Of a stretch of DNA of 51,643 nucleotides, positions 1-51,643 are shown one piece after another. Source of the stretch: Candidatus Poseidoniales archaeon (GTDB taxonomy: Archaea > Thermoplasmatota > Poseidoniia > Poseidoniales > Poseidoniaceae); contig JAPOGE010000002.1 in NCBI GenBank assembly GCA_028283345.1, positions 1-51,643 of the forward strand, read 5' to 3'. Positions within the stretch are counted from its first letter, which is position 1. Each line of letters opens with the position of its first letter. The translations under genes and the position numbers were made by a program. Under the pieces are notes generated by a model. That model did not search any database. It saw only the letters and a program-made list of their open reading frames with translations, and was not told the DNA's origin.

Positions 1-691
1 CAACTCCGGTTTTGAGAAGTTCCTCAGCACAGGTGGTAAACGCCAACACTACATCATCGACATGAATGAAATCTCTGCTCGCCGAGCCTTCGCCATAAAT
101 CACCAGGTTCTCTCCGGCCAAGGTTTTCTTGCGAAAGAGAGCGATGACCCCCGAAGATGGTGAGTGGTCGGATTGTCCGGGACCATAGACATTGAATAGA
201 CGCAGCGCTGAAGTCGCCAATTCGGCGCCGAACTCGCGCACCAATACGTCGGCATGACCCTTTGCCTCGCCGTAGGGGGACTGCGGTGAAAGCGGATGCT
301 TTTCGTCGACTGGCAAATATTTGGGGTCGCCATAAATCGCCGCGCTTGAGGCGAACACAAAGGCGCCGACCCCAGCTTCGGATGAGGCTTTGAGCAAGTT
401 CTTTGTCGCTTCATAATTGATGGCAAAATTCTTCTTCGGCGCATCGATACTTCCCTGCACCGAGACCATCGCGGCCAAATGGAATACGCAGTCGATTCCC
501 TTTACAGCACTACTTATTGCGGCGCCATCGACAATATCGGCAGCGATATATTCTGAGAAATTCGCATCCCGTGGTTGTCGCATGTCAAAGATGGTGACAT
601 GAGCACCTTGAGCATGTAATGAAGCGGCGAGATGACCACCGATGAAACCGGAACCACCGGTGACCAATACCCGCCGATTATCCCAATACAC
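1..691 (-). CDS. NAD-dependent epimerase/dehydratase (extended SDR, UDP-glucose 4-epimerase-like); 3' end cut by window edge
   Basis: Absent from the ORF track because it runs off the window. My own reverse-strand translation opens at GTG 691 with VYWDNRRVLVTGGSGFIGGHL (Rossmann GxxGxxG). It continues DCVFHLAAMVS, SPYGEAK (catalytic YxxxK) and GEGSASRDFIHVDDV, with no stop down to position 1. Track ORF 100..444 is in another frame. Confidence 0.8.
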   Translation of the reverse strand, partial: MYWDNRRVLVTGGSGFIGGHLAASLHAQGAHVTIFDMRQPRDANFSEYIAADIVDGAAISSAVKGIDCVFHLAAMVSVQGSIDAPKKNFAINYEATKNLLKASSEAGVGAFVFASSAAIYGDPKYLPVDEKHPLSPQSPYGEAKGHADVLVREFGAELATSALRLFNVYGPGQSDHSPSSGVIALFRKKTLAGENLVIYGEGSASRDFIHVDDVVLAFTTCAEELLKTGV

Positions 692-777
692 AATTGTTCG
701 GGGGGATAATATTGGCTATTAGTATGTCCTCATCTATACGGGCGAGGAATCAAAAACACCAGTGATTTCGCCATTCC

Positions 778-1935
778 ATGATGGCGCGTCGCCGCTGCGC
801 GGTTCTCGGTGCAACCGGATTGGTCGGTCAGCGTTTGCAACAACGATTGATAAATCATCCATGGTTTGAATTGGCCGCGGTCGTAGGTAGTAGCGAAAGT
901 GCCGGAAAACGGCTTTCCCAACTACCTTGGAGACTCGATGAGGAGCGGCCGGAATCACTTGATATCAAGGTGATATACAGTGGTGATATGAATTTGATTT
1001 CCCAATTGATGAAACAAAAAATCCAATTTATTTTCTCGGCACTCCCCAGAGCTATCGCCGCGACGATGGAAGAGTCATTGGCACAGGCTGGTTTCCAGGT
1101 ATTCTCAAACTCCTCCCACCATCGTCGTCAAGATGGGATCCCGCTGATTATCGCCGACCTGAACCCCAACCACATGCTCCACTACCGCGGCCAGAACTAC
1201 CACGAGCAACACCATGATGAGCAACACCGTAGCGGCGCGAAGCGCAATGGCTCGCTGGCGTGTTCGACCAATTGCACCGTTATCCCGGTAGCACTGCCAC
1301 TCAAGTCATTGTGGGATATGGTGGGATTCGACCATGTTTCGGTAAGGACCAAACAGGCACTTTCGGGCGGCGGTTGGAAACTGCTGGCCGATGCAGCCGC
1401 ACAGAATGGCGAGTTCAATCCCGAGATATCAGGTGAGGCCGAAAAAGTGGCGGGCGAACTGAGACATGTATTGGGTCGAGTCTATGAAGACCGGGTCGAG
1501 CCTGGAAACTTCACTACAGATATATCGTGTGAGAGAGTTGGTGAGAAAGACGGTCATTTGGTGGAAGTGGAGGTTCACCTTTCCCGGGAAGTGGATTTGG
1601 ACGAGGTGAAGGAATGGATGCGGTCGACGAGTAACCGGCCACAGCACCTATCTCTACCTTCGGCACCAAAACCTCCGGTGGTGATTATCGATGGGATCCC
1701 CAACCGCTGCGACCATCTGTGGATGGGTTCGGAATTATTGGCCGCAGATTCTCCCGACACCGACCCTTCACGCGACCTCAAAGCCGGTATGGGCGTGACC
1801 GTCGGGGCGATGGAGATGTTGACTCCGAAAACCCTCAGATTCACAGCCCTGAGTCATAATACGATTCGCGGTGCGGCTGGCGGCTGTATCCTACTGGCAG
1901 AGCTGGCCCTGGCCGAGGGTGTGATCGGCGATTAG
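778..1935 (+). CDS. asd: Aspartate-semialdehyde dehydrogenase, archaeal type
   Basis: 385-aa ORF. It has VLGATGLVGQRL (NAD(P) loop), HPWFEL, FSALP, an STNCT active-site Cys region and C-terminal LSHNTIRGAAGG. These are collinear with archaeal ASADH as I recall it (M. jannaschii type). It carries a His/Gln-rich insertion, HYRGQNYHEQHHDEQHRSG. Confidence 0.85.
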   Translation: MMARRRCAVLGATGLVGQRLQQRLINHPWFELAAVVGSSESAGKRLSQLPWRLDEERPESLDIKVIYSGDMNLISQLMKQKIQFIFSALPRAIAATMEESLAQAGFQVFSNSSHHRRQDGIPLIIADLNPNHMLHYRGQNYHEQHHDEQHRSGAKRNGSLACSTNCTVIPVALPLKSLWDMVGFDHVSVRTKQALSGGGWKLLADAAAQNGEFNPEISGEAEKVAGELRHVLGRVYEDRVEPGNFTTDISCERVGEKDGHLVEVEVHLSREVDLDEVKEWMRSTSNRPQHLSLPSAPKPPVVIIDGIPNRCDHLWMGSELLAADSPDTDPSRDLKAGMGVTVGAMEMLTPKTLRFTALSHNTIRGAAGGCILLAELALAEGVIGD

Positions 1936-1956
1936 GGAACTTGATGCCATAACCCC

Positions 1957-1967
1957 CATAATATAAG
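1957..1967 (+). promoter_or_regulatory. TATA-box-like element upstream of ORF 1993
   Basis: CATAATATAAG lies about 30 nt upstream of ATG 1993, embedded in the CCCCC...GGGGG inverted repeat right after the asd stop. The spacing fits an archaeal promoter with a short or absent leader. Confidence 0.35.
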
Positions 1968-1992
1968 GGGGAGTCCGAACTTTGGTGGCCGC

Positions 1993-3471
1993 ATGGGAAT
2001 TACCGTAGTTCTTGAGAATATGATGCTCACACAACTTGCTGACGAAGGTCATGAGAGATGGCCGGAAATCTGGTCGGACGACCAGTCGAGAATCCGTATC
2101 TTGATGCTGTGTCTGCGAAAAGAGCGACCATTGCTCGAGGTTCATGGCGATATGATCGACCACGACCATCCGGTGTTCGGTCTTTTCTTCCGCCCCAGAA
2201 ACACCGCGAAACTACTCACAGAACAAGACTTCGACCCGCGCTCAGCCTCATTCCAATTCCTCGATATCGCCACCACCGATCTGGGTAAGTGGGTTCAGCA
2301 CCTGATTACCAATGATGGATGGCTACGTTCGATGACCGAAATCCTGCCGGTGCCGATGCATCTTAGAATCGGACTTACCAGAGCATTTGAAGGCTATTCC
2401 ATTCCTTGTTTTCGCCACCCGGACCTCCCCCCATTAGGACGTCTTCACCTACCGATGCAGGCAGAGAGTTTGGTCGGCAAGGCCTTCGTCAGTATTCCGC
2501 GCTTGGGAGCGGAAGAATTAGCCACCCGAAGAGGGGCCGAATTATTAGTCAAGGCAGGCGGCGTTTCATCTATTTCAGAGACGAAGATTCATTCACCTGT
2601 GGCTGAGAATGTTCCCATACCGCAGGCGAAATCAAAGACTGACGACACCCTCCACCCACCTGCTATTCCTGCCGCACAGGTCAGCACAATCCCGGATTCT
2701 CACCAACCTGATGCGCCGGAGTTGGCTCCGGCTATTGCCGATTTTCCTAAATCCCAAGACGACTCGGTGAGAGGAGATGAAACCGCTATCGAAGATGACG
2801 ATGGCTTCAGCGAGGAACTTCTCGCAAGTGTAACCCATTCGGCAGGACGTGGCCGAATCCGAGAGGAGATGTCATCTCAACCCTACGAGCGAGATGAGAG
2901 TGATTCATCATCGCCTGATTCTCCCGATTCGAATCTGACCGGAACAGAGGAAAATGATGCGGAAGGGTCCGATTCTGAGGGTGATGGTGGGGATTCTGAA
3001 GAGCGTATAATCGAGTCAACGGCCAAGGAAGAGACAACCGAAATTGAGTTTGTTTTCCCGGAGTTGGATGCAGATTTCAAGGGTAGTGGCCACTCGGGAG
3101 ACAAATCAACCACCAAAATTTCACCACCGTCCAGCCCACCGAGCCCACCGAGCCCACCGAGCCCACCGAGCCCCCCGAGCCCACCGAGCGGACCACCGTC
3201 GGGGCCGCCCAGCCCCCCAAGCCCACCGAGTGGACCACCGTCGGGGCCGCCCAGCCCCCCAAGTCCACCGAATCGACCCCCGACATCTCCACCCGGCTCG
3301 GATGAATCACCGATAGGTGAATTCCGCAAGGTTGTCGCAGGTCTATTAGCGAAGGGGGTGCCGGCGACTGAGATCATGGATAATCCCGAGTTTCAAAAGG
3401 TAAGTGAGGTGGCGACCGCAGCAGGGGCCGATACCTGGTCAATCTTTCTTGAGATTTCGGGTGCTGCATGA
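1993..3471 (+). CDS. Hypothetical acidic protein with C-terminal Pro/Ser tandem repeat
   Basis: 492-aa ORF. The roughly 200-aa N-terminal region has no motif I recognise. It is followed by a long D/E/S-rich segment, then PPSSPPSPPSPPSPPSPPSPPSGPPSGPPSPPSPPSGPPSGPPSPPSPP, and a short alpha-like tail. Confidence 0.6.
   Translation: MGITVVLENMMLTQLADEGHERWPEIWSDDQSRIRILMLCLRKERPLLEVHGDMIDHDHPVFGLFFRPRNTAKLLTEQDFDPRSASFQFLDIATTDLGKWVQHLITNDGWLRSMTEILPVPMHLRIGLTRAFEGYSIPCFRHPDLPPLGRLHLPMQAESLVGKAFVSIPRLGAEELATRRGAELLVKAGGVSSISETKIHSPVAENVPIPQAKSKTDDTLHPPAIPAAQVSTIPDSHQPDAPELAPAIADFPKSQDDSVRGDETAIEDDDGFSEELLASVTHSAGRGRIREEMSSQPYERDESDSSSPDSPDSNLTGTEENDAEGSDSEGDGGDSEERIIESTAKEETTEIEFVFPELDADFKGSGHSGDKSTTKISPPSSPPSPPSPPSPPSPPSPPSGPPSGPPSPPSPPSGPPSGPPSPPSPPNRPPTSPPGSDESPIGEFRKVVAGLLAKGVPATEIMDNPEFQKVSEVATAAGADTWSIFLEISGAA
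3121..3290 (+). repeat. In-frame tandem repeat (9-nt AGCCCACCG units plus a duplicated ~42-48-nt unit) encoding (SPP)n/(SGPPSGPPSPPSPP)2
   Basis: Direct reading of 3121-3290 shows gagcccaccg repeated five times. It is followed by two near-identical copies of agcggaccaccgtcggggccgcccagccccccaagcccaccg. Confidence 0.85.
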
Positions 3472-3483
3472 CGAACATTCAAT

Positions 3484-3768
3484 ATGGGCTCGATTGAGGG
3501 AGAGGGTGGAGAGAGGATGTTCTACTGTACCAATTGCGGTGAAGCACAGGACGATGGGATGACTTTCTGCCGTTTCTGCGGCGAAAAACAACCCGGATTG
3601 CAATTGATCAATCGGTTGCGTTCCGAAGCTCGGAGGCTACGTCAAAGTGGTGAAGAAAGCACCACAGCAGCCACGAATATTCAACAGGAGACGATGTCTA
3701 CCCTGGCACGATTGGAGAAGATGAGGCAAGAGGTTGACGAGGCTGCGCAGCACCGCTCAGGCAGGTGA
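3484..3768 (+). CDS. Small zinc-ribbon protein
   Basis: 94-aa ORF with CTNCGEAQDDGMTFCRFCGEKQ (CxxC-x10-CxxC), then a predicted helical or coiled tail. Its stop overlaps the next gene's GTG start (GTGA at 3765-3768). An alternative start is ATG 3517. Confidence 0.55.
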   Translation: MGSIEGEGGERMFYCTNCGEAQDDGMTFCRFCGEKQPGLQLINRLRSEARRLRQSGEESTTAATNIQQETMSTLARLEKMRQEVDEAAQHRSGR

Positions 3769-4388
3769 GTCGCATTCGCACCAAGCATCTGGCGATGCGG
3801 CTATCGGGCCTGCCACGAGTTGTTGAAAACTCTCCATTCCTAGAGCAATACCAAACCGAAGGTGACCTCGCGGCACGGTGGCTGACCGATATCAATTCCG
3901 ATAATTCTCTGGTTGGTGCCCGGGTTGTCGACCTCGGCGCCGGAAATGGGATTTTGGCGCTGGGAGCATTGCTTCTTGGGGCAAGTCAGGCCACGCTTAT
4001 CGAAGTCGACTCACAGGCGGTCAGAATCGCTGAAATCTATGGCCGAGAAATCGCCGCAGAGACCGGCTCGACAATCGAAGTCATCGAAGCCGAATTGAAG
4101 GGATGGCCACAAGGACTCGATGCCGATGTGGTGATCATGAACCCACCTTGGGGTTTTCAGAGCAAGGGGGCTGACCGGGTATTCATCGAGGCCGCATTGG
4201 CATCTCCGGCAGAAACGATTCATCTGATGCACTCGGCGCAGGCAACCCATCCACCCGAGATGGCACAGCGAGCCGGATGGGAGGTTGAAAAGCGATTCTC
4301 AGCCGAATTTCGCCTGCCCGCTAGTATGGCGCATCATAGCCATCGCACAACCTCTACCCGAGCCACATTCTGGTGTTTCAAGCGCTGA
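3765..4388 (+). CDS. METTL5-like N6-adenine RNA methyltransferase (predicted RNA methylase family)
   Basis: LEQYQT near the N-terminus, VVDLGAGNGILAL (SAM motif I) and VIMNPPWG (NPPW motif IV). Size (207 aa) and motif order fit the archaeal METTL5/COG2263-type enzymes. Confidence 0.7.
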   Translation: MSRIRTKHLAMRLSGLPRVVENSPFLEQYQTEGDLAARWLTDINSDNSLVGARVVDLGAGNGILALGALLLGASQATLIEVDSQAVRIAEIYGREIAAETGSTIEVIEAELKGWPQGLDADVVIMNPPWGFQSKGADRVFIEAALASPAETIHLMHSAQATHPPEMAQRAGWEVEKRFSAEFRLPASMAHHSHRTTSTRATFWCFKR

Positions 4389-4415
4389 GACTAGGATTCT
4401 GCTCAATGGTGTGTA

Positions 4416-4862
4416 TTGAAAAAAGGTACTCTATCCGCATGTATGGACTCGCGCCTAGTCAGTAAAGCGCCGCGTGGTTCTTACCGCCGCTTCATCCTCG
4501 TCGGTGCCTTCAATTCACTGATATTCTACTTATTCTGGCGCGGGTTCATCGAGGCCTTCAGTAATCTGGAACGGGGCGAGACCTGGGCTTGGGCCATGGC
4601 TTGGACGATAGGTAGTTTCATCGCCCACTTCACCCATCGCCACTGGACTTTCGACAACCGTCGCCATATCGCCAAAACCACTACTGGAACTTATCTTGTA
4701 TACATTCTGGGATTGCTTGGCTCGACTATCACCTACGACTTTCTGATCTTGCACATCAATTCATTGAATCTGGTGTTCCTGATCACCATGGCAATGTGGG
4801 GATTAATAGATTGGTGGCTGTTACGAAAACTGGTTTTTCTATACTCGGATGAGGAAGAATAG
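4416..4862 (+). CDS. GtrA-like small membrane protein
   Basis: 148 aa with four predicted TM segments. RRFILVGAFNSLIFYLFWRGF resembles the GtrA-family N-terminal signature. The start codon is TTG. Confidence 0.5.
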   Translation: MKKGTLSACMDSRLVSKAPRGSYRRFILVGAFNSLIFYLFWRGFIEAFSNLERGETWAWAMAWTIGSFIAHFTHRHWTFDNRRHIAKTTTGTYLVYILGLLGSTITYDFLILHINSLNLVFLITMAMWGLIDWWLLRKLVFLYSDEEE

Positions 4863-4885
4863 CAATTATTGAGGCTTCACCCTCC

Positions 4886-5085
4886 AGTGCGTCCGAACCC
4901 AACAATAAGATTCTGAGGACGCACCGCGAGGAACAAGCGAGGAAAATCGATTCTAGAGCAGAATTAACGATGCCCTCCCTGCTCGAATCGCGATTTGATG
5001 AGCGTTTGTGACTCGCTCAAACCGGTCTGAACAAGCACACGCCGAAGACGCAGGCGAGTGAAGGCGAAGGGAATAAATATTTGCG
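4886..5085 (+). repeat. Extragenic repeat family, copy A (hairpin block + CGCGAGGARCAAGCG block + GATGAGCGTYTGYGACTC block)
   Basis: AGTGCGTCCGAAcccaacaATAAGATTCTGAGGACGCACCGCGAGGAACAAGCG at 4886-4939. The 8-bp arms are GTGCGTCC (4887-4894) and GGACGCAC (4917-4924). TTGATGAGCGTTTGTGACTCGCTC lies at about 4994-5018. The copy fills the gap between two convergent genes. Confidence 0.6.
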
Positions 5086-5143
5086 AATGCAATTGGGGAA
5101 CAATTCAGGCTCGGCTTTCGCGAAGGGATACCAAGGTTGGGTT

Positions 5144-6631
5144 TCAGTCCGTCAATCCTTCTTCACTGCGAGCCTGTTGCTCGCGTGATGTGCGCTGACC
5201 ACCATCGCCACCACGCCCTTCTGCGCCACGACCACGATGGCCACCACCACCGCCACCACCACCGGCTGGCTTGGCCATCTGCACCTTGAGAATTCGACTG
5301 TTGAATTTGAATCCATTCAACTCTACGATAGCGGTCTTTGCGTCGGCCTCGGGCATGGTGACGAATCCGAAGCCCTTCGACTTCCCGGTGCCTCGGTCGG
5401 TAACGACGTGTACGTCGATGACTTCACCGTGATTGCCGAACAGGGTTTTCAAACCTTCATCGGTGGTCTCCCACGGAAGCCCGCCGACATACATTCGTGC
5501 CGAGCCGGGGGGTGCCTCGCGCCGCCCGCCACGACCGCCTTCACGCTGACCGCCTCCGCCACCTCTGTCGCCCTTACCGCGATCTCCCCTACTACCGGAA
5601 TCTGCGTCGTTGACGGTGATTCTGCGCCCACCCAATTCACTTTTGTTGAGGGCGATAATCGCCTTGTCGGCATCTTCATCCGCAGCGAAGGTGACGAAGC
5701 CGAATCCTCGGTTATTACCGGTTTCTCGGTCAACCATGACTATCGCGTCGACCACTTCGCCGTGCTTGGCGAATAGCGCTTGGAGTTGTGGGGTTTCGAT
5801 GCCACGGGCGATTCCACCGACGAATAGTTTGCGACCCTGTGGCCGACCACGGTCACGCCCGCCACCGCCACCACCAGCGCGGCCGCGGCCACCTTCGTCA
5901 CTGAATTTCATCATTACCGGCTTACTTCCATCGTTGCGGTAGTCGGCTGAAATCAGACTACTACGGGCTGCTGCGCCCTTGGCGAAATGCCCCTCCGCCG
6001 CTTTGCCCCAGCGCTTACCGCCACGATTCAGTTCACTCAGACCTTGGCCTTGACCATAGCCCATCCCATAGGCGTCAGCGAGCACCCGAAAGGCCTCGTG
6101 GCCACAGTTTTCACAGCGGACGTTCCAATCTTCACCATCGTCGACAGCACTCAGTACCTCACCACAGTCCGGGCAGATGGCGTGGAGAACCCCACAACCT
6201 TCCTTGCCTCGAATTTCTATCCGGGTTACCGGCTTGGTCTCGGTAACCATGGCGCGGATAATGTCTCTGGAACGCATGGCATCTTTGGCCTGATGCATGT
6301 AGCGGTCGACGATTTTGGTGATGTGCATCTGGCCGCGCAGTTGGTCGGGCAAGAGATTGCGAAAATCCTTTCCTTCCACCTCGATGATATTTGCCTCGAC
6401 CATCGATTCCTTGAGTCGGAATACTTCGGCTATCACAATGTCGCCTTTTTCCAACAGGCGTACACTTTCTCCGGCCGGAGAAACGCTAACGGTAGAAGAT
6501 TCTGAATCGAACTCAACGAACCCGGTGATGACGGCGATGATGTCACCGCCCTGGGAAATCACCCCTTCGCCTTCGCTCCATTCACTGCAGTCTGCTACTT
6601 TATTGCCAGGTATTACCAATTCAGAACTCAT
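5144..6631 (-). CDS. csl4: Exosome cap subunit Csl4 (N-terminal domain, S1, Zn-ribbon) fused to two RRM domains separated by RGG/Gly-rich linkers
   Basis: The track ORF extends to 6811, but a Csl4-like N-terminus starts at ATG 6631 (MSSELVIPGNKV), giving 495 aa. The S1-like segment is GQMHITKIVDRYMHQAKDAMRSRDIIRAMV. The Zn-ribbon is CPDCGEVL...CENCGHE. RRM1 has RNP2 KLFVGGI and RNP1 RGFGFVTF. RRM2 has MYVGGL and KGFGFVTM. There are three RGG/G-rich stretches. Confidence 0.8.
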   Translation of the reverse strand: MSSELVIPGNKVADCSEWSEGEGVISQGGDIIAVITGFVEFDSESSTVSVSPAGESVRLLEKGDIVIAEVFRLKESMVEANIIEVEGKDFRNLLPDQLRGQMHITKIVDRYMHQAKDAMRSRDIIRAMVTETKPVTRIEIRGKEGCGVLHAICPDCGEVLSAVDDGEDWNVRCENCGHEAFRVLADAYGMGYGQGQGLSELNRGGKRWGKAAEGHFAKGAAARSSLISADYRNDGSKPVMMKFSDEGGRGRAGGGGGGRDRGRPQGRKLFVGGIARGIETPQLQALFAKHGEVVDAIVMVDRETGNNRGFGFVTFAADEDADKAIIALNKSELGGRRITVNDADSGSRGDRGKGDRGGGGGQREGGRGGRREAPPGSARMYVGGLPWETTDEGLKTLFGNHGEVIDVHVVTDRGTGKSKGFGFVTMPEADAKTAIVELNGFKFNSRILKVQMAKPAGGGGGGGGHRGRGAEGRGGDGGQRTSREQQARSEEGLTD

Positions 6632-6732
6632 GTTTTCACCAGATGTTTGGAGCGTATCAGGGGGGGGGGATTCCGCTATTGCGGAGTGAATATGAACTCG
6701 TCCGGACGATTGGGGTTGTTGAACCCTTCCCC

Positions 6733-6910
6733 AGTGCGTCCGAAACGAAACAGTGGGATTCCAAGGACGCACCGCGAGGAGCAAGCGCAGAGGAAACTGC
6801 GCTGGAAGCAATTCTGTATCCGGATTCAGCGATACGGGACAAAGAGTTTCAGATGAGCGTCTGCGACTCGCTAAGCAGGTCCGAGCAAGCGAAGAGAATC
6901 AATATTTTTG
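6733..6910 (+). repeat. Extragenic repeat family, copy B
   Basis: AGTGCGTCCGAAacgaaacagtgGGATTCCAAGGACGCACCGCGAGGAGCAAGCG, with arms at 6734-6741 and 6765-6772. CAGATGAGCGTCTGCGACTCGCT lies at about 6849-6872 and GAGCAAGCGAAGAGAATCAATATTTTT at the 3' end. It sits in the divergent csl4/TPR intergenic region. Confidence 0.6.
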
Positions 6911-7065
6911 AAAGCCACAACGATACAAGTCTAGGTCGGAGTTCTATAATAATGAATCCAATCCACCCTTACCGAAGTCAGAACATCGTAACGAACATAG
7001 TGGCCTTCGTAGCACCACCCTCATAAAGGTGATTAATTAGGCGAGGCCGATAAGAGGCGTCAGAT

Positions 7066-7581
7066 ATGAGTGATGAACAGATTCAACAAGCAGGTATTGC
7101 CCTTTCGGGTGGAGACTTCAGCGCCGCGATGGAGATTTTCGATGCGATGCGTAACGACGAGCCGGACAATGCCGTCGGTCATTATGGCTGGGCTGAAGCC
7201 GGGTTCATGCGCATCTCCATCGACATGGAAGAAGAGCCACCGGCGGCATTGATAATGCGCGCCTACAAGAAGGCTCTGGAATTGGATGAGGATAACTTGG
7301 AATACGTCAGTAGCTTTGCAAATTTCTGTTTGGATTGTGGCCGCATTCCGATGGCCATCAAAGAATATCAGCGCTTGGAGAAGATGGCTGAATTGAACAA
7401 AATGCCGGTCGAGGACACCTTGTTCGAAGCCAGCCGATTAATAGTTGAGGCGATTGAAAGAATCGACCCACAGCGCAGGAATCCGATGGTTGCACCATGG
7501 ATCAAGCAAGCATTGTTATGGGCTGTCGGCGGTCTTGGGTTCACTGCCGAGTCAGCGGTCGAAACCCTGTCTTCGGATTGA
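7066..7581 (+). CDS. TPR-like repeat protein (hypothetical)
   Basis: 171 aa and helical. It has TPR-like segments AMEIFDAMRNDEPDNAVGHYGWAEA and AYKKALELDEDNLEY. ATTAATTA about 30 nt upstream could be a TATA box. Confidence 0.45.
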   Translation: MSDEQIQQAGIALSGGDFSAAMEIFDAMRNDEPDNAVGHYGWAEAGFMRISIDMEEEPPAALIMRAYKKALELDEDNLEYVSSFANFCLDCGRIPMAIKEYQRLEKMAELNKMPVEDTLFEASRLIVEAIERIDPQRRNPMVAPWIKQALLWAVGGLGFTAESAVETLSSD

Positions 7582-7584
7582 GGT

Positions 7585-8490
7585 TTGGATATGCAAGAGC
7601 CAGTCAGGCTCGCCATCGCCTACGGATACTTGGGCGATGCTTTTCACGGTAGTCAATATCAGCCTGAGCACATTACCGCCCAAGGGGTGCTGGAAGAGAT
7701 CATCGCTGAACTCACCTGGGGAGAAGAGCCTGCCGAGGGCCGCCATTCTCTGCGTAATGCGAGCCGGTGTGATGCCGGAGTTCACGTGCGAATGAACGTC
7801 GCGATGCTCGATATCCCGGCTGAACTCTGGGGGAAATTGACCGCCCATAGAATGGTCAACGCAATGAATGACCACCTCCCTTCGACCATCTGGGTATGGG
7901 GGGTGGTGCAGGCCCCGGCGGATTGGAATCCACGTCACCCGATTCGGCGCACCTATCGTTTTCGTCTCGAAGGTTGTGAGTACTGGCCGGGAATCGAGGT
8001 CGAGCAGTTAGTGGAGTGGTTGGAGTTTTTCCTCGGCACCCACGACTATGCCAGTTTCTCAAGGCCTGAGGGCAAGGCCAACACGGTGCGAACGGTCGAG
8101 AGCATCAAACCTTGGCTTGATGGAGAGCACATCATCGGTTTTGAGATCAGTGCACCCTCCTTCGTCTGGAATCAAGTTAGGCGAATCGCTTCGGCAATTG
8201 AATTTCTTGCCCGAGGTAAGACCACCGTCGAGGAGGTGATTCAGACCCTCGATAATCCCGGAGATTTTGTCGACCTGGGTTTATCCGAGCCCGAATGGCT
8301 GATTCTATGGGAATTGGAATACCCTGAATTCTCGTTCCAACTCGCCGGTGATGAGACCGGGGTATTCAGTCGGCGAGATTTTTCGGCATCATTTCGAGAA
8401 CAACAACATTGGTGCGCGGTAGCCAAGAGTGAGATGCGCACCTTGGTTCACCGCCAAGGTCTGGCCTTGAGAATCGCCAATAACTCATGA
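7585..8490 (+). CDS. truA: tRNA pseudouridine synthase A (TruA/Pus1 family)
   Basis: LAIAYGYLGDAFHGSQYQP (the YDGxxFxGxQ-type N-terminus) and the catalytic-Asp motif SRCDAGVHV (cf. RTDAGVHA). The start is TTG 7585 or ATG 7591. Confidence 0.8.
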   Translation: MDMQEPVRLAIAYGYLGDAFHGSQYQPEHITAQGVLEEIIAELTWGEEPAEGRHSLRNASRCDAGVHVRMNVAMLDIPAELWGKLTAHRMVNAMNDHLPSTIWVWGVVQAPADWNPRHPIRRTYRFRLEGCEYWPGIEVEQLVEWLEFFLGTHDYASFSRPEGKANTVRTVESIKPWLDGEHIIGFEISAPSFVWNQVRRIASAIEFLARGKTTVEEVIQTLDNPGDFVDLGLSEPEWLILWELEYPEFSFQLAGDETGVFSRRDFSASFREQQHWCAVAKSEMRTLVHRQGLALRIANNS

Positions 8491-8964
8491 AATAATCTCG
8501 ATGTGGGCGTGGTCACCATCGCTCAGGTTCAATCCCTCACGCAGAAACATTCCGCTGATAACCTCGACCACGTCGGTATGGCGGGTCAAATCGGGAATCA
8601 ATACCGCGCAATCCACCTTTTCATCTGCGGTACTGATGGTTGCGTGAAATGCGGTTGCCCCCCCGAATGAGACACCATCTCGGAGAAACCCACGGATGCG
8701 GTGGCTGGTGAAATGCTGTAAATCGATTTCAGCGGCATTTTCCAGCACCGTCTTATCAAGGTCAGGGGTATCGACGCCGGCCAGAGTACGCAGGGCAACG
8801 TATTGAATTAATTCCTCTCCACTGACGGTTATATTGAGGGTCCCAGGCCACGCGGTGGTTCCCAAAATCGCCTTGAACTGCTCTTGATAATGCCCTTGCG
8901 CCATGAATATATGCGCCCGGCCAAGACCACTGCTCACACATCCCTCGATTCTCAAGAAACCCAA
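8485..8964 (-). CDS. ribK: CTP-dependent riboflavin kinase, archaeal type
   Basis: IEGCVSSGLGRAHIFMAQGHYQEQFKAILGTTAWPGTLNI is collinear with the MJ0056-type RibK N-terminus (GxVxSGxGxG...Y...F...LG..P.PGTLN). The C-terminal part (...AVLIPDLTRHTDVVEVIS...LNLSDGD) also matches. The stop overlaps the truA stop (TCATGA). Confidence 0.8.
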   Translation of the reverse strand: MGFLRIEGCVSSGLGRAHIFMAQGHYQEQFKAILGTTAWPGTLNITVSGEELIQYVALRTLAGVDTPDLDKTVLENAAEIDLQHFTSHRIRGFLRDGVSFGGATAFHATISTADEKVDCAVLIPDLTRHTDVVEVISGMFLREGLNLSDGDHAHIEIIS

Positions 8965-8996
8965 TCCCCCTGTGATGATGGCGATTTACGCCATCT

Positions 8997-9914
8997 TCAT
9001 GATGATTGGGGCGTCGAACTCAGGTCGAAAACCATCCCCTCAACGCCGATTTCCCAGCCCATCGACACAACCGCTTTCGCCGCTTCGGATTCAGAATCGT
9101 GTAGAGGATTTGTATGATTCAAATGAATGAAAATAACCCTCGGGTCACCATCTCGGCGCGATCCGAGTCGCGCCATGGTTTCCTCGACCGTTGGGTGTGG
9201 CACCTCTTCCTGCTGGCGGAGTGAAAGTTCATCACTCGACCAGAAGGTACCGTCGAGCAGGGCGATGTCGACCTCCAGTTCACCCAACCAATCTCTTATC
9301 TCATCACAGCCGACCGCGGCGAGGGTTTCCTGCCAGTAATCATGGTCGGGTAAGAACAACAGATTCGCCTTCGGCCCGGAAATCAGAAAGGCGTGCATAT
9401 CCGATAATTCGGCGCGATGAGGCACCTTGATGGGGGTGATGCTGAAACCGGAATCGGCATATGGCATTATCGGCTTTCCTTTGAGAAAGGGACGCGGCGC
9501 CAGCACCCCTTCACGTATCATCTGCGCCCACGAAGCATTCTTTGTCAACAGCCGTGCAAATGACGCACTGCAATGCAATGGCAGACCCTTGGCAGCTATC
9601 GCTTCGGCGCCGAATAACCCTAGGCCATCGACATGACCTTGGTGGGCATGGGTGATCCACAGACTGGAGAGTGGGCTCTCGGCCGGGTCATGGCGCGACC
9701 AACAGCCGAATTGCCAAGCCAAATCCCTGCTGGCCTCAAACAGGTGGGTCGAGTGGTCAGCACCGACCAGTCCCAGAGATACCGGATGGCGCACCAGAGA
9801 TGGGTCATCGTATGCCGCCGCACAGCAAGACCTGAAGCACCCGGGCTGAGGACGACCACCATCTTGGGCAATTCCGAGCAAGGTCACCTTGACCGCACGC
9901 TCCGACAGAGACAT
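8997..9914 (-). CDS. MBL-fold metallo-hydrolase (PqqB/PhnP-like)
   Basis: VTLLGIAQDGGRPQPGC N-terminus and ITHAHQGHVDG (HxHxxH variant of the metallo-beta-lactamase motif), plus later His/Asp positions (FLPDHD, IHLNHTNP). Confidence 0.6.
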   Translation of the reverse strand: MSLSERAVKVTLLGIAQDGGRPQPGCFRSCCAAAYDDPSLVRHPVSLGLVGADHSTHLFEASRDLAWQFGCWSRHDPAESPLSSLWITHAHQGHVDGLGLFGAEAIAAKGLPLHCSASFARLLTKNASWAQMIREGVLAPRPFLKGKPIMPYADSGFSITPIKVPHRAELSDMHAFLISGPKANLLFLPDHDYWQETLAAVGCDEIRDWLGELEVDIALLDGTFWSSDELSLRQQEEVPHPTVEETMARLGSRRDGDPRVIFIHLNHTNPLHDSESEAAKAVVSMGWEIGVEGMVFDLSSTPQSS

Positions 9915-10035
9915 GGACTTGCCTAGAGGCGATAGGGCATAGAGATGACGACAGAGAAAGAGAATGGGAAAGGGCCAAAGGTCGCAGGGTTATCGCTGTG
10001 CCACGGGTGAGATGATGCCGGGCGACCTTTCGTGG

Positions 10036-11196
10036 ATGAATGAGCGATACGAGCAACTGACGGCACAGAATCTGCAGTGGTTGCCGCCGACCTTGGAATC
10101 GGCTTCAACCCCGAGATGCACCTTTGACGGCAGTGCGATGATAATGCTGTCAGCCAATAACTACCTAAATCTGACCACCCACCCTAAAGTGGTTCAGGCG
10201 ATGGTTACAGCGACGCAGAAATACGGGGCAGGTTCAGGCTCGGTCAGGGCGATTGCCGGCACCATGGAGATACATCTTGAGGCCGAGAAGAAGGTCGCAG
10301 AATTCAAGCGGGTCGAGGCGAGTCTGATTTTTTCGGCCGGTTATACCGCCAATGTCGGGGTGATTCCCACCTTGGTGCGAGGAGCTGATGACGTCATCAT
10401 CTCCGACGAATTGAATCATGGTTCAATCATCGATGGTGTGCGCCTGACCAAGGCGAGCCGGGCGGTATATTCACACAATGACGTCGGTGCCCTCGAGGCG
10501 GTATTGATAGATAATGCCGATAAGGAGCGCAAATTAATCATCACCGATGGAGTCTTCTCGATGGACGGCGATGTCGCGCCATTGAAGGAGATCACCGCCC
10601 TCGCCGCTGAGCATGAGGCGATGGTATTCGTCGATGATTGTCACGGCGAAGGAGTGCTCGGTAAAGGTGGGGCGGGAATCGTCGACCACTTCGAACTTCA
10701 AGGCCAGGTTGACTTTGAAATTGGTTCATTCTCAAAGGCCTTGGGAGTTCAGGGTGGTATGGTCGCGGGAAGCGAACAGATACGCACCCACCTGCTTAAT
10801 CATTCGCGCTCGTGGTTGCTTTCGGGCAGTCAACCCCCAGGGGTTGCGGCGGCACAGAAGGCGGCGATTGAGGTGCTGATGGAGGAACCTCAGCACCATG
10901 AGAAATTGTGGCAGAACACCGAGTTTTTCCGCACCGAGATGCAGAGCCTCGGCTTCGACCTCGGCGCCTCGACCACACCGATTATTCCGGTGATGTGCGG
11001 TGAATCCGCCACCGCCAAAGCCTTGGCGGAAGAGATGAGAAAACTCGGAGTCATGGTAGGAGCAATCGTCTTCCCGATGGTTTCCCGGGATAAGGCCAGG
11101 GTGCGCAATCAACTCTCGGCCGGATTGTCGAGTGAGGATTTGGATGAGGTTCTACGCGCCTATGAGACCGCTGGCAAGGCGGTCAATCTCATCTGA
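10036..11196 (+). CDS. kbl: 2-amino-3-ketobutyrate CoA ligase / glycine C-acetyltransferase (alpha-oxoamine synthase family)
   Basis: LSANNYLNL, SDELNHGSIIDG, VFSMDGDVAPL, VFVDDCHGEGVLG and the PLP-Lys motif GSFSKALG. I prefer ATG 10036 (MNERYEQL) by length comparison with Kbl. The track ORF starts at 9964. The Kbl versus BioF assignment is uncertain. Confidence 0.75.
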   Translation: MNERYEQLTAQNLQWLPPTLESASTPRCTFDGSAMIMLSANNYLNLTTHPKVVQAMVTATQKYGAGSGSVRAIAGTMEIHLEAEKKVAEFKRVEASLIFSAGYTANVGVIPTLVRGADDVIISDELNHGSIIDGVRLTKASRAVYSHNDVGALEAVLIDNADKERKLIITDGVFSMDGDVAPLKEITALAAEHEAMVFVDDCHGEGVLGKGGAGIVDHFELQGQVDFEIGSFSKALGVQGGMVAGSEQIRTHLLNHSRSWLLSGSQPPGVAAAQKAAIEVLMEEPQHHEKLWQNTEFFRTEMQSLGFDLGASTTPIIPVMCGESATAKALAEEMRKLGVMVGAIVFPMVSRDKARVRNQLSAGLSSEDLDEVLRAYETAGKAVNLI

Positions 11197-11390
11197 CTAA
11201 GCCCTCCTACGACGAGGGTGACCGGGCGGATGAATTCGCATCGCATGTCTACCGGCACGAGCCCTTTGCATTGAAACGTGTTTATCGGGTCTCGTACCTC
11301 AGGGTCATCAAATTCTACCGTACTTCGCACTTCCATCGCCACTACATGGCTCAGTCCAGTGCTCACTGCCCGAGAGGGTAGCGAGTTTAG

Positions 11391-11560
11391 CACCCACCAT
11401 CACCAGCGACTCGGTTTAGTAAGAATGCCACCACTAGGTGGGGACGAGGGCAAAGTGAAGAAAATCGAGTCTAGACAGAAAATGCGATGGTGATTATGCT
11501 CGAATCACGACTTGATGAGCGTCTTGCCCGAGCCCCCTACAGGGCAACGCGTAAATTCAT
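11391..11560 (+). repeat. Extragenic repeat family, degenerate copy D
   Basis: GAAAATCGAGTCTAGACAGAAAATGCGATGG...GCTCGAATCACGACTTGATGAGCGTCTTG is about 80% identical to the middle of copy A. The hairpin position is occupied by different arms, CCCACC (11393-11398) and GGTGGG (11437-11442), with a TAAGAAT loop remnant. Confidence 0.4.
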
Positions 11561-11720
11561 CGAAACCCAAGGCTAACCTTTCCCCTCCAAGGCCGAGCCT
11601 GAAGGCGATTCCCAGTAACCTTAGTTTGTGCCGGAGTCATAAAATGGGCAATTTGGTGCCCGGTCGACTCGGGGGAGGGAGTCAAGACCAGAATTGCTTC
11701 TTTTGGACTCGATGAAAGAG

Positions 11721-12353
11721 TTATTCCTCTTCGGAAGAAGTTTCGGTATTGTCGTTTGCAACTGAATCGACTGCACCGAGCACATCCCGATCACTATCAA
11801 CGACATCTTCGCCTTCGTGCTCATCGGTTTCATAATCTGCAAATGGATTCCCCCCGGCCTCGAATAAGGACATCAATCGCCAGCGTGGAGCCCAGGTGAG
11901 ATGGACGTACAAAGGCCCGGGAAGGAGCAGAAGTATCCATGGGCCAGAAGATGACAAGGTCAGCAGGTCGGTCAGTTCAAGGGTCATCCAAAAAACTCCG
12001 ACAAAGGGTGTGATGAAGACGACTTTACGCGGCACCTCGATCGGTGGGCGGCGAAAAATCCCGCTCATGCAACGTGAAACCAAACCGAGAAGTGAGGTGG
12101 TGAAAATTAGCAACAGAGCGGTGAAAACCCACGTCATCCACCATGAATTAGCCTCCCAATCGGTCTTGTAGCCAATCGGGAAAATCAGCGCTATCGCCAC
12201 TAATAATCCATAGAATCCACCTATGTAGGCGGGGTGATTTGCCCACAACGGTAATTTCGAAAATCTCTGTGATAGGGTTCCACCCGACAACTTTTCTCGC
12301 TGGGTCACGGGCAGTTCTTTCAGGCGTTCACGCCACTTCTCTCCCGTCGACAC
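11721..12353 (-). CDS. Hypothetical membrane protein with acidic C-terminal tail
   Basis: 210 aa, about four hydrophobic segments and a D/E-rich tail. No recognised motif. Confidence 0.5.
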   Translation of the reverse strand: MSTGEKWRERLKELPVTQREKLSGGTLSQRFSKLPLWANHPAYIGGFYGLLVAIALIFPIGYKTDWEANSWWMTWVFTALLLIFTTSLLGLVSRCMSGIFRRPPIEVPRKVVFITPFVGVFWMTLELTDLLTLSSSGPWILLLLPGPLYVHLTWAPRWRLMSLFEAGGNPFADYETDEHEGEDVVDSDRDVLGAVDSVANDNTETSSEEE

Positions 12354-12412
12354 CGAAACCTTGGGGGATAATGCGGGTCTTATTGCTTGGGGAGGGTACG
12401 ATGACCTGAAGT

Positions 12413-13321
12413 CTAGTCTTCTGGGTCACTGAGCGGGGTCACATCGACATCCCTCGCCTGAGAACGGGTACGCAGAGCCTCGCGCAACCCGCCGCTGAGA
12501 AGGTCGTCTTGGCTCAATATCCCGGGGGTGGTCTTTTCCCATTCCCTCTCAAGTAAGCTGCTGTCACTCTCCTCACGCCCTCTCGCATCTCCAAAGGCAT
12601 CCACGGAGGTACCTCCATTGACGATTTGCGCCTGCATCATCGCCAGATTTATCAACTGTGAAAACCACTGCATGCGACTTATCCTTACTCCGACGACTTC
12701 CCCCCACCTCGTGCAATCGTCGTCACCGGCGACCAACACCCAATTGATGGAGAGCGGATTACGGGCGATTCGCACCGGTACCTCTCCGGGGTTGAACCAC
12801 CCCTTTTCGGGAGTCCACAGCATTACTTCGGCTCTGTCGACCGCCTCGGACGGCCCGACTACTTCAGCTGCACCCAGCTTTCCGAATGCTTTCAATTGCA
12901 TCGTATTTTCTTCGGTTTCGGCGGAATTGTCGGAGTCAGCATTGTCGGAGTGGCCGGAAGGGGCATCCAATCCGGCATCAGCGATTCCTTCAGAGACCGT
13001 AGCCTCCCCCTTGGCTGATGTCTTGAGCGGATCGAGACCGTCAGGGTTCTCATCGGCCCACGGATGAAATTGATTGACCGCCAAAGGTAGCGAAAAGAGA
13101 GATGATGAATCCTTGAAAAAGACGAAATAGATGAATATGACAAAAAACAGTGCGAATAAAAGGGCGAACACTGCCCCTAGCAGTGTTGAAACAATCAATT
13201 CAACTACGCCAAAAGAGAAAAGAAAAATTCCCACCAGATAAATCGCTTTCCGCTTGGCTATCGACCGGCCATGCACGGTCTGGTCAAAGCGGATAAATCC
13301 CGAAGGTGGCGACCCTTCCAT
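12413..13321 (-). CDS. Hypothetical membrane-anchored protein
   Basis: 302 aa with two N-terminal TM helices (LVGIFLFSFGVVELIV, FALLFALFFVIFIYFVFF) and an acidic linker, then a soluble domain of unknown family. Confidence 0.5.
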   Translation of the reverse strand: MEGSPPSGFIRFDQTVHGRSIAKRKAIYLVGIFLFSFGVVELIVSTLLGAVFALLFALFFVIFIYFVFFKDSSSLFSLPLAVNQFHPWADENPDGLDPLKTSAKGEATVSEGIADAGLDAPSGHSDNADSDNSAETEENTMQLKAFGKLGAAEVVGPSEAVDRAEVMLWTPEKGWFNPGEVPVRIARNPLSINWVLVAGDDDCTRWGEVVGVRISRMQWFSQLINLAMMQAQIVNGGTSVDAFGDARGREESDSSLLEREWEKTTPGILSQDDLLSGGLREALRTRSQARDVDVTPLSDPED

Positions 13322-13379
13322 AGTAGGCTCACCCCAGCCAAGACCTTGAAACCTCGCCAGTACATTTTTCGGCGATTTT

Positions 13380-13407
13380 CCTATTTCATGGAAATAGGCG
13401 TATAATA
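13380..13407 (+). promoter_or_regulatory. Inverted repeat (CCTATTTC-atg-GAAATAGG) abutting a TATAATA box, upstream of the 13473 operon
   Basis: An 8+8 bp perfect inverted repeat lies at 13380-13398. TATAATA at 13401-13407 follows 2 nt later. A G-rich SD-like GGGGTGGGGTG lies just before ATG 13473. Confidence 0.35.
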
Positions 13408-13472
13408 CCCATTCTCATACATCACGTTCAAATGCGGAAGAGTTCAAACTGAACTAACTGGGGTGGGGTGTC

Positions 13473-15485
13473 ATGGCGGAACTGCCACGTGGGTCAATGC
13501 TTGAGACGCGCCGCGGCGGCCCCGATGTCCTGCGCACCTTGATCAAGGATTTTTTCTCGGAATCTCAAAGTGGCTATATCCGGATTGAGAGGATTCCCAA
13601 AGAACGTCTGCCCCGTATCGGCCAGATCATCATCAGCAATGGTGAGCCATTGTCGGCAATCCATGAGCAGGAGGCAATCCACCTCGGAGTTGATGCGCTA
13701 ATCGAAATCGAAGAGGATGCGATGCATATCGATGCCATTCTCACCATCATCGGCGAGGTCGACATCGCCCATATCGATAGCCAATTCCCCGATGCCCGAT
13801 TGAATATAGAAATGGTTTGGTCAGGAGATTTTCCGGAAGGTGTAGGTGATAGGTGGTGGTTGGAGCGAGAGGTTCGCGAGGCTACGTGGTCGAAAGCCAA
13901 CGAACACATTCTTGCCGAATACGATAACGTGGTCGAAGCGCCGGAATTCATCCAAAGGGCTGCGGCGGTACGACGGGCGAAGATGAAGGGGGAATTATGC
14001 GGTGAACTTACCCCCGGTCAAGTGTTACTTCTCGATGCCAGAGATAATCACAACTCGTTCAGACTTGCGGCCGAACTGGCCTTGCTAGGCCGTCCGGTCT
14101 TGGTGCTGTCGCGACTTCCGAAAGAGCGCTTGGTGGTAGAATTCGGTCTGCCCAGTAATTCCTGCTGGTGGCTGACCGAGCGCCCAGGTGGTATCGATCA
14201 GGCCTGTGGCGCCAGATTGGAGGACATCACTCGTACCATCACCGACTTTCTGTGGGGAAACCTGCGCGCCATAGTGGTTCTCGACGGATTGGAATTCCTC
14301 GCCAGTGTGCACGGGGTTGAGAGAACCTTTGGCTTCTTGCGTCGTCTTGCCGACACCTTCCACGACAGTGATGATGCATTGATGCTTCCGGTCGACCTGC
14401 TGGCGTGGGAGGAAAAAGAACGCCACCTCTTGACTCGAGAGGCCGAGACCGTCGGTAGTGCCCAGGTGGCATTCTGGCTCGAAGATAGTGATGCTTTGGC
14501 CACCCACCCGCTCTGTGCTCCTCCCAGCGATGAGGAGGTGGCGTGGATTGAAGCCGCACTTAAAACCGCAGAGAACGTACGTCAAGCGGCGCAACCAGAT
14601 TCTACGAGCGAAGTGGTAATCGGCGCGGCAAATCGCTTCTCAGCCGGTGATTTCGCGCAAGAATGGCTGCGAGAAGAGGCACCGGTGAACGAGGTGGCAT
14701 CGTCGGATAGTGATGATGAGGACTGGGTGCCAACTTTCCATTCGGCGCAAAGTGGAGAAAGTATTACCGCCGAGGTCCTGGCCACACTCGATGCCGAAGA
14801 AGAGGAAAGGAAAGATGATTTGACCACCATGGGTGACGATGTCGAGGAAGCCGCTCCATCTCAACCGCGCCGCCCGCATCGGTTGGGCAAGCGAAGAGAG
14901 ATTCGTGCAACTGCTACCCAAGAACTCGCCGGCCATGAGCACCGACGTAATGAATTGAGCGCGGCGGCAGAATCTGCTGGCAAGGTTGATGAGACCACCC
15001 TGGAAAGGAAATCTTCACTTCTCGACAACCGTCTGGCTAAGGCCAAGCAGACTTTGGAAGCGATAAGTGTTGCCAGTTCCCAGGCCAGCCAGAGAATAGA
15101 TGGTGCAACTCTCCCGGTTTCAAGTGAAGATGTCGAGCGAGTAAGATATCTCAGTGAGTGGCATCAGGCTGTCGTCGCCGGTAAAGGCAATCGATTCGCC
15201 ATGTTGCCAGAACCGGAAGACGCCCCGAACACTTGGAGCGCGGCGGCGGAAAATGTCCGCCACCCTCTGCACGCAGATGAGGTGGCCAGTGCCGCCGCCA
15301 TCAGCCCCCTCATCTCGCGGCCGGGCGTCGAGGTTGAGATAAGCGACAAGGGGCGAGCCTCGGCTCAGCGTGACCAGAAGGATATGTCGATGGCTGCCGT
15401 CACCCGGAGAATTGCCAGCGCCGATGAAGAACGTTTCACCACCGGAAAAATTGTCACCAACCTTGGAGAATTAGAGGGAGCATGA
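13473..15485 (+). CDS. DUF4388-like + DUF835-like domain protein with long acidic C-terminal region
   Basis: The N-terminus SGYIRIE...IGQIIISNGEPLSAIHEQEAIHLGVDAL fits the DUF4388 pattern. The core VLVLSRLPKERL...NSCWWLTERPG...AIVVLDGLEFLASVHG...LMLPVDLLAWEEKERHLLTREAE fits the archaeal DUF835 pattern (isR.P, WLT, LDGLEYL, closing E-rich helix). Both assignments are from memory of family consensus. Confidence 0.65.
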   Translation: MAELPRGSMLETRRGGPDVLRTLIKDFFSESQSGYIRIERIPKERLPRIGQIIISNGEPLSAIHEQEAIHLGVDALIEIEEDAMHIDAILTIIGEVDIAHIDSQFPDARLNIEMVWSGDFPEGVGDRWWLEREVREATWSKANEHILAEYDNVVEAPEFIQRAAAVRRAKMKGELCGELTPGQVLLLDARDNHNSFRLAAELALLGRPVLVLSRLPKERLVVEFGLPSNSCWWLTERPGGIDQACGARLEDITRTITDFLWGNLRAIVVLDGLEFLASVHGVERTFGFLRRLADTFHDSDDALMLPVDLLAWEEKERHLLTREAETVGSAQVAFWLEDSDALATHPLCAPPSDEEVAWIEAALKTAENVRQAAQPDSTSEVVIGAANRFSAGDFAQEWLREEAPVNEVASSDSDDEDWVPTFHSAQSGESITAEVLATLDAEEEERKDDLTTMGDDVEEAAPSQPRRPHRLGKRREIRATATQELAGHEHRRNELSAAAESAGKVDETTLERKSSLLDNRLAKAKQTLEAISVASSQASQRIDGATLPVSSEDVERVRYLSEWHQAVVAGKGNRFAMLPEPEDAPNTWSAAAENVRHPLHADEVASAAAISPLISRPGVEVEISDKGRASAQRDQKDMSMAAVTRRIASADEERFTTGKIVTNLGELEGA

Positions 15486-17998
15486 TGCGCCGGCGGAGAA
15501 GATTGCAGGCCGCCATTGCCGCCGGCAAGGAGTTTCTCCCCGACGAGGTGAAAGCCGATTCCCCCTCGCGCTTGGCGAGAAAACTCGGAGTTACCCGTAG
15601 TGAGAGAAAAAGAATCTCATTATTGCAACGCACCTCAAGTGACAAACGCACCCCATATACGCGCATCGCCGACCGGGTTCTCGGCTCGGGTCGGGTGCAG
15701 ATGGAGAGACTTATCGAGGTCGATACCGAGGTGGGATCAGAAGGCGTTGGGATGAGCCCATGGATGAGCCAGAGATTCAGTGTCCTCAGAGGGGGAGTGG
15801 CTGAGGTTGATAGTGACGCGGATGAGCAGTGGCTCGGCCATGACAGTCTGGGGCGACCGGTTTGGGAAGACGTGTTGGACCAGCAGCGCAAGCGACTGGG
15901 ATGGTTGCTGAATGAGGAAGATTCGCCGACATTCACAGCTCCGCAATTACCGCCTCTGGAGCAGGTGCTGATCACCCCGGGGGATTGGCCACCGGTACTA
16001 CCTCGCAATGAGGCATTCACCTTCAGGAATTTTCATATCTGTCGCCAGAATGAGCGTTCCGCCCACGCGGTGAATGAAATCCTTGAACAACCTGCAGGGA
16101 AACTCAACCCACTGGTGCTGAGTGGTGAAAGCGGTTGTGGCAAGACCCATCTGCTGTGGGCAACAGGTTGGGCCTTTGCCCGTCAGGAACCCGATAAAGT
16201 CGCTAGAATTCTCTCTTGCACGACCCTCGAAGATGACTTCACCCTACCCAGCAAGTGGAGTGAGAGGTTCGTCGGAACCAGCGTACTGCTAATCGATGAC
16301 ATTCACTTATTGCACGACCGACCCGACACCATGCATGCGATTGGCAAGGTTGTTGATTGGGCGCTTAATCTCGGTCTCCAAGTTGTTTTGACCAGTAAAT
16401 CCGAAGATCGCTACGGAGGGCCCAAAAATCGCCTCTCGCAAGTTCTTCGTCAGTCGGTCAGGGTCAAACTCGACCAGCCGAGCCGGGATAGTCTGATAAT
16501 GATGTTACGCACCCGCTCCGGCGGGCGCGACCTACTGCTCGACGATGATATGCTGATCGCCATAGTCGACCGTAGTGGGCGAGGCTGGGGTGCGGCCAAA
16601 GCCGGCCTTGAGGAATTGGCCATCGCGGTGGAATCGGGAGAGAATCTGGTCGATTCTGACGACGTCATCAGAATCTTGACAGGTCGCTCACCACCTCGGG
16701 AAGAAATAGCCGCGCCGCAACCGGATGACCTTGAGGAACTCGGTGAGGAATTGGCCCGCGAGGTTCTCGACACCGTCTTCGCCGACCCGCTCAATCCTGC
16801 GGTTGATATTCACACCGTATTGCCGGAAATCGGCGCTGACGATTACACCCCTCCCGACCTGATGCCGGAATCTTCGCAGGCGGCGGTGGAATCTGTGGTC
16901 GAGCGTCATGTCGGTGAACTGATGGATAGGAAAAAGGAATATGTCGCCAGCGCCTTGATGCCGCATGAGAGAGACGCCCACCTCGCAGCCAGTCCACCAC
17001 AACTGCCATTTGCAGAGCGGGTCAAGGTTGCGGATGACCTCGCACCGCTTGCACTCAAGACCGATGCCGCGTTCCAACGCTTGGAGGATGACATCGACAA
17101 CCAGCGGCAAAACCTCGCCGATATCGAGGGCGAGTTACAGGCTATCGCATTGCAGGTAGAGGGTGCCGATTCGAAAAATCTCATCTCCCTGGTCGATCAA
17201 TTGCGCCTGGTCGAGGAAAAACTCGCCGAAATCGACCCCGAAGCCATACCCCTCCCAGAATTTGAGGAAGCCAAGCCAAGGCGGCGAGTATTCAAGCGAC
17301 TAGCCCAAATCGGACCCGCTCGATCTGAGACCGAGGGCGGCAGGAAAAAGCGCAAGGTGGTACGTCGAGCCCCTCAACCTGAGACGGGCGATGTGGTGCC
17401 TGAGGTGATCGGGGCTGAACCCGAGGTGAGCAGGAAGCGCAAGGCGGTGCGTCGAGCCGCGCCACCTGAGGTGGCAGAGACTGAAGAAATAGCCGCGCCG
17501 GATACCGTGGATGATAGCCTTGAGATTGCAACAGAGATTCAAGCGGCCTCACCTGTACTCGAAGAGCCGGAAATCCAGGCGGTGGAAAGTCAAGAAGAGG
17601 AAATTCAGGATATTGCACCGGTGGCGGGGGATGAGAAGATTGCACCGACCTCACTTCAGGATGAAATGGCAATGATCGCCTCTGAAATAATAACCGACGC
17701 AGATAAGGTTGAAGCCGACTCGTCACGAAAGAGCGACATCTATGACGACATCCCCACCGACATCTTCCCCGAATCAGTAGCACTACCCGATGTTGGAAGC
17801 ACGGAAACACCAGAGCCGGTGATTCATACCCCAAGCGAAATCCCGACGACTGCCAAGGGGGCGGAAAATCTCACTATATCTGATTCGATGACGACTGCAC
17901 AGGCGCTCGCAAGTCTCACTCCAGCACCGATAATCGAGGTAATCCGACCGACTGTTGCCGAACTCAGGCCGACAGATATACTCGTCCCAGTTGAGTGA
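15482..17998 (+). CDS. Large protein with a DnaA/Hda-like AAA+ domain, lacking recognisable DnaA domain IV; acidic/coiled-coil C-terminal half
   Basis: FTFRNFHICRQNERSAHAV...KLNPLVLSGESGCGKTHLLWATG compares with E. coli DnaA HTFDNFVEG..N...[21 protein letters not shown]. Also present: VLLIDDIHLL (Walker B), LQVVLTSKS (sensor 1), NRLSQVLRQSVRVKLDQPSRDSLIMML (box VII region) and LLLDDDMLIAIVDRS. The ATGA overlap with the upstream ORF is at 15482-15485. Confidence 0.7.
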   Translation: MMRRRRRLQAAIAAGKEFLPDEVKADSPSRLARKLGVTRSERKRISLLQRTSSDKRTPYTRIADRVLGSGRVQMERLIEVDTEVGSEGVGMSPWMSQRFSVLRGGVAEVDSDADEQWLGHDSLGRPVWEDVLDQQRKRLGWLLNEEDSPTFTAPQLPPLEQVLITPGDWPPVLPRNEAFTFRNFHICRQNERSAHAVNEILEQPAGKLNPLVLSGESGCGKTHLLWATGWAFARQEPDKVARILSCTTLEDDFTLPSKWSERFVGTSVLLIDDIHLLHDRPDTMHAIGKVVDWALNLGLQVVLTSKSEDRYGGPKNRLSQVLRQSVRVKLDQPSRDSLIMMLRTRSGGRDLLLDDDMLIAIVDRSGRGWGAAKAGLEELAIAVESGENLVDSDDVIRILTGRSPPREEIAAPQPDDLEELGEELAREVLDTVFADPLNPAVDIHTVLPEIGADDYTPPDLMPESSQAAVESVVERHVGELMDRKKEYVASALMPHERDAHLAASPPQLPFAERVKVADDLAPLALKTDAAFQRLEDDIDNQRQNLADIEGELQAIALQVEGADSKNLISLVDQLRLVEEKLAEIDPEAIPLPEFEEAKPRRRVFKRLAQIGPARSETEGGRKKRKVVRRAPQPETGDVVPEVIGAEPEVSRKRKAVRRAAPPEVAETEEIAAPDTVDDSLEIATEIQAASPVLEEPEIQAVESQEEEIQDIAPVAGDEKIAPTSLQDEMAMIASEIITDADKVEADSSRKSDIYDDIPTDIFPESVALPDVGSTETPEPVIHTPSEIPTTAKGAENLTISDSMTTAQALASLTPAPIIEVIRPTVAELRPTDILVPVE

Positions 17999-18002
17999 TC
18001 CG

Positions 18003-18479
18003 ATGGGCCAGCTTCGGTGGGGTAGACGAAATGACTGGTGGGAATCCGGTATCGAGTTCACCTGCCTTCCCAATTGTGGAAAGTGCTGTGATGAACCCGA
18101 GGGGATAGTCTACCTGAGCCGGGAAGATGCACAGAGATTGGCTGATTTTCACGACCTTGAAGTCGAGCAGTGGTTGCTGAGGGATTGCCGCAAGACCACC
18201 GATGGCAGGTATATCCTGAAGAGTCGCGAGGAAGATGAAATCTGTATCTATCTCGCTGAAGACAAGAGTTGTAATGTGTATTCGGCCAAGCCGGCGCAAT
18301 GCTCGGCATTTCCGTGGTGGTCAGAGAATCTGCGCTCGGAGAGGGCTTGGAAAAAGACTGAGAAATTGTGCCCGGGATTATCGCACGAGGAAGCGATTCA
18401 CATCGACGGTAAGACGATTCGCCTGTGGGTTGAGGCAGACCTGGAGGCGACCATTGGGTTTCGCCGCTGGAAACACTAG
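18003..18479 (+). CDS. YkgJ-family (CxxCxxCC, UPF0153) cysteine-cluster protein
   Basis: CLPNCGKCCDEPEG...CIYL...KSCNVYSAKPAQCSAFPWW. I prefer ATG 18003, which is 4 nt after the upstream stop. The track ORF begins at 17955, inside the upstream gene. Confidence 0.7.
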   Translation: MGQLRWGRRNDWWESGIEFTCLPNCGKCCDEPEGIVYLSREDAQRLADFHDLEVEQWLLRDCRKTTDGRYILKSREEDEICIYLAEDKSCNVYSAKPAQCSAFPWWSENLRSERAWKKTEKLCPGLSHEEAIHIDGKTIRLWVEADLEATIGFRRWKH

Positions 18480-18516
18480 CGCCCGGAAGCCGCAGTATTA
18501 TTTCAGGCGCTTTTTT
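18479..18516 (+). terminator. Weak hairpin followed by T6 after the operon
   Basis: GCGCC...(22-nt loop)...GGCGC, then TTTTTT at 18511-18516, directly after the stop of the YkgJ-like gene. Oligo-T is the main archaeal termination signal. Confidence 0.35.
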
Positions 18517-18519
18517 AGC

Positions 18520-18657
18520 CCTGATTATTTGAGTCGCAGACGCTCATCTAATCGCGATTATTGCTCAATATTGAGTATTGCGCAGAAAAATTGATTCTCT
18601 TCGCTTGCTCCTCGCGGTGCGTCCTCGGAATCTTATTACTTTATTCGGACGCACTAG
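18520..18657 (-). repeat. Extragenic repeat family, copy C (reverse orientation)
   Basis: The reverse complement reads TAGTGCGTCCGAAtaaagtaATAAGATTCCGAGGACGCACCGCGAGGAGCAAGCGAAGAGAATCAATTTTT...TTAGATGAGCGTCTGCGACTC. Arms lie at 18617-18624 and 18647-18654. The first hairpin base pair overlaps the TAG stop of the minus-strand gene. Confidence 0.6.
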
Positions 18658-19100
18658 AACTCAAACGGATTTTTGAATTCCGAATTTGCCCCTTTACCAG
18701 CCCCAGCACCGGCTTGTCCAGACGCACTTCGGCCAGGTCCAGCGCTGTTTTCACCGAACAGATTTGCCGGGGCATCGTCGGTAGGTGGGATGTGGAAATC
18801 CAAGTCGCCGACCTCGCCCAAAGTCCCGGAGACCCGGCGGGCCGAGAAAGTCCCGGCGCGGGTGTCCATCCGGCGATTGCGAATTCTCTGAAAACCAACC
18901 ACTACCAGTATCAGGCCGAAAAGTATGATGAGGGAGGTCAGCCAGATTATTTCAGTGATCTGAATAACCATCCCACATGAATCACCACATTTTACCAGTG
19001 ATGGATTCAAAGAAAAATGAACTGACATTGCCGAGGCAGAGAAAATAATACAGATTCCAAGGCCGGTCGAGAAAATCCCGTAATCGGCTATTTTCCCCAT
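18654..19100 (-). CDS. Hypothetical small membrane protein
   Basis: I prefer ATG 19100 (MGKIADYGIFSTGLGICIIF...); the track ORF extends to 19229. It has two TM segments and a Gly/Ala-rich C-terminus. No recognised family. Confidence 0.4.
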   Translation of the reverse strand: MGKIADYGIFSTGLGICIIFSASAMSVHFSLNPSLVKCGDSCGMVIQITEIIWLTSLIILFGLILVVVGFQRIRNRRMDTRAGTFSARRVSGTLGEVGDLDFHIPPTDDAPANLFGENSAGPGRSASGQAGAGAGKGANSEFKNPFEF

Positions 19101-19318
19101 CTCGACCACACTGACCGAATAGACTCTCCAGCACTCTCTATTGAAGGGTTTGGAAGTCGGCGAATGGATTTGTAATTTTTCCGCAGTCCGCCACTTTGGC
19201 GGGAATACACAGTAAGTATGCCAATCCACACCGCGCTACCGCCACAGTTGAATCGAACTCTTTTCTACGAGTCGCTTATACCGAAGTTCCATTTCGTCGT
19301 TTCGCAGGCGGTATTGGG

Positions 19319-20494
19319 ATGACAGAAGATGGTAGTAAAGAGGTCATTCTCGAGATGACCGCCGACCACCTCAACAGTGGTTTGCGCGGGGTTCCGGTCG
19401 GAACCTGTCGCACTTCCTTCGTGACCCCGACAGGGGGGGTGCACTACTGTGGCTATCCCATCGCTGAACTCGCTGACTATGACCCGGAGGACATCGTCTT
19501 CCTGCTACACCACAAGCGCCTCCCATCCCCGTCTGAATCATCGGAGTTCCGAAATGACCTCGCCCGCCGAGCAATTCTACCACGGGGTATTCGCAACACC
19601 TTGCGCAGTCTACCAAAAGATGGCCATCCGATGGATTGGCTGGCGATCGGCATCCAAGCGCTCGGGATGTCTGGGCGGTGCGATGAATGGCGTGAAGATG
19701 CCCTGAATCTGGTCGCTAGGATGCCTGAACTGATGGCGCTCATCTTCCGGATTCGTGATGACCGAGAAGAGGGTATGCCGAATTCTCGTCCGGAACTGGG
19801 ACTGGTCGAAAACTTCGTCCATCTGGTCGATATCACAGGGGCTGACAAGCGGGCGATGACCCGGGTATTACGGGTCTTCCTGGTCCTGCATATGGACCAC
19901 GGCGGTGGTAATCTCTCGACCTTCACCGGCAAGGCCATCGCCAGCGGTCACGCCGATGTATACGCCTCGATGTCCGGGGCGATGAATGCCCTTTACGGGC
20001 CACTCCACGGTCGTGCAAACCAATCCTGTCTTGAGTTCGTCCAGCGAATCGGCACCTCTGATGCCGATGCGGTCGAGAAATTCGTGCGCGCTGAATTGGT
20101 GGCCAAGCGGCCGATTTTCGGATTTGGCCACGCGGTGCTTCGAGCCGAAGACCCGCGCGCCGCTATTCAATTCGACCTCGGAGAAGAGATATGCCCCGAC
20201 GATGCAAACTTCCGTACCATTCGCACCCTGCGAGAAGTCGTGCCCAAGATACTCGGTGAGATACCAAAAATCCGTAATCCCAATGCCAATGTCGATATCG
20301 CTTCAGGGACACTTCTACACCATGTCGGTTTCACCGATACCGCGTATTATACCACTTTCTTCGGCTGGGCGCGTACGGTCGGAATCGGGGCGCAGATCGT
20401 CGATGAGCGCACGGTGATGCGAGATGGTAAGGGGGTTCCCCTATACCGGCCAAAATACATCGCCGAGCAACAACAAGAGCAACATGTCGACTAG
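19319..20494 (+). CDS. gltA: Citrate synthase
   Basis: LRGVPVGTCRTSFV, VLHMDHGGGNLSTF, GPLHGRANQ and GFGHAVLRAEDPRA (cf. GFGHRVY..DPR) are typical citrate synthase motifs. I prefer ATG 19319 (MTEDGSKEV); the track ORF starts at 19196. Confidence 0.85.
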   Translation: MTEDGSKEVILEMTADHLNSGLRGVPVGTCRTSFVTPTGGVHYCGYPIAELADYDPEDIVFLLHHKRLPSPSESSEFRNDLARRAILPRGIRNTLRSLPKDGHPMDWLAIGIQALGMSGRCDEWREDALNLVARMPELMALIFRIRDDREEGMPNSRPELGLVENFVHLVDITGADKRAMTRVLRVFLVLHMDHGGGNLSTFTGKAIASGHADVYASMSGAMNALYGPLHGRANQSCLEFVQRIGTSDADAVEKFVRAELVAKRPIFGFGHAVLRAEDPRAAIQFDLGEEICPDDANFRTIRTLREVVPKILGEIPKIRNPNANVDIASGTLLHHVGFTDTAYYTTFFGWARTVGIGAQIVDERTVMRDGKGVPLYRPKYIAEQQQEQHVD

Positions 20495-20510
20495 ACCATC
20501 GGCCTTCGAT

Positions 20511-20528
20511 CCCGGTCTGGGGACCGGG
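20511..20528. terminator. Perfect 7-bp hairpin between convergent genes
   Basis: CCCGGTC-tggg-GACCGGG lies between the citrate synthase stop (20494) and the GDPD stop (20588). No T-run follows on either strand, so its role is uncertain. Confidence 0.3.
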
Positions 20529-20587
20529 AAGGTTTGTGACCATGCCGGCAGAATTGTCCTAGCCCTGATTGTGGCGTCATCGGCGCC

Positions 20588-21721
20588 TCAACTAGTTCTT
20601 CCGCACCCGCGATGACCCATCATCCGCACCGCTTCCCATGGCATGCTGATATCGCTGCTATCGGCTACCAGAGAATCCAAATCTCGGTGCCAGGCGAATC
20701 TTTTACGCCACCTCGATAAGGTGGCACGCCTCTTACCGTCGCCCATCTCATGCCAATAGGGTAATTCTCGCCGCGCCTCTCCGACCAGTTCTCGGTGCTG
20801 GTCACTGCTCGATGACGCTAGTTTGTGGTGCCAATTCTCATCGAGTGGCTGGGTCGCAGGTTGAGTCCACCGTGCCTGCCCACAGGGTAGGGTGTACATT
20901 TCTGGGTCTGCATAATCGGTTATCGGCGTCAGACCAGCATTGAGCAATTTGGATTCGAGTTTGATATCCCCAGGCCACACGTACAACGGCAGACCCTTAG
21001 CAAGCCGTCTGAGGCGATCCAGTCGGCGACCTTCAAGGCCGACCGGTAAGCCCAATGTCAAGCGGCTGGTGGGGGGGATGAGATACTCCAGAGCACAGGG
21101 AATCATCGGTGACCGGTCCCAGCGATGCCATCGCACCAATCTACTGAGCGGCATGGTCATGAATTGCGGGAAACTGCGTAATCTCTGGACCGTGATACTG
21201 CCATACGGTGGTACAATCGGTCGCAATGTCGCCACATGCCGAGAGGAGTTAGCCAATCTTCCGACCTTCCACATTCGGCGGTGAAACGAATAGTATACCG
21301 TATTGGCGATCGGAATCCCATGCTCTTCCAGCCGGGAGTCGACCTTGGCCAATAGTTGCGACATGAATCGGGCACTGCTCCTAAACCACCCTCCGCCCTT
21401 TCCTGAAGAGGGGTGAGGGACCTTCAACTCGATGCAGGCCACGCAGGCCTGCTCGACCAAGCGGTCGATGAAATCAGACCTCGACATCAGGTCATCAAAA
21501 TTCTCAAAACCCAACTCCATCAGGTCGTCCAGAGTATTTCGCTCAACATATTTTGAGGGTAGTCCAGCCATGACTTCGGCACTTGTTTCGACCTCACGGT
21601 CGTGGTAGATGATCACCTCGCCATCAGCGGTCATACGTAGATCGAATTCGACCCCGTCGAAGCGATTTATCGCCTCGCAGATTCCCGCCACAGAATTCTC
21701 GCGCGGTTGAACCCACCCCAT
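20588..21721 (-). CDS. Glycerophosphodiester phosphodiesterase (GDPD) family protein, atypical
   Basis: The N-terminus MGWVQPRENSVAGICEAINRFDGVEFDLRMTADGEVIIYHD matches the GDPD P-E-N / E.D / DG..V..HD motifs. The HRG that normally precedes PEN is missing. A GHRG motif occurs at the extreme C-terminus (AVRMMGHRGCGRTS). Confidence 0.65.
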   Translation of the reverse strand: MGWVQPRENSVAGICEAINRFDGVEFDLRMTADGEVIIYHDREVETSAEVMAGLPSKYVERNTLDDLMELGFENFDDLMSRSDFIDRLVEQACVACIELKVPHPSSGKGGGWFRSSARFMSQLLAKVDSRLEEHGIPIANTVYYSFHRRMWKVGRLANSSRHVATLRPIVPPYGSITVQRLRSFPQFMTMPLSRLVRWHRWDRSPMIPCALEYLIPPTSRLTLGLPVGLEGRRLDRLRRLAKGLPLYVWPGDIKLESKLLNAGLTPITDYADPEMYTLPCGQARWTQPATQPLDENWHHKLASSSSDQHRELVGEARRELPYWHEMGDGKRRATLSRWRKRFAWHRDLDSLVADSSDISMPWEAVRMMGHRGCGRTS

Positions 21722-21820
21722 ATGGGGGTGCGTTGTGGAAGCAATAGATGAATGCGCGCCTTTGCATTACCGCCCCACGGCAAGCATGAAAAGCCCTATG
21801 TCTGCTTGAGGTGGGTAATT

Positions 21821-23569
21821 ATGTCCTCTTCCGAAGAAAACATTACTCTCAGTGCTGAGGAAGCGAAGAAGAAATCAATCTTCGGTTATTGCATGTATGA
21901 CTGGGGCAAATCCGCCTTCGAGACCAGTGTCACAGTCGCCATCCTGCCGGCTTGGTTCGCCTACCTCTTCCTTGAGGCCAATGGCCTGACCGGGACGGTC
22001 ATCGGGGTCGAGATGTCCTCGGATGCGGCGTGGTCACTGGCGTTGACCATCGGTACCATCCTGGTCGCCATCGTCAGTCCAGCGATAGGTGTCATAGCCG
22101 ACCGTAAACGGTTCAAGATGAAGGCGCTGAAGTGGATGACCTGGCTGGGTGCCAGCGCGGTTCTCATGCTCGCACTCACCCCCCTCTTCGACATCTCATT
22201 CCAATGGATGTGGATTTTCTTGATGTTCATGCTCGCCAATATCGGCTTGAACGGCGCCGGAGTATTCTACAATGCCCTACTTCCCTATCAGGGTGAAGAC
22301 CACGAGATGGATTCAATCTCCAACAAGGCCTATGCCTATGGCTATCTCGGCGGTGGCCTTCTACTGGTTTTCCACCTCGGCTTGGTGATGGGGGTCTCGG
22401 GCGCATGGGTCATCCCATTCTGTATGGCTACCTCGGCGATGTGGTGGTTTGGATTCGCTTGGTACACCTTCGCCTACGTCGCCGAGCCGAAAATCGAAAA
22501 TGAACTTGAAGACCTGAAATTGATAGAAGCAACGAAAATGGGTTTTCGCGAAGTTTACAAGACCATCCGGGAATGGCATAATTTCCGTACATTATTCATT
22601 TACATGCTCGCTTACTTCCTATTCATCGACGGCATCAACAGCGTCACCTCTCTGGCCGGGGCGTTCGGTATCGCGGTGCTTGGACTGACCATGCAGGACC
22701 TCATTCTCACCATCGTCGTGATTCAATTCGTCGCCTTCCCCTCAGCTTTCTTCTTCACCTGGTTGGCAGGTAGATGGTCGACCAAGCGGGCACTGACCCT
22801 GTCCCTGATATTGTGGTGCGTGTTGATCGTCGGGGCGATGTCCTTCGCTCCCTTGGAACTCGATGACCACGAGGAATTCGATTTCCAAGCCAGATGGAAT
22901 GAAGAATCCTATGTCATCTCGGTGCGCGCCCTGAATCTGGTCGGCATCGGTGATGAGGACCAAGCCTTCAAGGATGATTGGGCACACATCCTCCCCTTCT
23001 GTGTGGATTGCAAGAATAACCACTTTGAGGAAGGTGCCAATGGAACCGCTGATGCAGAGAATATGAGTGCTTTCCTAGCCGCCAATACCGATACTCGATA
23101 CAGTGTCTCGGTGAAAGGAGGTGTCTTGGCTGATTCAACCAAGGTCGGCATCGACCACCCCACCAATATCGGTGATGGTAAAGTTGACTTCATCGCCAAG
23201 ACGGTCAGGACCTTGTTATGGGCGCCCCTGGGAATGAGCGTGTTCTGGCAATGGCTGATGCTTGGTTGCCTGGCGGGATTCCTGATGGGCGGTAGTCAGG
23301 GTCTGGCAAGGAGCCTTTTCGGTCAGATGGTACCCGAGACCCGTAGTACCGAGTTCTTCGGTTTCTTCGGATTCTTCGGCAAGGTAGCCGCCTTCATCGG
23401 GCCGATGCTCTACACTCTGCTGGCGGTGATGTTCGACAGCCGGGTGGCGATTTCCAGCCTCGCGGTGCTGATAATCGCCGGCACCATCATGATGTTCTGG
23501 GTCGATGTCGAGGATGGTATTGCTGTCGCCACGGCCGAGGATGCCCGCATAAGAGGAAGCACTGAATAG
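21821..23569 (+). CDS. MFS transporter, UMF1/Atg22-like family, with a large soluble insertion
   Basis: KKSIFGYCMYDWGKSAFETSV is the UMF1-type N-terminus, and there are about 12 hydrophobic segments. I prefer ATG 21821 (MSSSEEN); the track ORF starts at 21752. A roughly 120-aa hydrophilic insert is encoded at about nt 22855-23210. Confidence 0.7.
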   Translation: MSSSEENITLSAEEAKKKSIFGYCMYDWGKSAFETSVTVAILPAWFAYLFLEANGLTGTVIGVEMSSDAAWSLALTIGTILVAIVSPAIGVIADRKRFKMKALKWMTWLGASAVLMLALTPLFDISFQWMWIFLMFMLANIGLNGAGVFYNALLPYQGEDHEMDSISNKAYAYGYLGGGLLLVFHLGLVMGVSGAWVIPFCMATSAMWWFGFAWYTFAYVAEPKIENELEDLKLIEATKMGFREVYKTIREWHNFRTLFIYMLAYFLFIDGINSVTSLAGAFGIAVLGLTMQDLILTIVVIQFVAFPSAFFFTWLAGRWSTKRALTLSLILWCVLIVGAMSFAPLELDDHEEFDFQARWNEESYVISVRALNLVGIGDEDQAFKDDWAHILPFCVDCKNNHFEEGANGTADAENMSAFLAANTDTRYSVSVKGGVLADSTKVGIDHPTNIGDGKVDFIAKTVRTLLWAPLGMSVFWQWLMLGCLAGFLMGGSQGLARSLFGQMVPETRSTEFFGFFGFFGKVAAFIGPMLYTLLAVMFDSRVAISSLAVLIIAGTIMMFWVDVEDGIAVATAEDARIRGSTE

Positions 23570-23606
23570 TGCATCCGAATCAAAGGATAAGATTCTGAGG
23601 ACGCAC
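23569..23606 (+). repeat. Extragenic repeat family, minimal copy E (hairpin only)
   Basis: TAG|TGCATCCGAAtcaaaggATAAGATTCTGAGGACGCAC. The G of the MFS TAG stop (23567-23569) is the first base of the stem. There is one A-C mismatch in the 8-bp stem. Confidence 0.5.
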
Positions 23607-23641
23607 TAGCCTTCATCATCCCTCGACGCTTCGCTCGACCG

Positions 23642-25426
23642 ATGGCGGAGGTCGAGCCGACTTGGCTACTTATCGATGGCTATGAGGATGAGCCGGCAGC
23701 TTTCGGCGTCCCACCGTATGTCGGCTTTCACATCCGCTATATCGCCGGGGTGATGGAAGCGCATAAACTGCGCTATGAATACATCACCATCGACCGTTGG
23801 CGTGAGATGGTTCGCAGCGCCGATGACCTCGCCGACCTCAACCTTCAGAGGGTACTGGGCGTGACCCTGCTCGCCGGTGCGGTTGTTCCAGGAAAATATC
23901 TGCGTGGCACCCCGATTTCCCTGCGTGAGACCAAGGAATTACTGGGAATGATGCCAACCGATATTCCATTCCTGGCCGGCGGTTGGGCGATTCGGGGCTG
24001 GCGTCAGGCTGGTTGGAGCCCTTTGCGGGCAAATCTATTCCTCACCGTGCAGGATACCGATGCAACCCTCGACCACTACTTACGCCACGGCAGATGGAAG
24101 CATCAGCGTCGCACCACCGAGCAATGGCGTCGATGGGCGCATCTGGGAGCGACCTCGAAGGCGGTCACAGAGCATCCCGATCTCACTGGCCCACTGACCT
24201 ATGAGGTTGAACTCTACCAGGGCTGTGTGCGCTTTAAGAACGGCTGCAAATTCTGTATCGAGCCGAAAAAAGGGGTGCCGATCGACCGACCGGTCGATGA
24301 TGTGCTGTCCGAAGTCAGGTCGGCACTGGATGCCGGGGTCAGGCACGTTCGCCTCGGAGGGATGACCGATGTCTACACCTACATGGCCGAAGGAGTTGCC
24401 GAGTTGGAATACCCGATACCCAATCCCGAACCGATTGCCGAAATATTATATGGACTGAGACAGGATGAGCGGCTGGATACGCTGCACGTCGACAACGGAA
24501 ATCCTTCGATAATCGCTGAGAATCTCAGTGCCGCAACCGAGATTACCAAGGTCATGGTCGAAACCCTCTCCGATGGTGCAATCCTGTCTTTCGGGCTGGA
24601 GAGTGCCGACCCCGCCGTCCATGCCGCAAATTGGCTCAATTGCGATTCCGCCCAACTGAAGACGGCGATTCGTCACATCAATGATTACGGCCGAGAACGC
24701 GGTTCACGTGGACTGCCGAAACTTCTTCCCGGCCTGAACTTCATCGCCGGCCTCAATGGTGAGACCAAAGCGACCTATTCGCTCAATCGTGAACTTTTGA
24801 GAGAGTTGCGAGACGAGGGTCTGTGGTTGCGAAGAATCAACATTCGGCAGGTCGAGGGAGAGGGTTTTCAGGAGATACCGCAGGACGAGTTCAAGCGCTT
24901 CAAGACCTGGGTTCGAGATGAGGTGGATGCACCCTTACTGAGAGAATTATTTCCTCTCGGACAACGACTCTCAAAGGTGAGATGGGAATCTCACGACAGT
25001 AGGATACGTCTGCCGGCGCACTTGCGGGATGAGCATCTCAGCGAAACCATCCGCGGCCGGGCTGGGGTGACATTCGGCCGCCAGATCGGGGCCTACCCAA
25101 TCCTGATCGGAATACCATATCAGATTCCGCTTGAGACCACCAGTGACATCATCGTGACCGGCCATGGTAAGCGAAGTATTTCCGCGGTAGAGGTCGGATT
25201 GGACATCAATTCATGCTCGCAGAAGCAACTTGAGGCGATAAATGGAATCGGGGAAAAATCGGCGTGGAAGATGATCAGTATACGCGCAAAGGGCAAGAAC
25301 AATTCTGGTGATGAACCGGTCTGGCGCCACTACGAGGAGGCTTTCGCCGCCACTGGGCTTGCCGTTCCCGAACATGCTGAGGTGATTTTCGCTGAGTGTT
25401 TGCACAATGAGGGGGTGAGAGATTGA
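23642..25426 (+). CDS. Radical SAM-like protein with N-terminal B12-binding-like region and C-terminal helix-hairpin-helix
   Basis: The Cys motif is YQGCVRFKNGCKFCIEP, i.e. CX6CX2C rather than the canonical CX3CX2C. Also present: LSFGLESADPAVH and LLPGLNFIAGLNGET (radical-SAM core-like), and a C-terminal QLEAINGIGEKSAWKMI (HhH). The family assignment is tentative. Confidence 0.55.
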   Translation: MAEVEPTWLLIDGYEDEPAAFGVPPYVGFHIRYIAGVMEAHKLRYEYITIDRWREMVRSADDLADLNLQRVLGVTLLAGAVVPGKYLRGTPISLRETKELLGMMPTDIPFLAGGWAIRGWRQAGWSPLRANLFLTVQDTDATLDHYLRHGRWKHQRRTTEQWRRWAHLGATSKAVTEHPDLTGPLTYEVELYQGCVRFKNGCKFCIEPKKGVPIDRPVDDVLSEVRSALDAGVRHVRLGGMTDVYTYMAEGVAELEYPIPNPEPIAEILYGLRQDERLDTLHVDNGNPSIIAENLSAATEITKVMVETLSDGAILSFGLESADPAVHAANWLNCDSAQLKTAIRHINDYGRERGSRGLPKLLPGLNFIAGLNGETKATYSLNRELLRELRDEGLWLRRINIRQVEGEGFQEIPQDEFKRFKTWVRDEVDAPLLRELFPLGQRLSKVRWESHDSRIRLPAHLRDEHLSETIRGRAGVTFGRQIGAYPILIGIPYQIPLETTSDIIVTGHGKRSISAVEVGLDINSCSQKQLEAINGIGEKSAWKMISIRAKGKNNSGDEPVWRHYEEAFAATGLAVPEHAEVIFAECLHNEGVRD

Positions 25427-26178
25427 GTGAAGGTGGAACTGAGAAGGTGATGGAATTACGAGGTGCAGCCGAAAAATTGTCTCACCGCTGCGATGAATTG
25501 ATTGGTGAAATCATCGCCGAGACCGTTGTCGAATACGCCACCAATCCACTCGATTATGCCCACCTGCCACATCGAGAATATCTCAAACTCGCCGGCCAAT
25601 ACAAAGCTGAGACCATCTTGCTGGGTATGAATCCAGGGCCTTGGGGAATGGCGCAATGTGGCATCCCTTTCGGAGCCACCAAGGTCGCAAGGGAACTGTT
25701 GGGAATTACCGACCTCGAGGTGTTCCAGCCGCAGGGAGCGCATCCGAATCGCCCGGTCATCGGATTGGAAATGACCCGTCAGGAGGTGTCAGGAACCCGC
25801 CTGTGGGGCGCATTGGAGCAACGTTATGGCACGGCTGAAAAAATACTTTCCAACATCTTCGTCGTCAATCACTGCCCGCTGTTATTACTCGACCGAGAAG
25901 GACGGAATATCACCCCGGACAAACTGAGTGGTCAAGCAGTCACAGACCTGATGTCGGCCTGTGATGAGCACTTGCGAGAGGTGGTTGCAATCCTTTCCGC
26001 CAAGAAGATTATCGGAGTCGGTAAATACGCTGAGGCACGCGCCTTGCAAACCTTTCCGAATCAGATGGGAAGGGGGCTGGAAATTTCCTCGATCTGGCAT
26101 CCCAGCCCGGCCAGCCCGCTGGCAAATCGCAATGACGGAGCCGATTGGCGGGAGAATATCTTCGCTGAATTACCATGA
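25423..26178 (+). CDS. SMUG1-type (family 3) uracil-DNA glycosylase
   Basis: GMNPGPWGMAQCGIPFG compares with human SMUG1 GMNPGPFGMAQTGVPFG. HPSPASPLAN compares with HPSPRNPQAN. The TTG start at 25423 overlaps the upstream TGA (TTGA). An alternative start is ATG 25450. Confidence 0.8.
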   Translation: MSEGGTEKVMELRGAAEKLSHRCDELIGEIIAETVVEYATNPLDYAHLPHREYLKLAGQYKAETILLGMNPGPWGMAQCGIPFGATKVARELLGITDLEVFQPQGAHPNRPVIGLEMTRQEVSGTRLWGALEQRYGTAEKILSNIFVVNHCPLLLLDREGRNITPDKLSGQAVTDLMSACDEHLREVVAILSAKKIIGVGKYAEARALQTFPNQMGRGLEISSIWHPSPASPLANRNDGADWRENIFAELP

Positions 26179-26186
26179 ATGCTGGT

Positions 26187-29100
26187 TCATTCCCACCGAT
26201 CATCAGATGGTGGGAGAGTTGGCGCCTCGGGTAATTTTACCGAGCCTGGATTTGTGTATTTCTGTTGTTGACTCCACTTCACTGCACCTCGACCCCCACC
26301 ACCACGGCGGCCTACCAGAAATGCCAGCAGGATGACGAGGAGGAATAGCAGACCGATGGTGAAATTCTGGGCTGTGGATAATCCCCCGGCCGCTCCGGTG
26401 GTTCCCGATAATCCACTTCCGCTGTTCTGACCTGTTGCATTGCCACTCCCTTCTCCGTCACCTGTAGATGAAGGCGAGGCGAGTATGGTGATAGTTCCAT
26501 TCAAGCAATCGGACAAGTTCCCATTGACGGCACAAACTTCCCAATTCTTCTCGCCAACGGAGCCAAAAACCAGACTTAAAGCTGAATCAACGCTGTAATT
26601 CTTTCCTTCAATCAACCACTGAATCTCATCATCAGTATTGGCAGAAGTTGCCCGGAAACCAGCGGTTTCACCGACATATGATTGGTACGGGACGCGTACT
26701 GTTTCTAAACTCGGAGGTGGTTCTTGCTCGGGTACAGGTGGGTATACTCCTTCATCGATGAGGTCGTCGCAATCATCATCGAGGCCATTCCATTTCTCGG
26801 TCGCCCCAGGGTTGATGCTGGCATTGCTATCATCACAGTCTTCGAAGTGATACCAACCATCACCATCGGCATCGGCATCAGCGACCAGTGGGTCGCTGGA
26901 ATAGTACCAGATTTCGGCACCGTCTTCCAAACCATCGCCGTCGGTATCCGGATTTGTCCAGTTGGTACCAAATGTCGAGTATTCGGCCAGGTCTGTCAGG
27001 TTGTCACCATCGCTATCGATGCTTTGGAAATCCTCGTCCAACAGCCCATCGCAATCATCATCGATGCCGTTGAGCAGTTCTTCGGCCCCGGGATGGATAT
27101 TCTCGTCGCTGTCATTACAGTCAGCGAACCAATAGTATCCATCACCATCGCTATCGGCATCGGCGACCAGAGGGTCGGAGCCGTAGAGGTTGACCTCCTC
27201 ACCGTCGAGCAATCCATCATCGTCGGTATCATTGTCCAATGGGTTGGTCGAGTGATTGTGGAACTCGTCGTAATCGCTCAGTTCATCGCCATCTGAATCC
27301 AAGATATCGAAACCCTCGTCGATTATGTTATTGCAATTCTGGTCGATGCCATCGAGTATCTCGACCGCTCCGGGATAGACCGCTGAATTGTCATCATCAC
27401 AATCTGCGAACCAATAGAATCCATCGCTGTCGGCGTCGGCGTCGTACACCATCGGGTCGGTTCCGTAGATGTTTATCTCATCACCATCGGCAAGGCCATC
27501 ATCATCGCTATCGTCATCGAGCGGGTTGGTGCCATAGGTGTTGACCTCATCACCATCAGAGAGGCCATCGAGGTCTGAGTCGGCGGAATTCGGGTCGGTT
27601 CCCCACTCTAGTACCTCTTCGCCGTCGGTCAGCCCATCGTCATCGCTGTCAGGGTCAAACGGGTCGGTATTGTGAACCTCGGTCTCGTTACTATCCCACA
27701 GACCATCACCATCGCTATCGACGATGGCATTGGTGCCGTGCAATGATAGACTCCAATAGTTCAGGGTGCCGGTATCGCCATTTCCCTGGTCGCGCACCTT
27801 GAGAATCCAATCTCCATCACTCATCTCATCCCAATGGGCGGTCGAGGTAAATACCCAATCAGACCAGTCGTTGCCGCTGTCACTATGCTTGACGGCCAAC
27901 TCGGATTCACTACCATAGGGAGAGACCAGGACGACTTCCAAGTCACCGCGGTAGGAGTGGGAGGCATCGAATAATATCTCGACCGATTCAACTTTCATTC
28001 CTTGATTCACGGTATGGGTGAACGTTGTCCAGATATTTGAATTATCAGGAATCGTCTGGCTGACGGTCAGGGTCCCCGAGGTATAGTTGATTTCAGGCTG
28101 GACCATGGTCCACGCCGCCGCAAGGTTGGTGGCGGCGCCGGCATCGATTACCCCGTGGCCATATTGGTGATTGAAATCATGACCGCCTCCATTGGTGAAC
28201 CAGCCGCCGTCGCTGGCGTCGTTGGTGCGGGCCGAGTTGACGAGGATGTGCTGAACATCGCGCCAGGTAAGGTTGGAATTGGCCTCAAGCATCTGGGCGA
28301 TGATACCGGATACCAGCGGGGTCGCACTGGAAGTACCGCCGAAACTATCGGTCCAATCACCATTGGAGTAGCCCCCTGAACCCTCTATATCGGTGGTGGT
28401 GATTCCAGAGGAGCCACCATCTGAGGGGGCGACGATGAGCAGGTTTGCGCCCGGTTCAGAATAGTATGAGCGTTCGCCATCGTCTTCGACAGCTCCTACA
28501 GCGATGGTGAAGCGGGAGTTGGCATATCCATCATAATTCGAATCATCACCATTACTGCCACCGTTGCCGCCGGCGAAGGTGATGATTCCGCCGAGCCCAA
28601 GACGCCCTTCATAGGCCTGTTCTTCAAACGCCGCAGTCATCAGTGGTCCCGGTGTTTCGACCGTATTGCCATCATCGGACGGCCCCCACGAATTCGAGTA
28701 AATATCGACATTGCCCTTCTGGTGCAATAGGGCGCTCGACTCAGTGGAATCGGAAATAGAGCAGGCGATGAGCCTGATGCCGATCAAATCACCATCCATC
28801 GCCGCTCCGGCAACACCGTAATTGTCGTTTCCATAAGCCGCAGCGACACCGGCCGCAGCGGTGCCATGACCATCCCATGTCAACGGATTCGGATTACCGT
28901 CATTTCCACAGTAATCGTAATCGAGACTATCCAGATAATTTGGCGACAGGTCGCCGTGGTCGGTATCGAGACCATCGTCGACGATGGCGATCAATACGCC
29001 GGTACCATCGTAATTATTCCACGCCGCGGTGATATTGACATCCTCGCCCGAGGTGCCGCCGCCTTGACCGGTATTGCGAAGATGCCATTGGTCGCTGAAT

Positions 29101-29405
29101 TTTGTATCGTTGGGAATCAATCTTAGATCATGTTCAAATTCGACCATCGGGTGAAATGCTTCAACCTCATCATTCACCACCAGTGCTGCTTGAGCGCTGG
29201 TACCATCTTTGAAGGTAATAATCCAGGTGTGCTCAAGGATTGTCGATTGCAGCCTTAGTGCCCCCATTTTCTGCACTTTTAGTCGCAGCGCCGTTTCGTC
29301 GATTGAACAATCTCGGCTCGGCATCACCACCAGCCATTCTGTCGATTCGGCTCGCACGACCGAATCGGTAGTCAATTTAGCCTGACGTGAAAACGCAAGT
29401 TGCAC
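26187..29405 (-). CDS. Kexin/subtilisin-like S8 serine protease with P-domain, TSP3/MopE-like Ca-binding repeat array and C-terminal TM anchor
   Basis: The catalytic triad contexts are IAIVDDGLDTDHGDL (Asp), WDGHGTAAAGVAAA (His) and GGTSSATPLVSGIIAQM (Ser). The P-domain reads SYRGDLEVVLVSPYGSESELA...DGDWILKVRD...GTLNYWSLSLHG. Next come DxDxDG / DCDDxxxxxxPGAxE repeats, then the TM segment IGLLFLLVILLAFLV. The main ORF has no signal peptide (see 29372..29608). Confidence 0.85.
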   Translation of the reverse strand: MQLAFSRQAKLTTDSVVRAESTEWLVVMPSRDCSIDETALRLKVQKMGALRLQSTILEHTWIITFKDGTSAQAALVVNDEVEAFHPMVEFEHDLRLIPNDTKFSDQWHLRNTGQGGGTSGEDVNITAAWNNYDGTGVLIAIVDDGLDTDHGDLSPNYLDSLDYDYCGNDGNPNPLTWDGHGTAAAGVAAAYGNDNYGVAGAAMDGDLIGIRLIACSISDSTESSALLHQKGNVDIYSNSWGPSDDGNTVETPGPLMTAAFEEQAYEGRLGLGGIITFAGGNGGSNGDDSNYDGYANSRFTIAVGAVEDDGERSYYSEPGANLLIVAPSDGGSSGITTTDIEGSGGYSNGDWTDSFGGTSSATPLVSGIIAQMLEANSNLTWRDVQHILVNSARTNDASDGGWFTNGGGHDFNHQYGHGVIDAGAATNLAAAWTMVQPEINYTSGTLTVSQTIPDNSNIWTTFTHTVNQGMKVESVEILFDASHSYRGDLEVVLVSPYGSESELAVKHSDSGNDWSDWVFTSTAHWDEMSDGDWILKVRDQGNGDTGTLNYWSLSLHGTNAIVDSDGDGLWDSNETEVHNTDPFDPDSDDDGLTDGEEVLEWGTDPNSADSDLDGLSDGDEVNTYGTNPLDDDSDDDGLADGDEINIYGTDPMVYDADADSDGFYWFADCDDDNSAVYPGAVEILDGIDQNCNNIIDEGFDILDSDGDELSDYDEFHNHSTNPLDNDTDDDGLLDGEEVNLYGSDPLVADADSDGDGYYWFADCNDSDENIHPGAEELLNGIDDDCDGLLDEDFQSIDSDGDNLTDLAEYSTFGTNWTNPDTDGDGLEDGAEIWYYSSDPLVADADADGDGWYHFEDCDDSNASINPGATEKWNGLDDDCDDLIDEGVYPPVPEQEPPPSLETVRVPYQSYVGETAGFRATSANTDDEIQWLIEGKNYSVDSALSLVFGSVGEKNWEVCAVNGNLSDCLNGTITILASPSSTGDGEGSGNATGQNSGSGLSGTTGAAGGLSTAQNFTIGLLFLLVILLAFLVGRRGGGGRGAVKWSQQQKYTNPGSVKLPEAPTLPPSDDRWE
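26750..27719 (-). repeat. Coding repeat array: about three ~85-aa units (TSP type-3-like DxDxDG loops + MopE-like Cys motif)
   Basis: The recurring unit is DSDGDxLxDxxE...TNPxxxDTDxDGLxDGEE...YGSDPLVADADxDGDGxYWFxDCxDSxxxIxPGAxExxNGIDDDCDxxIDE, at residues about 563-885 of the protease. It generates spurious antisense ORFs such as 26724..27296. Confidence 0.75.
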
Positions 29406-29608
29406 CGCCGTCGAGTAGGAATAAAGTCCACAATCTTCCTGACTGAGTGGGCCGGGGGCAGGTGGGTCGCCGAAGTGGTTGGCAAGGCTGAGTTGGGGTG
29501 CTGAAGCAAGGTCATCGCCGCGGTTGTGGTTGATGAAAAGACGGTTGAAACAGAGGCTGATGAGAGGGTGAGAAACAGCGCCAAAAGCATTACTCTAAGC
29601 CATCCCAT
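29372..29608 (-). CDS. Out-of-frame 5' segment encoding the likely signal peptide of the downstream protease (frameshifted gene or assembly indel)
   Basis: ATG 29608 gives MGWLRVMLLALFLTLSSASVSTVFS, a classic n/h/c signal peptide. The protease frame is open from about 29590 (…NRGDDLASAPQLSLANHFGDPPAPGPLSQEDCG…) but has no ATG, GTG or TTG before GTG 29405. Confidence 0.5.
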   Translation of the reverse strand: MGWLRVMLLALFLTLSSASVSTVFSSTTTAAMTLLQHPNSALPTTSATHLPPAHSVRKIVDFIPTRRRCNLRFHVRLN

Positions 29609-29717
29609 GCATCGCTTTGGCGACCTTTCACATATGATGCTATTCGTTGCTCGTGCCTCAGGTTATCCGAATACCCCACGGGTGTTATTTGAAATACAAA
29701 CAAGTAGGTGGGGGGCC

Positions 29718-31628
29718 ATGGCGAATGAGGCATTTCGGTGGACACCTTATCCTAGCACTAAAGACTGGTCGGCACCTTCTGGAGACGACCCCCGTACCCT
29801 GTATCGAATGTTACTCGAGAGTATAGAGAGATTTTCAGATGAGCCGTGTTTCGGTTGGATACCTTCTCCGGGAATGGCCAGAACCCACCTGAAATATGGT
29901 GAATATGGCGACCTCTGTGATGCGGTAGCCCGAGCATTGCGCGGAATCGGGCTCGAGACGGGAGACCGGGTGGCACTCATCGTCGACAACTCGGTTGAAT
30001 GGGCGGCCACAGCATATGGCGCCAATGCCATCGGAGCTGCATATACCGCGATGTATACTCACCAGAATGGCGGCGATTGGCGCTTCATACTCGATGATAG
30101 CACCCCTAAGGCAATCCTGGTCGCCAATCCCGAAATACTCGACAAGCTGATTGCCCACATGCCCAAAGATGCAAATGATTGGCCTGCCGGTGGAATCATC
30201 ATGCTCGGAGATGAGGCGGCAAACGAGTTCCCCCCTCAAGGGGTAAACGTGGTGATGTGGAATGATTTCGTCGCCACCGGGAGAGCCGCCGAACCGCTCG
30301 GCGAGCCAGCCGATGACCATACCGCTCTGGCCACTCTCATCTACACCAGCGGCACCACCGGAGACCCGAAGGGGGTGATGTTGTCGAACTGGAATCTGAT
30401 GTCGAATGTCCTGTGCGTACAGGGTGCGTTCGACCTGCGTCCCGGCGACCGCAACGCCGCATTCCTGCCGTGGGCACATTCCTTTGGAAGCACCTTTGAT
30501 CTACACTGGATGCTTCGCTCCGGGGTTCATATCAACCTGATTTCAGACCTTACTAAAATAGCCGATGAATGCATTGAAATCAAACCTGCGGTACTGATCG
30601 CAGTGCCGCGCGTATGGACAAAATTCTACGACCGGGTCAATAGCCAGTTCGCCGCTTCAGCAGTCAAGACTATGCTCTCAAACAAAGCCACAAAACACGC
30701 CAAAAAGCGAATCGCCAAAGCCGGCGTCGACTGTGATGCTGTGCCACCCAAGGGATTTCGTGACAAGTTCTTTGACAAATTAATCTGGAAAAAGGTACGC
30801 GCTCGATTCGGCGGCAATATCCGCTTCTGTATGAGTGGCGCCGCGGCGCTCTCTCCAGATATCGCCGAATTCATCCAGTGCGTCGGATTCGCATGCTATG
30901 AGGGATACGGCTTGACCGAGACCTCACCCCTGGTAAGTGCAAATGGCTGGATGGGGCCTGGCGGTTCACGCCTGCGGACGGTCGGAAAACCGGTCAACGG
31001 GGTTCGTGTCACCATCGATACCTCTGCATGGGATGACCCGGAAAGGCCGGAAGAGGGTGAGATAATTGTCCACGGCCCCAACGTCATGCAAGGTTATTGG
31101 AATCTGCCAGAGGCTACCGCTGAAGTGATGACCGAAGATGGTGGTTTCCGCACCGGAGACCTGGGCAAGTTATCCGCCGATGGCTACCTCTCGATAACCG
31201 GACGAGTGAAATCGCAATTCAAATTAGAGAACGGTAAATACGTCAGCCCAGCGCCACTCGAGGAGAATGTCAAATTGAGCCCACTGGTCGAACAGGCGGT
31301 CCTCGATGGTCGCAATATGCGCAACACCTACCTGATCATCCACCCAAATATGCACGCCCTGAAAAAGTCCTTGGGTGAGGCCGGAGTAGTCGCATCGGGG
31401 GATGATGCTGCGCTATGCGCGAATGATGAAGTAAAGTCGTGGATGCTGAAACAATTGCAGGACAACAGTATGTTATCACCGACTTGGAAGGGTTACGAAG
31501 TTGCTCGAAATATCATTCTCGACCACGAAGAATGGTCGACCGACAACGACCTGATGACCCCATCTCTTAAGGTCAAACTACGAAATATTCTGGTTCTCCA
31601 TGAAGATTCCATCGCCGCGTTGAAATGA
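29718..31628 (+). CDS. fadD: Long-chain-fatty-acid--CoA ligase (AMP-forming acyl-CoA synthetase)
   Basis: IYTSGTTGDPKGVMLS (AMP-binding motif), YEGYGLTETSP, FRTGDLG and ENGKYVSPAPLE. I prefer ATG 29718, preceded by GGTGGGGGG. The track ORF starts at 29526, inside the divergent protease leader. Confidence 0.85.
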   Translation: MANEAFRWTPYPSTKDWSAPSGDDPRTLYRMLLESIERFSDEPCFGWIPSPGMARTHLKYGEYGDLCDAVARALRGIGLETGDRVALIVDNSVEWAATAYGANAIGAAYTAMYTHQNGGDWRFILDDSTPKAILVANPEILDKLIAHMPKDANDWPAGGIIMLGDEAANEFPPQGVNVVMWNDFVATGRAAEPLGEPADDHTALATLIYTSGTTGDPKGVMLSNWNLMSNVLCVQGAFDLRPGDRNAAFLPWAHSFGSTFDLHWMLRSGVHINLISDLTKIADECIEIKPAVLIAVPRVWTKFYDRVNSQFAASAVKTMLSNKATKHAKKRIAKAGVDCDAVPPKGFRDKFFDKLIWKKVRARFGGNIRFCMSGAAALSPDIAEFIQCVGFACYEGYGLTETSPLVSANGWMGPGGSRLRTVGKPVNGVRVTIDTSAWDDPERPEEGEIIVHGPNVMQGYWNLPEATAEVMTEDGGFRTGDLGKLSADGYLSITGRVKSQFKLENGKYVSPAPLEENVKLSPLVEQAVLDGRNMRNTYLIIHPNMHALKKSLGEAGVVASGDDAALCANDEVKSWMLKQLQDNSMLSPTWKGYEVARNIILDHEEWSTDNDLMTPSLKVKLRNILVLHEDSIAALK

Positions 31629-31738
31629 TTGAATCCGAATGATATTTCTCGTAATCGGTCGAAAATCAGCATTTATTATTACTTCATTGACCAATGTCGC
31701 CATTTAATTCATAATCCGAGCATCTAGGTATCGATGAG

Positions 31739-32056
31739 ATGGCCGAGGCGAAGACAGAAAAGGAACCACCGCGGCAATCTCGAGCGTGGTTTGCACCAGG
31801 AAGTATTACCTATTTTCTCTATCTATACGAACGCCCAGTTGGTATCGGCGTATTGGTAGGGTCGGCGGGGGGGGCGCTCAATTCACTGATTTTCTCGATT
31901 CCCGTGCTCGCCTCGACTTTCATCGGTGCGGCATTGGGCGGCTTGGTGTGTATCGTCGTCGACCCGGCGATTCGCGCTATCGTCAACATCGTCAGCGCAC
32001 GCAGGCCATTATGTCGCAATCCAGATGCGCAGCCGCTCCGGTTCAGCCTTCACTAG
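31739..32056 (+). CDS. Hypothetical small membrane protein
   Basis: 105 aa with two hydrophobic segments, preceded by a 110-bp A/T-rich spacer. The stop overlaps the convergent nnr stop (CTAG). Weak support. Confidence 0.35.
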   Translation: MAEAKTEKEPPRQSRAWFAPGSITYFLYLYERPVGIGVLVGSAGGALNSLIFSIPVLASTFIGAALGGLVCIVVDPAIRAIVNIVSARRPLCRNPDAQPLRFSLH

Positions 32057-33636
32057 TCACGAATGAGCAGTGCGGTAGCCAATACCCCGGACAGATATTG
32101 TGGCAGGTCACTCGCCACCATTCCGGGTCCTAATTGTTCTCCAGCAACCCTTCCGGCCTCCCTCAACAGGTAACAAGACAGCCTTGAGGCAGCCCATGGC
32201 GACATACCACAAGCCAACAACCCGCCGATTGAACCGGCGAGCAAATCGCCGGTTCCAGCCATCGCCATTCGAGGATTACCACCACTGGCACGGGACAACC
32301 GGCCACCAAGGCCGACTATTTCATCGCGATCTCCGGTGGTGATGATAACAGCATTCTCGGCTGATTCCGAGTATAAATCCCATTTTCTCGCCGGCCCTCT
32401 CTCCACCAACCGAGAGATGATCTCCGCCGGGTCACCTTCACCAAGCCATCCCTCTCGCTCCACACCGTGCGGTGTGGCGACACCGACCACTCCGGTTGGC
32501 CACTCTCCCGGGGGAAGAGAATAAATTGCGTCGGCGTCGATGACACAGGGAATGTCATGCTCGCCAGCGGCCGTCAATAGACTCCTGATCGCACTCAGAG
32601 TCTCCTCATCCCGCCCCAGACCCGGGCCAATCACCAGCGCTTGTACGCCCCTTCCGGTGGTCATCCTCTCGACCAGGGCTGAAACCGAATCTCCGGTCAG
32701 GATCTCCTCATCTGGTATCTCTTCAGGAATCAAATCTATCGGCCATTTCACTCGCTTGCCAGCCTCGCTCGGCATCGCCACATGAATCAGGTCAGCACCC
32801 ATGCGGGCCGCGGCCATACCGGCTAGGATGGGGGCACCATGATACGGGCCCCCGCCGACGACAAGCACTCTGCCACGGTCACCCTTTCGAGCCTCTGAGT
32901 CGAGTCGTGGGTAACGCATGACATCGCCGATTCCAACATCGGTAATCCCGCTCGGAAAGGGGAGGGGGGCAACAATCACCTGACCTAGACCATCGTGGTA
33001 ATTACCACCACTATCTCGCATTCCGAGTTTCTCTTCATGAAAGGTGAGGGTCAGGCCAGCACGTAATTGCAGGTCGCTGCCAAAACCAGTCGGCAGGTCA
33101 CAGGCGAGAACTTTCGGCGCCCCATCAGCAAAGTGGTCTGAGGTCCACATCAGTACTTCGCCGACCGCACCGCGCGGCCGGCTGGCGGCGCCGGCGCCAC
33201 ATTGCCCGACGCCGAGCAGGGCGTCGATGAGGATTGCAACGATGGTCGCACCTTCACCGGTCACGCTCGGGGGGTGGTTATCCCAATCATCACCCAGCCA
33301 GATATGTATCGGGATTTCAGACTCCCGGGCATGGTCACGGGCGGCTTGTGCCAAACCGGTCTTCTGGCTGGTATGGGAAGCGAGAATCCGAACCTTGAAT
33401 CCACCCTCGTCCAGCACCTTGGCCGCTACATATCCATCTCCGCCATTATTTCCCGGACCACATAATAACCAGATTTCAAACCCCTCGGGTGCGCCATCGA
33501 CCCCTGAAGCGGTAATATTTGCCAGATGCTTACCGGCGGCGAGCATCAACTCGAGCGGGGGCTGGCCCAGAGCGGTTGAATTGGTATCGAATACACCAAC
33601 TTCATCCCAATGAAGAAACCAACTAGCGTCGGACAC
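32053..33636 (-). CDS. nnr: Bifunctional NAD(P)H-hydrate repair enzyme (epimerase + ADP-dependent dehydratase)
   Basis: The YjeF-N part has LLCGPGNNGGDGYVAAKVL. The YjeF-C part has VLVVGGGPYHGAPILAGMAAARMGADLIHV and GTGDLLAGSIGGLLA. The start is ambiguous. GTG 33636 gives a 14-nt overlap with the upstream gene; the track start is 33717. Confidence 0.85.
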   Translation of the reverse strand: MSDASWFLHWDEVGVFDTNSTALGQPPLELMLAAGKHLANITASGVDGAPEGFEIWLLCGPGNNGGDGYVAAKVLDEGGFKVRILASHTSQKTGLAQAARDHARESEIPIHIWLGDDWDNHPPSVTGEGATIVAILIDALLGVGQCGAGAASRPRGAVGEVLMWTSDHFADGAPKVLACDLPTGFGSDLQLRAGLTLTFHEEKLGMRDSGGNYHDGLGQVIVAPLPFPSGITDVGIGDVMRYPRLDSEARKGDRGRVLVVGGGPYHGAPILAGMAAARMGADLIHVAMPSEAGKRVKWPIDLIPEEIPDEEILTGDSVSALVERMTTGRGVQALVIGPGLGRDEETLSAIRSLLTAAGEHDIPCVIDADAIYSLPPGEWPTGVVGVATPHGVEREGWLGEGDPAEIISRLVERGPARKWDLYSESAENAVIITTGDRDEIVGLGGRLSRASGGNPRMAMAGTGDLLAGSIGGLLACGMSPWAASRLSCYLLREAGRVAGEQLGPGMVASDLPQYLSGVLATALLIRD

Positions 33637-34282
33637 TGGGTAGTCCCCCGCCGCCTTCCTTCCAGCGCTCGAAGTACCCACCCTCACCCCACATCCACAT
33701 CTGGAAGAATGCGCCACCCATCATACCAACGAATAGAATAATCGAATTCACGGTGCCGAATGGCTCGAAATCTGACAGTTCCTTTGCAGCAACCGTCCAT
33801 AATGAATAACCGGCTGAAACCAGCAGGCCACCGACCGCGCTCGGCGCAGCATAGTGCAACTCGTCCTCCATATGCCGAAATAATTTCGCCCCGATGATGA
33901 AACCCAGATCGAGGACGAGCAGGTAGATCATACCTTCAATATTGTAAAATGAATTGACCAACCCGAGTACCACCGACATCAAGATCAAGCCAAATACACC
34001 GGCCAGAAAAATGTGAATGCGCGAGTAAAGAGATGCCGCAAACCCTGCGGCAATCAACCCTAGTACGATGCCGGCCACCATTGCATCATCACCGGTTAAG
34101 CCACCATATTTCACGGTGAGAAGATTGCTGGTCAAAAAGACAGGAATGAAGACCGCAATCGCGACGATGAAGCGGATGACGAATCTACCGGCCAAACAGA
34201 GAAACACACCGAACAACATCAACGGTATCCCGGCCCAGCCGCTCATTTCGGTGATATAACTGGTCATCTGCAGTAGTTCCAT
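33623..34282 (-). CDS. Hypothetical polytopic membrane protein
   Basis: I prefer ATG 34282 (MELLQMTSYITEMSGWAGIPLMLFG). It has about six TM segments. The track ORF, which extends to 34477, would run antisense into icmF. Confidence 0.5.
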   Translation of the reverse strand: MELLQMTSYITEMSGWAGIPLMLFGVFLCLAGRFVIRFIVAIAVFIPVFLTSNLLTVKYGGLTGDDAMVAGIVLGLIAAGFAASLYSRIHIFLAGVFGLILMSVVLGLVNSFYNIEGMIYLLVLDLGFIIGAKLFRHMEDELHYAAPSAVGGLLVSAGYSLWTVAAKELSDFEPFGTVNSIILFVGMMGGAFFQMWMWGEGGYFERWKEGGGGLPSVRR

Positions 34283-34394
34283 ATTACCCTCAGAGAAGAG
34301 AAGGGTCTTGCACTTTTCGCAAGAATCGCACGAAATAACCGCCCTCAGAATGATGGGCGGTGGGCTCATCAACCCGAAACCACTGGCCCTGGAC

Positions 34395-37300
34395 ATGACC
34401 GTGGGAGCCAAAGCCTCCGGCAAGGCGGTCGAGAAGACGGCAGCGGGCCGCGGCGGGGTACCACTCCGCATCGTCACCGCGGCAGCGATTTTCGATGGTC
34501 ATGATGCGGCGATTGGGATTTTTCGTCGCATCTTCCAATCTCAGGGGTGTGAAGTCATCCATCTCGGCCATGACCGCGGCGCCGACGAGGTTGCGATGGC
34601 TGCAATTCAAGAAGATGCTCACGCCATCGCAATAACCTCCTATCAGGGTGGAGCAGTCGAGATGTTCACCCATACCAAGAATATCCTCGATGAGCATGGC
34701 TTCGACCACATCTTCCTCTGCGGTGGTGGCGGAGGTACGATTCTACCGGCCGAAATCAAGCACCTTCGTGATGCCGGTATCGCCCGAATCTATTCACCTG
34801 ATGACGGCCGCGACCTAGGTCTGGTGGGGATGGTCGAAGAAGCCATGGCCACCGCGGCGAAGAATGACTTGATGGATCCGCAGAGATTCGTTTTCACTGC
34901 TCCAGTGAATGCCGGCCAACATGGCAAGGTCGCTCGATTACTGACTTTGGCAGAGAATGCCGAAGAAAGCGTGTATCGCGCCGTACTCGACCAGATTCGC
35001 AGTAGTCCGCATGAGAAAACAGCCCCGGTCATTGGTCTCACCGGAACCGGTGGAGCCGGGAAATCTAGTTTGACCGATGAATTGATGTTGCGCATCCAGC
35101 GCGACAATCCCAATTTGAAAATCGCCCTACTGGCTACCGACCCGACCCGCAAGCAAACCGGAGGGGCATTGCTCGGTGACCGAATCCGCATGAATAGCCT
35201 GACCAATGAAAACCTGTACATGCGCTCTTTCGCCAGTCGTGGCTCAGGGCGGGAAATCGCCGATTGCCTCGGCCGGGCAATCGAGGTCTGTCAAACTGTA
35301 GGATTCGACCTGATCATGGTTGAAACCAGCGGCATCGGCCAAGGTGATGATGCCATCACCGAGGTTGCTGACGTATCTTTGTATGTCACGACAAGGGAAT
35401 ATGGGGCACCGAGCCAATTGGAGAAATTGGCGGCACTGGATTATGCCGACCTCATCGTGCTCAACAAATTCGACCGCCCAGGGGCCGAAGATGCATTGCA
35501 GGAGATACGCAAACAGGTGAAGCGCAACCGAGAGTTGTGGGATGCTGATGACGCCTCCCTGCCGGTCATCCCAACCATAGCGAGCCAATTCGCTGATGCC
35601 GGTGTCGACCTGTTGTGGCAGAAATTATCGAATATAATCAACCACCGCCATGCAACCGAATTTGTCGCCGCAGAGGCAATTATGGGCAAGGATGGACTAC
35701 CTGATAGAATCCTACCGATTCCCCCCGAGCGTCAATCCTACCTGGTGGAAATCTCTGCCGCGGTGCGAGATTATCACCAATCTGCCTATTCGACCGCCAA
35801 GAAGGTTCGGCTGGTCCAGCAACTCGAAGCCGCGGCTGAGAGAATGGCCGAGGCCGGCAAGCAGGTGGCGAGCGATGACCTACAGGCAGAAGCCGGAGTG
35901 GTAAGTTCGGAGATAGAACATTCGGTATGGGATGCCATCGCCGACCACAAGGAACGAGAAGTCGCTTACCGTAGTGGCCGAACAACCTACCAGGTGCGTG
36001 GAAAGGATATCACGGTGGAAACCATGACCACGACCCTGTCGGGGACGATCCTGCCGCGCGTGGCCCTACCCAGGAGCGATGACCTCGGGCAGTTGTACGA
36101 ATGGATAGCCAAAGAGAACCTCCCGGGGTTTTTCCCATTTACCGCCGGGGTCTTCCCGTTCAAGCGCGAAGATGAGTTACCGGTGCGCATGTTCGCCGGG
36201 GAGGGTAGTGCCGAGCGTACCAACAAACGCTTCCACTTCCTCTCTCGAGGCCAACCGTTCAACCGCCTATCCACAGCTTTCGATTCCCCCAGCCTCTATG
36301 GGCGTGACCCGGTCAGGCGGCTCGACATCTTCGGCAAGGTCTGCGAGTCGGGGGTCAGTATCTCAACCATAGAGGAAATGGAGAGTCTGTTCAAGGGTTT
36401 TGACCTGTGCAGTGCCAATACCAGTGTCTCAAAGACCATCAATGGTAATTATTGGTGGCATCTGGCGGCTTTCTTCAATGTTGCAATCCGCCAACAGGTT
36501 GCCAAGTTCGTCAAGGAAAGCGGCCGCCAACCCAGCGATGCGGAAAGGGCCGAGATCAAGGCGACCACCCTGTCGACGGTGCGGGGCACGGTTCAGGCCG
36601 ACCAACTGAAGGAGAGCATGGGGCAGAACACCTTGGTATTCAACCTCGACACCGCCCTGAAGATGATGGGTGATGTCGCCGAGTACTATGTCGACAATAA
36701 TATCCGCAACCACTACTTCATCTCGATTTCAGGCTATCACATCGCCGAAGCGGGCGCGAATCCGATCACCCAAGCCGCGTTCACCCTTTCCAATGGACTG
36801 ACCTATGTCGAGTTGTTTCGCGCAAGAGGTCTTGAGCCCGACAAATTCCTGCGCAACTTCAGTTGGTTCTTCTCCAATGGGATGGACCCTGAGTACAGCG
36901 TTATTGGGCGGGTGGCACGGCGGATTTGGGCGATAGCGATGCGCGATATATACGGCGTGGGCAAGCGCGGCCAGCAACTGAAGTATCACATTCAGAGTAG
37001 CGGCCGGTCGCTGCATGCCCAAGAATTCACCTGGAATGATTATCGCACCACCCTGCAGGCATTATATGCATTACAGGATAACGCCAACTCACTGCATACC
37101 AACTCCCGTGACGAAGCATTCGGCACACCGACCGAGGAAACCGTGCGCGATAGTATGGCGATCCAACTCATCTTGGCGCGAGAATACGGCTGGCTGAAGA
37201 ATGAGAATCCTCTACAAGGCTCATTCATGGTCGAATGGTTGACCGATAATGTCGAGCAACAGATTCTACAGATATTTGATGAAATGAACAGTCGAGGAGG

Positions 37301-37700
37301 GGTGCTGGGTAGTCTAGAGGTGAATTATCAGCGCAATCGAATCCAAGATGAATCGATGCTCTATGAGCATATGAAGCACGATGGCAGCCTTCCCATAATC
37401 GGCGTCAACACCTTCATCGACCCAGAGGCAAATGTGCTCAGCGCCGACCGCGCTGATGAATTCGATATCGCGGTGACACGCTCTGACAAGGTTGAGAAAA
37501 ATTTGGTTATCGAGCGTAACACGGCCTTCAAGGAGACCAATTCCGAGGCCGCAGAGGCTGGCCTTGCACGCCTCAAGGAGGCGGCTAGAAACGGCGACAA
37601 TCTGTTCGCTGTGCTGATGGATATCGTCGAATTCTGTAGTGTGGGTCAGGTCACGGAGGCGCTGTTTGAGGTCGGTGGTAAATTCAGAAGGAATATGTAG
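34395..37700 (+). CDS. icmF: Fused isobutyryl-CoA mutase IcmF (B12-binding domain + MeaB-like GTPase + mutase TIM barrel)
   Basis: RIVTAAAIFDGHDAAIGIFRRIFQSQGCEVIHLGHDR is the B12 domain with DxHxxG-type context. GLTGTGGAGKSSLTDEL, VETSGIGQGD and VLNKFD are the G1, G3 and G4 motifs. FPFTAGVFPFKRE...RMFAGEG and a roughly 550-aa mutase domain follow. The start is uncertain among TTG 34308, ATG 34350 and ATG 34395. Confidence 0.85.
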   Translation: MTVGAKASGKAVEKTAAGRGGVPLRIVTAAAIFDGHDAAIGIFRRIFQSQGCEVIHLGHDRGADEVAMAAIQEDAHAIAITSYQGGAVEMFTHTKNILDEHGFDHIFLCGGGGGTILPAEIKHLRDAGIARIYSPDDGRDLGLVGMVEEAMATAAKNDLMDPQRFVFTAPVNAGQHGKVARLLTLAENAEESVYRAVLDQIRSSPHEKTAPVIGLTGTGGAGKSSLTDELMLRIQRDNPNLKIALLATDPTRKQTGGALLGDRIRMNSLTNENLYMRSFASRGSGREIADCLGRAIEVCQTVGFDLIMVETSGIGQGDDAITEVADVSLYVTTREYGAPSQLEKLAALDYADLIVLNKFDRPGAEDALQEIRKQVKRNRELWDADDASLPVIPTIASQFADAGVDLLWQKLSNIINHRHATEFVAAEAIMGKDGLPDRILPIPPERQSYLVEISAAVRDYHQSAYSTAKKVRLVQQLEAAAERMAEAGKQVASDDLQAEAGVVSSEIEHSVWDAIADHKEREVAYRSGRTTYQVRGKDITVETMTTTLSGTILPRVALPRSDDLGQLYEWIAKENLPGFFPFTAGVFPFKREDELPVRMFAGEGSAERTNKRFHFLSRGQPFNRLSTAFDSPSLYGRDPVRRLDIFGKVCESGVSISTIEEMESLFKGFDLCSANTSVSKTINGNYWWHLAAFFNVAIRQQVAKFVKESGRQPSDAERAEIKATTLSTVRGTVQADQLKESMGQNTLVFNLDTALKMMGDVAEYYVDNNIRNHYFISISGYHIAEAGANPITQAAFTLSNGLTYVELFRARGLEPDKFLRNFSWFFSNGMDPEYSVIGRVARRIWAIAMRDIYGVGKRGQQLKYHIQSSGRSLHAQEFTWNDYRTTLQALYALQDNANSLHTNSRDEAFGTPTEETVRDSMAIQLILAREYGWLKNENPLQGSFMVEWLTDNVEQQILQIFDEMNSRGGVLGSLEVNYQRNRIQDESMLYEHMKHDGSLPIIGVNTFIDPEANVLSADRADEFDIAVTRSDKVEKNLVIERNTAFKETNSEAAEAGLARLKEAARNGDNLFAVLMDIVEFCSVGQVTEALFEVGGKFRRNM

Positions 37701-37849
37701 GAAACACCGAAAAAACCCGTTGGCATCACTCCACCCTGCCCCATTTTTTGGGCAAATCTATTCGTATCGTTCATATCTCAGGGTTCAACTGGTTTTTCCG
37801 TACTCCCTATTCCCCCGAAGGCCGAAAGTTGAAGCGATTCTCAGTGGCC

Positions 37850-37991
37850 TTCACTATTGTCCGTCGACGAACTTGCTGAACCGGAATCTCTCATGATAAA
37901 AGTTCAGGACACCGCTTGCTAATGAGTATGGCCTCGACTTTTGCACTCGCGATTCTTCTCGGACGACATAGTGCTGTTTCACTATTGTCCG
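37850..37991 (+). repeat. Imperfect direct duplication in the icmF/MIP intergenic region
   Basis: TTCACTATTGTCCG occurs at 37850-37863 and 37978-37991, 128 bp apart. Each copy is preceded by GCGATTCT (at about 37835 and 37949). On the minus strand the second copy forms CGGAC-a-ATAGTG-aaacag-CACTAT-gtc-GTCCG. Confidence 0.5.
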
Positions 37992-38002
37992 CTCGCCCTC
38001 AC

Positions 38003-38039
38003 AAAAAAAAAACCCGACCCGGGCGCACCCGGGCCGGGG
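38003..38039 (-). terminator. GC-rich hairpin followed by T10 (minus strand), downstream of the MIP channel gene
   Basis: The minus strand reads CCCCGGCCCGGG-tgcg-CCCGGGTCGGG, then TTTTTTTTTT (A10 at 38003-12 on the plus strand). It lies 59 nt after the stop at 38098. Confidence 0.6.
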
Positions 38040-38097
38040 AAATTCCGCGCACTCAGACCTTTGGGCCAGGTACGGATTTAGACTAATCTTGTTCGGA

Positions 38098-38733
38098 TTA
38101 CTCTTCTGAATAACTCTTATCTTCGCCTTCTCCCATTATTTCATCCCACATCCAAAAGGCCATGAGTGAACCAAGAGCAGTTGCTAACCAGAACATCCAG
38201 AAGGTCGAAAAGTCGAGTGATGTGTTTAAGATACTGGCAGCGAAGTGAGGTGCTGCGTTCATCGTCACATCGGTCGCTTCAATCATCAACCAACTGAAGG
38301 CACCAACAACCATTCCTCCAAAACCATCGACGGTTCCTTCTCCGACAGTGGCATTCCAGACAATCGTGAAAAACAGCATCGCTATCATCATTCCCGCAAT
38401 GTCCAACCAGATGGCGTCCGCAGCCGTGTTGGTCGGCGTCAGTACCTGGCCCCCGTACACGTGCGCGAAGATGAGTAGCCCACCAAATGCACCCGCTAGT
38501 TGAGCACCTAGGTACTTGAGGCCATCCTCAACTTCCATCTTTTGCATAGCCATCTGGGCAATTGTGATCGCCGGGTTCAAATGAGCGCCTGAGACACCCA
38601 TAGCTAGCGTAGTCATCAGACCAAGGGCAATACCCGTAAGCATTGCAGACTCAGTCGTGCTCGCAATTAGAACCACGACCATCACGCCGAGCATCTCGGC
38701 ACCCAATGTTCGCATATCTTCTTCCATTCCCAT
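38098..38733 (-). CDS. MIP/aquaporin-family channel with degenerate second NPA box
   Basis: SGAHLNPAITIA is a canonical first NPA box, with six hydrophobic segments in 211 aa. The position of the second NPA reads TMNAAPHFAAS. Confidence 0.6.
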   Translation of the reverse strand: MGMEEDMRTLGAEMLGVMVVVLIASTTESAMLTGIALGLMTTLAMGVSGAHLNPAITIAQMAMQKMEVEDGLKYLGAQLAGAFGGLLIFAHVYGGQVLTPTNTAADAIWLDIAGMMIAMLFFTIVWNATVGEGTVDGFGGMVVGAFSWLMIEATDVTMNAAPHFAASILNTSLDFSTFWMFWLATALGSLMAFWMWDEIMGEGEDKSYSEE

Positions 38734-39160
38734 ATTTATCCATCCATATCTCCAATACGCCTCTCGACGATTAATCGGTGGTGATTAGGGCAGATTATAA
38801 CTGATTCCCTCTTGAAATCTGCTCTCGACGGTGTTTCTGGGGGAATTTTCTTAGGCCGGTTTACCTTACAACACCTGATTTCATCTGCCACACTAGGCTT
38901 TTAATGCCACTTTCAGTGGTAATAATCTCGGTTTTCAGCATGAAAAATGCATCTTTCGCGTAATTATCAGTGTCATATATCCATTATTTGTTGATGCCCC
39001 ACAGGCTGAATTACGGCTATCCCGAGTTGGAGAAATGATTCGATGATGTTGCCCTTTTCCGGATTATTGTTACAAATCCATCCACGGTGATTCATGCTTC
39101 ATAAGGGGCTGATTCCTTCTAACTCCTCGGCGGCGCCAGCGCGGGCCGCCAGGTGATAAT

Positions 39161-40927
39161 TTGACAAACCACACGAATATCAGCAAGGGCGCCATCAAAA
39201 CAGCCAATATCACAGGTGGGGGCACTGGAAACAAATCTGCAAAAAATCATCAAACCAGCAGAGATGCACGGATTCACCGTAGAGCAGTGCAAATTGCCAA
39301 GGTGATCGAATCTCAAAGGATGACTCGGCAGAAGGATGGTGAGCGGGGCGAGCACAAGAGTTGGAGTTCTTGGCGTCGAGAGCAGAGTATGCGAGAACGT
39401 ACCAAGGATGATGATGAAGTAACCACCTCCCCTTCCACCGCGGCGCAGAAAACTCAGGACGATGGTAACATGAATAACGATACAGGTGACACAGAGGAGA
39501 TTGAGACCATGATTGAAACTCCTTTCGGTGAAATGGAAATCGATGCCATCAACCAATTTATCGAGGCCATACGCGATGGCTGGCATGGCACTCCACCACC
39601 ACATGTTCCGAGCCAACAGCAACGTGAGGTCGACCTCTTCTTCGGCGATGATGCTGAGGTCCACACCGATGGACACCACATGAGTGCGCGCCGAGGCCTG
39701 CTATACTTCTATTCGATTTCACGAGTCATCGAGGCCGAGTATGAAGTTCATCGCACCACCAATTATACCAGTGGCCCAGAGGGTGAGCGTCCCTGCACTT
39801 TCACCGAAATCCAGGTCGGGCCAAAGCAGACTGCCGAGGTGCTGAGTCACGGCGTGAGGTATATTTCGCACAAGAGAACCGAGCGTAAGTTTGTCGTCGT
39901 GGTGTGTCCCAATGATTACGATGGCGACCCTGAAATGACCATCATCGGCGACCGAAATGACGGCAAAGCCAACGAATTGTGGAAGGACATGCTCAGGTGG
40001 TTTCATCGTCAAGGACCCCTGAAAGGCCAAGTCGTCGATGCCAAGTGGAATTTCATCAACCACGAGGATGTTGACCTCGACGATGTGGTACTAGACCACA
40101 AACTTCGCACTACCTTGGAGATAAATGTCTTTGAATTCCTCAGACGGATGGATGAACTTGAGAAGCGCGGCCTAGCCACTTCACGAGGGATTCTCATCTC
40201 AGGTCCACCCGGAACCGGGAAGACCCTGTTCTGTACCTCGATTATGGCCAATCGCGAAGATGCTACCGTGATTTACATCACCAGCGAGGATATCGAGCGC
40301 CCTTCCGACATCGCAAACGCATATCACCTCGCCCGCAACCTCTCCCCGTCAATCGTCATCATCGAGGATATCGATACTCTGGGGGGAATCGATCGCACCC
40401 AGGTACACGGGCATCCGCTACTCGGCGAATTGCTCAACGCCCTGAGCGGGGCTGAAAGCAATGCGGGAGTGATTACCATCGCCACCAGTAATTTCGCCCA
40501 CAGTTTGGACGCGGCTCTGCGCGACCGCCCCGGTCGCTTCGACCTGATGGTGGAATTAGGGCCTCCCGACAAGAACCTGCGAGAACACCTGCTCAATTCG
40601 GCAATTTCGCGTATGGGAATTGTCGCTGATTTCAACGTCGGAGATTTCGCCAAGCGCTGCGACGGTTACACCGGAGCCTGGTTGATTGAATTGCTTACTC
40701 AGGCATTCTTACTCAATCACCATCACCTCGGGATGAGTGCGTCAATGAAGAAGCGCCAAACCAAGAAGACCCGAGAATTGGTTGCCCAGCGATGTGAGCG
40801 TTTCACCACCGAGTTGATGGAAGAGGCGTTCAAATTAGTCGAGGCTCGGCGTGAATTTGCCCGTCAGGGGATGGATAACTTTCAGCATGATAAATTCATT
40901 CAGAACTCGCAGGCACTATACGGGTGA
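39161..40927 (+). CDS. Classical AAA ATPase (single AAA module) with an unrecognised ~300-aa N-terminal region
   Basis: GILISGPPGTGKTLF (Walker A), SIVIIEDIDTLGG (Walker B), VITIATSNFAHSLD (sensor 1) and ALRDRPGRFDLMVELGPPD (second region of homology, Arg fingers). The start is uncertain among TTG 39161 and ATG 39320, 39389 or 39470. Confidence 0.75.
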   Translation: MTNHTNISKGAIKTANITGGGTGNKSAKNHQTSRDARIHRRAVQIAKVIESQRMTRQKDGERGEHKSWSSWRREQSMRERTKDDDEVTTSPSTAAQKTQDDGNMNNDTGDTEEIETMIETPFGEMEIDAINQFIEAIRDGWHGTPPPHVPSQQQREVDLFFGDDAEVHTDGHHMSARRGLLYFYSISRVIEAEYEVHRTTNYTSGPEGERPCTFTEIQVGPKQTAEVLSHGVRYISHKRTERKFVVVVCPNDYDGDPEMTIIGDRNDGKANELWKDMLRWFHRQGPLKGQVVDAKWNFINHEDVDLDDVVLDHKLRTTLEINVFEFLRRMDELEKRGLATSRGILISGPPGTGKTLFCTSIMANREDATVIYITSEDIERPSDIANAYHLARNLSPSIVIIEDIDTLGGIDRTQVHGHPLLGELLNALSGAESNAGVITIATSNFAHSLDAALRDRPGRFDLMVELGPPDKNLREHLLNSAISRMGIVADFNVGDFAKRCDGYTGAWLIELLTQAFLLNHHHLGMSASMKKRQTKKTRELVAQRCERFTTELMEEAFKLVEARREFARQGMDNFQHDKFIQNSQALYG

Positions 40928-42317
40928 TTCTCTGAATACAATTGCCACCACGGCAAAGATATGCAAATGCTGTGGCCTTGAATGGGAGCAAGGTTTTGAC
41001 GGATATTGCTTCGTCTGTTATTGCTGGCAAAGGCCGCAGATGGTTGCCAATTCACAACCGGAATTCGGTTGGCATCGTAACATTTACCGTTGCTTCGCAG
41101 AAGAGTTGGTAGAAGCCGAAGAATTGGTCGCACAACTAGGCGATGGTATCGATCATTGCACCCTGACCTCGCTGATACTGCATTCCATCAACAGTGGAGA
41201 TACTGCTGCTGATACAGCCAGTGGAATTACAGGCCCAGAGGTTGCACCCCCGGGGTCAGGCTCAGAGTTGTCTGACTCGGAGTACGTTTACTCAAGGTTT
41301 GAAGAGGCCGTTGTCGAACCGATTCTCCACAGTTATTTTCGTGCCGGACAAAGTATCTCCGGGGATGTTTTCTCCCCACCGGTCTCAGCCAGCCCGCCGA
41401 GATTGGTGACGGTGCCGAAAGGAAGTGTCGAATTACGTAATTTCGAACTTGAGGGTCATGATGTGATCATCGCTCCAGACCGCTGGAGCATCGATGGCGA
41501 ATGGGTGCGAGGCGGAAATCCGATTTTGATGATACAAGCCGCAATCAGTTCGTTTTCATATGAAGCTGAAATGGCACCGATGACCCGGGTGATAAAACTG
41601 CACGACCGCTTGGTCGGTACTGCTGAGCAAGGTGAAATTGAACACAAGGCAAGGATATTGAATGAGGAATTAAGCCTAAGGGATAGTTTACTCCTCTCGC
41701 CACGATTGAGCGCTGTTGAAGGCGGATATCAATGGGGTGAATTTCATCTCGACCTCAGTTTTCTCGCCCTTGAGAAATTTGCTGAATCGTGGTATGGATT
41801 GGCCGGCAAATCGGGTCCTCCAGACCCCGTTGGCCGTTCTCTGCAAAATGTCCAATCGAATAAGTCAGTTACCACGGACCGGGCCATCGAGGAGAAAGCG
41901 ATAGAACTCAGGGCGGCTTGCATGGCGGCTACAGGTCTTGGTCGGCGCGCTTGTAAACTCAGTACTCCAGCGAGGCGCAGTTTCCGTTTTCTCCGTGAAA
42001 TCGTCGATGCCAGTGATCAAATCACCGCTCATCCAAACCATCTCCTCATCAAGGGTAATAGCGGACAAACTTGGAAAATCGTCGCCGATCAGATTGGGTT
42101 TGGCAGCCAGATCTGGAAGGTACTTCACATCTCGGACGAGGGTAATAGCGATAGTGTCTGTATCCATACTGGGAGAAAACAATGCCTACCCTTAGGTGAC
42201 CAACTGGCGGCGGTGGCATTGGCGCTGGTCGATGATGGCGAGACCGCAAAGCGAATCCAGACCGTTGCCAAGGCGATGAATAACAAATCTCGTGGTGGGG
42301 CGGAAATATTTCGATAG
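40887..42317 (+). CDS. Hypothetical protein with N-terminal Cys cluster, overlapping the AAA ATPase 3' end
   Basis: It opens with ...KICKCCGLEWEQGFDGYCFVCYCW. The remaining roughly 420 aa have no motif I recognise. No start codon lies between the ATPase stop (40927) and the Cys cluster, so the start must be ATG 40887 or GTG 40851 (41- or 77-nt overlap). Confidence 0.5.
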   Translation: MINSFRTRRHYTGDSLNTIATTAKICKCCGLEWEQGFDGYCFVCYCWQRPQMVANSQPEFGWHRNIYRCFAEELVEAEELVAQLGDGIDHCTLTSLILHSINSGDTAADTASGITGPEVAPPGSGSELSDSEYVYSRFEEAVVEPILHSYFRAGQSISGDVFSPPVSASPPRLVTVPKGSVELRNFELEGHDVIIAPDRWSIDGEWVRGGNPILMIQAAISSFSYEAEMAPMTRVIKLHDRLVGTAEQGEIEHKARILNEELSLRDSLLLSPRLSAVEGGYQWGEFHLDLSFLALEKFAESWYGLAGKSGPPDPVGRSLQNVQSNKSVTTDRAIEEKAIELRAACMAATGLGRRACKLSTPARRSFRFLREIVDASDQITAHPNHLLIKGNSGQTWKIVADQIGFGSQIWKVLHISDEGNSDSVCIHTGRKQCLPLGDQLAAVALALVDDGETAKRIQTVAKAMNNKSRGGAEIFR

Positions 42318-42387
42318 AAGGAAAAACGATTTTCTTCTCGACCAGGGCAGTGATTTCCATCATCAATTTTCCCTTTACCCTACCCGG

Positions 42388-43272
42388 TCAGCGCTGACAA
42401 CGCGGGCAGTAGAATGTCGAGCGCCCGCCCTGCACTATCCTGGTGATCTTGCCTGTGCAGGAGTCCCGCTTGCATTCCTGCCCGGCACGGTCGTAGACTT
42501 GGAAGAAGTGAGTGAAATATCCCAATTCACCATCGACCGCTTGAAAGTCGTTCAAGGTTGAACCACCTGATTCAATCGCTTCGGCGAGTATTTCCTTGAC
42601 CGCGGTCACCAATAGTTCCACTCGCTTGGTCGGACGGCGCTTTCCGGCCAAAGTTGAGGAGATGCACAGCGGTGAGATTCTGGCTCGGAATAGCGCCTCA
42701 CAGGCGTAGATGTTACCGATGCCGACCACCACCTTTTGGTCTAGCAAGGCGGTTTTTATCTTCACTCTCTTCCCTCTGAGGGTCGCGGCTAGAACTGCCG
42801 CAGTCCATTCTTCCGCCAACGGCTCGGGGCCGAGATGACGCAAAAGGCGATGCTCTTGTTCAGCACTGGTATCGAGTAAATCCATCATTCCGAATCGGCG
42901 TGGGTCGGTATATACCACCCTCGAGCCATCGTCGAGATGGACGACCACATGATCGTGCCGACCTTTCCCGACCGGCAAGCCGAGAGAGTATGCGTGCAGA
43001 GAGGCGCGCTCTTCCCCGGCACTCAGGAGACTGAAATGTCCCGACATCCCGAGATGTGTCAACCACGTCAACCCCCCGGAAAGACGAATCAGCAGATATT
43101 TTGCTCGCCTCTCGATTGAAGTGATCTTGCGCCCTTCCAAGCGCGGCCCCATCCCCTCGGGAAAGGGAAATCTGAGTCCATCTCGACGTAGTTCAACCTT
43201 GACCAGGGTACGACCATCGAAGTGTTCCATCAAGCCTCGCCGAACGGTTTCGACCTCAGGCAGTTCGGGCAT
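42388..43272 (-). CDS. mutM: Formamidopyrimidine-DNA glycosylase (Fpg/Nei family)
   Basis: It has the MPELPEVETVRRGL N-terminus with the catalytic Pro2 and Glu3 context. The H2TH region is IGNIYACEALFRARISP. The C-terminal zinc finger is CKRDSCTGKI...YCPRCQR. I prefer ATG 43272. Confidence 0.85.
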   Translation of the reverse strand: MPELPEVETVRRGLMEHFDGRTLVKVELRRDGLRFPFPEGMGPRLEGRKITSIERRAKYLLIRLSGGLTWLTHLGMSGHFSLLSAGEERASLHAYSLGLPVGKGRHDHVVVHLDDGSRVVYTDPRRFGMMDLLDTSAEQEHRLLRHLGPEPLAEEWTAAVLAATLRGKRVKIKTALLDQKVVVGIGNIYACEALFRARISPLCISSTLAGKRRPTKRVELLVTAVKEILAEAIESGGSTLNDFQAVDGELGYFTHFFQVYDRAGQECKRDSCTGKITRIVQGGRSTFYCPRCQR

Positions 43273-43280
43273 ACCTTCAC

Positions 43281-43889
43281 CTAACCAGCGATGACCGTGC
43301 GCAGGTCTTGCAATAACAGGTCGACCGGCCAATCGACTTCACTCCATACCACCCGGAGGTAGCCGCGGGAATCGATGATGTATGTTGGTTGAGGGTGCGA
43401 GAAACCGTAGCCCTCGCTCGAGTTATCCTCGTAGTGGATCGGGTCGACATCATAAGCATCCAATACCGGGTTCACCGCACTGTCTATTCCGGTCAGATGC
43501 ACCCAATCATAGCCCCGGTCGGAGGTCCAATTCTGCAATACTGAGGGTGAATCATGATATGGGTCGATGGTTATGGAAACCCAGACCACACTGAGGTTTT
43601 CCTCGCTGGTCAATTTTGTCTTTGCATGGTTTATCGCGGCTGAGATGACCGGACAGGTTTCGTAACATCGGGTGTAAATAAAGGCCATAACAACGGTTTT
43701 TCCGCGCTGTTCCTCAAGCGACCATAAGTCGCCGTCCATCGATTCAAGAGTGAATAACGGAGCGTACATGCCGTTATCGAATTCCTGGCCGTTGAATGGA
43801 CTGGTAGGTGGTGGCTCCTGAACACAACCAGCGAGTACCAAGAGCCCTACCAATGGAATCACCAAGAGCACTCTGGGCATGGCGTGCAC
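43281..43889 (-). CDS. SCO1/SenC-family copper chaperone, lipoprotein-type signal
   Basis: The signal/lipobox is LLVLAGC. The thioredoxin-fold CxxxC is FIYTRCYETCPV, and the conserved His context is GFSHPQPTYIIDSRG. Confidence 0.8.
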   Translation of the reverse strand: MHAMPRVLLVIPLVGLLVLAGCVQEPPPTSPFNGQEFDNGMYAPLFTLESMDGDLWSLEEQRGKTVVMAFIYTRCYETCPVISAAINHAKTKLTSEENLSVVWVSITIDPYHDSPSVLQNWTSDRGYDWVHLTGIDSAVNPVLDAYDVDPIHYEDNSSEGYGFSHPQPTYIIDSRGYLRVVWSEVDWPVDLLLQDLRTVIAG

Positions 43890-43920
43890 ACGCGGCCTCC
43901 CCCTTTCACTATGGCGGAAA

Positions 43921-44634
43921 TCAGATTATCCTTCGGGCGACGAACAGGGTGTGCTGTTGTTCTAATCCAGCCAATGAAATCGCCTCGACCAGTTGGTATC
44001 CTGCAGCCACTATTCTCTGCCCGACCTCGGCGAAGACTTCGTCCTCATCTTTATCGGAAAAACGCTCACTGGCGGCTTTCAAGGACAGTAATGCCAAACC
44101 CTCGGGAGCGAGAAAACGAGCACAGGCTGAGAGGAAAATATCGACTTGCCCGGCTTGGGCCACATCTTGGAACAGCCACCCGACCCGCCTCTGTATCAAA
44201 GCCCCCCAAGTTGTGAATTTTCGCGCATCACCTAAGATTGGTACCAGGCCTTTGCGAGACCGCGCGAGGTGAGTCAGGTCCCGCAGGCAACGCGGGGCGA
44301 TGTCAATCGCCACCAATCTGCCGCCCCTCTCATTATCCTTACCGCACAGATGGTCGTGGAGATGGGAGACCGTCGTGCCATGACCGGCGCCGAGATAGAG
44401 AATCTGAGTCCCGGCCTCGGGCAATAATATGCTGGGGTCGTTATTTGTCAGCAGCATTCCGGCCGCCAATTTAGAGCGGTGAGCATCCCATCTGCGATAC
44501 TCACTCCCGGAGAACTTGCGCCGCGTCTCACCATAGACTGAGGTGCCGGCGACCGCATTACGGGTCCACAATCCGCGGTTCTCGAACTTCACCGCCCAGG
44601 ATAGAGATTTCCCACCGCCGCGCCGACCGGACAT
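43921..44634 (-). CDS. flpA: Fibrillarin (box C/D rRNA/tRNA 2'-O-methyltransferase)
   Basis: VYGETRRKFSGSEYRRWDAHRSKLAA, ILYLGAGHGTTVSHL, ILGDAR and FQDVAQ are collinear with archaeal fibrillarin. I prefer ATG 44634 (MSGRRGGGK), 19 nt after the nop5 stop. Confidence 0.9.
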   Translation of the reverse strand: MSGRRGGGKSLSWAVKFENRGLWTRNAVAGTSVYGETRRKFSGSEYRRWDAHRSKLAAGMLLTNNDPSILLPEAGTQILYLGAGHGTTVSHLHDHLCGKDNERGGRLVAIDIAPRCLRDLTHLARSRKGLVPILGDARKFTTWGALIQRRVGWLFQDVAQAGQVDIFLSACARFLAPEGLALLSLKAASERFSDKDEDEVFAEVGQRIVAAGYQLVEAISLAGLEQQHTLFVARRII

Positions 44635-44653
44635 ACTTCCACCGTAATTGCTC

Positions 44654-45682
44654 TCAACCGCGCTTCGCCCGCGGGTATTTGTCGCGGATCTCCTGCACTT
44701 TGGCTTCGACTTCACCAATCTGTTCTGCACCCCATACCTCACCGCCGAAAGCATCACTGCGGGCGGCGATTATCGCCTTACTGGCAAGGGTCCGGGAGAT
44801 GTTTCCCCTCTGCCAGCGAGGTGCGCGAGAAATCCATGGATGCATGAAAATATGGCCATGCTTAGGCGGTGGAGAACCGGTTTTCAGATGATTGAAGAAT
44901 GCTTTCTCAGCCCCGAGAACCTGTAGGGTCCCCGCCGGCAGACGTGCCAGACGCATTCGCCCATGGGCACAGACACTGAGCCGGGCCGCCAACAGGGGCC
45001 CCAATAAGGCAGAGAGGGAGGGGAGATGCTGTTGCGCTAATTCCTTGCTGGCATTCTCCAATCGCTCCAGTTCTCGTCCGATGGTACGAACCCGCTCCCC
45101 CGACTGTTTGAGAACCTGCCATTCGCTTTCATCAGGTCCTACCTCAGGTAGTTCACAACCCAATGATTCTGCCAATTCGGCGAGGCTCGCTGAATCGGCA
45201 ACCTTTCCGGCTAGGGCCGAGCGGTCGCGTTCAAATCGTGCTTGGGGGATGAAGAGTGCAACCCATTCGACCAACCGGCTCTCGTAAATCAGCCAGGAGG
45301 CGCGTAATTCATCGGTTGCCCCCATCAGGTGTTCCAATCGGCGGTCGGGGTCACCGGCTGAGCGCGCCACCCCCATCTCGGCCAATTTCAACGCCGCCTC
45401 GTCCGCAACCTCCTGTTCTTCGACCGAAGGGAGAGGGTATTCTGCTTCGGGAAGTTCAACCGCTCCTGCCGGGTGGACGCTGGCCTCGGGAAAACGCTCA
45501 GCCAGCCTACGTGCCTCTGGTGTCAGAGCTGAGGCTGCCAGTAACTCCAGACGAGACATCGCCTCCTCTATCGACATTCGCCCCTGCCAGATTTCCAAAT
45601 CCATTATCTGACCTTGTTCATCAACCACCGCGGCAGCACGCCAGTCAAACCACACCCAGACCATGGCTGTGCGAAAGGTCAT
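44654..45682 (-). CDS. nop5: Nop5 (Nop56/58) box C/D RNP scaffold protein
   Basis: The Nop domain reads LQVLGAEKAFFNHLKTGSPPPKHGHIFMHPWI...RGNISRTLASKAIIAARSDAF. The start is ATG 45682, ATG 45664 or TTG 45721. Confidence 0.8.
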   Translation of the reverse strand: MTFRTAMVWVWFDWRAAAVVDEQGQIMDLEIWQGRMSIEEAMSRLELLAASALTPEARRLAERFPEASVHPAGAVELPEAEYPLPSVEEQEVADEAALKLAEMGVARSAGDPDRRLEHLMGATDELRASWLIYESRLVEWVALFIPQARFERDRSALAGKVADSASLAELAESLGCELPEVGPDESEWQVLKQSGERVRTIGRELERLENASKELAQQHLPSLSALLGPLLAARLSVCAHGRMRLARLPAGTLQVLGAEKAFFNHLKTGSPPPKHGHIFMHPWISRAPRWQRGNISRTLASKAIIAARSDAFGGEVWGAEQIGEVEAKVQEIRDKYPRAKRG

Positions 45683-45750
45683 TGGCACAAAAGGTGAACC
45701 CCACTTCTTTGCGTTCCTCAACGGGTATGAGATACTCTCCCATCGAGGTT

Positions 45751-45758
45751 ATTATAAG
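45751..45758. promoter_or_regulatory. TATA box shared by divergent tfs and nop5 promoters
   Basis: ATTATAAG lies 22-29 nt upstream of the tfs ATG (45780), implying a leaderless or near-leaderless mRNA. The element is near-palindromic and faces nop5 on the other strand. Confidence 0.4.
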
Positions 45759-45779
45759 CCACACTTGCCCCCTTTACTC

Positions 45780-46133
45780 ATGTTCTGCCCAAAATGTGGC
45801 TCGCTTGCATTCCCAGACCCGAGGGGGAAGATCAAATGTCCAAATTACAAGTGTGGATATGCCGGTTCTGCCGAGAATAAGATTACCGGCACCGACGGGC
45901 AGGAAATCGACCTTTCAAAGGCGACCTCGTCGAGTCGCGTTGAAGAGCGCAAGTACGAGGTCATCAGTGATTCCGACACTATCCGCGGCGTCTTGACCAC
46001 CGACACCTACATCTGCCCGAAGTGTGACGGACGAGAGGCCTATGCCGAACTTCGCCAAACCCGCGCCAGCGATGAGCCCGAGACCCGCATTCTCACCTGC
46101 AAGGATTGTTCGCACGGATGGCGCGAGTATTGA
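45780..46133 (+). CDS. tfs: Transcription factor S (TFIIS/RpoM-like cleavage factor)
   Basis: I prefer ATG 45780 (MFCPKCGSLAF...CPNYKCGY, the N-terminal Zn ribbon). The C-terminal ribbon is CPKCDGREAY...QTRASDEPETRILTCKDCSHGW, with the acidic DE hairpin. Confidence 0.85.
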   Translation: MFCPKCGSLAFPDPRGKIKCPNYKCGYAGSAENKITGTDGQEIDLSKATSSSRVEERKYEVISDSDTIRGVLTTDTYICPKCDGREAYAELRQTRASDEPETRILTCKDCSHGWREY

Positions 46134-46318
46134 TTGACCTAAGTCTTCAAAGCAGGTCGCAGCGATGAGGGGGAGTGTTGGTGACTCATGTCAGTGGTGG
46201 AGGATTTCACTTCGCCGGGTGTTTGAGTGACCATAGAGGTGAGAGGTTTGAGCGATTCGATATTTTTTTGTGGTTTGACGAAAGATACGTCTACGATATC
46301 CATCGCAACGCCGCACCT

Positions 46319-46330
46319 AATAGTATAATA
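46319..46330 (+). promoter_or_regulatory. TATA-box-like element upstream of pcn
   Basis: AATAGTATAATA lies about 35-45 nt upstream of ATG 46365. A purine-rich AGAGGGG lies just before the start. Confidence 0.35.
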
Positions 46331-46364
46331 GCCGCCAAATCGGACCGATAAAGAGGGGAAACCT

Positions 46365-47105
46365 ATGCTAAATATCACCGCGCGTTCCGAGTTACTGCGA
46401 ACCATAGTCGAGACCTTGAATGTCGTCGTCGAAGATGCCCGTATGGACTTCGGAGAAGGCGGACTGGAGGTCCGGGTAGTCGACCCTTCACACGTTGCGA
46501 TGGTACAGATGAGGGTAGATGCCGCAGCCTTCGATACCTGGGAAGTCGAAGACACCTCCCTCGGCATAGAATTGCTGAAAATGAAGGAATTACTCAGCCT
46601 CGCGAGTCCGACAGACCTGGTGGAATTGCAATATGACGATGCGGTCGGCCAAGTCAATATCAGCGTCGGTAAAATCGACCGGGTAATCCGGCCCCTCGAC
46701 ACCGCTAACCTCACTCCACCCAATGTCCCCGGGCTGGATTTACCCAGTAACGTGACCATCGCTGGAGCAGACCTCGCTCAGGCGCTCCGTGCCGCGCGTC
46801 AAGTAGGCGATTTGGTTAACCTCAGTCTCGAGCCCGATTCCTTCTCGGTTCATGTATCGGGTGACCAGGACAGCGTCAATGTCTCCTATGGCAAGGACGA
46901 GGTTCTCGCACTTGAATGTGATTCGCCGGTACGCAGTCAATTCAGCCTCACCTACCTCTTACCGATGGCCAAGATGATGGCCTCTACCGAATCGGTCTGC
47001 CTACGCTTTGGTGAGAATCTGCCACTGAAGATAGAATTCAGTTTCGATAATGATGCTGGCTCGGTGGTCTACTTCCTCGCACCACGGGTCGAAGGCGACC
47101 TGTGA
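46365..47105 (+). CDS. pcn: DNA polymerase sliding clamp (PCNA)
   Basis: 246 aa. LLRTIVETLNVVVEDARMDFGEGGLEVRVVDPSHVAMVQMRVDAAAF is the typical PCNA N-terminal domain. LSLEPDSFSVHVSGD...SQFSLTYLLPMAK...VCLRFGENLPLKIEF is the C-terminal domain. Confidence 0.9.
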   Translation: MLNITARSELLRTIVETLNVVVEDARMDFGEGGLEVRVVDPSHVAMVQMRVDAAAFDTWEVEDTSLGIELLKMKELLSLASPTDLVELQYDDAVGQVNISVGKIDRVIRPLDTANLTPPNVPGLDLPSNVTIAGADLAQALRAARQVGDLVNLSLEPDSFSVHVSGDQDSVNVSYGKDEVLALECDSPVRSQFSLTYLLPMAKMMASTESVCLRFGENLPLKIEFSFDNDAGSVVYFLAPRVEGDL

Positions 47106-47143
47106 AAGGAAGACGTTCATATGTGTCCCTTCGTCGCCCCACC

Positions 47144-48247
47144 ATGGCTGCGCCACGGGTCTGCGTCTTGATTCCAACCCTGCGAAATTCGCTTCAACTC
47201 GAGGTTGTGTTGAAGTCCTTGGCCAGCCAAGATCACCACTCTGACTTTGATGTCGCTGTGGTCGGGCCGACCGGCGATGCCGGTCAGGAAGTCGCCGAGA
47301 AATATGGCCGCAGGTGGATTGACGATGCCAGTAGTCGTAACCGTGCCGATGCCTGCAATGTCGGTATCAAGGCCATCGATTGCGACATTCTGCTGTTCAC
47401 CGATGACGATGTGATTCCGCCAATTGATTGGGTCGGAAAGTTGGTGCGATGGTTTGAGCGCCCAGAAGTCGCAGCGGTCGGTGGACCAAACTTCGCTCCA
47501 GATGAGGACCCGAGATGGGCCAAGGCCGCCGATGTCGCCTTCACCGCCAAATGGATGACGGCGGGCACCAGATACGGCAAGGTACCACCTGGTGAATTAG
47601 TGGAAATCGAGCACAACCCCGGCTGTAATTCTGCCTATCGCAAGAGTGTTCTCGACCAGGTCGGCGGCTACGAGCCGGGTTGCATCGGTGCCGAGGACGT
47701 GGTCCTCGATGAGAAGATCCGCGCTGAAGGACATCGCATTTGGTTCGACCCGACGGCGGTGATGCCGCACCGCCGTCGCCTCCCGGTCAAGCCGTATATG
47801 CAACAACTGCGCAACTATGGTTATGTTCGCACGCTAGCGAATGCGCGCTGGCCAAACCTTGCGGTATGGTCGCATTCCGCCATCGGTTTCTTTCCCGTCT
47901 TAGCCATGCTCGGCATCATCACCCTCTTTGCCGGGGGTCTCAGCGGCGGGGCGACCGAAGAACCTTGGTTCACCTTTGAAGGGGAATGGAGTTGGGCGAG
48001 AATCGCATTTCATGGCAGCCTAGGATTGATGTGTGCATACGTGGTCCTGTGCTGGTCAGGAGCCGCGCTCGGTAATTCTCCACACCGTAATCCATTCACG
48101 GTACTGGTCTCTCCAATCCTCATCTTCCTCGCCCATTGGTCATACGGCGGTGGAGTCGTACGCGGTTGGAAACAAATCCGCTTCGGCGGTGGAGCAGAAG
48201 CTGGACTCGGTGTGCAACTCGACGACAAAGACCGCAGCGGACAATAA
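47144..48247 (+). CDS. Family 2 glycosyltransferase with C-terminal membrane segments
   Basis: VCVLIPTLRNSLQLEVVLKSLASQ, ILLFTDDDVIPP (DxD) and NSAYRKSVL, followed by about four TM segments. An alternative start is GTG 47102, overlapping the pcn stop (GTGA). Confidence 0.7.
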   Translation: MAAPRVCVLIPTLRNSLQLEVVLKSLASQDHHSDFDVAVVGPTGDAGQEVAEKYGRRWIDDASSRNRADACNVGIKAIDCDILLFTDDDVIPPIDWVGKLVRWFERPEVAAVGGPNFAPDEDPRWAKAADVAFTAKWMTAGTRYGKVPPGELVEIEHNPGCNSAYRKSVLDQVGGYEPGCIGAEDVVLDEKIRAEGHRIWFDPTAVMPHRRRLPVKPYMQQLRNYGYVRTLANARWPNLAVWSHSAIGFFPVLAMLGIITLFAGGLSGGATEEPWFTFEGEWSWARIAFHGSLGLMCAYVVLCWSGAALGNSPHRNPFTVLVSPILIFLAHWSYGGGVVRGWKQIRFGGGAEAGLGVQLDDKDRSGQ

Positions 48248-48271
48248 TCAGCACAACCTCAATGGTTCGGG

Positions 48272-48625
48272 TTGTGCTGGCCACCATCAGGTGGCAGGCG
48301 CGTGGTGCGAGAGCAGATACTGGCAAGAATTGATGCCATGCAGGTTCCCGACGAGCGCAGTGATGTCGAACATATCTGGGAAATCGTTCGCAGTTGGTTG
48401 GTTATTTCACGCGTCGTGGCCTTGATTCTGATGGTCTTGCTGTCAGAATTCACCGAAGAATACTTCCTGATGGGTATCTCCGTATCGGCTTGGTGTATCG
48501 CCATCGGGATACCGGTGATTATCGCGATATCGGTTTTCATCATTATCGGTGACCGAAGCCAGAAATCTTCCGAGCAGGTCGAGCCGGGAAATGTATTGAA
48601 GCGCCCGATAATGGAACGGCGCTAA
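48272..48625 (+). CDS. Hypothetical small membrane protein
   Basis: 117 aa with two TM segments (VVALILMVLL, AWCIAIGIPVIIAISVFIII). The stop overlaps the convergent ABC gene stop (CTAA). Weak support. Confidence 0.35.
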   Translation: MCWPPSGGRRVVREQILARIDAMQVPDERSDVEHIWEIVRSWLVISRVVALILMVLLSEFTEEYFLMGISVSAWCIAIGIPVIIAISVFIIIGDRSQKSSEQVEPGNVLKRPIMERR

Positions 48626-50457
48626 TCATCCTTCGACATATCTCCGGTCTGGATTGCCCATTGGTTGGAATAAACTCCTCCGGCATCCACCAGTTCCGAA
48701 TGCATACCGCGCTCTACCACCGCCCCATCTACCATCGAGATGATTTCGTCGGCATTGCGAATCGTCGATAATCGATGCGCCACAGCGATGGTTGTTCTCA
48801 GATTACCGGTCTGTAGCAGATTCCTCTGAATCCGACGTTCGGTCTCGGCATCGAGAGCACTGCTGGCCTCATCGAGTATCAACAGACTCGGGTGCTTGAG
48901 CAAGGCCCTGGCGAGGGAGACTCTCGACCTTTGACCTCCTGAGAGCATGACTCCACGCCCACCGACCATGGTCTCAACTCCATTTTCAAGTTCAGACACG
49001 AATTCTGCCGCCCCGGCGGTCTCTAACGCCCACGCCAACTCTTCATCATCAGCCTCTCTGGCATAGATCACATTATCTCGGATCGAGCCATAGAACAGGA
49101 ACGGATCCTGACTGACAAAGCCGAGATGTTCACGCAGCGAATTGAGAGATATTTTCTGGATATCGATGCCGTTGACGAGAATCCGGCCATGGTTGGGTTC
49201 GTAATAGCGCAATATCAGTTTTAGAATTGTCGATTTGCCGGCCCCGGTATGCCCCATGATACCGAGGAAATCACCTTGGTCAACCTTGAATGATATCCCG
49301 TTGAGTACCGGGGTTGTGGTCTCGGGATAGGTGAAGTGCACATCGCAGAATTCGATGCTGGTCATCGGCCCCTCAAGAGGTTTGACACCGTCGCGGTCGA
49401 CGATGCTGGGTTCCAGGTCGACCATCGCGAACACCCGGCGTGCCGCGGCCTCGCCACGTTGCAATTGGTTCACCAATATACCGAAAATAAACAGCGGCAT
49501 CGACATTCTGGTCATTATCAGCAGGAAGGTGACGAATCCACCGGTGGTGATTTCGCCTTCGCTCATCAGCCAGCCACCGACCGAGACCAATAGACCGTAG
49601 ACCAGTCCAGCGACGATATATAATCCGGGGATGAAGCGATTGCGGTCTTGGCTTGCACCGATTGCCTGGTCTCGATATCCTGCGCTCTCGCGAGCAACTC
49701 TCTCGGTCTCCCACTCCTGCGCATTATATGCCTGGACGACGGCGATTCCTGAAATCACATTCTCGAGCACGGCGTTGATATCACCGGTCGATTCGCGCTG
49801 TTTCCGGTACTTGCTCTGAACTCTGGTCGAGAACAGGTACACCATCGGAACGATGAGCAGAAGTGGGCCGAATAGCACCGCGGCAAGTTTCCACGACATC
49901 AGCATCAGAATGATGAATGCGGTGATGAAGGTTATGACGATACGAATTATTGAGGTTGAAGCATCTGAAATCACATCTTCCAACTGATTCACATCCGAGG
50001 ATAATACCGACATCAGAACCCCGGTCTGACGCATATCATAATACGAGGCTTCCATCTGTATCAGGTTGCGGGTAGCATCCATCCGAACGTCGTGCTGAAC
50101 CTTGTAACCGAGGGTCTGCCAACAATATTCTGAGATCCCCTGCCATAGCGCCAGACTAGCGAAGCCAAGAAAGATGAGAATTCCATAACCGATTGCCAGA
50201 TTGTCGGAGACCATGCTTAGAAGTTCAACCGGGCCCCTCGCACCGGCACCGCCATAATAATCGACGGCATAGCCGATGAATACAAACGGCATCAAATCGC
50301 TCGCCCGAGCCAGAGCATTCGATACTATCCCGACGCCAGCACGTTTCCGATACGGCTTGAAATAAGGTAGAACCCGCCAGATTTTTCGCCCGATGATCTG
50401 CTTCTCGTCGTCCTCGGGTTCTTCCCCGCGGGACGTGGCGGCGATGGCGCGCGTCAT
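48622..50457 (-). CDS. ABC exporter, fused permease/ATPase (ABCB/MsbA-like)
   Basis: It has a six-TM N-terminal half. The ATPase motifs are GHTGAGKSTIL (Walker A), LSGGQRSRVSLARAL (signature), LLILDEASSALD (Walker B) and AHRLSTI (H-loop). Confidence 0.85.
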   Translation of the reverse strand: MTRAIAATSRGEEPEDDEKQIIGRKIWRVLPYFKPYRKRAGVGIVSNALARASDLMPFVFIGYAVDYYGGAGARGPVELLSMVSDNLAIGYGILIFLGFASLALWQGISEYCWQTLGYKVQHDVRMDATRNLIQMEASYYDMRQTGVLMSVLSSDVNQLEDVISDASTSIIRIVITFITAFIILMLMSWKLAAVLFGPLLLIVPMVYLFSTRVQSKYRKQRESTGDINAVLENVISGIAVVQAYNAQEWETERVARESAGYRDQAIGASQDRNRFIPGLYIVAGLVYGLLVSVGGWLMSEGEITTGGFVTFLLIMTRMSMPLFIFGILVNQLQRGEAAARRVFAMVDLEPSIVDRDGVKPLEGPMTSIEFCDVHFTYPETTTPVLNGISFKVDQGDFLGIMGHTGAGKSTILKLILRYYEPNHGRILVNGIDIQKISLNSLREHLGFVSQDPFLFYGSIRDNVIYAREADDEELAWALETAGAAEFVSELENGVETMVGGRGVMLSGGQRSRVSLARALLKHPSLLILDEASSALDAETERRIQRNLLQTGNLRTTIAVAHRLSTIRNADEIISMVDGAVVERGMHSELVDAGGVYSNQWAIQTGDMSKDD

Positions 50458-50500
50458 GACTCGGCGGCAGCAATAGATGATATGAAATCTTGTTGCGCCA

Positions 50501-50519
50501 GACCCGACTGTGTCGGGTC
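50501..50519. promoter_or_regulatory. Perfect 8-bp inverted repeat in a divergent promoter region
   Basis: GACCCGAC-tgt-GTCGGGTC lies between the ABC exporter start (50457, minus) and the S8 protease start (50566, plus). CCCCacGGGG follows immediately. Confidence 0.25.
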
Positions 50520-50565
50520 ATCCCCACGGGGTAAGTGATAAGTCCTTGCGGAATCCTTGGCACAT

Positions 50566-51643
50566 CATGCGACGCTCTGCAACTTGGTCAGGTCTCCTGC
50601 TCTGCCTGCTTATCGTACAAGCGATGGCGCCACTCTCCGGCGCTTGGTCTTCGAGGGATGATATCACTGTCAGCCAAGACGATACCGATGCTCCGCTAGG
50701 ATTACTGGCGCAGATGAATATCCATCCGATCGCCGATTCCACCCATGGCTGGGGAGAACTCGACCGCGATGTTTACGCCGTAGGACTGATACACCGTGAC
50801 GCCTCGCCGGTGCCGATATCCGATTGGGTCGATTCCACTGGGGACAGAAGTATTGAGGGGTGGGTCATTCTACAGCATCGATGGCCGGTTCCCACGGAAT
50901 GGTTCGGTGAATTGGGCGATGCCGGAATTGAATGTTACAGTTTCTTGCCGCCGGCTTCGTTCCATTGTGAGGTACCGAAGATGAGCCCGGCTGAACTCAA
51001 ATCCCTCGAGGTCTTAGCGGTGATGAAACTCGACCCGACCGACAAGATTCGACCGGCCCTGGTTCAAGCAATGACCATTGGTCCAAGAGGTATGTTTGCC
51101 AGCCCGGAAGGCGCAACGATGAATCTAATGCTATCCGGCACTGAAATTCCAGACATCCCCAATTTGACCATATTCAGCCATAGTGGTAGATTCGCCACAG
51201 TGGCAACCGACCCTGAAGGGGTCAAAGCATTAGCAGAAAGTGGCGCAATCGAGTGGTTGGAAGAGAAACCCTTCTTCCTACCTTTCAACGATATCGCCCG
51301 CGACATCATGGGGGTTGACTTCATCTCCAGTACCTCAAGCATGAATGCTCATACCGGCGGCTGGAATGGCATGGATGGTACTGGAATTATCGTCACGGTC
51401 GCCGATACCGGAATTGATAATGGAGTGAACAATACCAATATGCACCCAGATTTCAAAGACCACTTTGCCGGAATCCTCGCGATACCGATGCCGCAGAGCA
51501 CCCAAGGCAACACCAATAATTGTGCTTCAGCCTGTTCCTATCTCTACGATGATGGGGCCGCTGATGAGGATAGTGGTCACGGAACCCATGTATCAGGTAG
51601 TGTGCTTGGAGATGGAACCGCATCTACAGGGGCAATTATGGGT
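50566..51643 (+). CDS. Second secreted subtilisin-like S8 protease, N-terminal part (runs off window end)
   Basis: Absent from the ORF track because it has no stop in the window. My own translation from ATG 50566 gives MRRSATWSGLLLCLLIVQAMA (signal peptide). It continues ...GTGIIVTVADTGIDNG (catalytic Asp) and ...DSGHGTHVSGSVLGDG (catalytic His). Confidence 0.8.

Follow-up and report, generated by a model that had tools for sequence, protein, structure and literature searches.

A conserved, translationally coupled gene pair of Poseidoniales joins an inactivated KaiC/RecA-like protein to a degenerate DnaA ATPase module

The DnaA/Hda branch of the AAA+ ATPases counts as a hallmark of bacteria, and replication initiation in archaea belongs to Orc1/Cdc6. 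What, then, is a DnaA-like ATPase doing in an archaeal genome, encoded in tandem with a DUF835 protein? The question is raised by a locus in a 51,643-nt stretch (hereafter the window) of a Candidatus Poseidoniales contig, JAPOGE010000002.1, where a first-pass annotation had described an operon of three genes and had read it as a nucleotide switch. The archaeal host is borne out by a genome scan, which returns named Poseidoniales MAGs and confines the family to Poseidoniales-type contigs. We find in the Poseidoniales (Marine Group II) a gene pair that is conserved and translationally coupled, in which an inactivated KaiC/RecA-like protein (ORF1) is joined to a degenerate DnaA ATPase module (ORF2). 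The pair is undescribed: nothing on it was found in the literature searched, including that on DnaA in Marine Group II/Poseidoniales and on archaeal DnaA-like proteins, and neither was a description of any DUF835 protein paired with a DnaA-type AAA+ protein.

The layout of the locus is as first described (Table 1), with three co-directional ORFs, a start/stop overlap between the first two, a short spacer before the third, a perfect inverted repeat beside a TATA-like box upstream, and a hairpin followed by T6 downstream. The inverted repeat, a candidate operator upstream of the pair, is conserved in the window, L005, L012 and L013 but not in L001 and L014, which are more distant. The TATA-like GTATAATA is weakly conserved (its variants are GGATAATC and GTATTATA, and it is absent in L001 and L014). 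The best-conserved upstream block is CATCACGTTCAAATG, invariant except at its Y and R positions across six aligned orthologous regions, and this is the better promoter candidate of the two. The downstream hairpin likely marks the transcript end; a generic scan for bacterial-type terminators did not flag it because its loop is too long for the scan rule.

Table 1. Features of the locus (positions counted from the first nucleotide of the window)
Feature	Position	Strand	Remark
Inverted repeat CCTATTTC-ATG-GAAATAGG	13380..13398 (arms 13380-13387/13391-13398)	.	perfect 8+8 nt
TATA-like GTATAATA	13401..13408	+	pointed out in the first-pass annotation
CATCACGTTCAAATG element	13420..13434	+	38 nt upstream of ORF1 ATG
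ORF1, 670 aa	13473..15485	+	Pfam DUF835
DUF835/inactivated-KaiC RecA-like domain of ORF1	14010..14507		aa ~180-345
ORF1/ORF2 overlap	15482..15485		ATGA, start/stop
ORF2, 838 aa	15482..17998	+	Bac_DnaA, DnaA profile, fold match
DnaA-type AAA+ module of ORF2	16007..16681		aa 176-400
Coiled coil of ORF2	17009..17230		aa 510-583
Two RK(K)RK-x-VRRA copies in ORF2	17342..17458	+	RKKRKVVRRA at 17342, RKRKAVRRA at 17432
ORF2-ORF3 spacer	17999..18002		4 nt
ORF3, 158 aa CxxCxxCC (YkgJ-type) protein	18003..18479	+	Pfam
Imperfect hairpin + T6	18478..18516 (arms 18478-18488/18501-18511, T6 18511-18516)	+	11-nt arms, 82% complementary, 12-nt loop

The claimed resemblance of ORF2 to DnaA domain III is confirmed by Pfam Bac_DnaA (PF00308), which matches aa 176-307 with an E of 2.9e-16 and 60.5 bits at a gathering threshold of 23 bits (also passed by P0013, P0014 and the L016 orthologue), and by the DnaA profile TIGR00362, which matches aa 176-363 with an E of 1.6e-22. 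The score against this profile, covering its positions 105-299 of 437 only, is below the equivalog cut-off (80.2 vs 343.9 bits), as are those against the Hda model TIGR03420 (46.4 vs 194.8 bits) and the IstB/DnaC helper model NF038214 (20.3 vs 200 bits), and no Orc1/Cdc6 model matches at E<=1. A sequence profile search of the PDB with ORF2 returned DnaA chains only. The fold of its AAA+ module is matched best by T. maritima DnaA 2z4r (TM 0.84, rmsd 3.2 A), with 8bv3 at 0.78 and Hda 3bos at 0.72; DnaA and Hda lead the best 50 fold matches, from which Orc1/Cdc6 and ORC structures are absent. Profile, PDB sequence and fold comparisons thus place the ATPase in the DnaA/Hda clade, and not with Orc1/Cdc6 or IstB. 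In a neighbour-joining tree Hda groups with DnaA, apart from the archaeal family, which falls outside DnaA+Hda with a bootstrap of only 60%, its own monophyly reaching 38%.

What surrounds the AAA+ module is not DnaA. Its N-terminal side (aa 1-175) is basic and Trp/Pro-rich, with a pI of 9.2, and its C-terminal side (aa 400-838) is made of conserved short motifs, the coiled coil and a variable, disordered tail, of which the terminal peptide (aa 812-838) is conserved. Outside the AAA+ module and the coiled coil the protein is low-confidence or disordered, yet it has invariant short motifs; the linear motifs VLDTVFADPLNP and DDYTPPDLMP are conserved. The lack of domain IV is upheld, the DnaA profile match stopping at position 299: the Pfam scan of ORF2 matched neither the DnaA C-terminal domain nor any other domain that binds DNA, and nothing beyond the AAA+ module aligned to DnaA structures. 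The duplicated basic motif of the tail is there as claimed. Its copy number differs among close orthologues and it is missing in distant ones, and it is therefore a lineage-specific stretch of low complexity, not a family feature.

How much of the nucleotide site is left can be judged from about 36 full-length representatives of the ORF2 family (clustered at 50%), with reference to the roles that we take K178, V211, R245, R281, R285 and R334 to have in E. coli DnaA. Box VII and sensor 2 had been reported as not aligning cleanly, and indeed ORF2 has V321 at the position of R285 and G370 at that of R334. The Arg-finger column (R285) holds V, L, I, A, F or M in 36/36 and never Arg. A deletion of the ISM segment that bears V211, a residue in contact with ssDNA, is seen in 35/36, the model of ORF2 having just a 4-residue helix between beta2 and beta3, and the R245 column of the B-motif is not conserved. 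The Walker A lysine is present in 25 representatives; of the 11 in which it is replaced, six have Arg, the residue of E. coli Hda, three Cys and two Thr. The acidic pair of Walker B is retained in 32-33 of the 36 (changes in 4) and the R281 equivalent is kept as R or K in 25/36. Most members have undamaged Walker A/B motifs and the sensor-1 Thr; in the window's ORF2, Walker A (GKT), Walker B (DD) and the R281 equivalent (R317) are all in place. Sensor 2 (R334) is Gly in the window and Arg in 19/36, a retention that speaks for a degree of selection on the nucleotide site.

ORF1 begins with an N-terminal domain specific to the family (aa 1-~115), followed by a WW linker, DUF835 and an acidic tail. 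Its DUF835-like core was correctly recognized: PF05763 matches aa 198-323 (E 1.5e-16, 60.8 bits, gathering threshold 33.1 bits) and was matched in 20/20 homologues. The AF2 model has a pLDDT of 80-89 across aa 180-345 and finds Rad51, KaiC, FlaH and RecA by Foldseek (E 3e-5 to 1e-3), the P-loop position reads DARDNHNS in place of GKT, and the domain holds invariant arginines (e.g., R207, R214, R322). The acidic tail, too, is real (aa 346-670, net charge -25); it is mostly low-confidence in the model and mostly disordered, with a few predicted helices, and it has a basic patch that is conserved (P465 R466). The net charges of the two proteins, -49 and -54, make both strongly acidic. DUF835 had been called uncharacterised, which is not wholly the case, since it is classified as the inactivated KaiC ('iKaiC') output domain of archaeal response regulators and listed in 36 of them (Galperin et al. 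2018, PMC5847659).

The DUF4388-like N-terminus proposed for ORF1 did not survive. PF14332 has no match at E<=10 in 20 family members, a profile search with the domain returned only fragments of its own family, none of which carries PF14332, and hhalign against PATAN domains gave probabilities of 1.8-3.4% (P 0.013-0.028), in the expected register. PATAN homology was rejected, since neither Pfam nor the database profile search nor hhalign, run either with the helical insert or without it, gave a significant match; the in-register alignment and the alpha-beta-beta-beta-alpha order of secondary structure are compatible with a remote relationship.

This bears on the possibility that the pair is an output module of signal transduction, in which the N-terminal domain of ORF1 would be a receiver or adaptor, DUF835 the output as in REC-DUF835 regulators, and ORF2 the effector. 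Such a role would agree with the use of DUF835 in those response regulators, with the structural hints of PATAN just mentioned and with two conserved membrane proteins encoded divergently, directly upstream of the pair, in the five loci compared. Against it, the PATAN similarity is non-significant, REC, kinase, Che and GTPase genes are absent from the neighbourhood, and the apparent link of ORF2 to PATAN/MglA/Che operons of Gemmatimonadota is an artefact of score summation over two domains, all of which makes a signalling role unlikely. The top non-archaeal matches of ORF2 are in fact Gemmatimonadota proteins of ~650 aa, labelled 'DnaA/Hda family' and encoded amid DUF4388(PATAN), Roadblock, Arf-like GTPase and Che genes, an operon setting that at first seemed to rescue the DUF4388 idea for ORF1. 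Like ORF2 they have DnaA domain III modules without domain IV in a non-replicative gene context; unlike ORF2 they have two AAA+ modules each, retain Arg finger and sensor 2, and nest inside the bacterial DnaA radiation. Scored per domain against the archaeal AAA+ profile they reach 45-89 bits, below the 90-105 bits of canonical DnaA, and kinship with them was rejected.

Are the genes of this locus a unit at all? ORF1 and ORF2 overlap by 1-8 nt in all 12 related loci, down to ~30% ORF2 identity, they are present together in every locus examined, and neither family was found outside the lineage in the searches run. ORF3 is a CxxCxxCC protein as annotated (PF03692, E 4.4e-8, 34.1 bits, gathering threshold 23 bits), its gene being co-directional and starting 5-28 nt past the ORF2 stop in L001, L005, L017 and L018, and in the window genome it is probably co-transcribed with the pair. 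In one lineage (L003/L004), however, it lies on the opposite strand, and it is therefore a syntenic neighbour and not an obligate member: of the three-gene unit first proposed, the ORF1-ORF2 linkage stands as fixed and the third gene does not. The neighbourhood is syntenic as a whole out to citrate synthase and TatC, so the adjacency of the trio says little by itself. One could then suppose that ORF1 and ORF2 make no functional unit and are neighbours merely through a frozen gene order, most loci being syntenic over the whole block that starts with the two upstream membrane proteins and ends with TatC. This is barely credible in view of their constant co-occurrence and of an overlap kept in 12/12 loci despite such divergence, even in L001, where the outer flanks are rearranged.

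With DUF835 devoid of a P-loop, the Arg finger found in 0/36 and the Walker A lysine missing in 11/36, the nucleotide switch of the first-pass annotation becomes doubtful. We favour, with a probability of about 0.5, a Poseidoniales-specific complex that combines two degenerate NTPase folds and long disordered tails and acts as a scaffold or as a slow nucleotide switch. ORF1 would supply to it a KaiC/RecA-like domain without P-loop behind its family-specific N-terminal domain, and ORF2 an AAA+ module of DnaA/Hda descent from which domain IV for DNA binding, the arginine finger acting in trans and most of the initiator-specific insert are gone. Translational coupling yields the two proteins in a fixed proportion, and ORF2 would bind ORF1 through its Trp/Pro-rich N-terminal region and short conserved motifs. 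The complex may then serve as a scaffold or undergo slow conformational switching, and where Walker A/B are intact, as in the window, ATP or ADP would be a bound ligand, not fuel. Strong conservation across the whole order, on the other hand, implies a specific function, and 'scaffold' does not name one.

Given intact Walker A/B and R317, the window's ORF2 may still hydrolyse ATP with an arginine from elsewhere. Extended to the family, this would make the pair an active composite ATPase, in which ORF2 is served in trans by an arginine of ORF1, such as the invariant R207, R214 or R322, or else by one of its own residues in a shifted position; the motifs intact in most members and the tight coupling, suggestive of obligate stoichiometry, are in keeping with it. 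The Cys or Thr at the Walker A lysine in 5/36, the altered Walker B in 4/36 and the lack of conservation of ORF2 R324 in the family alignment are not, we know of no precedent for a composite site between a RecA fold and an AAA+ module, and we hold it to be very unlikely.

Descent from a replication ATPase suggests, in turn, a regulator of replication or of the chromosome, in which a domesticated DnaA module would act with its RecA-fold partner as Hda, DnaC or YabA do, modulating Orc1/Cdc6, MCM or some other transaction on DNA. Besides its descent, ORF2 offers to this idea the R281 equivalent, its basic N-terminal region, basic patches, which ORF1 has too, and, in some members, the GRS Walker A of E. 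coli Hda; PCNA lies 28 kb from the pair in the window, which counts weakly. The idea has to contend with the lack of a detected DNA-binding domain, with the loss of the ssDNA-contact motifs and of the Arg finger that Hda requires, and with termini of the ORF2 family alignment in which inspection by eye revealed neither an Hda-type clamp-binding motif nor a PIP-like one. Nor is the setting that of an origin: the scanned ORFs of the window include no Orc1/Cdc6, the spacers around the pair measure 151-174 nt, and no GC-skew switch is present at the locus, on which grounds origin proximity was rejected; Orc1/Cdc6, a long AT-rich spacer and a skew switch are likewise missing within 8 kb of the pair in those related loci that were inspected. 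A regulatory role of this kind is thus improbable. Its more elaborate version is quite improbable: that an ancestor of the Poseidoniales took up a bacterial DnaA ATPase module which, with a dead KaiC-like partner, became a new layer of replication or segregation control beside Orc1/Cdc6, working like a helicase loader or Hda with a composite or ligand-only site. A mobile-element or defence origin was also rejected, IMG/VR yielding no relative, PHROG a sole weak DnaC-like match (E 2e-4) and the PADLOC anti-phage defence models two sub-threshold PbeC fragments only (E 0.004-0.005).

A globally abundant order of marine archaea thus keeps a DnaA-derived module with its DNA-binding and trans-activating parts removed, and translationally coupled to a KaiC-like protein that is inactivated. 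The pair illustrates how exaptation of a replication ATPase can follow the loss of catalysis, gives DUF835 its first conserved partner, and marks two order-wide conserved genes without assigned function in organisms not yet culturable. Should the pair indeed act on the chromosome, an archaeal replication system would contain a bacterial-type element.

Among known systems, Orc1/Cdc6 and the 'DnaA-like' ATPases of SSV-type archaeal viruses (arCOG07960, PMC4158269) are, like ORF2, AAA+ ATPases of archaea; those are replication-linked, and ORF2 is set apart from them by the Orc1/Cdc6 and IMG/VR searches above. ORF1 shares with the iKaiC output domains (PMC5847659) its Pfam family, a RecA-like fold without P-loop and an archaeal distribution, and differs from their regulators in having no REC or PAS, with the family-specific domain and a 325-aa acidic tail instead. 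With bacterial DnaA domain III, ORF2 has in common the initiator-clade fold and the block-by-block order of motifs, and its family the Walker A GKT/S-HLL, Walker B DD, sensor-1 Thr and R281 equivalent. It departs from DnaA in its archaeal host, in lacking domains I/II as well as IV, in its 175-aa N-terminal and ~440-aa C-terminal extensions, in the hydrophobic Arg-finger column, shortened ISM and lost B-motif Arg of the family, and in the loss of the sensor-2 Arg in the window's subclade. Hda is a DnaA paralogue that inactivates DnaA and relies on its Arg finger. ORF2 resembles Hda/HdaA as a DnaA-clade AAA+ protein with a short ISM and no DNA-binding domain, and some archaeal members have Hda's GRS Walker A; the aligned E. 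coli Hda, however, has the Arg finger, and Hda is a protein of ~230 aa with an N-terminal clamp-binding motif, unlike ORF2. On the reading favoured here, the pair is neither a DnaA-type origin-melting filament nor a stimulator of hydrolysis as Hda is. In mechanism, the nearest analogue is an initiator-clade AAA+ adaptor on a RecA-fold oligomer, like DnaC on DnaB, here with both catalytic centres decayed. E. coli DnaC scores just 12.6 bits against the ORF2 family HMM, and unlike DnaC/DnaB the pair has no catalytic residues and ORF1 no helicase motifs; still, a DnaA-clade AAA+ protein paired with an adjacently encoded partner of the RecA/KaiC superfamily, as in DnaC/DnaI with DnaB, offers by analogy a plausible geometry for ORF1 and ORF2.

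The DUF835 protein gene (ORF1) and the DnaA-like AAA+ protein gene (ORF2) make up an order-wide, translationally coupled pair, in which an inactivated KaiC (iKaiC) is partnered by a DnaA-clade AAA+ protein devoid of domain IV, arginine finger and initiator-specific motif (ISM). The layout described in the first-pass annotation was found again in full: three co-directional ORFs, the third being a CxxCxxCC protein gene (ORF3), are linked by an ATGA overlap and a 4-nt gap, and lie between a perfect 8+8 nt inverted repeat and a hairpin ending in T6 (see table). An exhaustive profile search returned 57 representatives at E<1e-30, of which about 36 are full-length and of archaeal type, and the carriers named by a scan of GTDB species genomes are Candidatus Poseidoniales or unclassified euryarchaeal MAGs. 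Across the linkage loci (L001-L006 and L012-L018, on other contigs, with orthologues down to ~30% identity included), the DUF835 gene lies directly 5′ of the DnaA-like gene in every one examined, overlapping it by 1-8 nt. The claimed linkage of all three genes thus stands for ORF1 and ORF2, but not throughout for ORF3, whose YkgJ-type Cys-cluster identity is borne out by its CxxCxxCC domain (E 4.4e-8); this gene adjoins the pair in most loci and is on the opposite strand in L003 and L004. Its adjacency carries little weight because the entire neighbourhood is syntenic, as far as citrate synthase, GDPD and TatC, and mere synteny is also one of the rival readings for ORF1 and ORF2 themselves.

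Coordinates of the features discussed (window, unless a contig is named)
Feature	Position	Strand	Size or content
RRM protein	5144-6811	-	555 aa
Membrane protein	11721-12353	-	no Pfam family
Membrane protein	12413-13321	-	no Pfam family
Inverted repeat	13380-13387/13391-13398		adjoins GTATAATA
CATCAYGTTCAAATG	13420-13434		15 nt
ORF1	13473-15485	as ORF2, ORF3	670 aa
ATGA overlap	15482-15485		ORF1/ORF2
ORF2	15482-17998	as ORF1, ORF3	838 aa
Basic repeat	17342-17458		in ORF2
ORF3	18003-18479	as ORF1, ORF2	158 aa
Hairpin, T6 end	18511-18516		11-nt arms
Subtilase	26187-29405	-	1072 aa
IcmF-like fusion	34308-37700	+	one ORF, 1130 aa
Low-G+C stretch	37000-40000		down to ~0.50
Intergenic spacer	38734-39160		427 nt
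Gemmatimonadota operon, L007	2657-13716		tandem DnaA-type protein
Gemmatimonadota operon, L008	2578-13323		tandem DnaA-type protein

That ORF2 is an AAA+ protein of the DnaA domain III type, as first read by eye, is borne out by profile, PDB and fold searches. It matches Bac_DnaA (E 2.9e-16) and, over profile positions 105-299 of 437, the TIGR00362 DnaA model (80 bits), against 46 bits for Hda and a weak 20 bits for IstB, and it gives no match to the Orc1/Cdc6 models. A PDB search with the family profile retrieves DnaA chains exclusively (E 2e-20), and the AAA+ module of the model fits domain III of T. maritima DnaA with a TM of 0.84 (rmsd 3.2 Å), B. subtilis DnaA with 0.78 and Hda with 0.72. 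Nothing resembling domain IV was found in ORF2, again as annotated. In a neighbour-joining tree (200 bootstraps) the archaeal sequences fall outside the group of DnaA, tandem proteins and Hda in 60% of replicates, their own monophyly being recovered in 38%.

The top non-archaeal matches of ORF2 are Gemmatimonadota proteins of ~650 aa with two DnaA AAA+ modules each, encoded beside DUF4388-TPR, Roadblock/LC7, Arf/MglA-like GTPase and CheR/CheD/CheB/CheW genes. A special kinship with ORF2 was rejected, since per module they score below ordinary DnaA against the archaeal AAA+ profile (45-89 versus 90-105 bits) and since they lie inside the bacterial DnaA radiation of the tree. On the two Gemmatimonadota contigs, L007 and L008, the tandem proteins (~630-655 aa, without domain IV) stand in an operon ordered DUF4388(PATAN)-TPR, TPR-Roadblock, Roadblock, Roadblock-like, Arf-MglA-like GTPase, tandem-DnaA, DUF4388-TPR, CheR, CheD, CheB and CheW, an arrangement that suggests the recruitment of a DnaA-derived ATPase to signalling of the polarity or chemotaxis type; a literature search for PATAN domains together with DnaA found nothing naming both.

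The state of the ATPase site was read in columns mapped by alignment from E. coli DnaA, named here by the residue roles of that protein, across 36 archaeal representatives. The Walker A lysine (K178) is Lys in 25, Arg in six (the variant found in E. coli Hda), Cys in three and Thr in two, and the Walker B aspartates are mostly kept (D235: D 32, E 4; D236: D 33, G 2, N 1). The arginine finger (R285) is never Arg (V 12, L 10, I 7, A 3, F 2, M 1), the sensor-2 arginine (R334) is present in 19 and replaced by Gly in the ORF2 of the window, the ISM segment with V211 is deleted in 35, R245 of the B-motif is not conserved, and the equivalent of R281 is Arg in 20 and Lys in five. The same residues are kept by the large majority of canonical DnaA proteins and of both tandem bacterial modules. 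Judged from these residue states, the ORF2 family is predicted to be unable to activate the ATP of a neighbour in the DnaA/Hda manner or to contact single-stranded DNA like DnaA, and nucleotide binding has probably been wholly lost in a minority of its lineages. A composite active ATPase is a less likely rival reading.

In ORF1, the DUF835-like core proposed at first reading is upheld by a Pfam match (aa 198-323, E 1.5e-16) and by all 20 homologues tested. Its AlphaFold2 model is confident at aa ~180-345 only (pLDDT 80-89), where it resembles Rad51, KaiC, FlaH and RecA structures (E 3e-5 to 1e-3) with no GKT at their P-loop position, which reads DARDNHNS. Such a fold match without a P-loop agrees with the published classification (PMC5847659), in which DUF835 is an inactivated KaiC that serves archaeal response regulators as output domain. 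A signalling output module is among the rival readings of the pair. The DUF4388/PATAN-like N-terminus, on the other hand, failed every test: PF14332 is absent at E<=10 from 20 family members, hhalign gives a probability of 1.8% against four genuine PATAN domains and, after deletion of the PATAN helical insert, 3.4% (P=0.013), albeit in the register that the eye would choose, and the N-terminal profile, run against the database, retrieved truncated copies of the ORF1 family and nothing else. The modelled order of one helix, three strands and one helix is compatible with PATAN and is no proof of it, and the domain is treated here as family-specific. It also occurs in short stand-alone proteins of 72-135 aa (P0314, P0320, P0336 and P0344, on contigs of 0.7-1.25 Mb), which most likely reflect frameshifts in the gene calls of long-read assemblies and not true single-domain genes.

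Beyond its AAA+ module, the ORF2 model is confident for a coiled coil (aa 510-583) alone. The family alignment shows invariant short motifs in a basic, Trp/Pro-rich N-terminal region (pI 9.2), further ones (VLDTVFADPLNP, DDYTPPDLMP and IDPEALPLPEF) and an invariant C-terminal peptide, LxPxPI...ILVPVE. The duplicated basic repeat of the first-pass annotation, RK(K)RK-VRRA-PQPE, is present; close orthologues differ in how many copies they have, P0002 and P0005 having additional ones, and distant orthologues have none. Together with the strong acidity of ORF1 and ORF2 (net charges -49 and -54), these motifs are the anatomy of a hub or scaffold protein.

Upstream of ORF1, the inverted repeat is kept in the closer relatives L005, L012 and L013 and not in L001 or L014, whereas CATCAYGTTCAAATG, ~40 nt 5′ of the start codon, is kept in six of six aligned orthologous regions, with variation at its Y and R positions only, and is their best-conserved block, the proteins concerned being 42-78% identical. 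It is the better promoter candidate, likely a core promoter or regulator site. The two divergent membrane proteins next upstream hold the same position in L001, L003, L017 and L018, even with the rearranged outer flank of L001, and may belong with the pair. The flanks of the trio are archaeal housekeeping genes, among them CTP-dependent riboflavin kinase, tRNA pseudouridine synthase, citrate synthase and PCNA; the locus bears no sign of a mobile element or defence system, and nothing there points to an origin, which speaks against the rival reading as a replication or chromosome regulator.

Elsewhere in the window, one protein has the N-terminal region of exosome Rrp4 and, in addition, two strong RRM_1 domains (E 1.4e-39), RRM domains not being known as common in archaea; in another, a single chain unites B12-binding, MeaB GTPase and methylmalonyl-CoA mutase domains; and a subtilase, probably a secreted protease, carries a P-domain together with TSP3 repeats of the bacterial kind and metal-binding repeats of the MopE type. 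Within the low-G+C stretch (background 0.53-0.57) lie the intergenic spacer, the gene of an aquaporin (MIP) and that of an AAA protein of 588 aa, which matches KaiC weakly.

A literature search found no mention of the pair, nor of a DnaA-type protein in Poseidoniales, and the ‘DnaA-like’ ATPases of archaeal viruses (PMC4158269) are a different matter. Within the DnaA/Hda clade, we rate ORF2 as a new and degenerate subfamily, new also in architecture, host domain and partner, in hosts that are uncultured. We infer that the ORF1 and ORF2 proteins form a complex, which would work as a scaffold and for which bound nucleotide would be a ligand or slow switch rather than fuel. In mechanism, the nearest parallel is an AAA+ adaptor of the initiator clade that sits on an oligomer of RecA fold, as DnaC does on DnaB; this is likeness and not membership, and the pair differs from that system in that both of its catalytic centres are decayed.
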